From positions 1-64,000 of the IMG/VR virus record IMGVR_UViG_2513237087_000004: a stretch of DNA of 64,000 nucleotides. One strand, 5' to 3'. The notes under the pieces were generated by a model, which was not told the origin of the DNA, did no database searches, and saw nothing but the letters and a program-made list of their open reading frames with translations. Within the stretch, counting starts at the first letter, position 1. Every line of letters starts with the position of its first letter. A program made the translations under genes and the position numbers. Origin of the DNA: a virus. Its lineage: Duplodnaviria > Caudoviricetes. Below are positions 1 to 64,000 of the stretch, piece by piece.

Positions 1-288
1 GAGCAGGCCCACCAGCAGTTGAAGGAGGAACTCGGGCTCGATCACTTCGAGGGCCGGTCCTGGAGCGGACTGCACAGGCACGCCGTGATGACGATGATCG
101 CCTACGCCTTCCTTCAGAACCAACGCCTTGGTCAGGCGAGCGGGGGGAAAAAGGATCTCCGGCCCACCTCCGCGGCCGACCCTACCGGCAATCCGGCAGG
201 CCATCCTGGATCAGATCTTCAAGCCGGACACACTCAGATGTCCACAATGCAGGGCGCGCTTCAGACGTAAAATGCCAAAGTAGTGCTA
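1..288 (+). mobile_element. IS701-family element, 3' end (transposase C-terminus plus right end)
   Basis: ORF 19-270 contains EELGLDHFEGRSWxGLHRH, typical of IS701 transposase C-termini, followed by the terminal sequence ...GCCAAAGTAGTGCTAG. Confidence 0.8.
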
Positions 289-370
289 GGCAGTGTGGAC
301 GGATTTGACGGTGTCGCAGCGGAGGGGGATTCCCTTCCGCCTGCTTCGGTGATTCATAGCGGGTCCGCTT

Positions 371-964
371 TTGGCGAGATCGACCATGCTGACGCGGATG
401 ACGGACGAGGATTGGGCGGTGGCGCTTAAGGTGTTCCGCGCCTGCCGCTCGCGGCGCGGCGACAAGGGGCGGGATGACCGCAAGTTCCTCGAAGCCATGC
501 ACTATTTCACCGTGCACAACACCTCCTGGCGCGCCCTGCCGGCCGAGTACGGCTCCTGGAACAGCGTCTGGAAAAGGTCCTGGCGGCTACGCCAGGCTGG
601 CGTGTTCGAACTGTTCTTGGGGCGACCGCCCCCGCGCCATCACACTCGGCGCCGACCGGGGCTACGACGCAGCCGACATCGTCGAGGAACTGCGCACGCT
701 GAACGTCCGGCCCATGTGGCGCAGAACACCAACCGGCGGCGCTCGGCCATCGACAAGCGCACCACCCGGCGCCCCAGCTACGCCGCGTCCATCCGCATCC
801 GCAAGCGCATCGAGGAAGCTTTTGGCTGGATCAAGACGGTGGCCGGAATGCGCAAGACCAAGCTGCGCGGGCTGGACAAGGTGGACTGGGCCTTCGCCTT
901 CACGGCCGCCGCCTACAATCTGGTGCGGCTACCAAAGCTGCGTGCCGGGGAGGCGCTTGCATGA
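371..964 (+). pseudogene. Chimeric/frameshifted IS5-family transposase (IS427-like N-terminus joined to an IS5-subgroup C-terminus)
   Basis: N-terminal MTDEDW...WRALPAEYGSWNSVWKR and C-terminal RKRIEEAFGWIKT...AAAYNLVRL. The intervening TLGADRGYD segment lies in another frame (ORF 474-1328). Confidence 0.75.
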
Positions 965-1308
965 AGCCCAAGTCCGCCCTGGCCAAGGCCTTCAAGGGGC
1001 GTTGGCGCATCGTCGAGATGGACACCTGGCCCGACCGGGACTACCTCGACTTGGTCGAGCCCGCCCACATCACCTTCGAGGGCGACACCGACGGCGAAAT
1101 CGTCTTCGACGCCCTCAAGAGCTGGCTAGATGTCCGCTACGGTGCACGGGGTGGTACCGCCTGCGCGGAATTCTCCTGGGAAGGTCACGACGAAACCGAC
1201 CCGATCTGCGGCCGGGGCTGGGTGGAAATCGGCACCGCCGGACGCCTCATCGGCCATTTCTACATACACAGCGGCGACGAATCAGGCTTCGTCTGCGAGC
1301 CGGACTGA
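961..1308 (+). CDS. Conserved hypothetical passenger protein of the IS5 element
   Basis: ATGA-coupled to the transposase stop; 115 aa, globular; ends directly before the IS terminal repeat. Confidence 0.7.
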   Translation: MKPKSALAKAFKGRWRIVEMDTWPDRDYLDLVEPAHITFEGDTDGEIVFDALKSWLDVRYGARGGTACAEFSWEGHDETDPICGRGWVEIGTAGRLIGHFYIHSGDESGFVCEPD

Positions 1309-1328
1309 CTTCTTCAACAGCCTGCTAA
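1307..1328 (+). repeat. IS5-family right terminal inverted repeat
   Basis: ...ACTTCTTCAACAGCCTGCTA, resembling IS5-subgroup ends. Confidence 0.55.
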
Positions 1329-1417
1329 AGCGCCCGGCCCGAGGCGCCCTTGATTCCGCGCAAGGTTTCGTGTGCAGCTTGTGTTAAGCTTTGTGCTCAC
1401 CGCGTGGAGGACTAGCG

Positions 1418-1798
1418 ATGACTGACGCTTCCACTTTCTCGACCGCGCTTCAAGACGGTATGCGCTCTTTCCAGGAGCAATGGAGCAAGTTCCAGCCGGG
1501 GGTGGCTACGCCCAGTGCTTGGCCGCTGGCTGCCATGCAGGCCTTCTGGTTCGAAACGCCGCTGGCGGTCTCCACTCATCTGCAGAAGTTCACCGCCGGC
1601 GAGATCCAGGCCCAGGTCAACCTGCTGGCGGACCTCTCCCGCGAGGACGGCCCGGCCAACCTGCTGTCCAGGGAAGCCGCCTTCCTCCAACAATCGGCCA
1701 TGGCTTGGAACACGGAATGGTTGGAGATCGCCAGCCTGATCCAGACCAAGATCCTGTCCGCGGCGCAGAAGCCGGCGGACGCTCCGGGGAGCTACTGA
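1418..1798 (+). CDS. Phasin-like (PHA granule-associated) protein
   Basis: GGAGG SD before ATG 1418; 126 aa, helical, Ala/Gln-rich, phasin-like pattern; no catalytic motif. Confidence 0.4.
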   Translation: MTDASTFSTALQDGMRSFQEQWSKFQPGVATPSAWPLAAMQAFWFETPLAVSTHLQKFTAGEIQAQVNLLADLSREDGPANLLSREAAFLQQSAMAWNTEWLEIASLIQTKILSAAQKPADAPGSY

Positions 1799-1799
1799 A

Positions 1800-1990
1800 C
1801 TGATGGGAAAGCCGTGCAGCACGGGCCTGGCGCCCATGAGGCCCCACTCGGCGGCACAGCGCACGTGGTGCTGAAACGTGGTCCGGCTCAAGCCCGCCGC
1901 CTTGGCGGCCTTGCGCTCGGAGCCGTGCGTGGCCAGCAGTTCCACGGCCCGCTGGAGCACATCGTCAGGGAGAGGGGAATAGGCCATCAA
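1800..1990 (-). pseudogene. Truncated phage HTH-containing gene (N-terminus only)
   Basis: MAYSPLPDDVLQRAVELLATHGSERKAAKAAGLSRTTFQHH is an HTH, ATGA-coupled to the upstream holin-like gene. The frame then runs into the antisense strand of the phasin-like gene. Confidence 0.55.
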
Positions 1991-2343
1991 CGGCCCTCCC
2001 CGCTCGGTGGCGACGGCAGGCGGCGGAACACCCGGCGAATGACCACCTCCACGCCCGTCATGCCGGACAGGCCGAGCAGGAAGCCGACCATGCCTTCGAC
2101 GCTGGCGGCAGTGAGGTCGGGCGACGCCATCCAGCGAGCGGCGTGCACGGCCACCACCGGCGAGAGATAACCGGCCAGCAGCATGCCGGCGACGGTGGCG
2201 GAGATGAGCCCGATGAGCCCACCGCCGGGCTTGGACAGCGAGCGGACGATGCCGCCCGCCGCGCCGGCGATCAGATAGGCGAGCTTGATCCCGTACAGGG
2301 CCGGCTCACCGGGAGGGGGCACGTCAGCCATCTCCGCCACCAC
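1987..2343 (-). CDS. Putative holin / lysis membrane protein
   Basis: Three hydrophobic segments, basic C-terminus, position downstream of the endolysin. Confidence 0.55.
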   Translation of the reverse strand: MVAEMADVPPPGEPALYGIKLAYLIAGAAGGIVRSLSKPGGGLIGLISATVAGMLLAGYLSPVVAVHAARWMASPDLTAASVEGMVGFLLGLSGMTGVEVVIRRVFRRLPSPPSGEGR

Positions 2344-2351
2344 CTTTCAGG

Positions 2352-2672
2352 TCAGACCGCGCGCCGGGCGAGAAGGGTCGCGGCGATACGCCAGACCACG
2401 GGGGCGACGGCGATCACCGCGCCGGACAGGGCCTGCCAGTCGGCCGCCTCGCCGAGGCCGCGCGCGGCCAGCGCCGTGCCGGCCATGGCGATGGCGTAGC
2501 GCACGAGCTGCGGCCACAGAGTTTCGAGCCCCGCCGGCGCAGGCATGGCTTCGGTGATGGCAGCGGCGACGGGCGCCACGTCGCCCGCGGCAAGCGGGAC
2601 ATCGGGACGCGCGGCAGCAGCCGCAGCCGCCGCGAGGACGGCAGACGCGATATTGGACATGATGAGCCTCAA
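2352..2672 (-). CDS. Small lysis-module membrane protein (holin-like)
   Basis: Two predicted TM helices (LVRYAIAMAGTALAARG; ALSGAVIAVAPVVWRI), adjacent to the endolysin. Confidence 0.55.
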   Translation of the reverse strand: MRLIMSNIASAVLAAAAAAAARPDVPLAAGDVAPVAAAITEAMPAPAGLETLWPQLVRYAIAMAGTALAARGLGEAADWQALSGAVIAVAPVVWRIAATLLARRAV

Positions 2673-2717
2673 TGGTGGGGGGAGAGAGTGCCCGGGCGAG
2701 CCCGGCCGGGCGCGGGA

Positions 2718-3464
2718 TCAGGCGGCGCGCCGCGCCTTGAAGGCGGCGAGCCGGGATTCGAAGTTGGACAGGGCAGCATCGGTCTTCGGGCCGTAGCGCC
2801 CATCCGGCTCCAGCCCGTAGCCGAAGACGTTGAGGGCCAGTTGCAGGTCTTCCACGTCCATGTCGGGCGCGACCTCGCCCGAAGGCGCGAGTTGGATGCT
2901 CGGGTCCAGGGCGATCAGGCGCGACAGCAGCACCATGGCGCCGCACTGCTGCGACACCAGGCCGGCGCCCCAATCGCCATCGGCCCCATACTTGCCCTTG
3001 CTGTAGTGGCTGGAGAAGCTCCACAGGTAGGGGGAGAGCACCGTGGGGTGGAAGTTGCGATAGCCCCACCCGTTGTAGCCTTCGAGCACGAAGGCGATGC
3101 GTTCGGCCCTCCACTCCTTCACCGTGTCGAGCCCGTCATACCGCAGGGCATCCGCCGCGCTCGCCTCCCACGGGAACGGCGGCGAGCCCGTCCTCGGCCG
3201 CCCGTTCGGCACCTGCTTGGTGCGGGCGGTCAGGGGGTCGCCATTGTGCAGATGGGTGGAGAAGCTGAGGCTCGCCTCCATCGCATGGATGAGACCGATG
3301 ACGTGATAGGGCACCCCCGTGGCGGCGGTGACCGCCAAGTAACGGGGTTTGCCCGCGATGATCTGCTTGGCCATCGCGTCGGCCGCCGCCGCCCTGGTGG
3401 GGACGATCTGCATGGTAGACCACAGACGTGCGTATTCGCCCTTCAAGGCGCTGAAGGTCGGCAT
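2718..3464 (-). CDS. Endolysin, lysozyme-like family with C-terminal peptidoglycan-binding domain
   Basis: IHAMEAS...HLHNGDPL...YNGWGY...SPYLWS motifs; C-terminal LQLALN...DGRYGPKTDAAL PG-binding motif. Confidence 0.85.
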   Translation of the reverse strand: MPTFSALKGEYARLWSTMQIVPTRAAAADAMAKQIIAGKPRYLAVTAATGVPYHVIGLIHAMEASLSFSTHLHNGDPLTARTKQVPNGRPRTGSPPFPWEASAADALRYDGLDTVKEWRAERIAFVLEGYNGWGYRNFHPTVLSPYLWSFSSHYSKGKYGADGDWGAGLVSQQCGAMVLLSRLIALDPSIQLAPSGEVAPDMDVEDLQLALNVFGYGLEPDGRYGPKTDAALSNFESRLAAFKARRAA

Positions 3465-3576
3465 GATGCTCTCCGGATTTTCAGGGGAAGATCAGATCCA
3501 TCGGCCGACAGGCGTGCGAGGGACAGGCTTAGGACTCCGCAAGCCAGTTCCGATAGGTTAAAGTACGTCTCAGGGG

Positions 3577-3729
3577 ATGGCGATGGCGGCAACCTCAAGC
3601 TATTCATCGCTAGAAATGCCTAAGGGGGCGCACATGAGAATGCCTATGGGAGCAGTTCCATTTATAGCTATTCTGACTGTCTTCGCTATATCGGGATTTC
3701 GCGTGGCGCTGATTTTATTACACAGGTAA
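3577..3729 (+). CDS. Small hydrophobic peptide (50 aa, or 31 aa from ATG 3634), possible moron
   Basis: Read by eye: MAMAATSSYSSLEMPKGAH-MRMPMGAVPFIAILTVFAISGFRVALILLHR; AT-rich; AAGGGG SD before 3634. Confidence 0.35.
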   Translation: MAMAATSSYSSLEMPKGAHMRMPMGAVPFIAILTVFAISGFRVALILLHR

Positions 3730-3884
3730 ATAATGTGCGGAATCGATCATTTTCTTGCTCGACCGATCCGAAGGGCATAGTTTTACGACGCGCGTTCCGG
3801 GTCATAACGCGCTTCGGTCGGGTGGCATCGGTCCAAGCGAACCAGAATCCGGTGTCACCCGACCGTGACGTTCAAGCCTCACGC

Positions 3885-5423
3885 TCAGACAGAGGCGGCC
3901 GCCTCCAGGGCAGCAATGCGGGCGGATTGGCGGGCGATCTCACGGCGCGCCCATGCGGCCTCCAGCACCAGGCATTCGTCATAGCGCAGTCCCAGCCTCT
4001 CGCCGGCCGGTGTCTCGACGATCTCCTTGTCGGGATAGGCGCGCGTCACGACGGCTCCCGTTTCCGGGTCGGTCTCGTCCACCTGCAGGGTGGTCGCGAT
4101 CTCCTCGCGTGCGGTGATCTCGTCACGGCAGAATAAGCCATAGCGCGCCGCGTCGAGCCCGCGCGCGGCGAACGCCGCCTCCACCTCCTGCGCGATCCAG
4201 CCATGATGGATGCGGGCCGCCGCCTCGCCCTTCGCCGCGACCGCGTCGATGAAGCGATAGGCCACGACGTGGACGTCGCCCCAGGCATCCAGCACATCGT
4301 CGGCGATCGGCAGCGGCGCCGCTCCCGGCGCCAGGCCAGTCTTCAGGGCCGCGTCCGACGTGTTGATGGCGCCGGTAGCCGAAAAGATGACGCCCCATCG
4401 CAGCGAGGCATTGCCGAGCGGGAGAGAGTTGTCGGCGTTCGGATACAGCCCGCCGGCGTAGTAGACGCCGCCGTTGGTAATGCCCGTGCGGGACACATCG
4501 AATACGGGCGTCGCCGCGGTGTAATCGTCGCTCACAAGCCGCAGAGTACCGACAGTTCCATTCGCATTGATAGCGAAGTCCCAATACTTCTGGTTCGTGG
4601 CGCCGTCTGACTTGTAGAACTGGATCGGCGGCCCGCTGGATGCGGTCACATCCACGCGCACGCCCGTCGAGCTGCCCGCCGTCGCGTGGACCCGGGCGGC
4701 GGGCGACGCCTGGTTGACCCCGAGGTTGTTGATCACCCGCACGTTGCCCGTGGATTGGAGGATCAGCGCTTCGGTGAGTGTGGTCGCGAAGGCATCGGAC
4801 GTGTATTGGAAGGACAGTCCACCGAAGGTCGATCCGGTCGACTGGTTATAGGCGCGCCAACCCCGCCCGGCGGACGACAGCCACGAGAGCGCGCCGGTGT
4901 CGCGGGTCAAGGTCACGTCGCCACCGCTCACCCCGAGCGCGCCATTGAAACTCCAACGCCCCGCCGCGCGGTCGTACTTGGCCGCCTGGACCATGGAACC
5001 GTCGGCGACGCCGGTGCCGCCGGCATAGATGCCGATATTGCCCGAGCCGTCGTCGCGCAGCGCCGCGCGCATGCCGCCGCTGTCCACGTAGAGCGCGGCG
5101 AGCGGCGCGGTGCTGCCGCCCTTGGCCAGCACCGACTGGACCGCGCCCATGACGGCCGGCGTCTGGAGATAGCTGGTGCGATAGATGGCATAGGCGAGGC
5201 CCGCCGCCGTGGCGCCGGTATAGGCCGGCACGATGGTGAGCTGCGTGCCGTTGCTGTTCACCGCCGTGATCTTGGCGATGAAGTTGCCGATCACGATGTC
5301 ATGGCCGGCGAGCACGGAATAATCGATGCCGTTGGTCACCCACGCTGTGGCCGTGCCCGTGACGGTGCTGCTGCCATTGGTGACGGCCACCGAGCCGGCG
5401 GTGTATTTGTCGATCTGCGGCAT
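3885..5423 (-). CDS. Tail fibre/spike with C-terminal intramolecular chaperone (peptidase S74) domain
   Basis: Gly/Ser/Thr-rich body; NTSDAALK...IHHGWIAQEV...GLRYDECLVLEAA and a terminal coiled coil, the S74 signature. Confidence 0.85.
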   Translation of the reverse strand: MPQIDKYTAGSVAVTNGSSTVTGTATAWVTNGIDYSVLAGHDIVIGNFIAKITAVNSNGTQLTIVPAYTGATAAGLAYAIYRTSYLQTPAVMGAVQSVLAKGGSTAPLAALYVDSGGMRAALRDDGSGNIGIYAGGTGVADGSMVQAAKYDRAAGRWSFNGALGVSGGDVTLTRDTGALSWLSSAGRGWRAYNQSTGSTFGGLSFQYTSDAFATTLTEALILQSTGNVRVINNLGVNQASPAARVHATAGSSTGVRVDVTASSGPPIQFYKSDGATNQKYWDFAINANGTVGTLRLVSDDYTAATPVFDVSRTGITNGGVYYAGGLYPNADNSLPLGNASLRWGVIFSATGAINTSDAALKTGLAPGAAPLPIADDVLDAWGDVHVVAYRFIDAVAAKGEAAARIHHGWIAQEVEAAFAARGLDAARYGLFCRDEITAREEIATTLQVDETDPETGAVVTRAYPDKEIVETPAGERLGLRYDECLVLEAAWARREIARQSARIAALEAAASV

Positions 5424-5464
5424 GGCCGCCTCCTTCTATGCGAGCCCACCAAGTCCGGAGGGAA

Positions 5465-5764
5465 TCACTCTGCGGGGGGAGCGGGCGGGCCTTCGGTTGC
5501 CGGCCACTGCGGGGCCACGACCTGATAGGTCGGGTTCACGACCGCGCCCTCGATCTGGCGGATCTGCACGGCGCCGTTGAGCACATCCACCTTGTAATGC
5601 CCGGCGAGCACCCGGATCACGCCTTGCTCGTCGCGCTGAGCGCGCACGACAATGCCGTCCTCCTCGCTGGCGTAAGTGACATCCGAAACCGCTTCGCCAT
5701 CAAGGATAACGACGTATCCAATCAGACGAGGCGGGTTGAATGATGTATCAGCATGTATTTCCAT
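5465..5764 (-). CDS. Hypothetical tail-associated protein
   Basis: GGAGG SD before ATG 5764; lies between two tail genes. Confidence 0.55.
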   Translation of the reverse strand: MEIHADTSFNPPRLIGYVVILDGEAVSDVTYASEEDGIVVRAQRDEQGVIRVLAGHYKVDVLNGAVQIRQIEGAVVNPTYQVVAPQWPATEGPPAPPAE

Positions 5765-5777
5765 ATTGCCTCCACCT

Positions 5778-8700
5778 TCATCTACCGTAGGCAGACGCAG
5801 CAACCTTCAAAAATAGATTTCCGACCGCTCCGCCGACACTCGACATATTGTGCTTAAATTGAAGCTGGAAATACATCTGCGTCCCGGCCGTGGACATGTA
5901 GAAGAAGTCAGTCGCGCCCTGACCGGCACCAGTAGACGGTCCAACGCTGTACGAGACAACGGGATCAACTTCATAGACAACAACGCCGTTGCACAAGATT
6001 CTGAATGAGTAGCTTCCCTGGGCAAAGCTTCCAGAGCTACCCCCGAGACTTGTGACCGAGCTGGCCCATCGCAGATGCACCATAGGATAGGTGTACCCGC
6101 CCTTTGTCGGCGTGTTCAGGACGATTTCTGATCCGACATAAAACCAGTCGGTCGCGCCGGTGGAGAAGTTCTGAGATGCGGCAGCAATACCTTGCGCGCC
6201 GAGGTTCGCGCCTTCGCTGATCTGAGCGGACGAGATTGATCCAGTGACAACAAGGTTTCCGTTCACCCGCACGTTGCCATTGAGCGCGAAATACCCGCCG
6301 GAATAGTCGAACGCAGGGGTTATAAATCCCGACGATGCATCCCAGAGTTGGAACGACCCCGAATGAAGCAGGATGCGCGAGCTCCCTCCCGACATGACGT
6401 CAAAGCGCATGCCGCCCCAAACGGAGCCGGCCTGAAGCATCACGCTATAGCTCACCGCCGCGCCGAGATCGCCGGCGGTGGCCACGATGCCGAACTGGCC
6501 TGTCGCCGACGCGCCATTCGCCCGCGCCAGCGCCGTGGTGATGCTGGACGACAAGCCGCTGTCCGCGTTCGTGCGTGCCGTCGTCTCGGTGCTGATTGCC
6601 GCCGTGTTGGCGTTGACCTGCGTTACCAGCGTGCTGATCGCAGCGGCACTGGCATTGTCCCCGGCGACGCGGGCGGAGGTCTCGGTGAGGATGGCCGCGC
6701 CCCGGGCGGCGGTCTCCTGCGCCACCAGGGCCGTCATCTGCGAAGCCACCGCCGCGTCGCCGTCGGCGCGGGCCTGCTGCACGGTCTGGATCGCCGCCTG
6801 CCGCGCCGAGGTTTCGGCCGTCAGGTTGGTCTGGATGGTGGCGATGGCCGCACCGTTGGCGACGGTGGCAGTGCGCACCTCCTGGATGCCCGCCGAATTG
6901 AACTGCGCCACCTGCCGCAGCTCCGCATCGCCGGCGCCGCGCGCCACGGCCTCGACGAACGCGGCCACGGCGGCGTCATCGGCGTTCTGGAGGTCCACGA
7001 CGGAGAGGGCATAGGTGTCCCGCGCCGTGGTCTCGGATGCCGTGGCGATGGCCTCGATCTGGTCCTGCACCACGGCGATGGCATCGCCCAGTTGCGCCGA
7101 GGCGGTGGTGATCTGCGTCGTCAGCGCATTGTCCGCCGAGGCGCGTGCGCTCTCCTCGATGGTCAGTTCGGTGGCGACGCCGGCGATCTGAGCATCGAGC
7201 GTGGTCTGCGTCTGCGCGATGGCCAGTTCCATCGCGGCCTGGACCTGGTCGATGCGCTCGATACCGGCCGAAAGCGGGTTGAGGCCAGCCGCCACGTCCG
7301 CGCTCAGCTTGCCGGTCGCCCTGGAGAGGAGGGACAGCCGCGCGTCGTCATCCACCATCTGCACGACCATGGCGACGGTGGCCGCGTCCAGGTCCATCAC
7401 CGCCTTGTCGAACTGCTGGCGGGTCAGCGCGGCGAGCGCGTCATTGGTGATCGAGCCCGGCTGCACCGCCTCCGCGACAGCGGAAACCAAGGCGCGGTTG
7501 ACGATCACCTCCACCGTGTTGCTGGAGGTGGTGGCGATGGCGGACACGTCCACCACGCGGCGCGGCGACGTGAGCGCCGTGATGCGCACCTGGTAGAAAT
7601 CGCCGCCGACGATGCCGGCGGTGATGGTCGCCGTGCCCTCGCGCACCTGCGTCTCGCCCGCCACATAGGTCTGCCACGGCGCATCGCCGACCCGGCGATA
7701 CTCGATCACCAGGCCATAGACAGTGGGATCGGTGATCGGGTTCCAGGTCACGCGGATGCCCGGCACCTGCGTGCCATCGACGGAATTGACCTGGGCGGTG
7801 GCCACCTGGACGTTGACCACGATATCGGCCGGCGGCCCGGCGGACGGCAGGCTGGTCGGATTGGCCGGGTCCAGTTCGTCCGCCACGCTCCAGGCATAGA
7901 CCGCATCGTCGATCTGGCGGATCTGAAGCGTCACGGTCCAGTCGTCGTTCAGCGTCAGCGCCTCGACGCGAAACACGCCGTCCACATAGCCGAACTTATC
8001 GGACGTCCACGTGATCCAGTCGCCGGCCTCCAGGACCGCGTAGCGGCGCCGGAGGGTGAGCGTGTGGGTGATCTGGCGGCGCGCCAGCCGGCGGTAGATT
8101 TCCAGGCAGCGCTGGCCCTGCGACTGCGAATAGATGAACGAGAGGTCATAGGCCGCCGACCGGCGGTATCCGCCGTCGAGAGCCTCGTCGTCATAGCTGA
8201 AGCGGGTGGGGACCGAGCCGCTCTGGTAGAGCGCGGTGACGTCCGCCCAGGTCCCGGTCACCTCGTTCGCGACGTCCCCAAGGGATTGGTATCGCGAGCC
8301 GGTGAGGTCGGCGCCATCGATCAGGTCAGCGTCGGTGAAGCCGATGACCGGGATCTGCGCCACGCCGGGCTGGAGCGCGTACATGCCGGAGAGGTCCGGC
8401 ATGCTGCCGGCGCAGGCGGTCGAGAACTTGGCCAGGACGCTGGCGTGGTCCTCGTCGGCGTCGATGACGGCGGCGCAGCGATAGCGCGGCTCATAGGTGC
8501 CGTCCCGGCACAGCACCATCTCCTCGCAGGCGTTCATCGCCGCGATGGACTTCGCCGTGTCGATCTCATCGGCGGCGAGGCCGACGCCGAACCACCTGTC
8601 GCCGTTGTTGTAGATGCCGCACAGGTAGTTGTAGCGGCACAGCTCCAGGCTGTCGGCGAACTCATAGGTCTCGGGGCTGCCCCAGCGGTGCGCGCCGAAG

Positions 8701-9422
8701 CCGCCCGGCATGGTGCTGTCCTTGCGCGGATCGTAGAGCTTCGCGCCCCGGACCAGCCACAGGAAGGTCGGCAGCTCGCCGCCCCAGACGTCGGGATTGA
8801 AGACGAGGCGGACCTTGACGTATGCGCAGCCGCTCAGCGTGTGGCCGGACGTCCACTGGCCACCGGAATCTCCGATCACCTCGGCATCGGCCGGCTGCCC
8901 GGGCGTGCCTTTGTAGAGCCGGAACGACAGCATCGAGATGCCGTACTTGTCGTGAAATTCCGGGACGTCCTGGTAGCCGTTCTCGTCGATGTGCATCGAC
9001 ACGCCGATGCCGTTGACCCACAGCTTCTCCAGGCTGGCGATCTCGTGATCAGCGAGCACGATGATCAGGTCGACGTTTTCGTTCTGCGGCCCGAACTTGC
9101 AGAAATAGTGCAGCGACCCGCCGACGGCGCGGGCCCCCAGGACGAGCTGGCGCGGCAGATCCGCGTTGATCGTCAGGTTCAGCGTCTGCTGGCTGGTGGA
9201 CGCGCTAGCCTTGGTCGACGACTTCGGCATCACCGCCCGGGCGAGGTACGAAAAGCCCGTCGCGAGAGCGGTATTGACCAAGAAAGTGCCGATGGCGCCG
9301 CCGACCGTTCCGGCGGTCCCCAGCGCGGTCACGCCGGCGACAAGGGCCGTGGAGATGGGATCGGCGCACGCCGGCCCGGCCGCCATGACGAGCGCGGCGG
9401 TGATCAGCAGCAGGAGGCGCAT
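5778..9422 (-). CDS. Central tail fibre / host-specificity protein (lambda J-like)
   Basis: About 1214 aa from ATG 9422; tail-tip hub region, FnIII-like segment (IRVTWNP...YGLVIEYRR), long Ala-rich coiled coil, divergent C-terminus. Confidence 0.85.
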   Translation of the reverse strand: MRLLLLITAALVMAAGPACADPISTALVAGVTALGTAGTVGGAIGTFLVNTALATGFSYLARAVMPKSSTKASASTSQQTLNLTINADLPRQLVLGARAVGGSLHYFCKFGPQNENVDLIIVLADHEIASLEKLWVNGIGVSMHIDENGYQDVPEFHDKYGISMLSFRLYKGTPGQPADAEVIGDSGGQWTSGHTLSGCAYVKVRLVFNPDVWGGELPTFLWLVRGAKLYDPRKDSTMPGGFGAHRWGSPETYEFADSLELCRYNYLCGIYNNGDRWFGVGLAADEIDTAKSIAAMNACEEMVLCRDGTYEPRYRCAAVIDADEDHASVLAKFSTACAGSMPDLSGMYALQPGVAQIPVIGFTDADLIDGADLTGSRYQSLGDVANEVTGTWADVTALYQSGSVPTRFSYDDEALDGGYRRSAAYDLSFIYSQSQGQRCLEIYRRLARRQITHTLTLRRRYAVLEAGDWITWTSDKFGYVDGVFRVEALTLNDDWTVTLQIRQIDDAVYAWSVADELDPANPTSLPSAGPPADIVVNVQVATAQVNSVDGTQVPGIRVTWNPITDPTVYGLVIEYRRVGDAPWQTYVAGETQVREGTATITAGIVGGDFYQVRITALTSPRRVVDVSAIATTSSNTVEVIVNRALVSAVAEAVQPGSITNDALAALTRQQFDKAVMDLDAATVAMVVQMVDDDARLSLLSRATGKLSADVAAGLNPLSAGIERIDQVQAAMELAIAQTQTTLDAQIAGVATELTIEESARASADNALTTQITTASAQLGDAIAVVQDQIEAIATASETTARDTYALSVVDLQNADDAAVAAFVEAVARGAGDAELRQVAQFNSAGIQEVRTATVANGAAIATIQTNLTAETSARQAAIQTVQQARADGDAAVASQMTALVAQETAARGAAILTETSARVAGDNASAAAISTLVTQVNANTAAISTETTARTNADSGLSSSITTALARANGASATGQFGIVATAGDLGAAVSYSVMLQAGSVWGGMRFDVMSGGSSRILLHSGSFQLWDASSGFITPAFDYSGGYFALNGNVRVNGNLVVTGSISSAQISEGANLGAQGIAAASQNFSTGATDWFYVGSEIVLNTPTKGGYTYPMVHLRWASSVTSLGGSSGSFAQGSYSFRILCNGVVVYEVDPVVSYSVGPSTGAGQGATDFFYMSTAGTQMYFQLQFKHNMSSVGGAVGNLFLKVAASAYGR

Positions 9423-9424
9423 TC

Positions 9425-9826
9425 TCAGATCGCAAATGCTCGGAGCATGGACGTGCGGGGCACGCGGGCGAGACCGAAGCTCGACTTGGCAATGGCTTGG
9501 TCGCCGAGGCACACGGCGCCGGCCCGGCGGCCCTCCTCGTCCACCACCACGGCGAGGTCGCCGACATGGGCCATGGCCGGCGCGATCTCGTCGAAAAAGC
9601 AGGCGATCACGTCACCGGCATCCGCGGCGCCCATGTTCCGCATCACGCGCCGGGCCTGCGCCGCCGTGCTATAGGACGGGCGATCGAACGCCCTGCCGGT
9701 GATGGCCTCGACCGCGTCGGCGGCGAACGTGAGGCAGTCCGAAGTCCCCCAGGCGAAGGGCAGGCATTCATACCGGGCGATGACCGCGGTCAGGCGGGCA
9801 TGCCAGTTTTCGACGCGCGCTCTCAT
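9425..9826 (-). CDS. Tail-tip assembly protein, NlpC/P60-like
   Basis: PFAWGTSDCLTFAADAVEAITG and GDLAVV motifs; typical position before J. Confidence 0.75.
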   Translation of the reverse strand: MRARVENWHARLTAVIARYECLPFAWGTSDCLTFAADAVEAITGRAFDRPSYSTAAQARRVMRNMGAADAGDVIACFFDEIAPAMAHVGDLAVVVDEEGRRAGAVCLGDQAIAKSSFGLARVPRTSMLRAFAI

Positions 9827-10392
9827 CGCCCCATCACCAGCTTGGTGCTCGCTGTTTTCGTCGTGAAGGCGAAGCCCTGGTCGCCGCCATAGGTCCGCTG
9901 CTGGTCGGCGTGCGTCCGCTTGCGGTTCGTCGCCCGGTCCAGCTCGCGGGCGCGGGAGACGCATTCCAGGACGAACGTCGCCTCCCCGCTGCTCTCGCGC
10001 ACCTCGTCGCGATCGACGAAGCCGCGAAAGACGGTGTGCACCGCCACCAGTGACCGGCTGGTGGGGTCATAGAGCGCGCGGGCGACCTGCACCTTCGCGC
10101 GATGGAGGTTGTATTCGCCGATGGTCACCAGCACGTCGCTCGCCAGCCCGGAGAGCGTCGCGGTCATCGACTGGACGCCGTCGGCGAGGGACTGGATGAC
10201 CGGCGTGATCGAGATCAGAGACCCGGATCCAGTGAACGTCACGCCGGGCCAATATCCCGGAAACTGCGCGCTGTAGACGTCGCTCCAGAAGCCATAGGTA
10301 CCCTCGGGCATGGCGATGACCGCCAGGTCGCGGTCCACCAGCGCCGGCCCGTCGAGCAGAGCCAGCGTCGCAGCACCGAATGCACGTGCCAT
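9823..10392 (-). CDS. Minor tail protein
   Basis: Coupled ORF in the tail-tip cluster; C-terminal RKRTHADQQ...GDQGF motif. Confidence 0.7.
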   Translation of the reverse strand: MARAFGAATLALLDGPALVDRDLAVIAMPEGTYGFWSDVYSAQFPGYWPGVTFTGSGSLISITPVIQSLADGVQSMTATLSGLASDVLVTIGEYNLHRAKVQVARALYDPTSRSLVAVHTVFRGFVDRDEVRESSGEATFVLECVSRARELDRATNRKRTHADQQRTYGGDQGFAFTTKTASTKLVMGR

Positions 10393-11048
10393 CAGTAGAG
10401 TGCCTGCATCGCCTTGAACGCGATCTGGTCGCCGCCGTAGGTGACGCGCGGCGGCGCGGGGAACGGGTCCACCAGCCGGAACACGGCGTGGGCCGTCTCC
10501 AGGGCCACTTGCGCGAACGTGGGGCTGCCTGGAGGCACGTCAGGCTCCACCTGCACGGTGAGCGCGCCGTTGACCGCGGTGACCGTCTCCACGGCACGGT
10601 GCAACGTCCGCGTCGAGCCCCACAGCCAGCAGAGCATGTCGCCGGCGGAGAGCACGTATGATGTCGGCAGGTCGCTGAGCTGCACGGTGTAGCCGGAAGC
10701 GGACTGAAGGGTGCAGTTCCCGGTGAACGGCAGCCCGCTATGCCGGGTCACGCCGGACCATCCGACGCCCGGATAGGCCCGCGGACGTGCGCGGGCAGGG
10801 TCGTAGAAGATGAAGGTGTTCAGCCCGCCACGGAGGCTATCGAACCAGGCCTGCATCTCCTCGAACTGCGCCGGATTGAGGATGGTCGTCTTCGCGTCGA
10901 TGCTCCATAGCGAGCGTCCGCGCTCCGCCGTCTGCACGGCTCCGCCCCGCGTGCGGGTGGTGTTCTGCGCGCGGGACGGGGTGAAGACCAACGGGGCCGC
11001 GATGGCAGCGACGCTGAACGGATAGACGCGGGGATAGGTGATCGCCAT
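10392..11048 (-). CDS. Distal tail-like protein
   Basis: Directly follows the tape measure gene; WFDSLRGGLNTFIFYDP motif. Confidence 0.7.
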   Translation of the reverse strand: MAITYPRVYPFSVAAIAAPLVFTPSRAQNTTRTRGGAVQTAERGRSLWSIDAKTTILNPAQFEEMQAWFDSLRGGLNTFIFYDPARARPRAYPGVGWSGVTRHSGLPFTGNCTLQSASGYTVQLSDLPTSYVLSAGDMLCWLWGSTRTLHRAVETVTAVNGALTVQVEPDVPPGSPTFAQVALETAHAVFRLVDPFPAPPRVTYGGDQIAFKAMQALY

Positions 11049-11051
11049 GGT

Positions 11052-14000
11052 TCAAACCCCCGGCATGCGGTTCTTGCGGGCCTGGGCGACGGCACTCACG
11101 GCGACAGACGGCATCAGCCTCCTGTGCTCGGCCAGCTCAAGGCGGATCTGGTTGATCGCGTCCTGGTCTGCGTTCCCCTGGACGATGATCTGGGTATCGC
11201 CGAAAGCGACGCTCGGCTCCCCGGAAGACGACTGAACAACGCCTCCGTTGACGCTTCCGCCCGAGGCGAAGTGCGGCGCGTAGTTGATCATGTCGAGGGT
11301 CGAGCGATTGCGGGAAGCCGCAGCAGCGTTGACGATGTATTCGCCGTTCGAGACCCAGGCGAGAATGCTGTCCGAACGCCCGGTTCCGGGCCCGCGGATC
11401 GGACCGCCATCGGCGAAGAACGTGGGCACCGCCATCGCTCCGGCCCCGCCCACGACGTTGACCGCAGCCGATCCAGAACCGCCTCCGGTGAAAGCGCCAA
11501 GGAACGAGCCCAACAGTCCGCTGCTGCCCGACTTGCTATTGCCGAACAGCCCCGACGTGAGTTGATCGACCGCCAGATCTTGTAGTTTGTCCGCGACCTT
11601 GTTCAGCACGTTGCCGAAGATCTCACCGGCAGAAGCGCCATTGCGGATGTCCGTGATGATGCTGTTGAAGACGTCTCGGGACGTATCCTTGAGGCCGGTC
11701 AACGTCTCCCGCGCCCGCATCAGCCCGGCCTCGTAGGACGAGAGGTCCACGGGCTGGCCGGCGGAGCGCAGTGCCGACGCAATGGTCTGGTCTGTCTTCG
11801 TCCGGCCCAATTGGTCGATGTCGAACTGCGCCTGGTCGCGCAGGGTCAACTTCGCGGTGAGGTCAACCTGCTCGCGCAGCGCCTCGTTCTGGCGTTTCAA
11901 GGCCTCGTACTTGGCGGCATCGAAGCCGGTGCCGGCCAGCGCCGCCTCTCTCTGGAGATCGACATAATCTCGGTAGTTGGCGCGCAGGACTGCTGCCTCG
12001 CCGGCCGTCTTTCCGACGAGTTGCGCCTCCAACTCCTGGGCGGTGACAGCCTCTCCGGCGCTGCGCATGCGCTCCTTCTGCGCCATCGCCAACTGCGCAT
12101 AGGTCTCGGCCTGGGACTTGAGCAACGCGTCAGTCTTGATTGCGTTGACCTGTTCGTCGCCCGCACCGCTGGCCGCCGCGTCGGCCGCTTTCAGAGCAGC
12201 CTGGGCCCGGCTTTTCTCCTCCGAGGTCTGCGCACGGGTCACGGCAAGTTCGAGTTCCCGTCGGCGCGTAAGCTGCTCGGAATAGGAGATCAGGTTGGCG
12301 TCGGAACCGACGAGCGCGTTGCGCTGGTTCACCAGCCCGCTCAGCGCTTCCTTGTAGGTATCAACCCGTCTGGACGCTTCCGACACTCCCGCATCGGCGG
12401 ACCACATTTTCTCGAACTGGTCGGCTTCGGCCTTGTCCAACGCGCGGTTGACGGTGGTGATATTCTCCTCAATCTTCCGGAGGTCGGCGATCCGCGGATC
12501 GCGTGACTCAGCGATCGCTGCGCCCTTCTTCTCCTGGAGATCCTTCTCCGCCCTGGCCGCCCTTTCGGTCGCCTCGGTCCGCTGCTTGCGCAGTTCGATC
12601 AGTTCCCGCTCGGCCTGCGCGGCCAGCGATGCGCCCTGATCGCGATAGAGCTTGGAGCTGCCGCTCTCGGCAAGATTCTTGGCATTCGCCAGACGCTTCT
12701 CGGCTTCCCCGATCTGCGTATCGATGTCCGGCTTCGTGACCACCAATCCGAGCGCCTTGCCGAGGCTCGCGTAGGCCTGGCTGGCATTGTTCGCGATGAT
12801 GAGCCACTTGTCGCCGAACCACGTGAGATTGCGGTTGGCATCGGGCAGATCACGATTGAGAGCGACGATGATCAGCCGCTGCGCCTCGACGATCTTGCCG
12901 GCCGCAGCGGTCGACTTGATCAGATCAAGTTCCGACTGGCTGAGGAAGTTGAGCTCCTTGTCCAGATCCTCCGCACCGGCAGCAGGATCGGCCAGGGCAG
13001 CGGCCAACCGCTTCGCCGCGTCGGCCGCTGATTTCCCGGTCAGTGTCGCGTAGTTGTTCGTGACCGCGATCAGGTCGGTAAAGTTTTCGCGGCCGGTCCT
13101 GCCGGTCGCCGCATATGCCGCTGCCATTTCCATGGCCGAGGAGACCGTAGTGCGCGCCGCGCGCGCGCCGGCCGTGGCGAAATCCTCAAGATCATGAACG
13201 CTCGCCCGGGTGGTCTTGCCCAGCCCCTGGAGAGAATTATCGAGCGCGTTCCACGTCGTGCTCCAATCACGATAGGCCATGACGGCGGCGAGACTGACGC
13301 CGGCGAGTGCCCCCCCCGGCCAAGCGCGTGGGCGTCAGAAGGCCAGCCATGACGTTGCCGAGGTTCTTAACGCCGGCGGTCAGTCCGCCCCGGCTGCCCG
13401 CCAGGATCTGGTAGAACTGGCCGCCCTGGGTGGCGACGATCTGGAACGCACTCGAACCAGACATGGCCATCGTTGCCATGTCATTGAACTGGTAGGCGAG
13501 ATTCGTGAGTTCGTAGCCGGTCAGCCGGAAGCTCTTCGAGGCTCCGCTGCCAGACTCCTCGATCGACTTCACCACCCGCTTGTAGGCGGCTTCCTCGCGC
13601 AGGAGCGCCGCGGTGTATTCGTCGGCGTCCATATGCGGCTTGAGCAGCTTCAACTGCTTCAGGCGGTCCTGGTATTGCGCCGCAGCCTTCTCCAGCGGGA
13701 CGAATTCCAAGCGCAGCCGGTTGAGATCAGCGAAGGCCGAGCCCACCTCTGGATTGGTGGCGCCATTGTCGGTCGCCTTCGTGCCGATACCGAAGCTGCT
13801 GTTGAACTTCGCCTGGGCCGAGGTGGCGGCTTCGGCGCGCGCGGCGCGGCTTGCGGCTTCCTGCACCGCGCTGGCCGACTGCATCGCGATGGTGCGCTTC
13901 TCGATCGCAGTGCGATAGACGTCCTCCGAGATCGCGCCAGCGGCCAGATCCGCCTTTGCCTGGACGACGAACTGGTCATATTCGCGCTGCGCAGCGAACG

Positions 14001-15474
14001 CGGCATCGTACTTCGCCCTGGTCGCGTCCAGTGCCTCTCCATAGGCGAGGATGTCGGCAGCACGCTTCTCGCTGCCGAAATCGTCCCGGACACCAAACGA
14101 GGTGTTGAATGCGACCTGCGCAGCATCCGCCTTTGCTTTGGCCTCTTGGACGACATCAACCTGCGCCGCGCGCAGCGATCGTCCAGCGCGCTTGATCGCC
14201 TCGTTGTAGACGTCAATCGAAATGGCGCCTGAAGTGTAGAGATCCTGTGCTTCCCGGACGGCGGCGCCGAAGTCGTTCTGCGCCGCATAAGCCGGATCCA
14301 GCGATTCACGCAGCGAAACAGCCCTGCGCTCCAGGTCCGCCTGAGCGTCAGCGAGCTTTCGAACGGACTCGCCAGTTCGATCGATTTCGCCCCGTGCCCT
14401 GGCGACACCGAGGGAATACAGATCGAACGAAATAGCACCTGAGGTGTAGAGATCTTCAGCCTCCGCCAGTGCGGCATTTAGCTTCTCTTGAGATGCCAAG
14501 GCTGGGTCGGCGGCCAACGCGAAGGCTCGCACGCGCTCGGTGAGGGTCGCCTGCGATGCCGCTCCGGCAGCAGCCTGCGCCGCCGCCTCTCGCGCGCTGC
14601 GCGTGGAGGCGCTGATCCTGTCCATCGAGGCCATGGTCTCGACGAAGGCCGCCTTGGTTTCTTTCAGCCTGGCTGAATAGACCTGTTGGTCGATCCCTCC
14701 AGACCGCAGAGCACTGCTCAGGCGATCGAGCTGGCCGCGATATTTCAGTTGTGCTGCGAAAAGCGGGTCGAACTCGGCCCTGGTGGCATTCAGGGCCTGT
14801 CCATAGGCGGCAATGTCCGCTTCGCGCTTCTTGCTATCGAAGTCGTCTCGCACACCGAATGACGTGTTGAAGGCAGTCTGTGCCGCATCATTCTGCTGCT
14901 TCGCAGCCTGAACGATACCAACCTGCGCCTCGCGAAGAGTCTGCGCCGCGCGACGGGTCGCTTCCTCATATACACCTACAGCTATTGCACCTGCTGTATA
15001 GAGGTCCTCGGCCTCGTTGATTGCAGCATTGAACCTATTCTGCGCGGCATACACGGGGTCCAATGCTTCGCGCAGTGCACGGGCCCGCCGCTCAAGATCC
15101 TCCTGCTTCTGGATCAGGAAATCCTGCGCTTCGCCGACCTGGTGATACTTGATCGCGGCGAGATCCAGGATGCGGTTGGCTTCCTCCTGTGTGCGAATGC
15201 CTTCCTGCAGGGCAAGCGCGACGTTGGCCACCTCGCGCCGATAGGCAATGAGATTCCTGACTTGGGCATCGACGCGCTTCTCGGTGCTCTCGATCGCCTT
15301 GGCGGCCGACAACTGCTCCCGTCCGAGCTTAGCCGTCGCCAAGGAGACGACGTTGCCGGACTCGGCGAACCGCGTGTTGGCATTGGCCGCCGAACGCAGC
15401 TCCGCCACGAGCTTGTCCATGCCCTCCGTCGTGGCGACGGTGCGGATGCGTTTGATCAGCTCGACAGAGGGCAT
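11052..15474 (-). pseudogene. Tape measure protein split by a frameshift (ORFs 13267-15474 and 11052-13280)
   Basis: The N-half ends LLTPTRLAGGG at a G8 run (13310-13317). With G7 it reads TRLAGGALAGVSLAAVMAYRDW, continuous with the second ORF. C-terminal FADGG...GPGTGRSDSI...LSNGEY-type TMP motif. Confidence 0.85.
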
Positions 15475-15481
15475 GATTGTC

Positions 15482-15835
15482 CTATCGGCGGCGGGATGCG
15501 GCTTCGATCTGTTCCGCAGCGCGCCGCACGTAGGCGGCGTCCATCACCCGCAGGAGCGACTGGAACGTCTCGAATTCATCGATGTCGGTGATGCCGTAGC
15601 GGGCGGCGTAGCGGTCGATCGCTGAGAACGGGATCTGGCCCACGAAGCCCATCCCGGCGGGCCGGTCGCCGCAGAGGTCGAAGAAGGCGCTCCACACCAA
15701 GGAGTGCCGCGGATCAGGCATCACCCGGTCCTGCATGAACGGCAGGTTTTTGCCCTCCGGGCCGGCGGCCCGGAGGATGGCGTCGGCCTTGCCGCCCCAA
15801 TCCAGTTGCCAGATCAGGGCGTCTCGGAGTTTTTT
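15482..15835 (-). CDS. Tail assembly chaperone, frameshift-extension part (gpGT-like)
   Basis: Open -1 frame from the slippery site through ORF 15482-15736 (W..F.DL..DR..GMG..GQIPFSAIDRYA motif). Confidence 0.7.
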   Translation of the reverse strand, partial: KKLRDALIWQLDWGGKADAILRAAGPEGKNLPFMQDRVMPDPRHSLVWSAFFDLCGDRPAGMGFVGQIPFSAIDRYAARYGITDIDEFETFQSLLRVMDAAYVRRAAEQIEAASRRR

Positions 15836-16236
15836 GCCGCGTCCTCGAAGGACTCCGCGCCAGTCCGCGCGACCACAGCCGAGGCGTAGAGCGCGGCTTC
15901 CGCGAGCATGCGGCCGCAGTCCGGATCAGCCAGAAGCTCGCGCACGACTTCCGGGGTGCAGGGCAGCGCCGCGCCTTCGGTGGTGAGGTTCCAGTCGACA
16001 AGGATCGCCCCTGCGATGACTTCGATGCCGATGCGGTCGAGATCCTCGAGCGGGATGTCCGCACCGGCTGGGAGGCTCAGTTCCTCGACCAACCGCGTGC
16101 GCAGGCGGCGCGCATCCACATTGTCCCGCCCACGCACCTTGAGCGCCAGGTCATCGCAGCCATCCAGCGGGATGTCCTTGACCCAGGCGCCATTGAGCAC
16201 GCGGTTTCCGACCATCTTCAGCTTCGCAACGTCCAT
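15814..16236 (-). CDS. Tail assembly chaperone (gpG-like)
   Basis: Between tail tube and TMP; ILVDWN motif; ends just after an A AAA AAC heptamer. Confidence 0.8.
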   Translation of the reverse strand: MDVAKLKMVGNRVLNGAWVKDIPLDGCDDLALKVRGRDNVDARRLRTRLVEELSLPAGADIPLEDLDRIGIEVIAGAILVDWNLTTEGAALPCTPEVVRELLADPDCGRMLAEAALYASAVVARTGAESFEDAAKNSETP

Positions 16237-16298
16237 AAATCACCCATGCCATGTGGAGGATGCGGAGGAGACGCCCTCCGCCGGCGATGACTGGACGA

Positions 16299-17768
16299 TC
16301 AGGGCGTGTACCAGAGACGCCCGACCGACATGGTGTAGCCGAGGACCGGATCCATGATCGCCTGGAAGCCGGCGGAGATGGTCACGTCGGCATTCTTGCC
16401 GGACACGCTCGGCGAGCCCGAAGACAGCTTGATCGCGGGGAAGTCGAAGGCGAGTTTCTCCTTCCCGCCATCGGTGCGGCCCACGCGGAGATCGAAGGAC
16501 GTCAGACTGTTGCCCATGATCTTCGCGAGGATGCTCGCGTCCCCGAAATAGGTCTCCAGGGTGCCGGTGACGCTGAACTCGCCGTTGCCGACGCCGATGG
16601 CCGCGATGCTCCCGACCGCGTTCTGGCGACGCAGGTTGTTGTTGATGGAGAAATTCGCGCTCATCACGTAGTTCGGGCCGGTGATGGCGGACCCATCGAA
16701 GGCGATCCGCCCCACATCGGCAGATGCGTTGAGGACCTGCTTGGCCGGAGCCGCAAGGTCGCTGGCGCCGCTCGCCCGGGTCGTCGCGGTCGTCGCGTTG
16801 GAGCCAAGCCAGGTCACCTCATAGGTGACGATCGCCTGCTGCTGGACCGACATCGAGAGTTGGTCGATGCACTGGCCGGTCAGGTATTCGTAGGTGACCG
16901 GGCTGTGGTCGAGATACTGCCGCTCGAAAGCGCTGGAGATGAGGTTCGTGCCGTTCGTCAGGAAGTCGCCGGCGAAGACCTGGAGCGCTTTGCCGGTGCC
17001 CGTGTCCGCCGACCAGCCCGACGGGACGATGCCGAGGGACAGCCGGTTCGCCGAGATGTCCGAGACGCGGGCCCAACCATTGTTCGCGGCCGTGGCGAAG
17101 CTCGCCGCCGCCGAACCGCCGCCGATCTTCACCCATTCTCCCTTGTTGAGCCCGAGCGTGGTGAAGTCGAGCACGGTCGACGTGAGCGCATTCCCGCCGG
17201 TGACGGTCGCGACGATGTCGCCAGAGGCGCCTTCGAAGCCCACCGAGCGAAGGACGGCGCCGACCGGAATCGGCGCGGTTTCCGGCAGGAATGTCGACGC
17301 GGGAAACACCACGGACGTGGCAGTGGCGCTTGCCACTCGGGCAAGCTTGTTGTTCGCGGGGGTGGGGAAGCCCGACAGGAGGCAGATATGGCCGGCCTTG
17401 AAGGCGGCACCGCCGGAGGCGACCGTGAGCGTGGTCGCCGAGACGTCGGAAATCTCGGTGTCGGCGGTGAGAACGGTGACCGAGGGCTTGTTGAGCCACG
17501 TGCCCTGCAGGGCCTCCTCAAAGTCATCGTCGGCAGCCGAGAAGGAGAGCTCGCCGGCCTGATTGCCTCCGGCCTGCACGCCGGTGAGGATCAGGTCCGT
17601 GACCTGGCGGTCGGACCGGATCTCATTCGAGACCGTGGTCTGCGGGTTCCCGGCGAGGGCGTTGGAGGTGAGGCGCTGGGCCTTGAAGACCGGCGAGGTG
17701 GGAACGACGCCATAGGTCGTTTCGCGCACGCGCCCGACGCGCACGCGGTTGGTGCTCTGCAAAGCCAT
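16299..17768 (-). CDS. Tail tube (major tail) protein
   Basis: ETTYGVVP...SNEIRSDRQ N-terminus; GEFSVTGTLETYF...FDFPAIK C-terminus. Confidence 0.85.
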   Translation of the reverse strand: MALQSTNRVRVGRVRETTYGVVPTSPVFKAQRLTSNALAGNPQTTVSNEIRSDRQVTDLILTGVQAGGNQAGELSFSAADDDFEEALQGTWLNKPSVTVLTADTEISDVSATTLTVASGGAAFKAGHICLLSGFPTPANNKLARVASATATSVVFPASTFLPETAPIPVGAVLRSVGFEGASGDIVATVTGGNALTSTVLDFTTLGLNKGEWVKIGGGSAAASFATAANNGWARVSDISANRLSLGIVPSGWSADTGTGKALQVFAGDFLTNGTNLISSAFERQYLDHSPVTYEYLTGQCIDQLSMSVQQQAIVTYEVTWLGSNATTATTRASGASDLAAPAKQVLNASADVGRIAFDGSAITGPNYVMSANFSINNNLRRQNAVGSIAAIGVGNGEFSVTGTLETYFGDASILAKIMGNSLTSFDLRVGRTDGGKEKLAFDFPAIKLSSGSPSVSGKNADVTISAGFQAIMDPVLGYTMSVGRLWYTP

Positions 17769-17932
17769 AATAGGGGGCTCCATCTGGGAAGGCCGGCGTC
17801 ATCGCGACGCTGGGGGTCGGTGGCGGCGAGGCCGCGCACCGTGATCCGGCTGGGAATGCCGACTTCATCTCGAAGTTGGCGGCTGCTCTTGCCCAAGGAG
17901 CATGTGGGCGGCCCGCATGAGCGGGATCGAGG

Positions 17933-18346
17933 TCAGGCGAAGAGGTCCGCGTAGTACGGGACCGCTATGGCCAGCTTGAAATAGGCGCCATCGGCGTTCC
18001 GGTCGTCGAGAACGGCCGATGACGGGGCGTAGGTGGTGACGACGCCGAACTGCTTGCCTCGGAACAGCGCCGCCAGCTCGTCCATCCAGGGGTCATATTC
18101 CTCGGTGCCGGCGTCGCGCGGGATCGAGAGGACGAAGCGGATGCCGCCCTCCTCTCGAAACACGTTGTCGCCAGGAGTTCCGACGGTGATCTGCTTCTCG
18201 CTGGACACAGGGAACTGCACGGATAGGAACTCCGTGCCTCCGGTAGGCACCTCGGCCTCGGGCCCGTTGGGGTAGAAGACCTCGCAGCGGGTCCAATTAT
18301 CGGCCAGGCGCGCCCGGACGGCGGCCTTGACGGCGCCCGAGGCCAT
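17933..18346 (-). CDS. Tail terminator-like protein
   Basis: Position just upstream of the tail tube; 137 aa. Confidence 0.65.
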   Translation of the reverse strand: MASGAVKAAVRARLADNWTRCEVFYPNGPEAEVPTGGTEFLSVQFPVSSEKQITVGTPGDNVFREEGGIRFVLSIPRDAGTEEYDPWMDELAALFRGKQFGVVTTYAPSSAVLDDRNADGAYFKLAIAVPYYADLFA

Positions 18347-18633
18347 CAGCGAAGCCAGTGGTTGTTGCGGCGCGCCTCATGCACTGCACGCACGGCGATG
18401 GCCGGAAGGGAGCGCCGGTGTTCAGCCAACTCGAATGCAAGCACCTCCGACGACTGGACGATGGGCGCGGTGCTCGCTCGAACCAATACCTTCAGGTCAG
18501 CCAGCGAGGCCAGGATAGCGTCGATGTCCGCCTTGGTGGCGGGCTGGGCGTGGCGCAGTTCCTCCTCGAGCGCACGCACGCGCTGCACAGCGCCGCCGTG
18601 CGCCGCCAAGGCCTCGTCCAGGGTCATCGACAT
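18346..18633 (-). CDS. Hypothetical protein (coiled coil)
   Basis: Coupled ORF in the neck cluster. Confidence 0.5.
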   Translation of the reverse strand: MSMTLDEALAAHGGAVQRVRALEEELRHAQPATKADIDAILASLADLKVLVRASTAPIVQSSEVLAFELAEHRRSLPAIAVRAVHEARRNNHWLR

Positions 18634-18636
18634 GGC

Positions 18637-19293
18637 TCACCTCGTAATGACGATCGCCGGCTGCCGGCGCAGCCATTCATCCCGCTGCGCGCCCCGGCGG
18701 TACGGGCTTTCCATCGACGTGCGTGAGGCCCATTCCTCGATTGCACCGAAGAGCGGGGTTCGGTAGCCGAAGTGAATCCGGGCCAGATTGCCGAACCGGC
18801 CCTGCGCCATCGCCGCGACGACATGGAACACGCCATCCGGCGTCTGATCGGACAGCCCACGCTCGATCTTGCGGGCATAGGGCTGGACGTTCGTGAACAC
18901 GTATTCCTCGGCCTCCGGCAGTGGCGCCCCCGGCGCGACGACTGTCCCGTCTGCGGTGAACACGAAGGAGTCCTGGTACCGGCCGGTGCGAGACGGTGAG
19001 TGGGTGACCAGCATCTCGCCGATCCACTCAAACATCTCGTTCATCAGATGGAACTCGTAGACGATCTCGCCGTCCGGCTGCACCTGCTCCTCAGATGCGC
19101 CTGGGCGGCCGTCCACGAATGTGTCGTAGGTTGGCGTCCAGCCCAAGGCCGCCGTGTTGCTGGCCAGGGCCTCAGAGAGGTTCTGGCGGGCAAAATCGGC
19201 CAGCGCCTGGCTGCGGGACTGCGGGGTCATGTCCTGGCTCAGAAATAGGATCTCGTCCCGACCGATGGGGTCGATCTTGAAGGTGACGGCCAT
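18637..19293 (-). CDS. Neck/tail-completion protein
   Basis: SPSRTGRYQDS...NVQPYARKIERG motif (HK97 gp10-like); position. Confidence 0.65.
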   Translation of the reverse strand: MAVTFKIDPIGRDEILFLSQDMTPQSRSQALADFARQNLSEALASNTAALGWTPTYDTFVDGRPGASEEQVQPDGEIVYEFHLMNEMFEWIGEMLVTHSPSRTGRYQDSFVFTADGTVVAPGAPLPEAEEYVFTNVQPYARKIERGLSDQTPDGVFHVVAAMAQGRFGNLARIHFGYRTPLFGAIEEWASRTSMESPYRRGAQRDEWLRRQPAIVITR

Positions 19294-19679
19294 CAGCCTT
19301 CCACCGCCATTCTGATCCGCACCAGCGTGTCGTTCGCGTAGAAGGGCTCCGCAGCCATCACGCGGCGGTCCTTACCCCGAATCGTCACCATGTTGCCGGC
19401 CATGGGCACGTTCGCATCCTGGCCGGCTGGCCGACCGCTCTCCCATGCGGCGACGATGATTTCGCTGGGTGAGATGACGACCTCCGAGGTGCCCTGCACC
19501 ATGCCGTTGATCAGTTCGGAGGGGTCGAAATCACGCACGAAGGCCCGACAGTCGACGTCGACGGACGTGCGCGCCTGGCCGGCGCCGGACATCCGCTTGA
19601 GCGTGATCCCCTGCCCCCGCCGCCCCAGCGCCGCATCCAGCCGGGCAATCATGCCAGCGGGGGTGTCATCGAGGCGCAT
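19293..19679 (-). CDS. Head closure / head-tail joining protein
   Basis: 128 aa, coupled, position after the adaptor. Confidence 0.6.
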   Translation of the reverse strand: MRLDDTPAGMIARLDAALGRRGQGITLKRMSGAGQARTSVDVDCRAFVRDFDPSELINGMVQGTSEVVISPSEIIVAAWESGRPAGQDANVPMAGNMVTIRGKDRRVMAAEPFYANDTLVRIRMAVEG

Positions 19680-20311
19680 CAGCCCACCTGGATCGTTTTG
19701 TATCGGCCGAGCACATCGGCCATGTCCGGGGTGATATCGACCGCGGCAGCCGCATCAACCCAATATTCGCGCTCGACCTGCTCGATCCCGGCGACGTCCA
19801 CCCGTTCCCGCTTCAGCATGGGATCGCGCGCGGTGCCGCTACGCCGGGAGACCATCTCGGCTGCCACCTCGGCGAGATCGGTGGGCACGTCGGCAAAGCC
19901 GGCCTGATAGGTCACCACCACGATGCCAGATTGCCACCGGCACGGAGAGCCATTGTTCAGCCGGGTCAGGACGCCCGCCCGCTCGTTGGCGAAGAAATCC
20001 GCAGCATTGAGCGTCGCGCCGTTCTCGACGACGCTGACGGTGCCGAGGAAGCGACGCGCCAGGATCAGGCTTTCAACCGCGCATTTCGGCCAGAACGTCT
20101 GCGCGAGGGTCTCCTGGCGCAGGGTTGGCGCCGCGATGCCGGCTCCGGCGACGCAACACCAACCGCTGATCGTGTCGGCCACGGCCAGTCCGGTCCTCAA
20201 CAGGCTCGCATCCTGCGTGCTGTCCGAGACGCTAGCGGCCGCGCGCAGTTCCTCGATCGACAACAACCCGCGGTCTGGCGCGGCCTGGGTGATGCGCAGA
20301 TCCGTGATCAT
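19679..20311 (-). CDS. Head-tail connector (adaptor) protein
   Basis: LLSIEELRAAA...VVVTYQAGFADVPTDL, gp6-like pattern. Confidence 0.7.
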   Translation of the reverse strand: MITDLRITQAAPDRGLLSIEELRAAASVSDSTQDASLLRTGLAVADTISGWCCVAGAGIAAPTLRQETLAQTFWPKCAVESLILARRFLGTVSVVENGATLNAADFFANERAGVLTRLNNGSPCRWQSGIVVVTYQAGFADVPTDLAEVAAEMVSRRSGTARDPMLKRERVDVAGIEQVEREYWVDAAAAVDITPDMADVLGRYKTIQVG

Positions 20312-20607
20312 CGCGCCGCTTCCGCCTCTGCCTTGCTGGCAAATGGCCCCTTCACACGATCCTCGCCGCGCACCAGCCACCAGCGGCCGCCGCCGGCATG
20401 CTTGACCACCAGATCATCGCCCTCCGGTGCTCCAGGTTCCGCCGTGGCGCCACGCGTCGGTGCATCGCCGGTCCAACCGCCGTGCTCTGCGGCCACCGCC
20501 AGGTCGCCGGAGACGATCTCCCCCAGTTCGATCCATTCGGGATGGACTCTCCCATCCCGCACGCCGAGGAAGCGCTGCGTCACGACCACCGTCTTCATCT
20601 CGGTCAT
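20308..20607 (-). CDS. Hypothetical head-module protein
   Basis: ATGA overlaps on both sides; 99 aa. Confidence 0.6.
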   Translation of the reverse strand: MTEMKTVVVTQRFLGVRDGRVHPEWIELGEIVSGDLAVAAEHGGWTGDAPTRGATAEPGAPEGDDLVVKHAGGGRWWLVRGEDRVKGPFASKAEAEAAR

Positions 20608-21584
20608 GGGGCTGTCTCCAGGGCGATGACGACGTGGACGAGCACGTCTTCGGGCTGCACGGCATCCGCACACGCCGCGAACCCTGACGGCCCGCGCGGG
20701 CAGAACTTGGTGGTCTGGTGCAGGCGATGACAGGGGTGGCACGCGACACTGGGCTCGATAGCCACCGTGTTCCGCCAATGGGCAGTGAGGTTCCTGGGCG
20801 ATGAATGCGACAGCAGCACAACCTTGCGGTTCGAGAAGCCGGCCACGGCATTCGTGATGCCGGTTTCGGGGCCGACCACGGCAGCCGCCAAGCTGCTTAT
20901 CGCCAGTGTCTGGCGGATCGGCGCCGAGGTCAGATCGACAACTCGACCGAGATCGCCCGGGCGGGCATCGCCCACCAAGGACAGCACGGCTTGAGCCAGA
21001 TGGGCATCCCGGATTCCGCCGGCGAGGAACAGCCTTGCGCCCGTCGCTTCCAGTAGCCGGCACGCGAACGACCCGGCATGCGGCCAAACCTTGTATTCGG
21101 CCGATCCGGCCAAACACAGGACCACAGCAGGCGCGCCGGCGACAGAACCGGCGGCCGCGCGCAGTTCGTCGTCGGAAGCGCAATAGCGCGGGAGGAACGG
21201 GCCAGCCACACCTGCGACGGCATGAATCCGCTCCACATAGTTCACATCGCCGTAGAGCCGTCGGCGGGTGGCGTCGTCGTGATAGAAGCCGAGCCGCGTG
21301 GGCAACAGCAGGCTGTCGTTCTCGACGGATTCGCACAGGTTGATCACCTGGTTGAACCCATTCGACCGAGCGTTCCAATATTCCGGCAGTGCTTCTTCCG
21401 GAACGGACCCCGCCGGCGTGATCAGCAGAGCGTCAATGAGGCGGTCGGAGCGAAGAACTTCGAATCCCTGCTCAGACGTGTCCCAGGTGATGTGGAACCC
21501 GCGCCCCTTGAGGTGCGGCAGGATCGACGCCGCCTGGAGAGCGTCGCCGAACCCGCCGTACCGGATGATGAGGAGGCGATCCAC
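20604..21584 (-). CDS. Glycosyltransferase family 9 (heptosyltransferase-like)
   Basis: RLLIIRYGGFGDAL N-terminal motif; VVGPETG...A donor-binding motif; C-terminal CHPC. Confidence 0.85.
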   Translation of the reverse strand: MDRLLIIRYGGFGDALQAASILPHLKGRGFHITWDTSEQGFEVLRSDRLIDALLITPAGSVPEEALPEYWNARSNGFNQVINLCESVENDSLLLPTRLGFYHDDATRRRLYGDVNYVERIHAVAGVAGPFLPRYCASDDELRAAAGSVAGAPAVVLCLAGSAEYKVWPHAGSFACRLLEATGARLFLAGGIRDAHLAQAVLSLVGDARPGDLGRVVDLTSAPIRQTLAISSLAAAVVGPETGITNAVAGFSNRKVVLLSHSSPRNLTAHWRNTVAIEPSVACHPCHRLHQTTKFCPRGPSGFAACADAVQPEDVLVHVVIALETAP

Positions 21585-21587
21585 GCC

Positions 21588-21980
21588 TCAGGCGACCGGC
21601 GCCACGTTCGGCCGGCCGCGAACGATGGCGGCGGACGTCAGCGCGCCCGTCGTCGCCGTGGCGGTCACCTGCATCGCGCGCAGATAGCGCTTGTTGCCGA
21701 TGTATCCCTGACGCTGGACCGCGTTCTGCTGGGCGGTGCCGCTGACGGCGGTCAGGGTGCCCAGGAGATCGGCGGTGCCGACGGCGATGAAGGTGGTGCC
21801 GTCGTCGGACTCATGCAGGGCCGGGGTATGGCTGCCATCGGTCCAGGCTCCGGCACTGAACACCAGCATCGCGCCGTTGAAGCCCTGGAGATCGACGGTC
21901 GAGCCGGTGGCAGTGCCGTTGGTGCGGGCGGCGGGGTGCAGGCTCGGCTGCACATCCTGAGAGGACTTGATATCGCGCAT
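21588..21980 (-). CDS. Capsid decoration/cement-like protein
   Basis: Immediately after the MCP; beta-rich, VDLQGF...ESDDG...GYIGNKRYLR motifs. Confidence 0.6.
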   Translation of the reverse strand: MRDIKSSQDVQPSLHPAARTNGTATGSTVDLQGFNGAMLVFSAGAWTDGSHTPALHESDDGTTFIAVGTADLLGTLTAVSGTAQQNAVQRQGYIGNKRYLRAMQVTATATTGALTSAAIVRGRPNVAPVA

Positions 21981-22009
21981 GGTGGCGCTCCTTCACGAAG
22001 ATGGGGAGG

Positions 22010-22030
22010 AGAGGCGGCGCGAGGCCGCCT
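22010..22030 (-). terminator. GC-rich hairpin after the major capsid gene
   Basis: GAGGCGGC-N5-GCCGCCTC, 8-bp stem; no clear U tract. Confidence 0.35.
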
Positions 22031-22034
22031 CCAT

Positions 22035-23456
22035 TCAGTTCGCGGCGAACTTCAGCAGCTTGATGGCCTCGAAATTCTGGATGCCGCCGCCGACGCGCTT
22101 GGTGGTGTAGAACAGCACATAGGGCTTGGCGGTGTAGGGGTCGCGAAGCACGCGCACGCCGACGCGGTCCACGATCAGATAGCCGCGGCGGAAGTCGCCG
22201 AAGGCGATCGAGTAGGAGTTGGCGGCGATGTCCGGCATGTCGGGCATCTCGACGACGGGGCGCCCGAGGACTTCCATCACCGCGCCGTCGGCCCGGAAGG
22301 ACACGTTGACGAGGTAATTGCCCTGACCGTCCTTCAGCTTCCGCACGGCACCGAGCGTCTTGCGGTTCATGACGAAGGTGCCGTTCTGCTGGTAGGCAGT
22401 CTTGGGCGCGGTGTAGAGGTCGATCAGGGCGTTGGCCTTGTCCGTCGCAGCCCAGTCTCCGGCGCCGCCGGTGGCGACGTAGCCGACCTTGCCCCAGGCA
22501 TACGAGGCGTCGGCGACCGGCGTGTAGCCGCCGATGAACCCTCGCGGCTTCTTCACGCCGTCACCGGCCACGAAGGCGCTGCCTTCCTGCGCGGCGAATT
22601 CCAGCTCCACCTCGGACGCCAGCCACGAGCCGATGTCCACGAAGGAGTCGTCCAGCAGGGTCTGGCTCGCCGCCGGCATGGCGTAGAGTTCCATGGCCGG
22701 GAACTCGATCTCGGAGAGGTTCGCGCCGGCGGTCTGCGGCCGGCTGTCGCCCTCGCCCACCCAGCCGGACGCGGTGCCGTGCTGATTCACCAGCTTCTTG
22801 TAGCTGGTGGCGCTGATCGGCCGGATGGTGCAGATCTGGCGCATGGGCGAGACTTCCTTGAGGGTCTCGTCGATGGCCGTCTCCATCTCCGGGCGGACAG
22901 TGAAGCCGCCGTCCGTGTCGGAGGAACTCATCATCGCGGCCTTGACGCCGAGGTCGCGGAGCGCCCGCTCACCGCCATCCAGCGCCCGTTCGCCGTTGCG
23001 GAAATAGGCGGAGAACTTCTCGCAGTATTCCGCGGCGTGCGCGTTGGCCATCCGGGGATCGGCCTTGGCCGCGGTGCCCGCGCCGGTCTGCATCGCGGCG
23101 ATCTTCTTCGACAGTTCGTCGATGTCCTTCTCGAAGGCCTTGATGCTGGCGGTCGCGGCGGAGACCTTCTCGGCCGCCGCAGTGATATCAGCGTTGATGC
23201 GGTCGACCTTCTCGTTGGTCACGACGTCGGTCTTGCCGGCCTTGATGTCGGCCAGGGCCTGATCGTTCGCGGCCTTGAAGTCCTCGAAGGTCTTGGTCAG
23301 GGTCGCATAGGCCGACTTCTGCTCTTCCTTCTGGCTGGAGACCGAGGCATTGATCTGCCCCAGCAGTTCAGCGATGGAGGGACCTTCGGCGCGCACCGCG
23401 CCAACCAAGGCACGCGGAGCCGTTCCGCCCAGCAGGCGGTGATTGTGAATGGTCAT
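22035..23456 (-). CDS. HK97-family major capsid protein
   Basis: DGGFTVRPE...SPMRQIC...ASQTLLDDS...GDGVKKPRGF...FGDF...RVGG motifs; N-terminal delta domain. Confidence 0.95.
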   Translation of the reverse strand: MTIHNHRLLGGTAPRALVGAVRAEGPSIAELLGQINASVSSQKEEQKSAYATLTKTFEDFKAANDQALADIKAGKTDVVTNEKVDRINADITAAAEKVSAATASIKAFEKDIDELSKKIAAMQTGAGTAAKADPRMANAHAAEYCEKFSAYFRNGERALDGGERALRDLGVKAAMMSSSDTDGGFTVRPEMETAIDETLKEVSPMRQICTIRPISATSYKKLVNQHGTASGWVGEGDSRPQTAGANLSEIEFPAMELYAMPAASQTLLDDSFVDIGSWLASEVELEFAAQEGSAFVAGDGVKKPRGFIGGYTPVADASYAWGKVGYVATGGAGDWAATDKANALIDLYTAPKTAYQQNGTFVMNRKTLGAVRKLKDGQGNYLVNVSFRADGAVMEVLGRPVVEMPDMPDIAANSYSIAFGDFRRGYLIVDRVGVRVLRDPYTAKPYVLFYTTKRVGGGIQNFEAIKLLKFAAN

Positions 23457-23481
23457 GGCTTTTGCCTCGAAGTGATAGATT

Positions 23482-24405
23482 TCAGTTCTTGAGGGTCATC
23501 AGCAGCGACGCGGCTGCGAGGAGGGCCTCGGTGTCTCCAGCGCCCGGCTGGCTCGGGGTGGCAGCGCCCGGCATGCCTCCGTGGCCTGCGGCAGCGCCCG
23601 GCTTGCCGTTGACCAGATCCTTCATGAGGGCGCGCGCCGAAGAGCGCGTCATGCCCCCCTTCTTCGTGAGGACCGCTTCCATCTGGCGGGCCGCGTTGGC
23701 TGTCCGCGCCTGCTCGGTGGTGGCCTTGTCCTCGGTGACGTCATCCTTCGACAGGCCGCCGGTCGCGAAGCCCAGTTCGATCGACCGCGATGCGTTGAGG
23801 AAGGTCTCCTCATCCATCCATTTCTCAATGTCCGAAGCCGACTGGCTGGACCTGGCGACGTAGATGTCGCGCAGAGACGCATCGAACGGCTCGAGGTAGT
23901 CGGCAACGTCGCGCAGGTCGTGCCGGTTGCCCATCGCCATCACCCACGCGTTGTGGATCATGAAGAATGCACCCGCACCGATCAGACGCTCATCGCCGCA
24001 CATGGCGATGATCGACGCGGCCGAGGCGGCCAAGCCCAGGACCTTCACCGTCACGTTCTTCGTGTGCGACTGGAGGAGGTTGTAAATCGCGATGCCCTCG
24101 AAGACGTCGCCGCCCGGCGAGTTGACGTGGACCTCGATGTCGCGATCACCGATCTCATTGAGCCGATCCGACACCGTTCCGACCGTGTTCCCGAGCCCGG
24201 TCCACCAGTCCTCGCCGATCACCCCGAAGATCCGGACGACGTTGTCGGTCTCCACGGCTGCGCGGACGCCAGCCTGCCACCTGGCGAGGGCCTGGACGGT
24301 CGGCGTGCCGACGATGTCGTCGCGGGGATTGGAGATATCGATGCGCGGCGGCCGCGCTTCGGCGTTCACGCGGCCGACGACCGCGCGCGGGATATTCGTG
24401 AGCAT
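23482..24405 (-). CDS. Prohead maturation protease, ClpP/S14 family
   Basis: VHVNSPGGDVFEG...GLAASAASII...MIHNAW...MDEET. Confidence 0.9.
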   Translation of the reverse strand: MLTNIPRAVVGRVNAEARPPRIDISNPRDDIVGTPTVQALARWQAGVRAAVETDNVVRIFGVIGEDWWTGLGNTVGTVSDRLNEIGDRDIEVHVNSPGGDVFEGIAIYNLLQSHTKNVTVKVLGLAASAASIIAMCGDERLIGAGAFFMIHNAWVMAMGNRHDLRDVADYLEPFDASLRDIYVARSSQSASDIEKWMDEETFLNASRSIELGFATGGLSKDDVTEDKATTEQARTANAARQMEAVLTKKGGMTRSSARALMKDLVNGKPGAAAGHGGMPGAATPSQPGAGDTEALLAAASLLMTLKN

Positions 24406-24416
24406 GTGGATCCCTC

Positions 24417-25748
24417 TCAGGCGGCCTGCGGCTGTCGCAGCGTGTCGTTGAGCATCGCCATCATCTCGGCGCCGCCGCCGAAATTGCCCAAGGCATTGAT
24501 GACGTTCATCGCATCCAGCGAGGTCATGTTGAGCGGGACGTTGTAGGCATCGCCGCCTTCTACCGGGTCCATGTCTTCCTTCTCACGGACGTCGTTCACC
24601 GACAGCCAGCCCCACTGCCGGCCGATGGCGTATGCCGCATAGCGGGTCTTGATGTCCCCGCGGATCAAGCCGGCCGGGTTCAGGCGGATGTAGAGGTCGG
24701 CGTCGTCCTGGGCCGACATGCAGTCGCGTTCCAGCGCCTCCTGCCACATCGTGAACCAGTCCTGCAGCGTGTAGGCCACGAACGCGATGCTCTGCTGCTC
24801 AATGCCGGAGCCCCAGGATGTCGTCTTCGTGGTCAGGCCAAGGAGATGCGGCGGTACGCCGTAGAACATGGCGATCTCGAGGAGCGTCATCTCGCGGGTC
24901 TGGATGAACTGGGCGTCCACCGAGTTCATCTCGACGCCCTCCCGCTCGATCCCTTCTTCCAGGAAGAGCGCCTTGTGGGCGTTCTCGGCGCCGCGGAACT
25001 CCTCCAGGCTCGCCTTCAAGCGCTCCACCACGCCATTGTCGGCGAACCTCTTCGGGTGGCGGAAGATCGAGCCCAGCGAGATCCCGTTCTTGAACAGCTT
25101 CGCGGCGTGCTTCTCCGTCTGGATCGAGAGGCCCAGGGACTCGCGAGCGAATCCGATCACCGATCGGCCCGTGAAGCCGTCGGTGCTCATGCCTTGAAGG
25201 TGCAGAATATCCGAGGGATCGAAGTTGATGATCCCGCCATTCGCTCGGGTGAATTTGAACTTCAGGGACAGGTCATCGGCCTGCTTCACGTCCATCCGAT
25301 CCGGATTGAGCGGGTTCAGCGCGATGATCCTTTTGCCGGCGCCGCGCACGATCTGGGCATAGGCGTTGCCGCGGTTCAACGTGCAGAGCTGCATGTACTG
25401 CTTGAACTGGCTGGGCGTTTGCCAGTCGTTCGGCTTCCGCCGCAGCACCGTCCAGAGGGGGTGATCGGAGGCATCGATGCGCTTTTTTCCGTCCCTGCGC
25501 TTGATATCGATGGGGACCGTCTTCACTGCCGAACAGATCAGGTTCGTGCAACGATTGGCGGCCCCGACCTTCAGCGCGGAGTTCGGGTTCACCGTCGCGC
25601 CGGATTCCGTGGAAAAGCCCCCGTTTCGGAGAAATTCCTGGATTTTCGGGTCGTTCAGATCGCCCACGGATACCATCTCTCCCTCGGCCCGGGGCGACAC
25701 CGGCGAGCGGGCCCTGCCAGCCCAAGGGAGCATGTCGAACAGACCCAT
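24417..25748 (-). CDS. HK97-family portal protein
   Basis: HPLWTVLRRKPN...GNAYA...ILHL...YGVPPHLLG...SWGSGIEQ. Confidence 0.95.
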   Translation of the reverse strand: MGLFDMLPWAGRARSPVSPRAEGEMVSVGDLNDPKIQEFLRNGGFSTESGATVNPNSALKVGAANRCTNLICSAVKTVPIDIKRRDGKKRIDASDHPLWTVLRRKPNDWQTPSQFKQYMQLCTLNRGNAYAQIVRGAGKRIIALNPLNPDRMDVKQADDLSLKFKFTRANGGIINFDPSDILHLQGMSTDGFTGRSVIGFARESLGLSIQTEKHAAKLFKNGISLGSIFRHPKRFADNGVVERLKASLEEFRGAENAHKALFLEEGIEREGVEMNSVDAQFIQTREMTLLEIAMFYGVPPHLLGLTTKTTSWGSGIEQQSIAFVAYTLQDWFTMWQEALERDCMSAQDDADLYIRLNPAGLIRGDIKTRYAAYAIGRQWGWLSVNDVREKEDMDPVEGGDAYNVPLNMTSLDAMNVINALGNFGGGAEMMAMLNDTLRQPQAA

Positions 25749-25762
25749 ATTCGACGCTCCCG

Positions 25763-27484
25763 TCAGAGGACCAGGAAGCCGCGGGTCGCATACGCGCTGC
25801 CCACTGCTTCGGGGTTCAGGTTCATGAGCGAGGCGGCATCGAACGTCGCCATGAGCGGATCAATCTTCGCCACGCCGGCCGCCTGCTTCGTGATCATTTT
25901 GGAGTTGCCCTTTTGCTCCTGCTTCGCGTTGCCCACGCACCAGGACATCAGAGGGCTTCCCTCATGAACCAGGCTGCCCTTCGCCAGGCGGCGCTCCGTC
26001 ACCTTGATCGCGTTCTGCAGGGTGAAGCCCTGCCGGATGCCCACGATCAGCCCTGCCGCCTCGTCCGTGGAATTCGTGAAGCCGCGCAGCGTCAGCTCGT
26101 CGACGATGTCGTTGACGCCTGACGGATCGACGCCGACGCCACGCTCCTCCGGAAGCAGTCCGGCTCGACTGATCTGCTCGACGATATCCGCGACCCCTTG
26201 AACGTCCTCGTCGGAGTCGTCCTCAATGATCGTGAGCACGCCAGCTTTCGCCAGGTCCTCGAGCTTCGACGCGATGCTCTTACGCTGCTCGGTCAAGACG
26301 CAGCGGTGGCACCAGGCATGGTTCCACAGCAGCCACCGTCGGGTGTCCTTCTCGCGACCGATCACGGCCATTCCCAGAAGGTCGTCCATGCCGCCGCCGT
26401 CGACGCCGACCACCACGACCTCGCAACGATCGAGCAGTTGTTGCAGTCGCTCCGTCGGCGTAGCCTCGGCCATGTCCTTGTCGGCACGACGCAACCAGAA
26501 CTTCGCCCCGATCCAAGCCCCAGAATTGGAACCGAGCCCGATCTCGATGTTCAGGTGCTGAGAGGCCCACACCTTGACGGCGTGCTCGCCTTTCTCGCGC
26601 TCGTCCGAAAGGTCCTGCTTGAGGCTCTCCAAGTGCACCGATAGGCCCAGGTTGGGCATGACCATCGGCCAGTTCGCCGGGTCAGACCACAAGTCCTCGT
26701 CCTTGGCGATCCGCGCAGGGAACTCGTAGAGGACCGGGAGCATCCGGCCGGCCCGCTTTCCGTCGCGGATCATGCGAGCGATCATCAGCTCGTCCTTGAA
26801 GACGCCGGTCGGCTCCTCGTCGCTCTGCGTCGAGGTGAAGATCAGGAAGCCCTCGGTGTTCTTCTCCAGGCCGCCGCGGATCTGGCGCAGTACCTTTGCT
26901 GCCTTGGCTTCCTTGCCGAGCAGATGAAGTTCGTCGATCAGCACGCCGACCGGCTTGGGCCCGGTGAGGACCTTCAGGTCAAACGTCTTGATCTTGAGCT
27001 TCGCGCGGTTCGTTCGGTCCTCGATCTGCTTGATGTGGTCCCGAATGTGAAACCGCTTCAGCAGCACCGGATCAGCTTCGATCATGCCGGCGGCCTGGCT
27101 GAATGCCAGCTCAGCTGTCGACTGCATCGGCGCCACGAGCAGGAACTCGGCCCGCGGCCGGATATTCATGAGCAGCGCCACGAGCATAAGCGCGGCGCTG
27201 TAGCTGGTCTTGCTGCTGCCCTTCGGCGCCAGCGCGAAGATCTCGCGGATATGGCGCACGTTGGTCGCCGGGTCGCGCTAGCCGAAGAGCGCGCGGACGA
27301 TATCCCTGAACCACTGACCTGACGCATCCCGCAGAAGCGGTTGGTCGGGCACGTCTGGCAGCACTAATCCGTCGTAGAATGCCTGGCCCGCGTCTGCCTC
27401 TTCCAGAAAGAGCGGCAGATCGGGCACCAGCGTGGTGCGCTCGACGATGCGGCGCTCCCAATCCCGACAGGACAGGTCCCACAT
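25763..27484 (-). pseudogene. terL: Terminase large subunit interrupted by an in-frame TAG at 27278-27280
   Basis: The 68-aa ORF (WDLSCRDWERRI...WFRDIVRALFG*) continues in the same frame with RDPATNVRHIREIF, the Walker A-like PKGSSKTS, Walker B VLIDELH and nuclease motifs VGVDGGG and KIDPLMA. Confidence 0.9.
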
Positions 27485-28059
27485 CAGTGAGAGCGGCGTA
27501 CCGCGGCCGCGCGTTGTGCCATCATTTTGCCCATGGCGGTCGCGGTGTCGGGGTTATTCGCCGCCTCCACCAGCGCCTCCTTCTTGCCGAGCGACTTTGC
27601 TTTCTGCTGGCGGCTCGTCCGGGGAGCCCCGTCGCCATCCGCGATGCCCAACGGCTTGCCGAAGCCCCAGCTGAGCAGTTCATGCGCGGCCTGCCGGCGC
27701 ACAGCCTCGCTCTTGGCGGTGGCGGTGAGGTGCGCGAGCGACACGAGCGCCAGATACGCGAGCGAACGGGCAGCTTTCGATAGATCGAACTGGTCCTCAA
27801 CGACGGCCGGGATGCTGTAAGTATTCGCAAGTATCCGAATATCAGACAGGTTGAATTCTTCGACCTTTCCGAACGCCGACTTTTCTGCATCTGCCTGCGC
27901 GAAATCGGCGGCGATGCGCGACCAGCCATCAAGCTTGGCGCGCCGGCGGATGGAGCTCTCCGCGATGCCGTGCGCCCGGGCGATTTCCCGCACCTTCATT
28001 GAAGAAGTACGGAATTCGCGTTCGATGGATGCCCAGTCGATCTTCTTGCTGCGAGCCAT
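27484..28059 (-). CDS. terS: Terminase small subunit
   Basis: Directly upstream of and overlapping terL; N-terminal HTH; C-terminal GKKE motif. Confidence 0.7.
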   Translation of the reverse strand: MARSKKIDWASIEREFRTSSMKVREIARAHGIAESSIRRRAKLDGWSRIAADFAQADAEKSAFGKVEEFNLSDIRILANTYSIPAVVEDQFDLSKAARSLAYLALVSLAHLTATAKSEAVRRQAAHELLSWGFGKPLGIADGDGAPRTSRQQKAKSLGKKEALVEAANNPDTATAMGKMMAQRAAAVRRSH

Positions 28060-28116
28060 CGATCACCAGCCGGAAATGCGCACCCTGCGCAGATGCGCAG
28101 CAGTTCGACGCCTCAA

Positions 28117-28191
28117 GAATAAAACCTACAAGTGACTGCCCTACGCGGTGGAGGCCCCAGGCCTTTCTGGAGTTTTCGCCCCCCTCCCCCT
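28117..28191 (-). other. Putative cos/packaging region
   Basis: Minus strand GGGGGAGGGGGGCGAAAACT...ACCGCG...CAGTCAC...TTTTATT immediately upstream of terS, resembling pre-terS sequences of HK97-like cos phages. Confidence 0.45.
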
Positions 28192-28371
28192 TGGTCGACG
28201 CCGCAGGCCATATCTCAACTCCGTCGAGGCGGCGCGCTATTGCCGGAGTTGGTTGGGAATTGGGATTTATCTTCCATTTTTTATTGTCGACTACTTGACC
28301 GTCGAATTCGGCCGTGCCCTCATATGGGCGTCACCAGGGCATTTCAGCCCGCCTCAATAGGAGACCGTGAC

Positions 28372-28515
28372 ATGCGACCCACTTTCATCCCCTGCGCCTC
28401 CCGCTCCACCGCGAAGCGTCACGCCCCTTGGGCGGTGGTCATTACCCGTGCTGACGGTGGCTTCCTGGCCTTCGACAGCGTGACCACGCACGCCACCTGG
28501 CGCCGGCAGAAGTGA
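28372..28515 (+). CDS. Small hypothetical protein (47 aa)
   Basis: AGGAG SD; MRPTFIPCASRSTAKRHAPWA... Confidence 0.65.
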   Translation: MRPTFIPCASRSTAKRHAPWAVVITRADGGFLAFDSVTTHATWRRQK

Positions 28516-28525
28516 GGGGGCGGAC

Positions 28526-28621
28526 ATGAGACACGACAGACACAGCAACCCGCGCCTCCGCATTCGTCGGTCGGAGCGCCGCGCCGCCATCTCCCGCAAG
28601 CATGCGTTCCTGGAGGCCTGA
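28526..28621 (+). CDS. Small basic peptide (31 aa)
   Basis: Read by eye; GAGGGG SD; fills the gap between neighbouring genes. Confidence 0.45.
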   Translation: MRHDRHSNPRLRIRRSERRAAISRKHAFLEA

Positions 28622-28625
28622 GATC

Positions 28626-28979
28626 ATGGAGACCTTGCTGTATGGCCTCTACGCCACCACCAGCAGCGCAGGCGGATGCGCCGTGCTGCGGTTCGGTGAT
28701 CTGGAGCACACCGGGAAGCCGGTCACCTTGGCCCTTGGCGTCACAGCAGCTGAAGCGGCGGACGTGATCGAGGCCGATATCGTCTTCGGCGGCTGGCGCC
28801 AGGGGCAGCCGGGCCGCGCGCCCCGCACTCTCGACTATGAGCACGTGGCCGGCGGCGCCGTGGAGTTCTTCAACGCGGTGGACGGCGTCGCGCTATGGAC
28901 CCTGCCGCCCTGCCTCGCCTGGGCTGCTCCGCTGGTGTGGCGCCTGTCCTGGCGCATCGTGCGGAGGGGCTGGCTATGA
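28626..28979 (+). CDS. Hypothetical protein
   Basis: ATG 28626; ATGA overlap with the next gene. Confidence 0.6.
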   Translation: METLLYGLYATTSSAGGCAVLRFGDLEHTGKPVTLALGVTAAEAADVIEADIVFGGWRQGQPGRAPRTLDYEHVAGGAVEFFNAVDGVALWTLPPCLAWAAPLVWRLSWRIVRRGWL

Positions 28980-29977
28980 GCGATCTCGCGACCTTCACGG
29001 GCGACGTGCTGACGGTCTCCGCCGGCACCTTCTCCCTCTCCCTCACCGTCAAGCAGATTGAGACGGCGTGGGACGCCCTGTCTCAGATCCCGGAGCGACG
29101 CGCACGGCATGAGTTGGGCGCGCTCGCTGAGAGGCTGAACGGGTTCGGCGCCTATGTCGCGGCGCTGGTGGCTTCCGGCGGCGCGCTGGACGCCCCGGCG
29201 GAACTGGAGCGGTTCGCGTCTTGGCATGTCCACCTGACGCGCCGCGCCTGGAATATGGATGCGCGGTGCATGTCGTGGTTCGTGGTCGGGCCCTCCCGCT
29301 TCCCGGTGGACCGGAACGCCAAGCGCCTGCGTTGGGCCGATGCCGCGTATCGGGCAGCCCGCGACCATGCCGCCGCCGCCCGTAAGGCAGTCGAACGCGT
29401 AGCGTTCCCGCACGGTGTCCCCGGCGGGGCGAGCCGCGCCGCGAACCCCGACGCGCCCGAACTGATCCGCGCCAAGATCGAGAAGCACCGCGCCTTACAC
29501 GCCGCCATGAAGGCGGCGAACGCGGCCATTCGGTCGGCGAAGGGCGATGACGTTGAAGCCATGGTGCAAGCCGTGGTCGACGTGACGGGCTGGCGCGAGG
29601 CGACGGCGCGCGCCAGCGTCGTGCCTGCGCAGTCGTGGATGGGGCGCGGCTTTCCCGCCTACGCCTTGTCTGGCGAGCTCGCCGAAATCAAGCGGCTCGA
29701 GGACCGCTTGCGCGCCATTGAGGCCAATCGGGAGCGCGGCACGGTGTCGATGAGGCACAACACCAGCGCCGGCGCGCTGGAGGTGGTCGAGAATCCCGAC
29801 GCCGCCCGCATTCAGCTCATCTTCCCCGGTAAGCCGGACGACGCCACGCGGGCGGTACTGAAGCGTCAAGGGTTCCGCTGGGCGCCTTCCGAAGGTGCCT
29901 GGCAACGACACCTGAATAATGCCGGCCGGCACGCCGCGAAATGCGTCGTCTCCGCGCTTCAACTCACGGAGGCCTAA
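28976..29977 (+). CDS. Conserved mobile-element protein (plasmid leading-region/polyvalent-protein type)
   Basis: SWFVVGPSRFP...GFPAYALS...IKRLEDRL...ENPDAARIQLIFPGKPD...LKRQGFRWAPSEGAWQR, recalled from conjugative-element proteins. Confidence 0.7.
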   Translation: MSDLATFTGDVLTVSAGTFSLSLTVKQIETAWDALSQIPERRARHELGALAERLNGFGAYVAALVASGGALDAPAELERFASWHVHLTRRAWNMDARCMSWFVVGPSRFPVDRNAKRLRWADAAYRAARDHAAAARKAVERVAFPHGVPGGASRAANPDAPELIRAKIEKHRALHAAMKAANAAIRSAKGDDVEAMVQAVVDVTGWREATARASVVPAQSWMGRGFPAYALSGELAEIKRLEDRLRAIEANRERGTVSMRHNTSAGALEVVENPDAARIQLIFPGKPDDATRAVLKRQGFRWAPSEGAWQRHLNNAGRHAAKCVVSALQLTEA

Positions 29978-29981
29978 AGCC

Positions 29982-30284
29982 ATGAGCGCTCCCGCAACCC
30001 TCTCCCCTGATGCCTCCGCCGTCCTGCGCTGGTGCGAGGCAGACGCTCACCCCTGCTCATTCTCGCCGCTGCTGGCGATCGATTGGGATTGGCACGCCGT
30101 CTCCGCCGCCCTGGGCCTCGGTGACTGGCACCACAACAGCCACTGGCCGCGCATCCATGCCGCCCTGGACGAGCTGCATGCCGCCGGCCGGCTGGCCTAC
30201 CACGACCACGGGCCGAACACTTACGGCCACACCACCACGATGCTGGTGCCCGCGCCGGCGCGCCAGCGGGCACCCGCCCGATAG
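29982..30284 (+). CDS. Hypothetical protein
   Basis: ATG 29982; 100 aa. Confidence 0.55.
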   Translation: MSAPATLSPDASAVLRWCEADAHPCSFSPLLAIDWDWHAVSAALGLGDWHHNSHWPRIHAALDELHAAGRLAYHDHGPNTYGHTTTMLVPAPARQRAPAR

Positions 30285-30342
30285 TCCCCTTCCCCTCAAC
30301 CGATCAGGGCGCTTCAGCCCGCCTCACCATAGGAGCACGATC

Positions 30343-31200
30343 ATGCACCACACCGGCCTTGACGCCTTCACTGCCCGCCCCGCGCGCACCGCTTTGGAGC
30401 GCCGCACCGTCGCCCTGGCAGCCTATGACGCGGCGAAGCTGGATCCCGTCGCCGACTGGCGCACCGTCGCCGATATGCTCGCTGCTGCGCTCCCCGCGCC
30501 GCGCGCCAAGGGGGCTCCGGCGGCACCGGAGGCGGAACCGGCACCGGAATTCACCGCGTGGGAGGATCACGCCATTCCGCGCAACTTCCGAAGCGACCTG
30601 CCTTCGCCCGTGGTCGTCTTCACCTTCGCAGACGGGACCGAGGTGCGGGCGCCTGCCGTCACCGCCAAGCGCAAGCCGCTCAATATCGGTCGTGCGGCGC
30701 GCGTGGCGTGCGAGTTCTATCGCAACCGCGTCCTGTGCCGCTCCGGTCTCCTGAAGGCGTATCCCGAAGGAATCCGGGCGGTGGTGGTGGTGCCCGCCAT
30801 CATATCCATTGAGGCGCCCGGTGCTCTCTATGACATCGGCGACGCCAACGAGCGGACGAAGGAGCTTCGCGGCGGCACGTTTGACGTCGCGGCCGAGGTG
30901 GCCCGGCTCGCCGACTTGCCCGAGAAGAAGCGCGCGGAGATCCTCCGCTTGCGCTTCATCGCGGCGTGCCTGCGCCGCCTCATGCTCGACCCGGGCGCGA
31001 ACACCAAGGAACTGGCCATTCAGGCCCGCATCGCGGAAGCGGCGGCGGATGGCGCCGACTTCGCTGAACTGCGTGCGCTCGAAACGGAGATGCGGCGCCC
31101 GCCGCGCCCGCCGGTGACCGCGATCATGCGAACCTACCTCGGCTCAACGTCCAGGGTCGCGCTCTGCGTCGTGGCCGGTGCCGGCGAGGTGGCGGCATGA
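30343..31200 (+). CDS. Hypothetical protein
   Basis: AGGAG SD; 285 aa; ATGA overlap with the next gene. Confidence 0.65.
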   Translation: MHHTGLDAFTARPARTALERRTVALAAYDAAKLDPVADWRTVADMLAAALPAPRAKGAPAAPEAEPAPEFTAWEDHAIPRNFRSDLPSPVVVFTFADGTEVRAPAVTAKRKPLNIGRAARVACEFYRNRVLCRSGLLKAYPEGIRAVVVVPAIISIEAPGALYDIGDANERTKELRGGTFDVAAEVARLADLPEKKRAEILRLRFIAACLRRLMLDPGANTKELAIQARIAEAAADGADFAELRALETEMRRPPRPPVTAIMRTYLGSTSRVALCVVAGAGEVAA

Positions 31201-31769
31201 GCCCGCGCGCCAGATTCACCCCTGCCGGCGCCGTCAAGGTCTCCGACAAACTGTCCGATGCCGTGGCGTTCGTCTACGAGCGGCGGGGCAGGCCCATCGC
31301 TTGCGTCTACGTGGGCAACCAGTCCAAGCCGGTGAGCGCCTACAGCTACCGAAGCGCGCTGGACCGCGAGCGTTCCATCCGCGCGGCGTTCGAGGCCCGG
31401 CGCGCCGCGATGGCCGTGAAGCGCCAGCGGCAGGAAGAACGAAAGGCCTACCGGCCGGCGTGCAAGCCGGGGGACGTCCTCGGAACCTGCTGGGGATACG
31501 AGCAGACCAACCGCGAATTTTTCGAGGTGATCGAGGTCAAGGGGAAATTCGTCATCCTGCGCGAGCTGGCGCAGGAACGGATTGACACGGGATGGAGCCA
31601 GGGCAAGGCCGTGCCCCTCCCTGGCTCCTATGTCGGGGAGCCGATCCGCCGCCTTGCGCAACCGCACGGCATCCGTATCGACTCCTGCCGCCTCGCGACG
31701 CCCGCCGCCGTCGAGGACGTGGCCGGCGTCAAGGTGGTGAAGCCCGTCGGCTGGAGTTCCTACGCATGA
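31197..31769 (+). CDS. Conserved hypothetical protein (GD...WGYEQTN.EFFEV motif)
   Basis: Motif recalled from plasmid and phage early-region proteins; coupled on both sides. Confidence 0.7.
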   Translation: MSPRARFTPAGAVKVSDKLSDAVAFVYERRGRPIACVYVGNQSKPVSAYSYRSALDRERSIRAAFEARRAAMAVKRQRQEERKAYRPACKPGDVLGTCWGYEQTNREFFEVIEVKGKFVILRELAQERIDTGWSQGKAVPLPGSYVGEPIRRLAQPHGIRIDSCRLATPAAVEDVAGVKVVKPVGWSSYA

Positions 31770-32257
31770 CGCGCTCCGCTTCCAACGTTCGCAGGCTCCG
31801 GCCTCCCGAGGTGCCGCCCAAGCCGGCGCGGCGCGTCTCCCTCGCTCGGATCAATCGCCAGCGCGTGGCGGCTGCCGGTGCGGCGGCCGTGGCCGTGGTG
31901 CTGACGGGGTTGTCCCTGTCCCACCTCTCCCACGGCATCCACCTGGTGACGCAGGCGCCGCCGGCCGAATCATGGGCCATGGCCACTGGCGTCGACCTGG
32001 GCTTCATCGCCTCGGAACTGGCCATGCTTTGCGCTTCGACCGAAGCCGTCCGGCGCAGCGTGGCGCGCTTTGCTCAGCCGGCCATTGCTGGGACGCTGGG
32101 CATGTCCGCTGCGCTCAATGCCCTGGCATTCGCCCTGCCGATGGACGGATGGCAGCTCTATGCCGCCGCCGCCCTCGGCGTCGCCATTCCGGCCCTGGTC
32201 TATGCGCTCGCCCGCGTAGCCTTCGCGCTGGCCACCCAGGGACCGCGCGAGGCTTAA
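31766..32257 (+). CDS. Multi-pass membrane protein (DUF2637/SpdA-like)
   Basis: Four hydrophobic helices; SWAMATGVDLGFIA motif. Confidence 0.55.
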   Translation: MTRSASNVRRLRPPEVPPKPARRVSLARINRQRVAAAGAAAVAVVLTGLSLSHLSHGIHLVTQAPPAESWAMATGVDLGFIASELAMLCASTEAVRRSVARFAQPAIAGTLGMSAALNALAFALPMDGWQLYAAAALGVAIPALVYALARVAFALATQGPREA

Positions 32258-32629
32258 CCCCCGCTCGGGCCTGTGTCCGGCCAACCCTTCTCCCCCCTCT
32301 CGGGCCTGTGCCCGAGGGACCAGAGACGCCAGTTCATGCCGCACCAGGTGCGCGGCGTGGTCGGGCGCCTATGCCCGGCACACCAGAGGATGCACGATGG
32401 ACCGATCCGCCTTCGCCCTTGAGCTCGCCGAGACGCATCAGCGCGTCGAAGGAATCTATGCCTCCCTCAGGGAGTTAGCCCCGCACATTGAGGCCATGCG
32501 GAGCGGCACGCAGCGCCGGCGGAGCGGCGCATTGGGCTTGGCGCGCGCTGTGCTATCGTTCTGGCACTGAGGGGCCCGCCGTTGGAGACGACAGCCCCGC
32601 CATGCGAACGAGCGGACGGGCGCCACGCT

Positions 32630-32887
32630 ATGACCGGGGACGAGATCAAGGAAGCGCGCCAGCGCCTGGGCCTGTCCACCGCGCAACTCGGGATCGCCCT
32701 GGGCCTGGGCGGAAAGACGGCGAACATCTCCAAGATGATTCGGCGCATCGAAAGCGGAGACGGCTTCCTTACGCCAGCCCAGTCACGCCTGCTGGTCATG
32801 TTCATCCGCTTTGGGGTGCCGGCCGACATGCTCGACGAGGATCCGAATGCGGCCGGGCGGGCGCACCATGTCGCGCCGGCCGACTGA
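32630..32887 (+). CDS. XRE-family HTH regulator
   Basis: MTGDEIKEARQRLGLSTAQLGIALG...IRRIESG. Confidence 0.8.
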   Translation: MTGDEIKEARQRLGLSTAQLGIALGLGGKTANISKMIRRIESGDGFLTPAQSRLLVMFIRFGVPADMLDEDPNAAGRAHHVAPAD

Positions 32888-33009
32888 TCCACCCCGCTCG
32901 GATCTGTGCCCCCTGCTCGGATCAATTTCTGCGGCGGCCACGTCCGAATATTGAGGTTTCAACGGAACCGACCCGATGGAACAACACGCCGAACTTGTGT
33001 CCCCGCCAA

Positions 33010-33038
33010 TTGACGATACGCGTGGATTGTAACATTTT
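33010..33038 (+). promoter_or_regulatory. Putative sigma70 promoter
   Basis: TTGACG-N17-CATTTT upstream of the AGGAG SD and ATG 33098. Confidence 0.4.
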
Positions 33039-33097
33039 CCTCCATGTCAGCAGCCGCTGGCGCCGCGCCTCGGGCAACGGGGGCAGGAGACAGGCCC

Positions 33098-33532
33098 ATG
33101 GCCAAGTACGACATCACCTTTTCTTGCGGCCACACCGAGACCCGCCAGTTGGTGGGCAAGGAAACCCAGCGCCACTCATACATCGCCTGGGCCGAGCGTG
33201 CCGGCCGCTGCTCCGCCTGCGCCAAGCTGGACAAGATGGCCGCGATCGAGGCTGTCGAGGTCGAGCACGACCTGCCCGCCCTGACCGGCTCCGACAAGCA
33301 AGTCGCTTGGGCGCGCACAATCCGGGCCGAGATCATGGGTGAGGTGATGGAGTATCTCACCACGTTGCGTGTTAAAGCCGAGGCGCAGGACAAGGTGGCG
33401 GAGTATGAGGAGCGCGCCGCCGTGCTCCTCCAGGTCATCGGGGCCAATACGGCCGCCCGCTACTGGATCGACAACAAGGGCCGCCCCGCACGCGAGTTGC
33501 TCCTGTCCGCCCACAAGGTGACGGCGCAATGA
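33098..33532 (+). CDS. Conserved hypothetical protein with putative Zn site
   Basis: SCGH...CSAC...LPALTGSDKQVAWA...YWIDN motif recalled from mobile elements. Confidence 0.7.
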   Translation: MAKYDITFSCGHTETRQLVGKETQRHSYIAWAERAGRCSACAKLDKMAAIEAVEVEHDLPALTGSDKQVAWARTIRAEIMGEVMEYLTTLRVKAEAQDKVAEYEERAAVLLQVIGANTAARYWIDNKGRPARELLLSAHKVTAQ

Positions 33533-33927
33533 CCGTCCTCGTCGCCGTCGCCGGCCAACCGACGACCTGGCGGCCGACGCCGCCGGGGGCGGAAGCCGAA
33601 GCAATAGCCGCCATCGAGGCACTTTCCCGGCGCGTCCTCGCCCTCCGCCCGTTTGGATTTTTGGACCCTCCAGTCGCGCGAGCGAGCATGTGGCAAGACG
33701 TACTAACCGTCGTCGTCGACGCCCCCGGTGCCGGTTTGCTGCGGAGCTATATCGTGTCCGACTGGCGTTGGGGTGTCCTGTGGGAGGCCGATGACTGGCA
33801 TGAGGTCGGCTGGCACCCTTACGACTTGGGGTGTCTCAGCCTCGTCGGAGAGTGGCGGCGTTGCCTGTGGGATTGCCTCAATCCCGGCAAGCGCCCCAGT
33901 CGCAAGCTAAGGCGGATGCCCGCGTGA
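33529..33927 (+). CDS. Hypothetical protein
   Basis: Overlap-coupled on both sides. Confidence 0.55.
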   Translation: MTVLVAVAGQPTTWRPTPPGAEAEAIAAIEALSRRVLALRPFGFLDPPVARASMWQDVLTVVVDAPGAGLLRSYIVSDWRWGVLWEADDWHEVGWHPYDLGCLSLVGEWRRCLWDCLNPGKRPSRKLRRMPA

Positions 33928-34379
33928 CCTATATCTCGCACATCACGCTCAACACTGGGCACCGCCGGCGCTCTGAGGCGGGAGAGGTCGAGCCAGCCGT
34001 TCGCTCCACGCTGCGCCTGGTGATTGCCGAGGCCTTGGCGCAGCATAGCGCGCGCATCCCCCTGGTGCCCGGGCCGCCCGACATCTCCATCAGCGGCGAC
34101 GCATACGGCCCCCACCTCCTGCTCACTGTTTGGGATGACCGCAGTGGCCTGCCGATCCTCACCTTCGCGGTCGCCCTGCGCTCGCGCGGCGCGGAGCGAC
34201 TTTGGGATGAGGTGTACCGCATGGGCCGTGAGCTTGCGGTGGACATCGCGGACATGCCCGCTGCGCCCTGGTGCGCCGCGGTGCTGCACCCGATGATCGT
34301 GCTGCGGCCGGACGCGCTGTCGTGGACCGGCGACATGGAGTGGTGCGTGGCCTGGACCTGGACGGAGATGAGGGACTAG
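33924..34379 (+). CDS. Hypothetical protein
   Basis: GTG start overlapping the upstream stop; 151 aa. Confidence 0.6.
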   Translation: MTYISHITLNTGHRRRSEAGEVEPAVRSTLRLVIAEALAQHSARIPLVPGPPDISISGDAYGPHLLLTVWDDRSGLPILTFAVALRSRGAERLWDEVYRMGRELAVDIADMPAAPWCAAVLHPMIVLRPDALSWTGDMEWCVAWTWTEMRD

Positions 34380-34381
34380 CG

Positions 34382-34702
34382 ATGGCCGGCAAACCAACAA
34401 TCGATCCCAAAGTGCACGCCAAGATCCGCCGCCTGGCCAGCCAGGGGCACGGCCGCAAGGACATTGCGGCGACGCTCGGCGTCAGCCTGTACACGGTGCG
34501 CAAGGCGCTCGATCCCGATTTTGTCGAGCGGGAGCGCGAGCGGCAAAGGGCGATCGGGCCGGAGCGCTACGCCCGCCGGAAAGACGACCCCGCCTATCAG
34601 GCCTACCAAGCAGACTATGCCAGCGCGCCGGAGCGCCTCGCGCAGGTCCGGGCGTCCATGGCGCTTTTGCGCAAGAACCGGCGCACACCCACCGAAGACT
34701 GA
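34382..34702 (+). CDS. HTH DNA-binding protein
   Basis: IRRLASQGHGRKDIAATLGVSLYTVRKAL. Confidence 0.75.
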   Translation: MAGKPTIDPKVHAKIRRLASQGHGRKDIAATLGVSLYTVRKALDPDFVERERERQRAIGPERYARRKDDPAYQAYQADYASAPERLAQVRASMALLRKNRRTPTED

Positions 34703-34763
34703 GACATATCCCAGGTGCCCAATCCCCTCCTCGGACCTGTGCCCGTCATACCCCCGCTCGAGC

Positions 34764-34979
34764 CTATGTCCGCCCCGCTGCTTCGCGCAGCACCGACAGG
34801 CTTATACCGTCGGTCAGAACCAACACCTCCACGGCCAGGCCTCGCTTGCGCAGGAACACCTTGAGCTCCCGCTGCAGCCTCTCTTCGGCGGCCGCGTCGA
34901 TCCTATCTCGGACGCCAAGCACCAGCGTATCGCCATCTCGGATGTCCAGCACTTCGACCTTGTCGATCACGCCGGTCAT
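34764..34979 (-). CDS. Hypothetical protein
   Basis: 71 aa, coupled to the upstream ORF. Confidence 0.55.
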   Translation of the reverse strand: MTGVIDKVEVLDIRDGDTLVLGVRDRIDAAAEERLQRELKVFLRKRGLAVEVLVLTDGISLSVLREAAGRT

Positions 34980-35224
34980 CGCGGCGGGGCGCCGACGGTG
35001 AGCATGATCGGAGGATGAGTGGTTCCGATGATCGATGAGAGCACCGGGGCGCCGGCGACGATGCGGGCGATCTCATCCGGTGTGGGAAACCATGCGGTGA
35101 TCATGGCCGGGGTGCCCTCTCCGCCGACGCTACAGTTGATGATCTCGTCGCGGATGGGCAGGCCCTGGTATCCCTGGCTCTCGCCGGCGATCCGCGTCGC
35201 GCCATCCACGTGCCCGATCTGCAT
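34976..35224 (-). CDS. Conserved phage hypothetical protein
   Basis: TGATG overlap with HNH; SQGYQGLPIRD...W.PTPDE motif. Confidence 0.65.
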   Translation of the reverse strand: MQIGHVDGATRIAGESQGYQGLPIRDEIINCSVGGEGTPAMITAWFPTPDEIARIVAGAPVLSSIIGTTHPPIMLTVGAPPR

Positions 35225-35541
35225 CAACGTGTCCTCTTCGAACGCTCGGCGGCGGTTTTCATCGAGTGGTGAGCCCCGCAGAGACACTGTCCGTTGGCGA
35301 CATCGAACTCGGCGCCGCCGTCCCGCCGCTCGACGATGTGGTCCGCGAACATCCGGTGCTTTGGCTGGGCCCTGTCACATCCCGGCCACTGGCAGCCGCC
35401 GCCTGCCCGGCGGATCACCTCTGCGGCCCAAGTCTTGTGGGCCTGGGTGCCATAGTGGGGATCGGTGAGCTTCGGCGGGGGTGCGGAGATCCGAACCGAT
35501 GCGCTACCGAGCCGGGGCGGAAGGCACTTCACGCGCGTCAT
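35224..35541 (-). CDS. HNH endonuclease (packaging-associated)
   Basis: CQWPGC...ADHIVERRDGG...NGQCLCGAHHSMKT. Confidence 0.9.
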   Translation of the reverse strand: MTRVKCLPPRLGSASVRISAPPPKLTDPHYGTQAHKTWAAEVIRRAGGGCQWPGCDRAQPKHRMFADHIVERRDGGAEFDVANGQCLCGAHHSMKTAAERSKRTR

Positions 35542-35602
35542 GCCGATCCCCCGATGGCGGTGGGGTAGAGCTCGCTTCTGCGGGCGGTCACTCGGGTCCA
35601 CC

Positions 35603-35770
35603 TCAAGCTGCGAGACGCGCCCCGGACCTGTGCCGCTTCACCGCGGCCTTGACGACCGCCGGATCAATCAGCCCCAGCAGATCGGCCATGTACGCCGAGA
35701 CGAACATGCCAGGGGCATATTCCAGCATGACCGAGCCATCGGACGAGCGGACGTAGGACGTCTCAAGCAT
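35603..35770 (-). CDS. Small hypothetical protein (55 aa)
   Basis: Read by eye: MLETSYVRSSDGSVMLEYAPG... Confidence 0.45.
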   Translation of the reverse strand: MLETSYVRSSDGSVMLEYAPGMFVSAYMADLLGLIDPAVVKAAVKRHRSGARLAA

Positions 35771-35819
35771 GGAGGAGCTTCTTCCTGCGTGTGGGTGATC
35801 GCGGAGCGGCGCCTGGGCG

Positions 35820-36013
35820 TCAGGACTCCGGCTGTTCCAGCTTGGCGCGCACCAGGCAGTCCTTGGCCTCCAGCAGCTTGCGCAGGCCAGCCGACTTCTC
35901 AGCGCCGTCGGGTAACTCCGCGTCCATCTTCTCGGCCAGTTTGCCGATCGGGCGGCTCACCTCCAGGAGGTGGGGAGACAGATGCGCGAAGGGACCACCA
36001 TCCGCGCCGGCAT
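35820..36013 (-). pseudogene. Frameshifted small helical-hairpin protein, Acb2/Tad1-like pattern
   Basis: The ATG 36013 frame closes after 18 aa, while the adjacent frame reads FAHLSPHLLEVSRPIGKLAEKMDAELPDGAEKSAGLRKLLEAKDCLVRAKL. Confidence 0.55.
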
Positions 36014-36025
36014 GGCGCGTGATCC

Positions 36026-36169
36026 TCAGTCTGTCGTGGGAATGCCGAGCTTCTTCTCCAGCGCTTCCACGCGGGCGTTGAGGCGGTTGATGTTCCCTAT
36101 CAGGGACAAGACGAAGAGCAGGACGTTCGCCAGTATGAGCCCGTCAACCCACACGCTGCCAGTGGTCAT
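36026..36169 (-). CDS. Small membrane protein (47 aa)
   Basis: Read by eye: MTTGSVWVDGLILANVLLFVLSLIGNINRLNARVEALEKKLG. Confidence 0.55.
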   Translation of the reverse strand: MTTGSVWVDGLILANVLLFVLSLIGNINRLNARVEALEKKLGIPTTD

Positions 36170-36260
36170 AGCTCATGTCCCTGGTTGCCGAGGCGGGCCA
36201 GATCCACCCTATCAGGCAGTACCCGCCCGCACTTCTCCGCCTGGGGGAGAGCCCGTCAGG

Positions 36261-36554
36261 TCACCGCCGATCATCGAGCGCGGCACCGATCATTTCTTCC
36301 CAGATGCTCCCCGGTGCGATCTCCAAGTGCGCACAGACTTCTCTGGCCCTCTGCTCGGCAGCACCTATCATCGCCTCCGTTGGCTCACACATCGCGATGA
36401 TGGCGGCGCGAGCATAGGCGAGGTACATGCCGCGAATTTTCTCGTCTTCGTCGGAGAGCGTCATCGGCCGCCAGTCACCGCCTTTCGGCTTCGTCTGGTT
36501 TTCTTCGGCGGCGTAGATCGCTTCAGCAACGCGCTCGATCATCGTGGTCATCAC
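36261..36554 (-). CDS. Phage hypothetical protein
   Basis: MIERVAEAI...ARAAIIAMCEPTEAMI...WEEMIGAAL motif. Confidence 0.7.
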   Translation of the reverse strand: MMTTMIERVAEAIYAAEENQTKPKGGDWRPMTLSDEDEKIRGMYLAYARAAIIAMCEPTEAMIGAAEQRAREVCAHLEIAPGSIWEEMIGAALDDRR

Positions 36555-36740
36555 TCGGCCTCAGCGCCTGCCTGCTTGGCGTCCACGCTCGAAACTGCCT
36601 CGCCATTTACGGCCACTTTTTGATCATTCAGCCGGAGGCAAATCGGGGCCTGAAATGGATAGCGCCCGAGCCGTCTCCGGCCGGGCGCTCTTCTCGAATC
36701 GTCCATATTTATGCCGACCATCGGATTCTGCGTCAAGCAC

Positions 36741-37802
36741 TCACCGCGATGAGACCGGAACATTTTTCAACCTCTGCTCCCTCCGGCGCTCGGACTCTGC
36801 CCTGAGATCACGTGACAACTTCGTCTCAACTACTTGTCCGAATTTATCAATTTCCGTTATGATCGGCGGTGCGACGGGATCATGGCTGACGAGAATAGCC
36901 GGCGCGACGACCTTGCTCCCGCGCCCATCAACCTGCTTCTTCATCTTCGGCATCGGCGCCGCGACCAGCCCCCTCCATTTGGCGATTGCCTCGAGCGCAT
37001 CCTTCGTGATGCCGATGATATAGCCGTCAGCGATCTTATATTTCAGCGTCGACCACTTCGGCGCCACGTCCTTCAGTGGCGCGCCTTTGCCCACCAGGTC
37101 TTCCATCACCAGGTATGCTCGCATGCCGGCGGCCGCGCGGACCGCATCGGCTGCTCCGGCCACGTCCGCCGCCGCCATCAGCGCTGCGTCGCTCATGGTC
37201 GACGAAGGCAACCCGCCATCGGTGACCGGCTTGCCGAAGTCCTGGGCCTTGATCGTGCCGATGTTAGCGGCCTCATACCTGGCCCTGAACCACTCCGCCG
37301 CGGCCATTTCGTCCGCGTCGATCATCCCACTCCGAAACCAACGCGTCACGATGGACTCGCCGAAGTTCTTGGCTACGACGACACGGCCGCTATCGTTCGG
37401 ATCCTTGACCTCGGTCAGGACGATGTTGTGGTCCACCCGGGGGGGCTTGCGGGCTCCCTTGGTGTGCTTGGTGAGGTTGAGCGGATCTCCAGCCTTCCGT
37501 GCCTGCTCGCTGGCCCGGGCCTGCCGCTTAATCCTCTCGCGGATCGCCAGTGCGCCTGCCGTTTCCTTGCCGGCCTCATGCTCGAGCACCGCCCGGACAT
37601 CGTCGTACATCTGCTGCCTGTCCGCCTCGCGCTTTGCGGCTCGCTCGACATCCAGTTCGTAGGCGGCCCTTGCGCGGGCGGACGTTCGCTGCATATTGAT
37701 CATCTGCGCCTGGAGCTTGCGCTCGGCCCGGGCTGCATCGGCCTCACAGCGGGCGGCCCTCGCCTCGTCGATCAGGTCTTGTGCGATCGTCAGCTTCGCC
37801 AT
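36741..37802 (-). CDS. Putative late-transcription regulator (Q-position, DUF6456-like)
   Basis: Position at the end of the early operon; MIDADEMAAAEWFRARYEAA motif. Confidence 0.55.
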   Translation of the reverse strand: MAKLTIAQDLIDEARAARCEADAARAERKLQAQMINMQRTSARARAAYELDVERAAKREADRQQMYDDVRAVLEHEAGKETAGALAIRERIKRQARASEQARKAGDPLNLTKHTKGARKPPRVDHNIVLTEVKDPNDSGRVVVAKNFGESIVTRWFRSGMIDADEMAAAEWFRARYEAANIGTIKAQDFGKPVTDGGLPSSTMSDAALMAAADVAGAADAVRAAAGMRAYLVMEDLVGKGAPLKDVAPKWSTLKYKIADGYIIGITKDALEAIAKWRGLVAAPMPKMKKQVDGRGSKVVAPAILVSHDPVAPPIITEIDKFGQVVETKLSRDLRAESERRREQRLKNVPVSSR

Positions 37803-37803
37803 C

Positions 37804-39162
37804 TCACTGCTCCCGAAAACGTGTCACGCGGCCGTCCCACGCCAACTCGCGTTCCTCATTCGCCTTGCCGCGCCGGCGCTTCAGCACGATCACCTTCGCG
37901 GTATTCGCCGCCCGACGCAGCTTGGCCAGCCACTCGTCCTCCTTCGCGCCGCCCTGCCGCTGATCGGGCCGGTTCTGCCGGAGCCAGCTCTCCTCTCGCC
38001 AAACCGCCAGGACCCAGTCCGCGTCACGCTCGATGCTCGGCGCATCGGCGTCCAATATATGCGGTGTCGGATCGTCGCGACGCTGCGCCCCTCGGGTGCG
38101 TTGCGCCAGCACAACCACCGGAACCCTGAGGTCCTTCGCAAGGTCCTTCAGATCGCCCGTTAGCTCCGCCATCTTCTCGAACCGATCTTTGTGCCGGCCC
38201 TGCGGCTTGATCTTGTCCAGTTGGTCGATGATCACCATGCCCAACCCTGATGTTCGCTTCATAGCCAGGCAGTGGGCTCGGATCTGCCGTATAGTCTGTT
38301 TCGGCTGGTCGTAGATATAGAAGTCGTGCGCCTTCAGGTTCTGCTCGGCCACCACGAGGCTATCCCGCTGGGCGAAGTCGAATGCCCCCTCCTGCAGGTC
38401 GCCAACGGATATGCCCGACGCCGCGGATATCTCTCTTGCGGCCTGGACCTCATCGGTCATCTCGAACTGGAACATCAGCACCGGCCGGCTCAGCGAAGCG
38501 TGCACCCCAATCTGCGATGCGAGGGCCGACTTGCCGTCGCCCTGGCTGCCCAGAATGAAGCCGAGATCACCAGGGAGGATGCGGCCGAGGATCTCGTCGA
38601 CGGAGAGCAGGCCCGTGCCGAACCCGGGGAGCGACCCTCCGTCGCGCGCCGAGTTCGATGCCGTCAGCACATTGTGGACGATGTCGTTGAGGCGGCGCGG
38701 CCGGCGAGGGGCGGCCGCGTGCATCACGTCGTTGAGACCGGACTCAGCCTCCGCCGCAATGTCCGTCGGGCTCTTGTCAAATGATCGGGCCTGCTTGCTC
38801 ATCCAGTCGGCTATCTGGACCAGCGTCCGCCGCGCTGCCATATCGGCCACGTCGCCGGCGAAGTCCAGCGGGCTGCCAACCTCGTCGGCATTCTTGAGCA
38901 GCACGGCAAGATAGGAGGCGAGCGAGTTGCCTTCCTCATCCTCTTCCGGCAGCCGGCTCACCACGAGGGGATGCGAGAGCTTCTTGCCCTCCTCGCAAAT
39001 GTCCCGGACCACGCCATATATCTGCTGGTGGATCGGCTGGTAGAACTGATCCGCCCGCAACAGGTCGGCGACTTGCCAGTAGGCGGACTCAGATCGCAAG
39101 ACTGCGCCGATGACAGCTTTCTCGGCTGGGATATTCACCAGGGTGGACTCACGCTTGGCCAT
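37804..39162 (-). CDS. dnaB: DnaB-like replicative helicase
   Basis: AEKAVIGAVL N-terminus; Walker A GSQGDGKS; IIDQLD; VVVLAQ; SIERDADWV. Confidence 0.9.
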   Translation of the reverse strand: MAKRESTLVNIPAEKAVIGAVLRSESAYWQVADLLRADQFYQPIHQQIYGVVRDICEEGKKLSHPLVVSRLPEEDEEGNSLASYLAVLLKNADEVGSPLDFAGDVADMAARRTLVQIADWMSKQARSFDKSPTDIAAEAESGLNDVMHAAAPRRPRRLNDIVHNVLTASNSARDGGSLPGFGTGLLSVDEILGRILPGDLGFILGSQGDGKSALASQIGVHASLSRPVLMFQFEMTDEVQAAREISAASGISVGDLQEGAFDFAQRDSLVVAEQNLKAHDFYIYDQPKQTIRQIRAHCLAMKRTSGLGMVIIDQLDKIKPQGRHKDRFEKMAELTGDLKDLAKDLRVPVVVLAQRTRGAQRRDDPTPHILDADAPSIERDADWVLAVWREESWLRQNRPDQRQGGAKEDEWLAKLRRAANTAKVIVLKRRRGKANEERELAWDGRVTRFREQ

Positions 39163-40309
39163 GGCTGTCTTCTTTTTTCGTCAGGCTGTTCAGGACGTCG
39201 AGGAAATCAGCGTTGAAGGGCGGCTCTTCGATGCCGGTCGGCACCCCTGCCAGGATCATCCGGTCCCGCAGTTTCCGGGCCGCCTCCAGGCCAGGAGGCG
39301 CACGGATCATCCCGTTTTGTTCTTGCGGCAGATCCCCGTCGGGATAGATGCGGATGCGCTTCACCTCCATCGGCGGCTCAAACCCGATCATCCCGGAAGT
39401 TGAGAGGGTAGCCCAGATCGGAAATCGGTAGCCTTCGATCGTCCACGCCGCGAGGGAAGACTCCATGCCCTCTCCCCCGCCGATCTCCGGGCCAAGGCCG
39501 CCGATCCGCACCGCGCCGCCGCCCGCCGGCCCCATCCCCACCTTGGGGTTGTCCACGGGCGCCTTGCCGCCGGTCAGCGGGTCGAGGAACACGCGCCACA
39601 CCGCGACCGTGTCGCCGACCGCATCCTGAACCCGGCCCACAAGACAGGGGAAATAGGGCCCGTCCTGCACCTTGCGCTTGTCCTCCCAAACGGACCCGAG
39701 CTCCCATTCCAGCCTGTCGTGGAAACCGAGGACGTCAGGCCACCCACAGGGCGGGGTCGGGATTCCGCGCAGGTTGAGATATTTCTCGGCGAGGGTGCCA
39801 GCGATGGGGAGGCACTGCGCCCAAACCTCCTGCGCGGTCTCAGCCTTGCGCCGGCGGACCGCTTCATCCCGCCGCTGGGCACGCTCCCGATCGGCTTGGT
39901 GTCGGCGGGCCGCCTCCTGTCGGCGCTGGCTGGCCTCTTCCGTCTCCGCCTCCTGGGTCATCCCGAGATGGCGGCGCGCCCACTGGAACGCGTCCTTGAA
40001 GTCCTCCTTCGACGGACTTTCGTTGCCCGACAACAGGTAGGCCACCAACTTGATGACGCCTCCGCCGATCTTCCGGGAATGCCGGTACCACTGGCCCTGC
40101 TTCGCACCGGAGATATGCACCTGGAACGAGCCAAGATCCTTCTCCTTCGGCGTCAGGTATCCGCGACCGCGCACCTCCCGCCAGCCAGGCTTGAGTTTGT
40201 TGAGGACCGCCTTGATATCGGCGGCCAGCCGGTCGCTGATCTCATCTGCGTCGTCTCTCACGGGGCAGCCTTCCACGTCTGCGAGTTGCTGCTCATCCCG
40301 AAAAGGCAA
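39149..40309 (-). CDS. Primase-like protein with Toprim domain
   Basis: AEKYLNLRGI...GEGMESSLA...WATLSTSGM...IYPDGD. Confidence 0.8.
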   Translation of the reverse strand: MPFRDEQQLADVEGCPVRDDADEISDRLAADIKAVLNKLKPGWREVRGRGYLTPKEKDLGSFQVHISGAKQGQWYRHSRKIGGGVIKLVAYLLSGNESPSKEDFKDAFQWARRHLGMTQEAETEEASQRRQEAARRHQADRERAQRRDEAVRRRKAETAQEVWAQCLPIAGTLAEKYLNLRGIPTPPCGWPDVLGFHDRLEWELGSVWEDKRKVQDGPYFPCLVGRVQDAVGDTVAVWRVFLDPLTGGKAPVDNPKVGMGPAGGGAVRIGGLGPEIGGGEGMESSLAAWTIEGYRFPIWATLSTSGMIGFEPPMEVKRIRIYPDGDLPQEQNGMIRAPPGLEAARKLRDRMILAGVPTGIEEPPFNADFLDVLNSLTKKEDSHGQA

Positions 40310-40497
40310 TCTCCGGCCTCGACCAGCCGGACGGCCGGCGGGCCCGCGGTCAACAGCTGAATGACCATGTCCTCCACCACCTCATACGGCCCCTCGAACC
40401 ACCACTGGCGCGCTCCATCCACAAACTCCATGTGGATGAAGTCGCCGCGCCGCAGCCGCGCCGCAACCTCGTCCATTGCGAGCAGTCGCCCGTTCAC
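40258..40497 (-). CDS. Hypothetical protein
   Basis: GTGA-coupled ORF. Confidence 0.5.
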   Translation of the reverse strand: MNGRLLAMDEVAARLRRGDFIHMEFVDGARQWWFEGPYEVVEDMVIQLLTAGPPAVRLVEAGDCLFGMSSNSQTWKAAP

Positions 40498-40961
40498 GCC
40501 CGGACGCCCCGGAAATAGCCGAGCGCCTGGAGGCGGCGCAGGGAGTTCGGCACCTCCGCGTGGGCGAGCGCGTCAAACTCAGCATCCCTGGCCGCGGGCG
40601 AGAGCGCCGGCAGCACCAGGTCGAGACCACGCTGGAGGGTCGAGTGCTCGGGCACCACGAAGAACCGCTGATCGACCAGGGCCTGCAACCAGTAGAAGGA
40701 GACCAGGCCCAGAAGCGCCACTGGCTGCCCCGGCTCTCGGTATGGCGCTGTTGCGTCGTCGTGAGCGCGCTTTGAACGACGCAACAACTTCTTGCGAACC
40801 GGCCTCGGATAGGGTTCGAGTATCTCGGCCGTGGCGTCGATCAGCAACTCCACAGCGGCCATCGATTCCTTGGATGGATCGACGCCGTTCATCACCACGC
40901 CGAGGAAGATCTGTGGCGGGAGCGTGAGCTCAATTATTTCTCTGTCGGTCAACTGGATCAC
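40494..40961 (-). CDS. Hypothetical protein
   Basis: Coupled ORF, 155 aa. Confidence 0.6.
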   Translation of the reverse strand: MIQLTDREIIELTLPPQIFLGVVMNGVDPSKESMAAVELLIDATAEILEPYPRPVRKKLLRRSKRAHDDATAPYREPGQPVALLGLVSFYWLQALVDQRFFVVPEHSTLQRGLDLVLPALSPAARDAEFDALAHAEVPNSLRRLQALGYFRGVRA

Positions 40962-42664
40962 TCTGCTGCGCCCCGGTTCTGCCGGGCTCCCTTTTCGAGA
41001 TAGCGCTGCGCCAGCGCCACGAGGTTGCTGACGTCGGTGTGGACGGGCTCCGGGGCGAGGTGCGGATCGTTCACGCCATGCTGCTCGCTCGACTTGATGC
41101 CGAGGCGGGAGATCACCACCGGGTCGGAGCCGTCTTCGCTCACCAGGAAGTGGGCCGATACCGGATTTTCCTGGCCCTCGCGATCAAGGCGCCAGATGAG
41201 TTGCTGATGCACGCCAGGCGACCAATCCAATTCGCCCACCACCAGGTCGCTGAAGCGATACTGGAGACCATCCAGGCCGGCCCCGGATCGCAGGCTGATG
41301 ATCATGAGGTTGGTGTCCCCGTTCATCGCAGCCTTCTTCGCTCGGTCCTTGGCCGCCGGGGACTCCGATCCGGTGTACATGACCGGGTTGAAGTCCTTCA
41401 GTTCCTCCAGCCATATCGAATAGACTTCGCGGTGCCAGCCCGCGAGCAGCACCGGCTGATCGTTCTCCAACAGCAGCCGGACGTAGCCCGCTGCGCTGCG
41501 CGCCTTGGAGATGCCGGTAGCCTCCCGCAGCCGCCAGTCGAGTTCGCGCACGGCCTCGCCGCGCTCGGTGAACGAGCCGGATGTCGCAGTGATGGCGAGC
41601 TGGCGCGCGATCTGCTCCACCGCGTCGAGGTCTTTCTGATTGTGCTCGACGGTGTGGATGATGCGGTTGACCGGCGGCATCTGCTGCCCGACGTCGGCCT
41701 TGGTCCGGCGCAGGTAGACATGCTGCTCCCGGAGATAGGTGCCAAGCGCCTTCGGGTCCTTCAGGTGCCTGCCGTCAGGCGCCCATTCTCGGATGAAATC
41801 GTAACGATCACCCAGGACGTTGGGGTCGATGAACTTCAGGACGTCATAGATCTCGATGCCGTAGCCATAGATCGGCGAGCCGGTGAGGCCAAGGCGGCGT
41901 GTCGCATTGTCGGCGAGCACCTTGGCGGCGGCACCCATGTCCGACTGCTCGCCGGTGCGCAACTTCTGGATCTCGTCGAAGATGGCCGTCGGAATGCGCA
42001 TCTGCGCAAACACGTCGGCCCACCCTCGGATCTGCGAATAGCGGAAGATGTAGACGTCGCCGCCGGGCAGGCGCTCGCGGTCCGGCATGGTGCCCCTGAC
42101 GCTGTAGCAGCGCAGCGTGGTGAACGCCTCCAGCTTTTCCTTCCACTGGCGCTGGAGATGGGCCTCAACCACGATCGCCGCCGGCAGAGCGCGGGGCCGC
42201 AGGCAGGCGAGGCCGCCGACATAGGTCTTCCCAAGTCCGCCGACGTCGCCGAGCAGCAACGAGCCGCGGCGGTACCACATCTCCACCGCCTCGTGCTGGT
42301 AGCGCCGGCCGTCCTGGCCCGGCTTCAGCCCGGCGGCCACCGCGGGCGGCGTCCATGTTGGCAGGAAGATGCGTTCCATCTCCGCCGCACTGCGTTCGAA
42401 CAGCGACCGCCCACCCTTGAGCTCGCCAAGGTCCGTGTCGCTGATGGTGAAGCTATAGCGGCTGGTGAACCACTCCAGGTCCGCGCAAGTCGCGGCGTCG
42501 TGTCCGAGCTTGAAGGGCGACGTCGATGTCTTGGGGATTCGCGGGAAGATCTGCTTCAGGCGGATGCAGACGTGCGGCTCCAATTCGTCGATGACCCAGG
42601 TCCGGCCCTCGAGACGCAGCTTGCCGACCGGGCGCAGAGCAGGAACGGTGCGGATCAGATCCAT
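40958..42664 (-). CDS. SNF2-family helicase/translocase
   Basis: LLGDVGGLGKT; IFDEIQ; LTGSP; SLRSGAGLDGLQ; QLIWRLDREGQ. Confidence 0.9.
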   Translation of the reverse strand: MDLIRTVPALRPVGKLRLEGRTWVIDELEPHVCIRLKQIFPRIPKTSTSPFKLGHDAATCADLEWFTSRYSFTISDTDLGELKGGRSLFERSAAEMERIFLPTWTPPAVAAGLKPGQDGRRYQHEAVEMWYRRGSLLLGDVGGLGKTYVGGLACLRPRALPAAIVVEAHLQRQWKEKLEAFTTLRCYSVRGTMPDRERLPGGDVYIFRYSQIRGWADVFAQMRIPTAIFDEIQKLRTGEQSDMGAAAKVLADNATRRLGLTGSPIYGYGIEIYDVLKFIDPNVLGDRYDFIREWAPDGRHLKDPKALGTYLREQHVYLRRTKADVGQQMPPVNRIIHTVEHNQKDLDAVEQIARQLAITATSGSFTERGEAVRELDWRLREATGISKARSAAGYVRLLLENDQPVLLAGWHREVYSIWLEELKDFNPVMYTGSESPAAKDRAKKAAMNGDTNLMIISLRSGAGLDGLQYRFSDLVVGELDWSPGVHQQLIWRLDREGQENPVSAHFLVSEDGSDPVVISRLGIKSSEQHGVNDPHLAPEPVHTDVSNLVALAQRYLEKGARQNRGAAE

Positions 42665-43008
42665 GCGGCCCCCAGCGATGCGACCGCCGCGCGCTTGCCG
42701 TTGATTAGCGGCGGCAGCGTCATGGGCACATTCGAGACGAGGAGCATCGCGGTGACCGCCTCATGGCTGGCATACCGCAGGAGTTGGCGATAGATCGAAG
42801 CCTTCGACCCGCCTGTCTTCACCTCAATGGCGAGGCCGCCTGCCACGAGGAAATCCACGATATCTCCCGGCGCCAAGCGCTTCTCGCGCTCAAACGGGAT
42901 GGCTGACTCCACGAGGATCTGCTCGATATCGGCCTGCGTCCGCTTCTCGTCCGTGAGGTCAATACGACGGCGACGGAGGAGCTCCACGATGATGCCGATA
43001 TGGCTCAC
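42655..43008 (-). CDS. PD-(D/E)XK nuclease-like protein
   Basis: IVDFLV...AIEVK...RQLLRY motif. Confidence 0.7.
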   Translation of the reverse strand: MSHIGIIVELLRRRRIDLTDEKRTQADIEQILVESAIPFEREKRLAPGDIVDFLVAGGLAIEVKTGGSKASIYRQLLRYASHEAVTAMLLVSNVPMTLPPLINGKRAAVASLGAAWI

Positions 43009-43061
43009 GACGCGCCCCCGAGGTTCATCGGCGCGCCGGAAGTCGTGCTATCCTGGCAGGC

Positions 43062-43298
43062 ATGTGCAGCAACGTTGAAGCCATCGCCCGAGCGGTGTGC
43101 GAGCGGGAACTTCAGGCGAACTGGTCCGGGGCGGCGCTCGCCCTGGCGGTCGAGAAGTTCTGGCCCGTGGTGGCCGCACAGATCGAGGCCGGGCACCGCA
43201 CCGATGACGGCGAGGAGATCCCCGTCCCGCTCGAGGCCGGCCTTGCGGCATGGCGCGTCTGGCAGGCACGCCATGCCGAATGGAAGCGCTGGTGGTAG
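43062..43298 (+). CDS. Hypothetical protein (counter-oriented cargo)
   Basis: 78 aa, Trp-rich, opposite to the operon. Confidence 0.5.
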   Translation: MCSNVEAIARAVCERELQANWSGAALALAVEKFWPVVAAQIEAGHRTDDGEEIPVPLEAGLAAWRVWQARHAEWKRWW

Positions 43299-43358
43299 GG
43301 TCTTTGCTGGGCCCCTGCGAACGGGCGCGCGTGGTACGTGGGGGGGCAATCGATTATG

Positions 43359-44030
43359 CGCATGACAATTGCTGTGGGCGCGCTGTCTGGCGCGGTCGCG
43401 GCCTGTTTGGTCGTTGGCTTCGCCCTTTGGCTCAACGGCTTCGGAGAGCCATGGATCGGGTTTGCCGGCGGCGTTGCCGGAGGACTTGTCGGAGGCATCC
43501 TGACGCTCGCGGCCGGATACATGGCTTTCCACGCCGCTATGGTCGAGGTGAAGGCTAATGCTGATGAGGCGACGGCCCGAAAGGCTTTGGCACTCAGGGC
43601 GGTGGACAAGGTCCTTACCACCTACATCCGGCACATGAACGACGTTTATGAAAAGCACAAAGATAACGTGTCCAGCTTTGATCAGAGCGACCTGATTTAC
43701 TTTCAAGTCGATCTCAGTGCTATGATCGCAGCCATTGAAGGTGATAGTTTTTGGCGAGTTGGAGACGATATTCAAATTCGTCTTATAGACGTCGTCGGCG
43801 CGATCGGATTGATTCCGCGGCAAGTCGAAGATACGCGATATCACCGCCATCCCGTTGCGGACGTCGCCAGAACCTGGAAGCCCATCATCGACAACCTGAG
43901 GCAGATCAAATCGCTGTGCGACCGGGAACTGGACGAGATCGGTGCCAAGCGGCGCTCTCGTAGACCATGGCAGGTATTCTCGGGCGACATCCTGCGTCAA
44001 CGCAGAGGCCGGCGAAAGAAGATGCAATAG
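43359..44030 (+). CDS. Membrane-anchored cargo protein (moron)
   Basis: Two N-terminal TM helices plus a soluble domain; lower GC; opposite strand. Confidence 0.65.
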   Translation, partial: RMTIAVGALSGAVAACLVVGFALWLNGFGEPWIGFAGGVAGGLVGGILTLAAGYMAFHAAMVEVKANADEATARKALALRAVDKVLTTYIRHMNDVYEKHKDNVSSFDQSDLIYFQVDLSAMIAAIEGDSFWRVGDDIQIRLIDVVGAIGLIPRQVEDTRYHRHPVADVARTWKPIIDNLRQIKSLCDRELDEIGAKRRSRRPWQVFSGDILRQRRGRRKKMQ

Positions 44031-44146
44031 CTTGTCAAATTCGTAGACATTCCCCTGCGCAGACATCCGCCTACACCACGCGATTGCCGCCATGATAGCG
44101 GCGATCTCGGTCGCACCGACGGACGGCAGATCTGGTGTCGGATCGG

Positions 44147-44713
44147 TCACAGCCCGCACCCCGCTTCGCACCGCGGGAGCCGCTCCCCCACCCAGGCTGG
44201 CAGGCATTCAAGGACGTGAAGGCGCTTCTTCGACATGCCGGCGAACCGCCAACCTGCCTGATAGTAGCAATGTCCCCATGTCGGCCAGGACGCACGAAAG
44301 GTGGGTTTCACCTCCCGCGGATCGACAAACGTGAACAGCCTTTCGCCCGGCCACCTCGCCCAGGCTCTCGCCATAGCCGCCAGGAGCAACGAACTGGCGC
44401 CGCCACCGACCTCACGGCGATAGACGGCGCAGTTCACGCCGGACTGTCCGTCAGCTCGGTGTTCTGATCTGCGCCAAACGCAAAGGGCGCCCGCGTCCGC
44501 ACTCACCAGGATCAGCTTCTGGCCCGGGCCACAGATCAATTTGGGCCGTGTGCGGGATCGATGATCGCCGGCTGAATAATGGCGCTCGAAGATCGCCCGC
44601 GCGGTGTCGTCTCCATCACGGACCTCGATCCAACCCGAGCCGATCAGGAATGGCTGAACTTCGACGCGGGCCATCTTCGGGGGTGACGGGGAGGTAGTGG
44701 CGATCTTGGTCAT
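44147..44713 (-). CDS. GNAT/Mom-like protein
   Basis: HYS...GPG...NCAVYRRE...LFTFVD...GHCYYQAGWRFAG, resembling Mom-related acyltransferase families. Confidence 0.55.
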   Translation of the reverse strand: MTKIATTSPSPPKMARVEVQPFLIGSGWIEVRDGDDTARAIFERHYSAGDHRSRTRPKLICGPGQKLILVSADAGALCVWRRSEHRADGQSGVNCAVYRREVGGGASSLLLAAMARAWARWPGERLFTFVDPREVKPTFRASWPTWGHCYYQAGWRFAGMSKKRLHVLECLPAWVGERLPRCEAGCGL

Positions 44714-44723
44714 GATGTCGCCT

Positions 44724-45938
44724 TCACATCAGCAACGGCTGAACGGTGCCGTCGGCATAGACGGAATCCATCGGCATGTCGGCATTCGGCTCGTCCCCAT
44801 CCCAGCCATTGGGCCACGTCTTGGCCGCGATCAGTTCGCGGATTCGGGATTCCTCTTCAGCATTGAGCAGGTCGATCAGCGGGCGACCCTGGGCCACGGC
44901 GGCGACGTTCACCTCGTCCTGGATCGTCAGGATCCGGTTCAGCGCCATCATTCTGGCATCGAATGTCAGCGGCCCCTGCCGCTGCTGGTTCTTCACCAGC
45001 GAGCCGTCCTTGCGCTTCTCGCCGCCGGGCTGCCGCAGCCGGTTCTTCGGTTCCCGCAGTTCCCGGTAGAGCGGCTTCAGCCCCTTCAGCGGCGCCAGAT
45101 AGGCCCACTGGGGGGCGCGCAGTATGGTGTCCAGCGCCAAGTCTTTAGAGGCCAATGGGCAGCCGGCGCAGCCGGTGCGCGCGTTGATCTCCTCCGCCTC
45201 GTCGCCGCCATAGGCATCTGCCACGGCCGCGCTCTCCCAGCCGCCATATTCCTCCATGGGCGCGTAGATGCGCAGCCAGTCCCACACGTTGCAGACGCGC
45301 CAGTGCAGGATGGGCGCAAGGGTCGCAAGCCGGCCACGGATGCCCTTCGCCTCCGGCAGCAGCTTCTGGTACCAGCCCTGCCCGCACTCAGCCCCGTTCG
45401 TCCCGCAGGACATGGTGATGCGCTGGTCGCGCACCGCGCTTTCTCCCTCGCGAACGCCGGTGATCATGAGCACCTGGCCGTCGATGCTGGCGAGCCTCGC
45501 CTCGAGCGCATCGGCCATGGGGTCGATCTTGATCTGCCGAGTGCACCAGCGCAGCGTGTTGTTGTTCGGGGGCGGCACGCCCCGTCCCAGGATGTAGACG
45601 AGGAAACGCTTGTCCAAGGGCGCGCGCACCACCTCGCAATGGATGCCGCGCGCAGCGAGCTGCGCCATGATCCGCGTCGCGGAGATGTACAGGGGCGGAA
45701 GCTCCTGGCGAGTGTCGGCGTAGAAAACCGTAAGGGACTTCGGCGGGGCGATCCGTCCGACATCAATCAGGTGCACGATGAGGGTTAGCGTCGCCGTGGA
45801 ATCCTTGCCGCCTGACCAAGCGATGGCCCAATGGTCATGCAGCGGGCCATAGGCCTGCATCGACGCGACAGTGAACTCGACAGCTTCATCATAGGCGAGC
45901 CGCTTCGACCCTTCGAATAGTGTTGGTTGTGCGGTCAT
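44724..45938 (-). CDS. PAPS-reductase-family (DndC-like) protein
   Basis: AWSGGKDS PP-loop; RWCTRQIKIDP; TGVREGES; RTGCAGCP. Confidence 0.85.
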   Translation of the reverse strand: MTAQPTLFEGSKRLAYDEAVEFTVASMQAYGPLHDHWAIAWSGGKDSTATLTLIVHLIDVGRIAPPKSLTVFYADTRQELPPLYISATRIMAQLAARGIHCEVVRAPLDKRFLVYILGRGVPPPNNNTLRWCTRQIKIDPMADALEARLASIDGQVLMITGVREGESAVRDQRITMSCGTNGAECGQGWYQKLLPEAKGIRGRLATLAPILHWRVCNVWDWLRIYAPMEEYGGWESAAVADAYGGDEAEEINARTGCAGCPLASKDLALDTILRAPQWAYLAPLKGLKPLYRELREPKNRLRQPGGEKRKDGSLVKNQQRQGPLTFDARMMALNRILTIQDEVNVAAVAQGRPLIDLLNAEEESRIRELIAAKTWPNGWDGDEPNADMPMDSVYADGTVQPLLM

Positions 45939-46321
45939 TCAGCCAACTCCCGTGCTGCCGGCAATCCGCCTTTCAGCCGCCGGCGCGTTTCCTTATCGAG
46001 CGAGTATCCCTGCCCCCACACGGTGGTGATGACGACGCCGAAGGGCGCGACCTTCTTCCGGATCTTGCAGATGAAGACGTCCACGATCTTCTCGTTCGCG
46101 GCGTCGCGGCCGTCGTTGTGATAGAGCGCCGCCATCAGGAAGTCCTTGGTTGCCATGTCACGTGCCGTAAGCGCACCCATCACCACCACCTCGGCCTTGG
46201 TGAGCCACCATTCGATGGGGACGACGATCCGCCAGCCTAGGAGACCTTCGAGTTGCGCCACGCGCTCGCGCAGCACCTCGTTCTCGGCCACCACGACCTC
46301 AAGCCTTGCTGCGAGATCCAT
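45935..46321 (-). CDS. Stand-alone OmpR/CtrA-type winged-helix DNA-binding protein
   Basis: KIVDVFICKIRKK...ITTVWGQGY closely matches the CtrA C-terminal motif; no receiver domain. Confidence 0.8.
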   Translation of the reverse strand: MDLAARLEVVVAENEVLRERVAQLEGLLGWRIVVPIEWWLTKAEVVVMGALTARDMATKDFLMAALYHNDGRDAANEKIVDVFICKIRKKVAPFGVVITTVWGQGYSLDKETRRRLKGGLPAARELAE

Positions 46322-47135
46322 GGCGCCTTCTCGTATTGCGATAGAGGACGACGATCAGCGCACGCCAGCGCGGCATGCCTTTCGCCGCAGCGAACTGTGC
46401 GGCCTCTCGGTCAGCCGAAGGACCCATGCCGCGGATCGCGGTGGCGAGATCGCTGGACTCCACCTCGCCGGCATAATCCGCACCGTGCAGCAGTTCGCTG
46501 GCCGCTTTGAGCAGATCGGCCGAGATCGGCGCGCACTTCGCTTCCACCAGGCACTGCACCACCTGCCGGGCTTTCATCGCGCCGAGGCGCGAACACATGG
46601 AGCGGAGGGTGGAGATCGCCATGGTGTCGCCCACCTCATAGGCACCATTGGCGGGCGGAACCTTCAACACCCGCGCGCCGGCCCGCTCACACACCTGCTG
46701 GATGGTCTGCTCATCAGGGTCACCGGCCGCCACGGCCGCGTGAAAGAGTTGGGTTGGCGTGACCGAGATGCGGTCGCGATTGTGCCCGATGAATGCCCGG
46801 GCCCGCTGGAGCAGATCCGCAGCTTCCACCACCATGACCGGGATCTCCGCAATGTCGGGATGCGACGCCGCTGCCAAGGCAGTGTGCTGGCCGTCGAGCA
46901 CATGAAACGCGCCGTCGATCTCAACCACCACCGGCGGTTTGAAGCGGCGCCAGTCCCACTCGCCGATGATCCGGCGAAGCAGACGCATGGATCGCTCGGA
47001 CAGGTTGCGCTGATAGGTATCGTCGACCAGCAATTTTTCCGGCGCGATCCAGATGAACCGGGGAGCCGCGGTGATCGCGACCGAAGGGGTAAGGTCGGGA
47101 AAGACCAGCGGAGAGATGGGGCGGATCTGCGTCAT
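46299..47135 (-). CDS. ParB/DndB-like protein
   Basis: LLVDDTYQR...PPVVV...LDGQHT motif. Confidence 0.75.
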   Translation of the reverse strand: MTQIRPISPLVFPDLTPSVAITAAPRFIWIAPEKLLVDDTYQRNLSERSMRLLRRIIGEWDWRRFKPPVVVEIDGAFHVLDGQHTALAAASHPDIAEIPVMVVEAADLLQRARAFIGHNRDRISVTPTQLFHAAVAAGDPDEQTIQQVCERAGARVLKVPPANGAYEVGDTMAISTLRSMCSRLGAMKARQVVQCLVEAKCAPISADLLKAASELLHGADYAGEVESSDLATAIRGMGPSADREAAQFAAAKGMPRWRALIVVLYRNTRRRHGSRSKA

Positions 47136-49246
47136 TCCGCTGCCTCAAGGAAGAGCGACGCCTGACCGTGAGCAGGTGGGCGCCGGCGCGGCGCGCGCAC
47201 CTCGCGCGGCTGATAATTCGCCGCCACCAAAGCGCGGGACTCGGTCGGGCACACCGCGTTGCCGCACATATGCCCTTGCTGCTCCAGGCTGAACCGGATC
47301 ACCTCGCCGTCCTCGTCGAGGCCATGGTCAATGATGTAGTCGCGCGGGAAGCCGTTGGCGTTGTAGCGCTCTCGCGGGGTGAGCATCCGCATGCAGATGT
47401 CCACCACCACGAAGGTAGCCCCGTCGATGTCCACGGTGACGAGATCGCCGCCATCCCAGCAGCCGTGCGCCCGCAGGAAGTCCGCCACCTGGCGCGCCCG
47501 CGCCTCATGCTCGGCGCCGAAGGGCGGTGGTGCTGCCTCCGCCTGGACGAGGCCGAAGCGCGGCTTGGCGGTGTCCGTGCGCATCGGATCGACCACCGAG
47601 GCGCCATCGTCATCGGTGCCGTAATAGACGGTCATCAGCGGCAGGGACACGAGCGCGTCATGCTGACCGCCGGCGGACTGGGTGCGCACCGGCACGTCCG
47701 CCGGAGAATCCCGTCGCTCGCTCCCGCGCAGCGTCAGCATGTGGGCAGTGACAAGCGACTGCTGACTGCCGGTCACGGTGATGGTGGAGGCTGGCTCATC
47801 GGCTGGATGACCGGGGGCACCAGGGCGCGGCCCGTCGTTGTGCTGCGCCACATAAGCCGCCACCAGCGCGGTTTTGCCGCCGCCGCCCGCCGTGACAGTG
47901 CCAACCGGCTCGCCGGCATCCGAGCCCACCGACGCGCCGAACTGGCGGGACAGATGGACCACAGCGAGGCTGCCCTCATTGCCAGTGGGCACCGGGGTCG
48001 GCCCCGGCACATCCGCCGTATACGTGCGCGGCTCCTGACCCGGCCGCTCCCCGTAGCGGGGCACGAGATAAGGCGCGACCACACACAGGTCAGCCTTGGC
48101 CGTCTGCGTGAGCACCGGCACATCGCCGGGGCGCGGCTCGGACTGGCCGGCCCGGCCGCCACACCCCGCCAGCACGGGGGCGACGAGAGCATTCTGATCC
48201 TTGCGCGATGCCGTGATGGTCTGCACTGGCGCATCCGGCGCCCGCAGTCCGCCGCCCTGCTGGGCATAGGCCACGAAGGGCATGACGAGCGCATCGTCCC
48301 GCTTGCCGGTCATGGCGGTGAGCGGCACGTCCGTCGCTCGGTCGCGCGCCTCATCGCGCGCGGTGTGGTTCACCTTCACCACGAAGGGCCGCGCCGCATC
48401 GAGCACATAGCGCCGCACGCCCTTGGCGATGCGGGCCTGCGTCTTGTCCGCCAGCGGGCGCTTGGCGCGGATGCCCAGCTTGCGATGGATTTCCGCGCTG
48501 CTGTCGAAGATCGAGGGGATGGGCAACGTGAAGTCGATGCAGTCGGCCGCCGTCACCCAGGGCTTGAGCGTGCCGGCCGCGATGCGCGCCGCGTCCTCCG
48601 CCACGGTCGGGTTGCCGTGCGTCGACTCGGGCCACACGATGGGCTCGCCATCGCGGCGCATGATCATGTAGAGGCGCTTGCGGATGGTGCCAGAACCCGA
48701 GCCCCAAGCCCGCCGCTGGCGCCATTCGATCTGGCCATAGCCGAGATCCGCCCACGCCGCGCAGAAAGCCTTGAACGTTTCGCCTTTGCGCACCGGGCAG
48801 CGCTTTCCGTCGGGCTGGAGCGGCCCCCAATCCACGTATTCCTCGACGTTTTCGAGAAAGACGACACGCGGCCGCTGCCACTTGGGCAGGGCCTTGATCC
48901 AGCCGACGATGGCCCAGCCGATGCCCCGCGTGGTGCGGTCGCCATCCCGGCGCGGCGCCGCGCCCTTGGCCTTGGAATGGTCGGTGCAGTCCGGCGACAT
49001 CCAGAGCATGCCGATGGGCAGGCCCGCGCACATGGAGACGCTGTCCACCGTCGCCACGTCCTGGAGCAGGTGGCGCGTGGCCGGGTGGTTGATGCGATGC
49101 ATCGCCATGGCGAAGTGGTCATGGTTGATGGCGATGTCCGGATCGCGCCCGAGCGCCATGCGAATGCCGGTGCTGGCGCCCCCGCCACCGGCGAAGCTAT
49201 CGATCACCAGTTCATGCAAAGTGGCTCGTTGGACATGCACGTTCAT
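47132..49246 (-). CDS. C5 cytosine DNA methyltransferase with repeat-expanded variable region
   Basis: DSFAGGGGAS (motif I); WMSPDC (IV); LENVEE (VI); RKRL (VIII); RMLTPRE (IX); GNAVCP (X). Confidence 0.92.
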   Translation of the reverse strand: MNVHVQRATLHELVIDSFAGGGGASTGIRMALGRDPDIAINHDHFAMAMHRINHPATRHLLQDVATVDSVSMCAGLPIGMLWMSPDCTDHSKAKGAAPRRDGDRTTRGIGWAIVGWIKALPKWQRPRVVFLENVEEYVDWGPLQPDGKRCPVRKGETFKAFCAAWADLGYGQIEWRQRRAWGSGSGTIRKRLYMIMRRDGEPIVWPESTHGNPTVAEDAARIAAGTLKPWVTAADCIDFTLPIPSIFDSSAEIHRKLGIRAKRPLADKTQARIAKGVRRYVLDAARPFVVKVNHTARDEARDRATDVPLTAMTGKRDDALVMPFVAYAQQGGGLRAPDAPVQTITASRKDQNALVAPVLAGCGGRAGQSEPRPGDVPVLTQTAKADLCVVAPYLVPRYGERPGQEPRTYTADVPGPTPVPTGNEGSLAVVHLSRQFGASVGSDAGEPVGTVTAGGGGKTALVAAYVAQHNDGPRPGAPGHPADEPASTITVTGSQQSLVTAHMLTLRGSERRDSPADVPVRTQSAGGQHDALVSLPLMTVYYGTDDDGASVVDPMRTDTAKPRFGLVQAEAAPPPFGAEHEARARQVADFLRAHGCWDGGDLVTVDIDGATFVVVDICMRMLTPRERYNANGFPRDYIIDHGLDEDGEVIRFSLEQQGHMCGNAVCPTESRALVAANYQPREVRAPRRRPPAHGQASLFLEAAE

Positions 49247-49271
49247 GAGGCCATCTCGCTCATGTTCGCCT

Positions 49272-50264
49272 TCAGTGCTGGAGGAAGCTGATGCGCTTGG
49301 TCGAGGACCAGCACAGGGCGCAAGTGGAACAGGAGTCGGTCTTACCGACCTGCTGCGGGCAGAGGATCGCGTCGTCCGGCACCTGAAGCGGATGCTCCAC
49401 CGTGATGGTCGAGCACTCATCGATCGGCGCATTGGAGAAGCGGATGGCGAACCGGGCCCAGCGCTTCTTCACCAGGGCCACCAGGGCAGCGGCGATCGGG
49501 TCCTTCTCGACCTGCCACCTGGCGCTGAAGCCGAAGACGTGGAGTTCGGAGTGGCGGTCGAGCAGCGCGGCCCAAAGCTTGACGTAGCCGACCGAGTAGA
49601 AATCCCCAAGGACGTGGAGGCGAACCGCGAAGCCCGCCGGATACCGGAACGACAGCACTGCCACCTCTGCGGCCAACCGCTCTTCCATGTCCGCGCCGTG
49701 CTCCACGCGGTTGGCGTGGTGCATGTGATTTCCGTAGCAGGACCGCCAATGCCGGCACGAACTCGGGCAGGTCGCCCGCTCCTCGAGCGTGAGCGTGAAG
49801 ACTGGGAAGCCGGACCAGGGCCCCTTCATGATCCGTTCGCCGATCTTCCAATGGTTCTTGCCGGAGACCAGAAGGTTGGGCAGCCCGCGGGGCGACACCA
49901 CCGTCGTCGGGTAGACGGAGCGCGCTTCGCTGAGCGCCGCGTGGTCCACAGGCGGCATGACCGCGCGTTCGGTGGTGGCCACCTTCGGCTCGAACCTCGA
50001 CAGCGCCGGACGGTCGGCCTTGCGGATTGGTTCGACCCCGCCGGCCCGCCGCCCTGTGGGCCGCTTCAAGTTCAGGCTGAGGCGTTTGATGCGCACATAG
50101 CCGGTGGAGATGCCGAAGGCCTTGGCCATCTGCTCGTCCGACCGTCCGGCGAGGAAGGCCTCCTTGATCTGCAGGTCAGTCACCTTTGGCCTGCGGCCCG
50201 GCGACGGTAGGCGAACGATCTCCGCTGAGATTATGGACGGGAGCACGCGGCCGGTGGCCTTCAT
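49272..50264 (-). CDS. GP88-like protein with N-terminal HTH
   Basis: TLEERATCPSSCRHWRSCYG Cys cluster; VRLHVLGDFYS. Confidence 0.6.
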   Translation of the reverse strand: MKATGRVLPSIISAEIVRLPSPGRRPKVTDLQIKEAFLAGRSDEQMAKAFGISTGYVRIKRLSLNLKRPTGRRAGGVEPIRKADRPALSRFEPKVATTERAVMPPVDHAALSEARSVYPTTVVSPRGLPNLLVSGKNHWKIGERIMKGPWSGFPVFTLTLEERATCPSSCRHWRSCYGNHMHHANRVEHGADMEERLAAEVAVLSFRYPAGFAVRLHVLGDFYSVGYVKLWAALLDRHSELHVFGFSARWQVEKDPIAAALVALVKKRWARFAIRFSNAPIDECSTITVEHPLQVPDDAILCPQQVGKTDSCSTCALCWSSTKRISFLQH

Positions 50265-50449
50265 TCCCCCCTCCCCTTCGCCCAGGTCGCGGCATCACGG
50301 AGGAACTGGATGGCCTTCTCCGCGTCCGGCCGCAGGTGCTGGCGTTCGACCGGCCGCATCCGCTCGCCACGGCTCACGAAGGTGTCCACGGCATCCGCCA
50401 TCTTCGTGTATTCGGCCGAGCTCCTGCGCAGCTTCTTCGGGTCGCTCAT
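50261..50449 (-). CDS. Hypothetical protein
   Basis: ATGA-coupled, 62 aa. Confidence 0.5.
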   Translation of the reverse strand: MSDPKKLRRSSAEYTKMADAVDTFVSRGERMRPVERQHLRPDAEKAIQFLRDAATWAKGRGE

Positions 50450-50898
50450 GTCGCAATGCCCTCCGGCAGCCACAGGACGTCGTGCATCGTCACCGCGATA
50501 GGGCGGCAGTAGCCGACAGCGCCGGTGTGCTTCAGTAGGGAAAACCAATTCCACCTGCGCTGCGGCAGCGATGAACCGGCGGCGCGGCCGGCGGACGGTC
50601 CGCGCACGATGAAACCGCGCTCCATCACGAATCCGCCCCGCGGCAGCCGATCGGTGGGGATCTGGAAGACGAGGGGACGAACGGCCGCCGCGCCGTCCAC
50701 GCAGTCGGCCTCGGCGACGTCCGCATCCCATTCGGCCATGTGCCTCGCGTGGTGCTCGGCGACGGCGAATTCATCCGTCAGGCAGACGAAGCCTCGGGCG
50801 CCTGCCCCATACTGCCTGTAGGGCTGAAGCCCGACGTTTAGAATGCTGCCCAGATAACAACTGGACGTCCCGTGATAGAGGATTGCGGGAAGGCTCAT
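50446..50898 (-). CDS. ADP-ribosyltransferase-fold protein (KptA/Tpt1-like pattern)
   Basis: LYHGTS...SILNVGL...VCLTD...A..HA. Confidence 0.55.
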   Translation of the reverse strand: MSLPAILYHGTSSCYLGSILNVGLQPYRQYGAGARGFVCLTDEFAVAEHHARHMAEWDADVAEADCVDGAAAVRPLVFQIPTDRLPRGGFVMERGFIVRGPSAGRAAGSSLPQRRWNWFSLLKHTGAVGYCRPIAVTMHDVLWLPEGIAT

Positions 50899-51131
50899 GC
50901 CGGCCTCCGCTGCTTGGAGACCACGAGGTACGCAAGATCGACCTGGTGCTGATCAATCGTTCGATGGCGGCCGTCCACGGCACCGTTCCGCCAGCCATGC
51001 CAATAGGACCGGGAGCGATTGCCGCCCGGCGCCGGCTCGCCGGCACGGCCATCGCGATAGCCGTCCAACATTTCCGCCTCGTCGAGGCTGGCGAGATCCT
51101 CAAGGGTCGTCACGGGCTCGTGCGCGGTCAT
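50895..51131 (-). CDS. Phage hypothetical protein
   Basis: EMLDGYRDG...GGNRSRSYWHGWRNG motif; coupled. Confidence 0.65.
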   Translation of the reverse strand: MTAHEPVTTLEDLASLDEAEMLDGYRDGRAGEPAPGGNRSRSYWHGWRNGAVDGRHRTIDQHQVDLAYLVVSKQRRPA

Positions 51132-51727
51132 GCCGTCCTCGCGAAGAGGTCGCCCGGCCTGATCCCGGCGTCCGCCAACTTCAGGTGCCCCTGTCCCCAG
51201 AAAGCGATGCCGACGGCTTCTGCCGCGTCCTTCTTCTTCACGTCGTAGCCCAGGCGCAGACATTGCTGCACGGCCCTGTCCTTGAGCCAGGCGCTGGCAT
51301 CGCTCGTCCCCTTCGGGGCGCCGCGAACACCGAGGAAGGCCTGACGCCACTCCCGCTGGTTCACTTCCTCGCATGGGATGTTCAAGTCGAATGCGATCTC
51401 GCGGGCATGGCCAGCCAGCCCGTAGAGCCTGCGATAGGTTCCCATGCTGGACATCGGCTTCTTGATCTTCCGCGCCTTCGAGCTGAAGGCATCGGACTGG
51501 CTGAACACGATCTCGGTCCGCTCAAGATTCGTAGGGAGGGGCTCCTCCATCGCCAGGAACTCGACGCCGAAGGACACGAGCGTCGGCCGCAGCCACATCC
51601 TGAAGCCATGGAAGATCTCGGCATCCTCCTTGCCCCTCGGACGGTGGGCCTCCCAATGCAGCAGACGCTCGCCATCCATGATGGCGAGGCCGCTTGTCGT
51701 GGCTCCATCGAGGCCGGCGACGATCAT
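51128..51727 (-). CDS. RuvC-like Holliday junction resolvase
   Basis: IVAGLDGATTSGLA; LAMEE; DAAEAVGI. Confidence 0.75.
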   Translation of the reverse strand: MIVAGLDGATTSGLAIMDGERLLHWEAHRPRGKEDAEIFHGFRMWLRPTLVSFGVEFLAMEEPLPTNLERTEIVFSQSDAFSSKARKIKKPMSSMGTYRRLYGLAGHAREIAFDLNIPCEEVNQREWRQAFLGVRGAPKGTSDASAWLKDRAVQQCLRLGYDVKKKDAAEAVGIAFWGQGHLKLADAGIRPGDLFARTA

Positions 51728-52386
51728 CAGGCCGTCTCGGTCTCGTCTTCGGTCTCGACGTCGCTCTCGCCTTCGGAGTCGTCATCGATCTCGCCCTCGT
51801 CGGGGAGGACGTCGTCGAAGGGATCGCCATCCCCCGGCACGGTCGGAGCCGTGAAGGCGTCCTTCATGTCCGCGCGGACGACATTCTGGCCGGCGTCGTA
51901 GCCGGCATACCAGCGGTCCGCGACCTGCTGCGGATAGCGGGAGGGAGCCGAGCGCAACTCCGCCCCCATGCCGGCCCGCTTGCCTTCGGCGAAGGCCTTG
52001 TCCTCGACCGGGGTCCGGTCTTCGCTGAACAGGCCGGCCTGGCTGCCGAGCGGAAGGCCGAACCACCGCGCCATCCGGGCCTGACGCTCCATGTCGGCCT
52101 TCAGCCGGGCGATGCCCTCGTCGGTGTCGAGCTCGATCGCCAACTTGATGTCGTCGACGGCATATTCGCCCAGCTCCGACTTGGCCTTCTTGCACACGTT
52201 CTTCAGCGCAGCATCCGCCGCCTTCTTGGCGGCCAGCGCCTTCACGTACTGCCCCTTGTGCTGGAGCGTCAGCGCCTGCCTCTGCTCGTCGGACAGTTCG
52301 CCTGAATTGTGACCGGGCGCGGCGGCAGCCGGCGTCACGACCTTAGGTTTGTTCTTGCTGCCCTTCGGGCGGCCACGCTGCACCAT
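51727..52386 (-). CDS. AT-hook / GapR-like DNA-binding protein with acidic tail
   Basis: RGRPKGSKNKPK AT-hook; GHNS; helical core; C-terminal D/E-rich tail. Confidence 0.55.
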   Translation of the reverse strand: MVQRGRPKGSKNKPKVVTPAAAAPGHNSGELSDEQRQALTLQHKGQYVKALAAKKAADAALKNVCKKAKSELGEYAVDDIKLAIELDTDEGIARLKADMERQARMARWFGLPLGSQAGLFSEDRTPVEDKAFAEGKRAGMGAELRSAPSRYPQQVADRWYAGYDAGQNVVRADMKDAFTAPTVPGDGDPFDDVLPDEGEIDDDSEGESDVETEDETETA

Positions 52387-52395
52387 GTTCTTCTC

Positions 52396-53109
52396 CTATT
52401 CAGCAGGAATGGAGTCGCGGTCCTGCTGACGCCGCTGTTCAGGCAGAGCGCCGAAGAGCGCTGGCTCGTTGATCTCGTCGGTGATGACGTTGGCCGGCTT
52501 AATGCCGACGATCTCGCGACGCGGAGCGGTCACGGCCTCCGGGTCATCGAACTTGCCGATTTCCTTGCCCCAGCTTTGCCAACCAGGGCGTGATTGCCGG
52601 GAGAAGAGGTCGGCACGGTTCACGGCGCCGGGAACAAGACGCTCGGCCTCGCTGTAGCCTACGTCAGGCTTGCGCGAATGCGAGCGCAGCGGCCCCTCGA
52701 TCACCGTGCGCACCGACTTGCACGTCTCCGGGTCACCATTGGTCGCGATGATGAACGGCTCCGACGCGGACCGGAGCCTGTAGCCTGTGCCGAAGCCCAG
52801 CTTCCCTGTCTTGGTGCGCTTCACCCACACGCCGGTGGTGACGAACTTGAAGCACCAGGCTCTGGCCACTTCGATCTGCTGGTCGATCATGGGGTGCGTG
52901 CCCCAGAGCCAGAGAATGCAGTCTCCGGTGGCGAGGTGATTGACCGGGAACGCAGCAATCTCCTCGATCGCCATGGTCTCGTAATGCCCCTCGGGGCTCT
53001 TGTGCTTCTTTCCCTCGACCGACCAGGTGTCGAACCGCCAAGGCGGATCGGCCATGATCAGCCCAAACGACAGCGGCCGCAGATCGCCGAAGACCCAGTT
53101 GTGGCTCAT
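52396..53109 (-). CDS. MT-A70-family N6-adenine methyltransferase
   Basis: IMADPPW; HYETM; LWLWGT; WVK; GTGY; HSRKP. Confidence 0.9.
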   Translation of the reverse strand: MSHNWVFGDLRPLSFGLIMADPPWRFDTWSVEGKKHKSPEGHYETMAIEEIAAFPVNHLATGDCILWLWGTHPMIDQQIEVARAWCFKFVTTGVWVKRTKTGKLGFGTGYRLRSASEPFIIATNGDPETCKSVRTVIEGPLRSHSRKPDVGYSEAERLVPGAVNRADLFSRQSRPGWQSWGKEIGKFDDPEAVTAPRREIVGIKPANVITDEINEPALFGALPEQRRQQDRDSIPAE

Positions 53110-53288
53110 CGCAGATCCTCGGCGACCCATCTTCCGACGGTTGAAACCACAAGGCCGCCCACGTAGACGAAGAAGGCAGCCCACCACAACTCGCTGCCCA
53201 CAAACATCGACGCGTATGAAATGGTGACGACCTCGGTAAACCTCCATCGGTTCAGGAAGAGGAACCTGGCGAACATCTTCAGTGCCAT
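53106..53288 (-). CDS. Small membrane protein
   Basis: Two hydrophobic stretches; coupled on both sides. Confidence 0.5.
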   Translation of the reverse strand: MALKMFARFLFLNRWRFTEVVTISYASMFVGSELWWAAFFVYVGGLVVSTVGRWVAEDLR

Positions 53289-53800
53289 CACCATGACGCC
53301 ACCACTTTCGGCTTTGCGTCTCTGCTTTGCCTGGGCTCGAACACTCTGACCGAGCAACTCGGGCACCAGGACGTACCAGGGACGACACGGCGGCCGCAGC
53401 AGATGGCACCATCCTCATTGGTCGCGGAAAAGATGTACCGGCACTCCCCAGCCTTGGCCGTCATCAACGGCACGCCGGGCCCGAAGCGAGATGCGCCGGG
53501 CGAAGGCGGCTCGGGTGCCGCAACGGGCGGCGGGGCAGCGGGCGCGGGCGCGCTCAAGGGCGGCGACGCGGCACAGACCGGCTTCTTCCCGCGCCGCGCC
53601 GGCGTCACCCTGGCGCCGATGACCACAGGCTCCTTCTTGGCCTGCACCCATCCCATGCGCGATGCCTTGCTGATCATCGCATTTCGCGTGATCACCACCC
53701 CGAACTGCTGGCTCACGACGGAGGCGACGCGCCCATACGTCTCGCCGGCGCGCACCAGGGGCTCGGCGGCGGCCAACACCTCCTCCGACCAGACGCTCAT
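53288..53800 (-). CDS. gcrA: GcrA-family transcriptional regulator
   Basis: N-terminal WSEE...TRNAMISKASRMG HTH; Pro/Ala linker; C-terminal CRY...CCG...WC..C. Confidence 0.8.
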   Translation of the reverse strand: MSVWSEEVLAAAEPLVRAGETYGRVASVVSQQFGVVITRNAMISKASRMGWVQAKKEPVVIGARVTPARRGKKPVCAASPPLSAPAPAAPPPVAAPEPPSPGASRFGPGVPLMTAKAGECRYIFSATNEDGAICCGRRVVPGTSWCPSCSVRVFEPRQSRDAKPKVVASW

Positions 53801-54126
53801 GATGAAGCTCCAAGGTAAGCGCTGATGGCCTCCGCGGCGGCGACCTCTGGGCTGATGCTCTGCGCCTTGGCGAAGGCCTCCAGCGCGACGCGCACCTCGG
53901 CCCGCAGCGGAACCTTGATCGCCGGGTCAGCCGGCCAGAGGGATCTGCTTCGGCCGCGCTCGGCATTCACCGCACCGGCAGCGACCAGGGCATCCACCAC
54001 GCGCTTCGCGCTCGACCGCGCCTTGAGGCCGAGCTCGGCGCCGATCTCGCTCAACGAGGGTGGATAGCCGCGATCGGCGCAGAACTTGCGGATGAACAGG
54101 AGGGCGCGGTGCTGCTGCGGTGTCAT
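53797..54126 (-). CDS. LexA-type DNA-binding-domain protein
   Basis: MTPQQHRALLFI...GYPPSLSEIG...L...G. Confidence 0.75.
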   Translation of the reverse strand: MTPQQHRALLFIRKFCADRGYPPSLSEIGAELGLKARSSAKRVVDALVAAGAVNAERGRSRSLWPADPAIKVPLRAEVRVALEAFAKAQSISPEVAAAEAISAYLGASS

Positions 54127-54626
54127 GACGCCAGGTCCGATCCGCTCATCGGTCGTTCAGGCTGGCCCAGAACTGGGCCCGCAGAAGCCAGCGAAAGGAC
54201 TTGTCCGCGTACCGCTTCGACTTGCTGGATGATCTCACGGCCAACCATTCCAGGACGAAGGGCGGCAAGACCTTCCTGAACCACCTGCAGAGTGGCGAGA
54301 ATGTCGGCGGCGTCGGCGGCGAGGATGGATGCGGTTCGGACATTGCGCCCCTCATGGCTCAAGCTCTTCTGGGTTTCGACGTAGCGAGCGTGCTCCTCGG
54401 CCTGGCGCCGGAGCGCCCTGGACGCGCGCGCCGCCGCCTGTAGCGAGAGGATCTCTTCGCCCGACGGCTTGGCTTCCTTGTTCCAGATCCGGCGCAAGCG
54501 ACGTGCGCCAATCCCGGTCTTCGCCGAGACCTCGTCGAATGCTTCCTTGAGCGTGAAGCCAAGCCGCTTCGGCGGAGAGATCTCGTTGATGCTGTTGACG
54601 AACTCGTCATATGTCGGGTCGGTCAT
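54123..54626 (-). CDS. CII-position HTH regulator
   Basis: SAKTGIGARRLRRIWNKEA HTH; first gene after cro on the same strand. Confidence 0.55.
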   Translation of the reverse strand: MTDPTYDEFVNSINEISPPKRLGFTLKEAFDEVSAKTGIGARRLRRIWNKEAKPSGEEILSLQAAARASRALRRQAEEHARYVETQKSLSHEGRNVRTASILAADAADILATLQVVQEGLAALRPGMVGREIIQQVEAVRGQVLSLASAGPVLGQPERPMSGSDLAS

Positions 54627-54752
54627 GGCCGCCCCGCTAACGCCAAGTCCTGGGAAAATTTCCCAGGAACTGGTCCAAGTTTCCCAGCATCTGGCACCTC
54701 CCGCCGCATAGCTTCGACAGCGTTGGAAGTGACAACCGAGGGGATTGGAGAG

Positions 54753-55094
54753 ATGAACGCCAACCAGGACACGATCGGCCGACAAGCACGGATCGCGGCA
54801 AGGGGGCGATGGATGGCACACATGGATGCAGACGAAGTCGAAGAGTTGGTCCGCCACATCGGGGCGGTCCAGCATGCGATGCTGGAGATCCAGCAGGGCA
54901 TGTTCCGCGCCCTGATTGGCGCGGGCGTGATCTCGGGCGAGGACGCCGCTGTGAGCATCAGCGGTGTCATCGACCAGCTCGAGGCCCATGCGGACCTGTT
55001 CGCCGAGACCGGCCCTGCGCCGGAGACGCTGCGAGCGATTGCAGCCTCTCTCCGGGGAGACGTCGATCGATATCTGAAGCAGGGCCAAGGCTGA
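54753..55094 (+). CDS. Hypothetical protein (counter-oriented)
   Basis: GGAGAG SD; 113 aa helical. Confidence 0.55.
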   Translation: MNANQDTIGRQARIAARGRWMAHMDADEVEELVRHIGAVQHAMLEIQQGMFRALIGAGVISGEDAAVSISGVIDQLEAHADLFAETGPAPETLRAIAASLRGDVDRYLKQGQG

Positions 55095-55157
55095 TGGTGG
55101 GGTGCTGCGCCAGATGGGACCGGCGCAACACCTCAACCATGAGGTCGCAGACGCGGC

Positions 55158-55400
55158 TCATGCCGCTACACCGGCGCGCCTGCGGTTGGCGCTGGGGCGG
55201 AGCGCCTTGCTGCGCATCTCCTGCAGTTGCTCCAGCGAGATCGTCTCGCCCTTGGCACAGATGGCCTGCTGGACCTTTGCCCAGTACTCGGGGGGAATCG
55301 ATCCGCGCGCCTTCATCGTGCGCAGATGGCCGGCCTCCACACCCAGCGTCTCCGCTGCGCTGTCGCCAAGAAGCTCGAAGACTTTCGCGAACGTATCCAT
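55158..55400 (-). CDS. cro: Cro-like repressor
   Basis: Divergent from cI; AAETLGV...MKARGSIPPEYW motif. Confidence 0.75.
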   Translation of the reverse strand: MDTFAKVFELLGDSAAETLGVEAGHLRTMKARGSIPPEYWAKVQQAICAKGETISLEQLQEMRSKALRPSANRRRAGVAA

Positions 55401-55407
55401 GCCATAT

Positions 55408-55473
55408 CGCTACAACAGGTATCGCTGATGGTCAATACGGCGTGTAGCGATCTAGCCGCTACGATTTGTATCT
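55408..55473. promoter_or_regulatory. Right operator OR: three 17-bp sites plus PR
   Basis: CGCTAC-N5-GTATCG (55408), CAATAC-N5-GTAGCG (55433), CGCTAC-N5-GTATCT (55457); minus-strand TTGACC-N17-TAGCGA. Confidence 0.75.
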
Positions 55474-56208
55474 ATGGCTGAAGCAACACCAGAGCGCGGC
55501 GCCCAAGGGGCCCGCTTGAAACAAGCCCGTGAAACGGCAGGGTTCAAATCCGCGCGCGATGCTGCCCTCTCGAACGGCTGGCCGGAGAGTTCCTATCGCG
55601 CGCACGAGAACGGAACTCGCACGATCGGCCAGGACGACGCGATCAGGTACGCCCGCCGCTTTGGCAACGTCACTGCCGAGTTCATCTTGTTCGGACCAAC
55701 CGGCTCTGCACGTGCAGCGGTCGATCCGGTCCCGGCCCGTAATGTCCTCCTACCAAAGCCGGATGCTTCATTCCCTATACCGATGCAGTTCCCGCCCCGT
55801 ATGCTACCCGTGTTCGGACAGGCGGCGGGTGGGATGAACGAAGACGGCAGGTTCATTTTGAACGGGCAGAAGGTCGCGGACGTTTTCTGCCCGCCGGCAC
55901 TCACCAACGTCGTCGGCGCCTACGGGATTTATATTTCCGGGGAGTCTATGGCCCCCCGATATGAGCACGGAGAGCTGCTGCTCATTCACCCTGGACTGCC
56001 CGTCAGCCGAGGCAACTATGTCCTGGCTCAGATCCAGGGCGACGACGGCGATCCGCCCTACGGCTACGTGAAGAAGTTCATCTCCAAGAACGCCAAGGAG
56101 CTCGTGCTCGAGCAACTCAACCCGCCGGAGGGACAGGACAAGATCCTACGGTTCCCGGCCGAGCGGGTGATTGCCGTCCACCGCGTGTTCAGCGCCGGAA
56201 TGGGCTGA
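55474..56208 (+). CDS. cI: CI-like repressor (HTH plus S24 peptidase)
   Basis: N-terminal XRE HTH; ISGESMAPRY (catalytic Ser); YVKKF (catalytic Lys). Confidence 0.92.
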   Translation: MAEATPERGAQGARLKQARETAGFKSARDAALSNGWPESSYRAHENGTRTIGQDDAIRYARRFGNVTAEFILFGPTGSARAAVDPVPARNVLLPKPDASFPIPMQFPPRMLPVFGQAAGGMNEDGRFILNGQKVADVFCPPALTNVVGAYGIYISGESMAPRYEHGELLLIHPGLPVSRGNYVLAQIQGDDGDPPYGYVKKFISKNAKELVLEQLNPPEGQDKILRFPAERVIAVHRVFSAGMG

Positions 56209-56272
56209 GTGCAAAAAGCTCTGGCTCCCCGCAGAATCGATTCGACTCGTCGAAAAAGCGCATCCAAAATGA

Positions 56273-56287
56273 GAACATAACGCGAAC
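56273..56287 (+). promoter_or_regulatory. Alphaproteobacterial SOS (LexA) box
   Basis: GAAC-ATAACGC-GAAC, exact GAAC-N7-GAAC, in the intergenic gap. Confidence 0.7.
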
Positions 56288-56323
56288 GCGGAGTGTGTGG
56301 GGATGCCGGGGGGACGTGGAGAT

Positions 56324-56548
56324 ATGAGCCTGGGCGACTGCTCATCGGTGCTGCTTGTCTGCAGGGATTGCGGGCGTACCGCCGTGTGGTTCGACCGCGA
56401 GTTCGCGCGTATCGGATGCGGGCCGTCGACCTCTCTTTCGACCTTCTCACGCCGGCTGAAGTGCACAACGTGCTCGCTCAATGGCAATCCGGGAAAGTCG
56501 TTCACTGTCAAGGCATTCCCTGCGCGCGTCACACAGGAGGCAGCGTGA
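56324..56548 (+). CDS. Zinc-ribbon protein
   Basis: CRDC...CTTC; GGAG SD. Confidence 0.65.
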   Translation: MSLGDCSSVLLVCRDCGRTAVWFDREFARIGCGPSTSLSTFSRRLKCTTCSLNGNPGKSFTVKAFPARVTQEAA

Positions 56549-56805
56549 TGGGAGCGATGACGCTTTATGTGGTCCAGGCGTTCGAGCGGTGCGAGGAAGG
56601 CTTCACCGCCGACGAGCCGCGGGAGTGCCGATCGGCGGCCCACGCCAAGCAAGTCGCCAAGAAGTTGAAAGCTAAAAAGCTCGGCGTGATCGCATGGTCG
56701 CGCACGTCGCCTGACGCGGATCTCGGCGAGTGGGGCGAACCAGAAGTGCTCGCCAGGTTCGGCCATATCCCCGAGGACTTCGAGGCGTCCGGCGTCGTGG
56801 AGTAG
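56548..56805 (+). CDS. Conserved hypothetical protein
   Basis: YVVQAF...GVIAWSR..D.DLGEWGEPEVLARFG; TGATG coupling. Confidence 0.7.
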   Translation: MGAMTLYVVQAFERCEEGFTADEPRECRSAAHAKQVAKKLKAKKLGVIAWSRTSPDADLGEWGEPEVLARFGHIPEDFEASGVVE

Positions 56806-56878
56806 TGACGTAGCGTGCCACCCAGCGGCAATGCTAAAGCTCGACGGAATTGCCTTGGAACATTGTGAGTGGGGGACA

Positions 56879-57670
56879 ATGCCGAGCTCTTCAGTTTGCC
56901 GATATGAGCATTTTGAAACGGATTGGTACCGGCGGTTGGCCGAGAAGATGGGTCTGGTCGGCTGGCTCCATCGAAAGCCCTGGGAATTCTGCATCATCGC
57001 AGCCGCACTTGAGGAGAGGGACATGCTCGGGCCCGGCCGCCGCGGCCTGGGCTTCGCCGTCGGCAAGGAGGTGTTGTCGTCCTATTTCGCTGCATGCGGC
57101 GTTGACGTGGTGGCCACTGACCTGGACCCCGCCAAGCTGGAGGCCAATTGGCTCCGGTACGGCCAGCACGCGAGTTCGCTCGACGCTCTCCACCACCCAA
57201 GCATCGTGGACCGCCAGACCTTTGACGCCCGGGTGTCGTTCCGCACTGCGGATATGCGCAAACTGGAGGACAGCTTGGGCGTCGGTAGTTACGATTTCCT
57301 ATGGAGCGCTTGCGCGCTTGAGCATCTGGGGAGTTTGCGCGCCGGCATGGACTTCGTGCGCAACGCCATGCGATTTCTGAAGCCCGGCGGCATCGCGGTA
57401 CATACAACCGAGTATAACGTCGGATCAAACGTAAAGACGAAAACTCGGGGTCCATCGGTCATCTATCGGCGGCGGGATATGGAAGATCTCGAATATTCTC
57501 TCCGCCATCTTAGGTGCGGCTTGGAACCTATAGAATTCGATGCCGGGACGCATCATCACGACCTCAATTATGACGAGCCTCTGCGTCAGGTGGAGGGGCG
57601 CACACACCTAAAGCTGATGGGGCACGGCGATCTATTCACTTCCATGCTCATCGTGATCCGCAAAGGCTGA
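56879..57670 (+). CDS. Class I SAM-dependent methyltransferase (non-DNA type)
   Basis: HRKPWEF; GLGFAVG; ATDL; YDFLWSACALEHLG; LKPGGIAVHTTEYN. Confidence 0.85.
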   Translation: MPSSSVCRYEHFETDWYRRLAEKMGLVGWLHRKPWEFCIIAAALEERDMLGPGRRGLGFAVGKEVLSSYFAACGVDVVATDLDPAKLEANWLRYGQHASSLDALHHPSIVDRQTFDARVSFRTADMRKLEDSLGVGSYDFLWSACALEHLGSLRAGMDFVRNAMRFLKPGGIAVHTTEYNVGSNVKTKTRGPSVIYRRRDMEDLEYSLRHLRCGLEPIEFDAGTHHHDLNYDEPLRQVEGRTHLKLMGHGDLFTSMLIVIRKG

Positions 57671-57855
57671 TTGATCAGAACGCGGACAGACGGAAGGGCC
57701 GCGACCCGCCGGTGGCTACGCTGCCTGCCGAACTGGCAACTTGCGCAGAGGTGGAGGCTTCGGCGCTGTTCAGCCGGCCACATATAGCTGAGATAGACAA
57801 TCCCAACCTGTTCCGCCAACATTCTCCGGGACCACGAGGCCCCGGGGAAGGCAAG

Positions 57856-58746
57856 ATGTCGTTCGTAAATCGGATTCTTAGAAAGTTTTCCAGGACGAGA
57901 GATAAAGTCGCCCGCATTACTCCATACCCAAGAAAACGATTTATTCCAACGAACGCATATCTTGGAAATGATACAGTCATTTCGCAATTATGGTACGGAG
58001 ATGCAATCCTTTTGGATGCATCAGATCTGCATATATCCCCATCTGTATTGATGCTTGGAATATGGGAGCCACATATTACTCAGTTCATGATCGACAATCT
58101 CCATGAAGGAGACGTGTTCCTCGATGTCGGCGCGAACGTTGGATATTTCTCACTTTTGGCATCCAGGATCGTCCAAGCACAGGGGCTTGTGCTCGCATTC
58201 GAACCACAGGCAAGGTTGGCGAGGCTCGTGCGGGCCAGCCTTGAAATGAACGCCTACAAGCCGATCTCGTTCGTTCAGGCCATTGCCATCGGCGAACGAG
58301 AGGAAGTCGGCACCCTCGGCCACATGGCAAACTCCAGCGGTTCGTCGTCGCTCGAACCTGGTTTCGGCGACGGTAGCAGACCGGCGGACCAGGTCACTGT
58401 CGCGCGCCTGGACACAGCGATAGCTGAGGCTCAGGGGACGATCGGAAGGAGCATCACGCCTTCCATGATAAAAATTGACGTTGAAGGCTACGAGTATTCC
58501 GTGTGGCGCGGAATGCAACAGACGATTGCGTCTCTTGAAAAACTGACTGTGCTGATTGAGTTTTCGCCAGGGCGATACGTCTCACTGGGCCAGGATCCAT
58601 CGGCGTTCATCGCCGATATACGGTCACATGGATTTTCAATTTTCGCCCTCGATAATCACGGTGCGGAAACTCCATTCTGCGTCAGTTCGATTCCCGCGAT
58701 CATCGCGCGCAACGACTTCATAGACTTGGTGCTACGCAAGGGATGA
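57856..58746 (+). CDS. FkbM-family methyltransferase
   Basis: WEPH...FLDVGANVGYFS...AFEPQ...IKIDVEGYE...LIEF. Confidence 0.9.
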   Translation: MSFVNRILRKFSRTRDKVARITPYPRKRFIPTNAYLGNDTVISQLWYGDAILLDASDLHISPSVLMLGIWEPHITQFMIDNLHEGDVFLDVGANVGYFSLLASRIVQAQGLVLAFEPQARLARLVRASLEMNAYKPISFVQAIAIGEREEVGTLGHMANSSGSSSLEPGFGDGSRPADQVTVARLDTAIAEAQGTIGRSITPSMIKIDVEGYEYSVWRGMQQTIASLEKLTVLIEFSPGRYVSLGQDPSAFIADIRSHGFSIFALDNHGAETPFCVSSIPAIIARNDFIDLVLRKG

Positions 58747-59459
58747 AATGGCACCGGATCGCGGTTGTGCATGATTCTGCTCCGCAACGTGGCATCAAGA
58801 TGCTGACGGGCCGGATTCATCTGGACAGATCCAGCCCGATCATGTGCGTCAGACTATCGATGGCGCCATTTCGCTGGTCGGACACCACTCCAGGCACGTC
58901 GCGCGTACAGATCATCCGATGACTTATTTCTGATGTTGTTCAAAAGACTATAACCGTCTTACAGGACACCTTGGAGTTTAGGTGTATCTCTCTTAGCTCA
59001 CTAGATTGCACGGGATGGCAGGAAACTCCCGGCGTGCATGCGGGCGCCTGGCCCTTCCGTCATCCCAGCATCTCGGCCGGAACGATCGTCATGCACGTCG
59101 GGGTCCCTGCCACAGCTCAGCTCGCTGAGTTGCTTTCGCTGCTGGCGAGCCACAGCCCTATGGGGCGCATCGCTGTGGCCTGACTCCGAATTCGTCCGCC
59201 GCGCCCTGCGTCGGGATCGCCCGCTTCGTTACGGGCTGAGCTCTGATCCGTCCCTTTTTCAGCCAGCGCCTCGGTAGCTCAAGCATCTCCCCAGCCCTAC
59301 ACAGCCGGCACCCAACGCGGGGGAGAGAGGACGATTTTGTCGATCAGGCTTGGGCTTTTGACCCAGGCGGGATCCGCATCGTCCAGCTTCAGGGGTAGCC
59401 CCAGTCGATGGCTCGCTGCCGAATCGTCCCAGAGCACAGTACGCACATCGCTCAAAAAT

Positions 59460-59502
59460 CGCTACATGGCGTGTTGACATAAATCGCTACACTGCGTAGC
59501 GT
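59460..59502 (+). promoter_or_regulatory. Left operator OL (two sites) plus PL
   Basis: CGCTAC-N5-GTGTTG (59460) and perfect CGCTAC-N5-GTAGCG (59485); TTGACA (59474)-N17-TAGCGT. Confidence 0.8.
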
Positions 59503-59523
59503 TCGACCATCCAAGGGCAATGG

Positions 59524-59733
59524 ATGGGGGTCGAGATGAACGAAATCCTTCGGCAGATCCGGCGAGTGAAGGCCAAGGCCCGCACCGCCCATTACGACCG
59601 CCAGCGGGCCGAGGCCCGGTGCCACGGTCAGAAGCCGAGCAAGCGCACCCTGCGCATCCGGCATGCCCTCCAGAAGATCGAGGACGAGATCTTCGACCTC
59701 CAGGCCGACCTCGGCCAGGGTTGGCTGGCGTGA
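59524..59733 (+). CDS. First PL gene, basic hypothetical protein
   Basis: Directly downstream of PL. Confidence 0.6.
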   Translation: MGVEMNEILRQIRRVKAKARTAHYDRQRAEARCHGQKPSKRTLRIRHALQKIEDEIFDLQADLGQGWLA

Positions 59734-59927
59734 GCGCCGTCCAGGCCACGCGGCCCCACTCCACCGCCACCGCGCGGCGGCCCCGCCCCGGGGCTCTGCC
59801 GGATCTGCACCAGACCGAGGTCGCCCGTATCCTGGCCGCCGCCGTGGCGGCGCCGATGACCGAGGCGGAGTTGCGCGAGAACGACCGCTACGAAAACACC
59901 GCCCACACCTTGTGGGGGGCATGGTGA
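59730..59927 (+). CDS. Hypothetical protein
   Basis: GTGA and TGATG coupling. Confidence 0.5.
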   Translation: MSAVQATRPHSTATARRPRPGALPDLHQTEVARILAAAVAAPMTEAELRENDRYENTAHTLWGAW

Positions 59928-60712
59928 TGCGAGTGTCCCAGGAACATCTGGCGCTGCTCAGCGTCTCCGAGATGAGCGGATCCGAGTTGCGCCTCTCGGG
60001 ACAACTGGATCGCCAGACCTATATCGCCCTCGACAAGGTCCTGAAGGCCGCCGGCGGAAAATGGGACCGAAAGGCCAAGGGCCACGTCTTCGACGGCGAT
60101 GCCGCCGATGCGATCGAACCGATCCTGCTGACCGGCGAAGTCCAACGGGTGAAACAGGACTTCGGGCAGTTCGACACGCCGCCGGCGCTCGCCGCACGGT
60201 TGGTTGCCTTGGCGAAGATCGAGGCGGGCATGAAGGTGCTCGAGCCGAGCGCCGGAATTGGCAACATCGCCCTCGCCGCCGCGGCGTTCGGCGCGATGGT
60301 CATGTGCTACGAGATCGACGCCAAGCGCTGCGATGCGCTCGCGAAGGCAAGCGGCCGCGCCTTGTATTGCCTCGACATGGTGGTCCATCGCGACTTCCTC
60401 GGCGCCGATCCCGCGCCGGTCTATGACCGCGTGGTGATGAACCCACCGTTCGCGCGCCAGGCCGACATCGACCATGTGCGGCATGCAGCCAAGTTCCTGA
60501 AGCCCGGCGGCCGCCTCGTCGCGATCATGAGCGCCGGCATCTCCTTCCCAGGTGATCTCAAGGCCACGGCATTTCGCGAGTTCGTCGCCGAGCGCGGCGG
60601 CACGATCGCGGGCCTGCCGGCAGATTCCTTCAAGGCGGCAGGCACCAGCGTGAACACGGCCCTGGTTTTGTTCGATGCGCCGGCCTCGGTGCTCAACGCG
60701 AAGGGAGCCTGA
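59927..60712 (+). CDS. N6-adenine DNA methyltransferase (NPPF type)
   Basis: GQFDTP; VLEPSAGIG; VVMNPPF; GTSVNT. Confidence 0.88.
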   Translation: MRVSQEHLALLSVSEMSGSELRLSGQLDRQTYIALDKVLKAAGGKWDRKAKGHVFDGDAADAIEPILLTGEVQRVKQDFGQFDTPPALAARLVALAKIEAGMKVLEPSAGIGNIALAAAAFGAMVMCYEIDAKRCDALAKASGRALYCLDMVVHRDFLGADPAPVYDRVVMNPPFARQADIDHVRHAAKFLKPGGRLVAIMSAGISFPGDLKATAFREFVAERGGTIAGLPADSFKAAGTSVNTALVLFDAPASVLNAKGA

Positions 60713-60714
60713 TC

Positions 60715-60984
60715 GTGATGGGCTCGAAAGACAACCAGGGCGGCACCGCCTTCCCGATCGGGCAGGTGCTCCGCGATACCTACGGCGACAACGACACGAA
60801 GCACGTGACGCGGGTCGGCACCAACAAGCGCACGATCCGGATCATCGGCATCGAATCCGACGGGCGCTACCTCGCCGAGACGCTCACCGACATGCATGGC
60901 ACCGCGCTGGATCACCCCCGCAAGACGCGGGTGAGTGAGAAGACCTTGCGCGCCGGATACGTGCCGATGGTGGAGGGCAAGTGA
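60715..60984 (+). CDS. Hypothetical protein
   Basis: 89 aa, coupled. Confidence 0.6.
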   Translation: MMGSKDNQGGTAFPIGQVLRDTYGDNDTKHVTRVGTNKRTIRIIGIESDGRYLAETLTDMHGTALDHPRKTRVSEKTLRAGYVPMVEGK

Positions 60985-61133
60985 TGCGCTCCGCCACCGT
61001 CATTCAGTTCCAGCCGCGCCTGCGCCCCATGCCGTCTCCGGTCGTCCTCGGCCTGCTCTGGTGGGCCACCTCCATCCAGATCGCCATGCTGCCGCTTGCG
61101 GTCGCGGCGGCGCTCACGAAGCGGGAGTGCTGA
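60984..61133 (+). CDS. Small membrane protein (49 aa)
   Basis: Read by eye; TGATG overlap; hydrophobic core. Confidence 0.45.
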   Translation: MRSATVIQFQPRLRPMPSPVVLGLLWWATSIQIAMLPLAVAAALTKREC

Positions 61134-61135
61134 CC

Positions 61136-61462
61136 ATGCAGAATCCTTCATGGCTCCCGATCCACGCCGTGCCGACCAAGATGGGCCGCGCGATGGACCT
61201 CGGTGGGGCCGATTGCAGCAACGTCGGCATCATGTTCGGGCCGACGCTGGGCGGCGAAGCCGACTTCAGGGAGAAGGCGGACTTTATCGTTCAGGCGACC
61301 AATTCCTACGCCGATCTGATCGACACGCTCCAGCGCCTATCCGCGCTCTCCCCCGTGGCCGCGAATGCCCGCACCGCGTTGGACCTTCACAAGACCGTCA
61401 AGGTCATTGCGGACTGCGCCATTGAAAGGGCTTCAGTTCTCTCAAAGGCGGAGATCCGGTGA
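61136..61462 (+). CDS. Hypothetical protein
   Basis: GGAG SD; 108 aa. Confidence 0.6.
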   Translation: MQNPSWLPIHAVPTKMGRAMDLGGADCSNVGIMFGPTLGGEADFREKADFIVQATNSYADLIDTLQRLSALSPVAANARTALDLHKTVKVIADCAIERASVLSKAEIR

Positions 61463-61695
61463 TGCGCCGGCCGAGCCAGACCGCGATGGCGAAGCAGTGT
61501 GACCACTTCAACACCCGGCATCCTGTGGGATCGAAGGTGCGGGTGTGGACCGGCCTCCTGCATGACGGGCCGGGCAAGGTCGTCGAGGTCGCCTTGCCCG
61601 GCGCCTATGTCCTCAGCGGGCACACCGCCGTGGTCCAAGTCATCGGCGGGGGCGGCTGCGTCGCGCTCTCCCACGTTGAGCCGGCGGAGGTCTGA
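61459..61695 (+). CDS. Phage hypothetical protein
   Basis: FNTRHPVGSKV...AYVLSGHTAVV...GCVALSHV motif. Confidence 0.7.
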   Translation: MMRRPSQTAMAKQCDHFNTRHPVGSKVRVWTGLLHDGPGKVVEVALPGAYVLSGHTAVVQVIGGGGCVALSHVEPAEV

Positions 61696-61842
61696 ATGGA
61701 TCTCGTCATCATCGTCGTCCTGGCGGTCATCGCGATCTGCACGAGCATCGCAGCGCTCGGTTTCCTGACGGCGTGGTTCGTCGACTGCCTCCTCAAGGCG
61801 CGCCGCCAGCCCGACGGCAGCGACGATGGGAGCGGCGGCTGA
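61696..61842 (+). CDS. Small membrane protein (48 aa)
   Basis: Read by eye; single TM helix; GGAGG SD. Confidence 0.5.
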   Translation: MDLVIIVVLAVIAICTSIAALGFLTAWFVDCLLKARRQPDGSDDGSGG

Positions 61843-62030
61843 TGAACACCCCGCTCCTCGACGACTTGGCGATCCCGATCCTGGTGATGGGGGAGCCGCG
61901 CATTCCGACATCGTGCTTCGCGCTCGCCGAGCAGGCGCTGCGAGACACCGCCACCACGATCGCCAAGGTGCAGTCGTTCCTCGCTGCCCACGAGCTCAAG
62001 AGAAAGGGATCCCGATATGCCCGGCCTTGA
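61842..62030 (+). CDS. Hypothetical protein
   Basis: TGATG coupling. Confidence 0.45.
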   Translation: MNTPLLDDLAIPILVMGEPRIPTSCFALAEQALRDTATTIAKVQSFLAAHELKRKGSRYARP

Positions 62031-62454
62031 TGCCCTGATCTCCAATCCCGTCACGACCGCCGTCGCTTATGTCGTCGTCGCGCTGCTCGGCGTCTTTCTC
62101 GGGCTGTGGCGGAAGTGGAGCGTCAATACCGAGCTCCGCCACATGGTCGAGGAACAGCAGACGCTGATCGCGGACCTCGAGACGGCGCTCGACCTGGAGC
62201 GGTCGATGACACCGCCCATTGCATCCCAGCGCCCGACCTTCAGTGCCATCTCGCTTGGCGGCGCGGTCGCTGCGGTTGTTGAGCAGATGCCCCTGGACGA
62301 AGCGGCCCGCCGCGCCGCCGCGGCCGCCGAACTTCGACAGCGCGCGAACCGGCTCGTCAGCGAGGCGCTCGGGTTCCTCAAGGAGGCCGAAGCCTTCGAA
62401 CGGAATGCACCGGACGCCGATCCTGCCGTCGAAGACCTGCGCGCCGCCGAATAG
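62017..62454 (+). CDS. Membrane-anchored coiled-coil protein
   Basis: N-terminal TM helix followed by a coiled coil. Confidence 0.55.
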   Translation: MPGLDALISNPVTTAVAYVVVALLGVFLGLWRKWSVNTELRHMVEEQQTLIADLETALDLERSMTPPIASQRPTFSAISLGGAVAAVVEQMPLDEAARRAAAAAELRQRANRLVSEALGFLKEAEAFERNAPDADPAVEDLRAAE

Positions 62455-62490
62455 CGCCCCTCCCCCGAAATCGAATCCCGAGGACGCCCC

Positions 62491-63825
62491 ATGAAAATCC
62501 TTCGCCTCTTGATCAACGACATCAAGCGCATCGTCGTCGCGGACATCTCGCCCGACGGCCACCTGGTTCAGCTCACCGGCAAGAACGGCTCCGGCAAGAC
62601 GTCCTGCCTGGATGCGCTGTGGTGGGCCATCGAAGGCGCGCGGCACATCCAGGCCGAGCCGATCCGGCATGGCGCCGACAGCGGGAAGATCGTCCTCGCC
62701 CTGGGCGACAAGCACGTGGAGATGACGGTCACGCGGACCTTCAGCCGGAAGAAGGACCCCGAGACGGGGGAGGAGCTGAAGCCGACCACGACGTTGAAGG
62801 TCGAGGCGGAGAGCGGCGCGCGGTTCCAGTCCGGGCAGGCCGTCATGGATGCCTTGGTCGGCGCTCTGACCATGGACCCGCTGGAGTTCCTCCGCAGCAA
62901 GCCCCAGGACCAGTTCAAGACGCTGCGCCAGTTCGTGCAGGGCGTGGACTTCGAGGAGATCGACCGCCAGAACAAGGCCGACTTCGATAACCGCACCGAC
63001 ATCAACCGGAGCGCCAAGAACCTCCGGGCGCAGGCCGTGGGCATCGACGTGCCGGCCGGCACCCCGCAGGAGCGTGTCGACACCGCGGCCCTCGTGGAGG
63101 AACTGGACCAGGCCGGCGTCCACAACACGTTGATCGAGACCCGCAAGGCCCGGCGGGAGCAGGCCGCCGCCGACATCGTGCGGCAGTCCGAGATCGCGGC
63201 CGGATACCGGGATCATGCCGCCGAGCTGCGGCGCCAGGCGGATGAGGAAGATCGGAAGGCCGTGGAGCATGAAGCCTCGGTCGCTGACCTGCGCTTGAAG
63301 TTCGAGAGCGCGGAGCCGCTCCCCGAGCCCGTCGACACGACGTCGATCCGCCAGAAGATCGAGGCCGCCGCGCAGATCAATTCCGCCGTCGATGCGCGGA
63401 CGCGGCGGCAGGATCTGGAGGCCAAGGCCGCCAGCCTCGAGGAGGAGTCCATCCGGCTGACCAAGGTCATGGAGGACCGCAAGGAGGGCGTGAAGGAGAT
63501 CATCGCCGCGTCTGACATGCCGGTCCCCGGTATCGAGTTCGGTGACGGGTTTGTCCTTCTGAACGGCGTTCCTTTCGAACAGGCCTGCGATGCCCAGCAA
63601 CTGCGCGCCAGCATCGCCATCGCCATGGCCATGAGCCCGAAGCTGCGCGTCATTCGTGTCCGCGACGGCGATCGGCTCGACGACGATGGCATGCAGATCC
63701 TGCGGGAGATGGCTGAGAAGCACGACTTCCAGATCTGGATGGAACAGGTCAGGGGCGCCGGCCCGGCGGCCGTGGTGTTCGAGGACGGGACTGTGAAGGC
63801 CCCGGCCCTCCAGGCGGCGGAGTGA
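62491..63825 (+). CDS. SMC/SbcC-like AAA ATPase
   Basis: Walker A GKNGSGKT; long coiled coil; C-terminal degenerate signature and Walker B region. Confidence 0.85.
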   Translation: MKILRLLINDIKRIVVADISPDGHLVQLTGKNGSGKTSCLDALWWAIEGARHIQAEPIRHGADSGKIVLALGDKHVEMTVTRTFSRKKDPETGEELKPTTTLKVEAESGARFQSGQAVMDALVGALTMDPLEFLRSKPQDQFKTLRQFVQGVDFEEIDRQNKADFDNRTDINRSAKNLRAQAVGIDVPAGTPQERVDTAALVEELDQAGVHNTLIETRKARREQAAADIVRQSEIAAGYRDHAAELRRQADEEDRKAVEHEASVADLRLKFESAEPLPEPVDTTSIRQKIEAAAQINSAVDARTRRQDLEAKAASLEEESIRLTKVMEDRKEGVKEIIAASDMPVPGIEFGDGFVLLNGVPFEQACDAQQLRASIAIAMAMSPKLRVIRVRDGDRLDDDGMQILREMAEKHDFQIWMEQVRGAGPAAVVFEDGTVKAPALQAAE

Positions 63826-63830
63826 CATCC

Positions 63831-64000
63831 ATGCGCACCGACGACGAGATCATCGCCAGGGTCAAGGCCATCACGCCTCTGGATCACTTTGGCTTCAAGG
63901 CGAGCGACCTCGTCGCGACGCTCCCTTTCGAGACCGCATCGCAGTTCCTGGACCGGAATGCCAATGCCTGGTCATGGGAGCAGGCCCCGCGCGATGCCGA
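63831..64000 (+). CDS. Hypothetical protein, truncated by the window end
   Basis: ATG 63831, open to the end of the window. Confidence 0.55.
   Translation, partial: MRTDDEIIARVKAITPLDHFGFKASDLVATLPFETASQFLDRNANAWSWEQAPRDA

Follow-up and report, generated by a model that had tools for sequence, protein, structure and literature searches.

Between the small terminase gene (terS) and the HNH endonuclease gene of a prophage of a soil alphaproteobacterium, we found a block of small genes that probably constitutes an independently transcribed, early-type accessory operon in a recurrent cargo slot, facing away from the terminase genes. The window, by which we mean the entire 64,000-nucleotide stretch of DNA analysed, was compared with two sister phages (L102 and L008) and more distant relatives. 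The block is a real cargo slot under selection with variable content. An early-type ‘establishment’ cassette is likely, and a ‘first-injected anti-defence’ role is plausible; whether the cassette would be the first part of the genome to enter hinges on where cos lies.

Gene content and genomic position of the cassette

The reality of each gene was judged by GC3 frame analysis and by exact matches to called proteins in a public collection, and the plus-strand genes c0a, c0b and c1–c12 were supported (Table 1). The preliminary description had reported a reversed block of about 6.4 kb with 13 genes; the span was confirmed, and the content was revised to about 12 solid and two tiny plus-strand genes (28372–34702). 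An open reading frame at 32273–32422 was rejected as a gene because it overlaps the repeats and has a dN/dS of 1.6. GGAG-type ribosome-binding sites were found, in agreement with the strong Shine-Dalgarno sites noted earlier.

Table 1. Features of the cassette and the neighbouring packaging genes in the window
Feature	Position	Strand	Remarks
TerL	25763-27484	-	PF20441 TerL_nuclease, E 3e-14
terS (small terminase)	27484-28059	-	phrog_1206, E 5e-16
Conserved noncoding block beside terS	28112-28190		Invariant stretches in three-phage alignment
Cassette promoter region and leader 1	28265-28371	+	Conserved in L102 and L008
c0a, 47 aa, uncertain gene	28372-28515	+	Good SD (TAGGAGA)
c0b, 31-aa arginine-rich peptide	28526-28621	+	Core RIRRxERRxAISRK
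c1, 117 aa	28626-28979	+	Exact match to called protein
c2, 333 aa, DUF3560/YdbA-like	28976-29977	+	phrog_19458, E 1e-36
c3, 100 aa	29982-30284	+	89% identical in L102, dN/dS 0.14
Leader 2, second hairpin copy and ATAGGAG	30305-30342	+	Heads c4 sub-operon
c4, 285 aa, orphan protein	30343-31200	+	80% identical in L102, dN/dS 0.28
c5, 190 aa, WGYEQTN-motif protein	31197-31769	+	phrog_37844
c6, 163 aa, membrane protein	31766-32257	+	At least 3 hydrophobic segments (hydropathy scan)
Junction repeat pair (CCCCGCTCGGGCCTGTGYCC, two copies)	32258-32314	+	
c7, 57 aa	32397-32570	+	79% identical in L102, dN/dS 0.19
c8, 85-aa helix-turn-helix regulator	32630-32887	+	phrog_14076, E 4e-8; weak HTH_31 match
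Junction repeat, one full and one partial copy	32892-32925	+	
c9, 144 aa, Zn-ribbon-like family	33098-33532	+	phrog_16123, E 2e-28
c10, 132 aa	33529-33927	+	Match to called protein
c11, 151 aa	33924-34379	+	phrog_28365, E 1e-6
c12, 106-aa HTH_7/HTH_23-type helix-turn-helix protein	34382-34702	+	phrog_664, E 9e-5
Terminal junction repeat pair, convergent end	34724-34772	+	Overlaps m1 stop
m1, small late-side gene	34764-34979	-	Between cassette and HNH
m2, small late-side gene	34976-35287	-	Between cassette and HNH
HNH endonuclease, packaging module	35224-35601	-	phrog_589, E 1e-18
Conserved block after m6	36647-36741	-	Conserved in window, L102 and L008

The packaging module has the HK97-like order HNH-terS-TerL, with terS identities of 84% in L102 and 54% in L008. 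Codon 69 of TerL is an in-frame TAG (27278–27280) where both sister phages encode Ser, a nonsense codon with which this prophage copy may have ceased to be a functional phage. The cassette lies inside the terS-HNH interval as originally described, but does not abut HNH because m1 and m2 intervene; these two genes are 56–57% identical in L008 with a dN/dS of about 0.18 and are missing in L102. HNH and terS are otherwise close neighbours, as had been stated, with a spacing of about 60 nt in L103, L104 and the Rhodobacter phage RcapNL and direct adjacency in the Bradyrhizobium phage ppBeUSDA76-1, and none of these four carries the cassette at this site. Comparison with such distant kin showed that the cassette has been inserted into this otherwise ~60-nt spacer. 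Neither an integrase nor flanking att-like repeats were found around the cassette, which accordingly does not qualify as an independently integrated element with its own att ends; such an origin had been named in the preliminary description as refuting its proposal.

The sister phages carry partly different cassettes at the same position, bearing out the expected variability. The L102 cassette comprises c1 and c3–c8 and lacks c2 and c9–c12, and that of L008 contains c2, c5 and a c8-like gene together with DnaN and an ATP-dependent DNA ligase. All three phages have in common the promoter, a leader hairpin used twice, the arginine-rich peptide of 31 aa and a junction repeat of 20 nt. The comparison showed the cassette to be modular, with c0–c6, c7–c8 and c9–c12 as its modules, the 20-nt repeat at the joints, and c2 mobile on its own. 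The cassette genes are under purifying selection: dN/dS against L102 was 0.07–0.32 for c1 and c3–c8, including c1 (79% identical, 0.27) and c6 (91% identical, 0.18), and dN/dS against L008 was 0.14 for c2.

Among the individual genes, c0a is known from the window only; in L102 and L008 the c0b-type gene follows the leader directly, with no c0a homologue before it. The c0b peptide, for which no Pfam or PHROG match was found, is kept immediately after leader 1 in all three phages. Searches gave no family or fold lead for c4; in L022, a c4 homologue (35% identity) is located downstream of one of c2. The window-specific module missing from both sister phages begins with c9, whose atlas relatives are from Actinomycetota and phages, and includes c10, for which profile searches returned no family match. 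The two helix-turn-helix regulators proposed earlier, c8 (88% identical in L102 and 45% in L008) and c12, both match HTH profiles, albeit weakly, the Pfam matches of c12 (E about 8e-4) being below the cut-off. The membrane protein c6 and these two regulators are also compatible with a moron expressed in the lysogen.

Leaders, junction repeats and conserved noncoding blocks

The cassette promoter was identified by eye, and a consensus scan found none; the promoter-like region contains an A/T-rich stretch, TTGACC (28295–28300) and GTCAC...GTGAC flanks. Leader 1 contains the hairpin GGGC-N6-GCCCGCC (28337–28353) followed by GGAG and ATG, and the leader 2 element, which precedes c4 in the window, likewise stands before c4 in L102 and before DnaN in L008. 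The repeated leaders reported in the preliminary description were borne out, with two copies against zero expected, and the window, L102 and L008 each have exactly two copies. In Cluster K mycobacteriophages, start-associated sequences are reportedly short conserved motifs just upstream of the ribosome-binding sites of selected genes. The cassette leader motif likewise sits just before the ribosome-binding site of selected genes, but it differs in having two copies per phage, a GGGC-N5-6-GCCC hairpin and a separate repeat at gene ends. This 20-nt junction repeat is confined to the cassette within the genome, lies on the cassette strand, is also found at module junctions in L008 and L102, and is lineage-specific.

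The noncoding block beside terS occurs once in the genome and contains the invariant stretches CAAGAATAAAACCT (28114–28127), GCGGTGGAG (28145–28153) and a C-rich run (28179–28190). The cos-like C-rich run of the preliminary description thus exists within a block conserved in two sister phages, and its identity as cos is that of a candidate: the block could equally be a cos/terminase-binding site or an activator-dependent late promoter.

Homology to plasmid leading regions and comparison with known systems

The leading regions of conjugative plasmids are establishment and anti-defence islands (Samuel et al. 2024, PMC11541004), and DUF3560/YdbA is named among their abundant families (PMC11541004 supplement). 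The suggestion that cassette proteins resemble those of such regions proved right for at least two, c2 and c5, which are true homologues, and the earlier statement that no gene had a nameable function now holds only in part. Members of the c2 family occur on 383 plasmids (205 conjugative), and those of the c5 family on 2351 plasmids, of which 2206 are conjugative. In the leading-type array of the Ancylobacter plasmid pLGM, a gene 71% identical to c2 is flanked by a ParB-type gene, a methyltransferase, ssb and traG/traD/traC, and c2 homologues are translationally coupled to psiB in rhizobial plasmids. Similarly, c5 matched a pOXA-48 leading-region ORF (hhalign 99.4%, E 5e-22) that shares its array with an antirestriction gene, ssb and mobA/traI. 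In AF2 models, c2 (pLDDT 93.7) begins with a beta domain, continues as a long helical region and ends in an alpha/beta domain, and c5 (pLDDT 92.8) has an alpha/beta domain at its N terminus and an SH3/Tudor-like barrel at its C terminus. BFVD matches of c2 include a DUF3560 phage protein (E 1e-12 to 1e-16); the fold leads are generic, with a MotA-CTD-like domain in c2 (Z 7.6) and the c5 barrel (Z 5–6) both within chance range.

In viral contigs, c2/c5 loci counted as informative if TerL or portal could be detected in them, and in 16 of these 19 loci that gene lay divergently upstream on the opposite strand. The distance was 0.5–4.6 kb for loci in which the start of TerL was aligned (farther in a few), and three TerL types were involved. 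The slot upstream of TerL is not obligatory for the c2 family, because its members lie inside co-directional gene arrays in many low-GC phages and its C-terminal domain is part of annotated mid-genome primases in cultured phages. A piece of a conjugative-plasmid leading region might instead have been captured by illegitimate recombination and carried passively without any phage role, an origin that would suit both the 71% identity of c2 to a plasmid gene from the same bacterial family and the patchiness of c2 among sister phages. We consider this highly improbable, given the purifying selection on c1–c8 including c2 between phages at a synonymous divergence of 0.3–1.1, the regulatory skeleton kept in three phages, and the repeated presence of both families in this slot in phages of unrelated types.

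Like leading regions, the cassette is a one-directional array whose genes are small, for the most part uncharacterised and preceded by strong ribosome-binding sites; the two homologous families and a content that varies between elements are further shared traits. Unlike leading regions, it resides on a dsDNA phage rather than in ssDNA transfer, has no oriT, relaxase or Frpo-type single-strand promoter, and the hallmark ssb, psiB, ardA, klcA and methyltransferase genes were not detected in it. It also resembles the lambda Rz-cos interval and P2-type hotspots as variable, independently transcribed cargo at an operon boundary beside packaging genes, whose presence and content differ between close relatives, but it surpasses them in size with about 14 genes, possesses internal regulators as well as junction repeats and a shared leader, and brings families of the plasmid establishment type instead of known defence or virulence genes. 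With the T7-like ocr/0.3 region and the first-step-transfer DNA of T5, it would share genes transcribed by host RNA polymerase near the entering terminus and acting first; termini, stepwise entry and timing were shown experimentally for those phages, and the cassette belongs to a temperate phage of the HK97-like siphovirus type.

Expression timing and the entering genome end

Searches for anti-defence, defence, SSB, PsiB and methylase families among the cassette proteins gave no match, and PADLOC gave no hit on the cassette. The DnaN and ligase genes of L008 argue for a function in DNA establishment or replication no less than for one in anti-defence, and for expression in lytic growth or establishment rather than in lysogenic conversion. 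In the mechanism that we propose, host RNA polymerase would transcribe the cassette soon after DNA entry, and its products would act on the incoming DNA or host factors to aid establishment of the element. In line with what is proposed for the leading regions of plasmids, they might bind or protect DNA, assist replication or end-sealing, and possibly counteract defences. Through the leader hairpins and repeats, the cassette may be regulated by its two HTH proteins and the arginine-rich peptide, and opposing late transcription would switch it off.

Cargo slots near cos or terminase are known in lambda and P2, and the cassette could by this precedent be a moron or lysogenic-conversion cluster in the usual packaging-side slot, expressed from the resident prophage to the benefit of the host, for example by superinfection exclusion via c6, immunity via the HTH proteins or an undescribed defence. 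Such a role would suit a cassette that opposes all lytic genes with its own promoter and regulators, includes a membrane protein and keeps its ORFs intact and selected while TerL has a nonsense codon. We regard it as unlikely in view of the PADLOC result, the recognisable families, which are of the plasmid establishment-region type and not defence genes, and the L008 DnaN and DNA ligase, which are hard to account for as cargo expressed in a lysogen.

The early-type operon that we favour would gain a positional role if cos lay between terS and the cassette, making the latter the right-hand, last-packaged, first-ejected, pre-early anti-defence module. This arrangement is plausible, but we rate it as rather less likely than not. 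It fits the established lambda-type polarity of packaging and ejection, the conserved and unique block between terS and a promoter that points inward from it, and the presence of leading-region families that recur divergently upstream of TerL. On the other hand, no known anti-defence family was found, the terS-side block could be a late promoter, and because siphovirus ejection is fast a timing advantage from position is hypothetical. Moreover, c2/c5 homologues were no commoner near contig ends than expected by chance, nor did contig ends fall at TerL. Among cultured cos phages whose cohesive ends are annotated, the nearest is RcapNL (NC_020489), which is also the only related phage with mapped ends. 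It shares the TerL family (about 42–44% identity) and the packaging module, but has no reversed cassette and shows the order cos-gp01-HNH-58 nt-terS with cos about 1 kb upstream of HNH; with cos so placed, the cassette would lie close to the end that enters last. The tight HNH-terS spacing shared by L103 and L104 suggests that the ancestral cos was upstream of HNH. In a position analogous to the RcapNL cos, the second conserved noncoding block (36647–36741) contains TTGACG-N17-CATAAAT, a GC hairpin and a T-rich tail, and is a candidate either for a late promoter-attenuator or for cos at an alternative position.

Gene map of the reversed block and its relatives

The window forms the first part of a 319-kb contig in a 5.8-Mb genome of 65% GC. 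Its closest prophage relative lies within an Azorhizobium MAG, and a megablast search of GenBank for close phage relatives gave a sole, chance-like match of 63 bp to a mycobacteriophage. By GC3 frame analysis, a long minus-strand head-tail operon (3.9-27.5 kb) is separated by a plus-strand block from an early and replication region (34.8-55 kb), likewise on the minus strand, with DnaB-like, primase-like, SNF2, PAPS-reductase-like, C5-methylase and GcrA-like genes. The HK97-like HNH-terS-TerL packaging gene set is complete, all three genes being encoded, though the plus-strand block, the cassette, splits them (Table), and two small minus-strand genes, m1 and m2, stand between the cassette and HNH. 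The start codons chosen for 10 genes (c1-c6 and c8-c11) give proteins already called in a public collection. The dN/dS values were 0.07-0.32 for c1 and c3-c8 against the sister prophage L102 and 0.14 for c2 against a second sister, L008; one further ORF was ruled out as a gene, since it is merely repeat region with a dN/dS of 1.6. The preliminary description of a reversed block between terS and HNH was essentially correct.

Table. Features of the cassette, its surroundings and related loci (positions in the window unless another locus is named)
Feature	Position	Strand	Length	Characteristics
TerL (large terminase)				nuclease domain PF20441, E 3e-14
TerL codon 69	27278-27280	-		TAG
terS (small terminase)	27484-28059	-		phrog_1206, E 5e-16
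TGCGCA hexamers	28060-28110			terS leader
Cassette	28372-34702	+		c0a, c0b, c1-c12
c0a		+	47 aa	uncertain gene
c0b	28526-28621	+	31 aa	arginine-rich; RIRRxERRxAISRK core
Same peptide, L102	about 9022-9117	-
Same peptide, L008	9607-9705	+
c1, c3, c7, c10, c11		+		cassette members
c2		+	333 aa
c4		+	285 aa
c5		+	190 aa
c6		+		membrane protein, at least 3 hydrophobic segments
c8, c12		+		HTH proteins
c9		+		unannotated family
Rejected ORF	32273-32422			repeat region
HNH endonuclease	35224-35601	-		phrog_589, E 1e-18
Second conserved noncoding block	36647-36741	-		just after m6 stop; common to window, L102, L008
PAPS-reductase-like gene	44724-45938	-
C5 DNA methylase fusion	47132-49432	-	766 aa
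GcrA-like gene	53288-53800	-
Tandem junction repeats, L008	13390-13470			three copies
c9 homologue, L109	377-652
c9 homologue, L110	187-462

HNH and terS had been taken to be close neighbours as a rule, which the relatives bear out: their gap is about 60 nt in the more distant prophages L103 and L104 (TerL 53% identical) and 58 nt in the cultured Rhodobacter phage RcapNL (NC_020489), and in Bradyrhizobium phage ppBeUSDA76-1 the terminase genes come directly after HNH. Among the relatives compared, a reversed cassette in the HNH-terS spacer was found only in the window, L008 (TerL 77% identical) and L102 (95%), and the split is unusual within this terminase lineage.

Variable cassettes at the same position, which the preliminary description had suggested looking for in relatives, were present in both sisters with differing genes. 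L102 lacks c2 (c3 abuts c1), the c9-c12 module, m1 and m2, and has one additional gene between c3 and c4. What the L008 cassette has in common with the window is limited to c2, c5 and a c8-like gene; its extra genes are those for a DnaN clamp and for an ATP-dependent ligase. In two Ancylobacter genomes, c2 alone is conserved (71%) in differing surroundings. This gene content marks the HNH-terS interval as a cargo slot in which modules accrete. A separate integrated element, such as a satellite or ICE fragment, was rejected because there is no integrase, relaxase or recombinase and no border repeat, a search for flanking att sites having found no repeat common to the borders at 28.06-28.37 kb and 34.70-34.77 kb. 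Integron-type cassettes were also rejected, given that integrase and recombinase domains are lacking and that the repeats at gene junctions are direct copies on one strand. The cassette is a selected, modular operon of variable content with a conserved regulatory skeleton, and passive capture of its genes is highly improbable.

Two gene families in common with plasmid leading regions

The c2 and c5 families are common in viral contigs, with more than 500 matches each. We surveyed their position by probing for three TerL types and one portal, and 19 loci were informative, with a packaging gene within 10 kb. The packaging gene lay upstream of the c2 or c5 homologue on the opposite strand in 16 of these, a count to be read as an indication and not as a statistic because the phages are related and the probes few; the distance was 0.5-4.6 kb where the TerL start was aligned, and larger in a few. 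The same divergent layout was seen with Pfam-annotated neighbours in L008 and in another viral locus, L009. In many low-GC phages, c2 homologues lie within co-directional arrays, and in one locus (L013) the homologue lies between the portal and MuF genes.

The c2 protein matches phrog_19458, annotated as primase, a label explained by the fusion of the c2-type C-terminal domain to primases in some cultured phages. Its AF2 model was confident (pLDDT 93.7), and a Foldseek search of BFVD matched it to a DUF3560 domain-containing phage protein (E 1.2e-12) and to related phage proteins (E 1e-16 and 2e-15); as modelled, c2 has the fold of annotated DUF3560 proteins. The c2 sequence itself gave no PF12083 (DUF3560) match at E<=0.1, short of the gathering threshold, and 13 of 41 homologues gave weak matches (best E 0.0011). 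The C-terminal domain is similar to the DNA-binding domain of MotA, with Z no higher than 7.6. The c5 model (pLDDT 92.8) pairs an alpha/beta domain at the N-terminus with an SH3/Tudor-like barrel, the latter matched weakly (Z 5-6). For both proteins, Foldseek found no PDB fold match at E<=0.001, and wide VIA-align searches returned generic helical-hairpin, MotA-CTD-like and SH3/Tudor-like matches, all with Z<=8.3.

On plasmids, tblastn located c2 homologues in 383 cases, 205 of them conjugative. In rhizobial plasmids the homologue comes directly after psiB, and the Ancylobacter plasmid pLGM carries a 71% identical copy in an array of genes that all read one way, among them a large ParB-type gene, a methyltransferase gene and ssb, adjoining traG/traD/traC. 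Homologues of c5 were found on 2,351 plasmids, 2,206 of which are conjugative; that of pOXA-48, whose array also contains an antirestriction gene, ssb and mobA/traI, aligned to the c5 profile in hhalign at 99.4% (E 5e-22), and an invariant WGYEQTN motif is common to it and the c5 family. The location of these homologues places c2 and c5 in plasmid leading-region gene families. Samuel et al. 2024 (PMC11541004) give in their supplement a leading-region family of 1,913 members annotated DUF3560/YdbA, and Klebsiella papers count a DUF3560 gene among the IncF protospacer targets, along with the stretch that separates ssb from a methyltransferase gene. The cassette occupies a recurrent slot facing away from the terminase genes and carries two plasmid leading-region families. 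The recurrence of two abundant families of this kind (DUF3560/YdbA, and the pOXA-48 ORF family with WGYEQTN) in a specific phage slot divergent from terminase connects two sorts of invading DNA, and it makes available a compact, comparable system in which to find the functions of these families.

The remaining cassette proteins gave few matches. The hallmark genes ardA, klcA, psiB, ssb and orphan methyltransferase were absent from the 14 cassette ORFs in Pfam, NCBIfam and PHROG searches, no defence or anti-defence family and no informative match was detected with Pfam, NCBIfam and PADLOC, and PDB sequence searches yielded nothing significant. We rejected c1 as a PsiB homologue for want of similarity. 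Orphan c4, with no usable match in an Atlas search, has one 35% identical relative, encoded beside a c2 homologue. A 30-residue match of c9 to AcrIF23 (E 0.033) fell under significance; in the Atlas search its family occurred in Actinomycetota and phages without annotation, and longer c9 relatives contained no Pfam domain. In two near-complete viral contigs, L109 and L110, c9 homologues start 190-380 nt from the ends and read inward, with TerL mid-contig.

Leaders, an arginine-rich mini-peptide and junction repeats

Across the three cassettes, the 310-nt interval that separates terS from the opening gene of the cassette is far more conserved than the coding background. Its terS-side part holds CAAGAATAAAACCT, GCGGTGGAG and a C-rich run, a block with a single occurrence in the genome, and its cassette-side part consists of an A/T-rich stretch, TTGACC and then a leader composed of GTCAC, the hairpin GGGC-N5-6-GCCCGCC, GGAG and GTGAC-ATG. 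Exactly two copies of the leader motif are present in each of the window, L102 and L008, one preceding the first gene and the other the second sub-operon, which starts with c4 in the window and L102 and with DnaN in L008. We picked out TTGACC and the conserved A/T-rich stretch upstream of it by eye; a consensus scan called no promoter at all and one irrelevant terminator-like site. The cassette might alternatively be a moron or exclusion cluster expressed in the lysogen: its presence varies among similar phages and a promoter is plausible, and the scan found no intrinsic terminator. We consider this explanation unlikely.

In L102 and L008, leader 1 is followed directly by the first gene, an arginine-rich peptide of 31-32 aa that is the best-conserved coding element in the cassette and that appears in the window as the second ORF. 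It had no family match, and its core is reminiscent of lambda N, whose RNA-binding motif is rich in arginine. Lambda N/nut antitermination pairs an arginine-rich RNA-binding protein with boxB-type hairpins in the leaders, to which the conserved 31-aa peptide and GGGC-N5-6-GCCC hairpin may offer a parallel. The hairpin shows no covariation because its stem is invariant.

A 20-nt junction repeat (CCCCGCTCGGGCCTGTGYCC), often paired, occurs just 3' of the c6, c8 and c12 stops and not beyond chance elsewhere in the genome; in L008 and L102 it marks module junctions, always on the cassette strand. Predicted RNA folds of the leader and junction repeats were no more stable than shuffled sequence and neither had an Rfam match, and we therefore read both as probable sequence-specific sites and recombination joints. 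In L008, DnaN and the c5 homologue are separated by three tandem junction repeats in an open frame where the codon-position signal is lost; an apparent 748-aa DnaN-c5 fusion is probably no real fusion and reflects the frame staying open through these repeats. Just 5' of the terS start stand three TGCGCA hexamers with a spacing of 8-9 nt, conserved in L102 and not in L008; they could be operator or terS-binding sites.

Position of cos and possible roles of the cassette

The preliminary description proposed a full first-injected anti-defence module, with the first-entering regions of T5 (FST) and T7 as parallels. Such a module requires that cos separate terS from the cassette. The block conserved on the terS side is in a fitting place and could represent cos, or equally an activator-dependent late promoter. 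Against this, RcapNL, the only related phage with annotated cohesive ends among those compared, has the order cos-gp01-HNH-58 nt-terS-TerL, which by analogy argues for cos upstream of HNH, and the tight HNH-terS gap in L103 and L104 suggests that an RcapNL-like layout is ancestral. The second conserved noncoding block, with its TTGACG-N17-CATAAAT, GATTC site, GC-rich hairpin and T-rich tail, looks like a late promoter-attenuator of the lambda PR'/tR' type ahead of m5-m4-HNH, and its position, analogous to that of the RcapNL cos region, makes it a candidate for the true cos region. In our judgement, cos may quite possibly lie beside terS and just as possibly upstream of HNH, a site elsewhere being distinctly less probable, and the first-injected module is possible and rather doubtful.

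Viral contig ends were uninformative: homologues of c2, c5 and c9 were no commoner near them than expected by chance, and in the contigs checked TerL was mid-contig or the terminal repeats were of assembly type. The terS-side block was sought in viral contigs without a match, and a 14-mer scan of metagenomes proved too unspecific and recovered zero true relatives. Codon 69 of TerL is a stop in the window and Ser (TCG-type) in both sisters, so this prophage copy may be packaging-defective, barring sequencing error or codon suppression.

Plasmid leading regions have recently been recognised as stores of mostly uncharacterised anti-defence and establishment genes, and both these islands and cargo slots near cos or terminase are already known. 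To our knowledge, a phage cassette with leading-region families in a recurrent, divergent slot beside terS and with a skeleton of leader, peptide and repeats has not been described. It is tentatively conceivable, and on the whole doubtful, that alphaproteobacterial temperate cos phages have a true leading-region counterpart, namely a cos-proximal, inward-reading establishment and counter-defence operon that would be transcribed by host polymerase and would trade genes (c2, c5) directly with plasmid leading regions, and whose leader hairpins would be the target of a very small arginine-rich control peptide. In that case, DUF3560/YdbA and WGYEQTN proteins would serve as 'entry helpers' to incoming mobile DNA of every kind.

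In the most likely working of the cassette, the host polymerase would transcribe it early, and the products would bind or protect incoming DNA or aid replication and end-sealing, a role that the clamp and ligase of the L008 cassette fit, and might counter host defences. The mini-peptide and HTH proteins would regulate the operon via leader hairpins and junction repeats, and opposing late transcription would shut it off. According to a 2026 preprint, there has been no systematic study of where phage anti-defence genes lie with respect to the end that enters. With cos beside terS, the cassette would be a first example of a positional "leading-region" logic in a temperate siphovirus; with cos elsewhere, it would still be a well-defined cargo hotspot with an unusual skeleton of leader hairpin, mini-peptide and junction repeats. 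In the early region, the C5 DNA methylase fusion, PAPS-reductase-like and GcrA-like genes suggest that methylation-type self-protection is already present outside the cassette.
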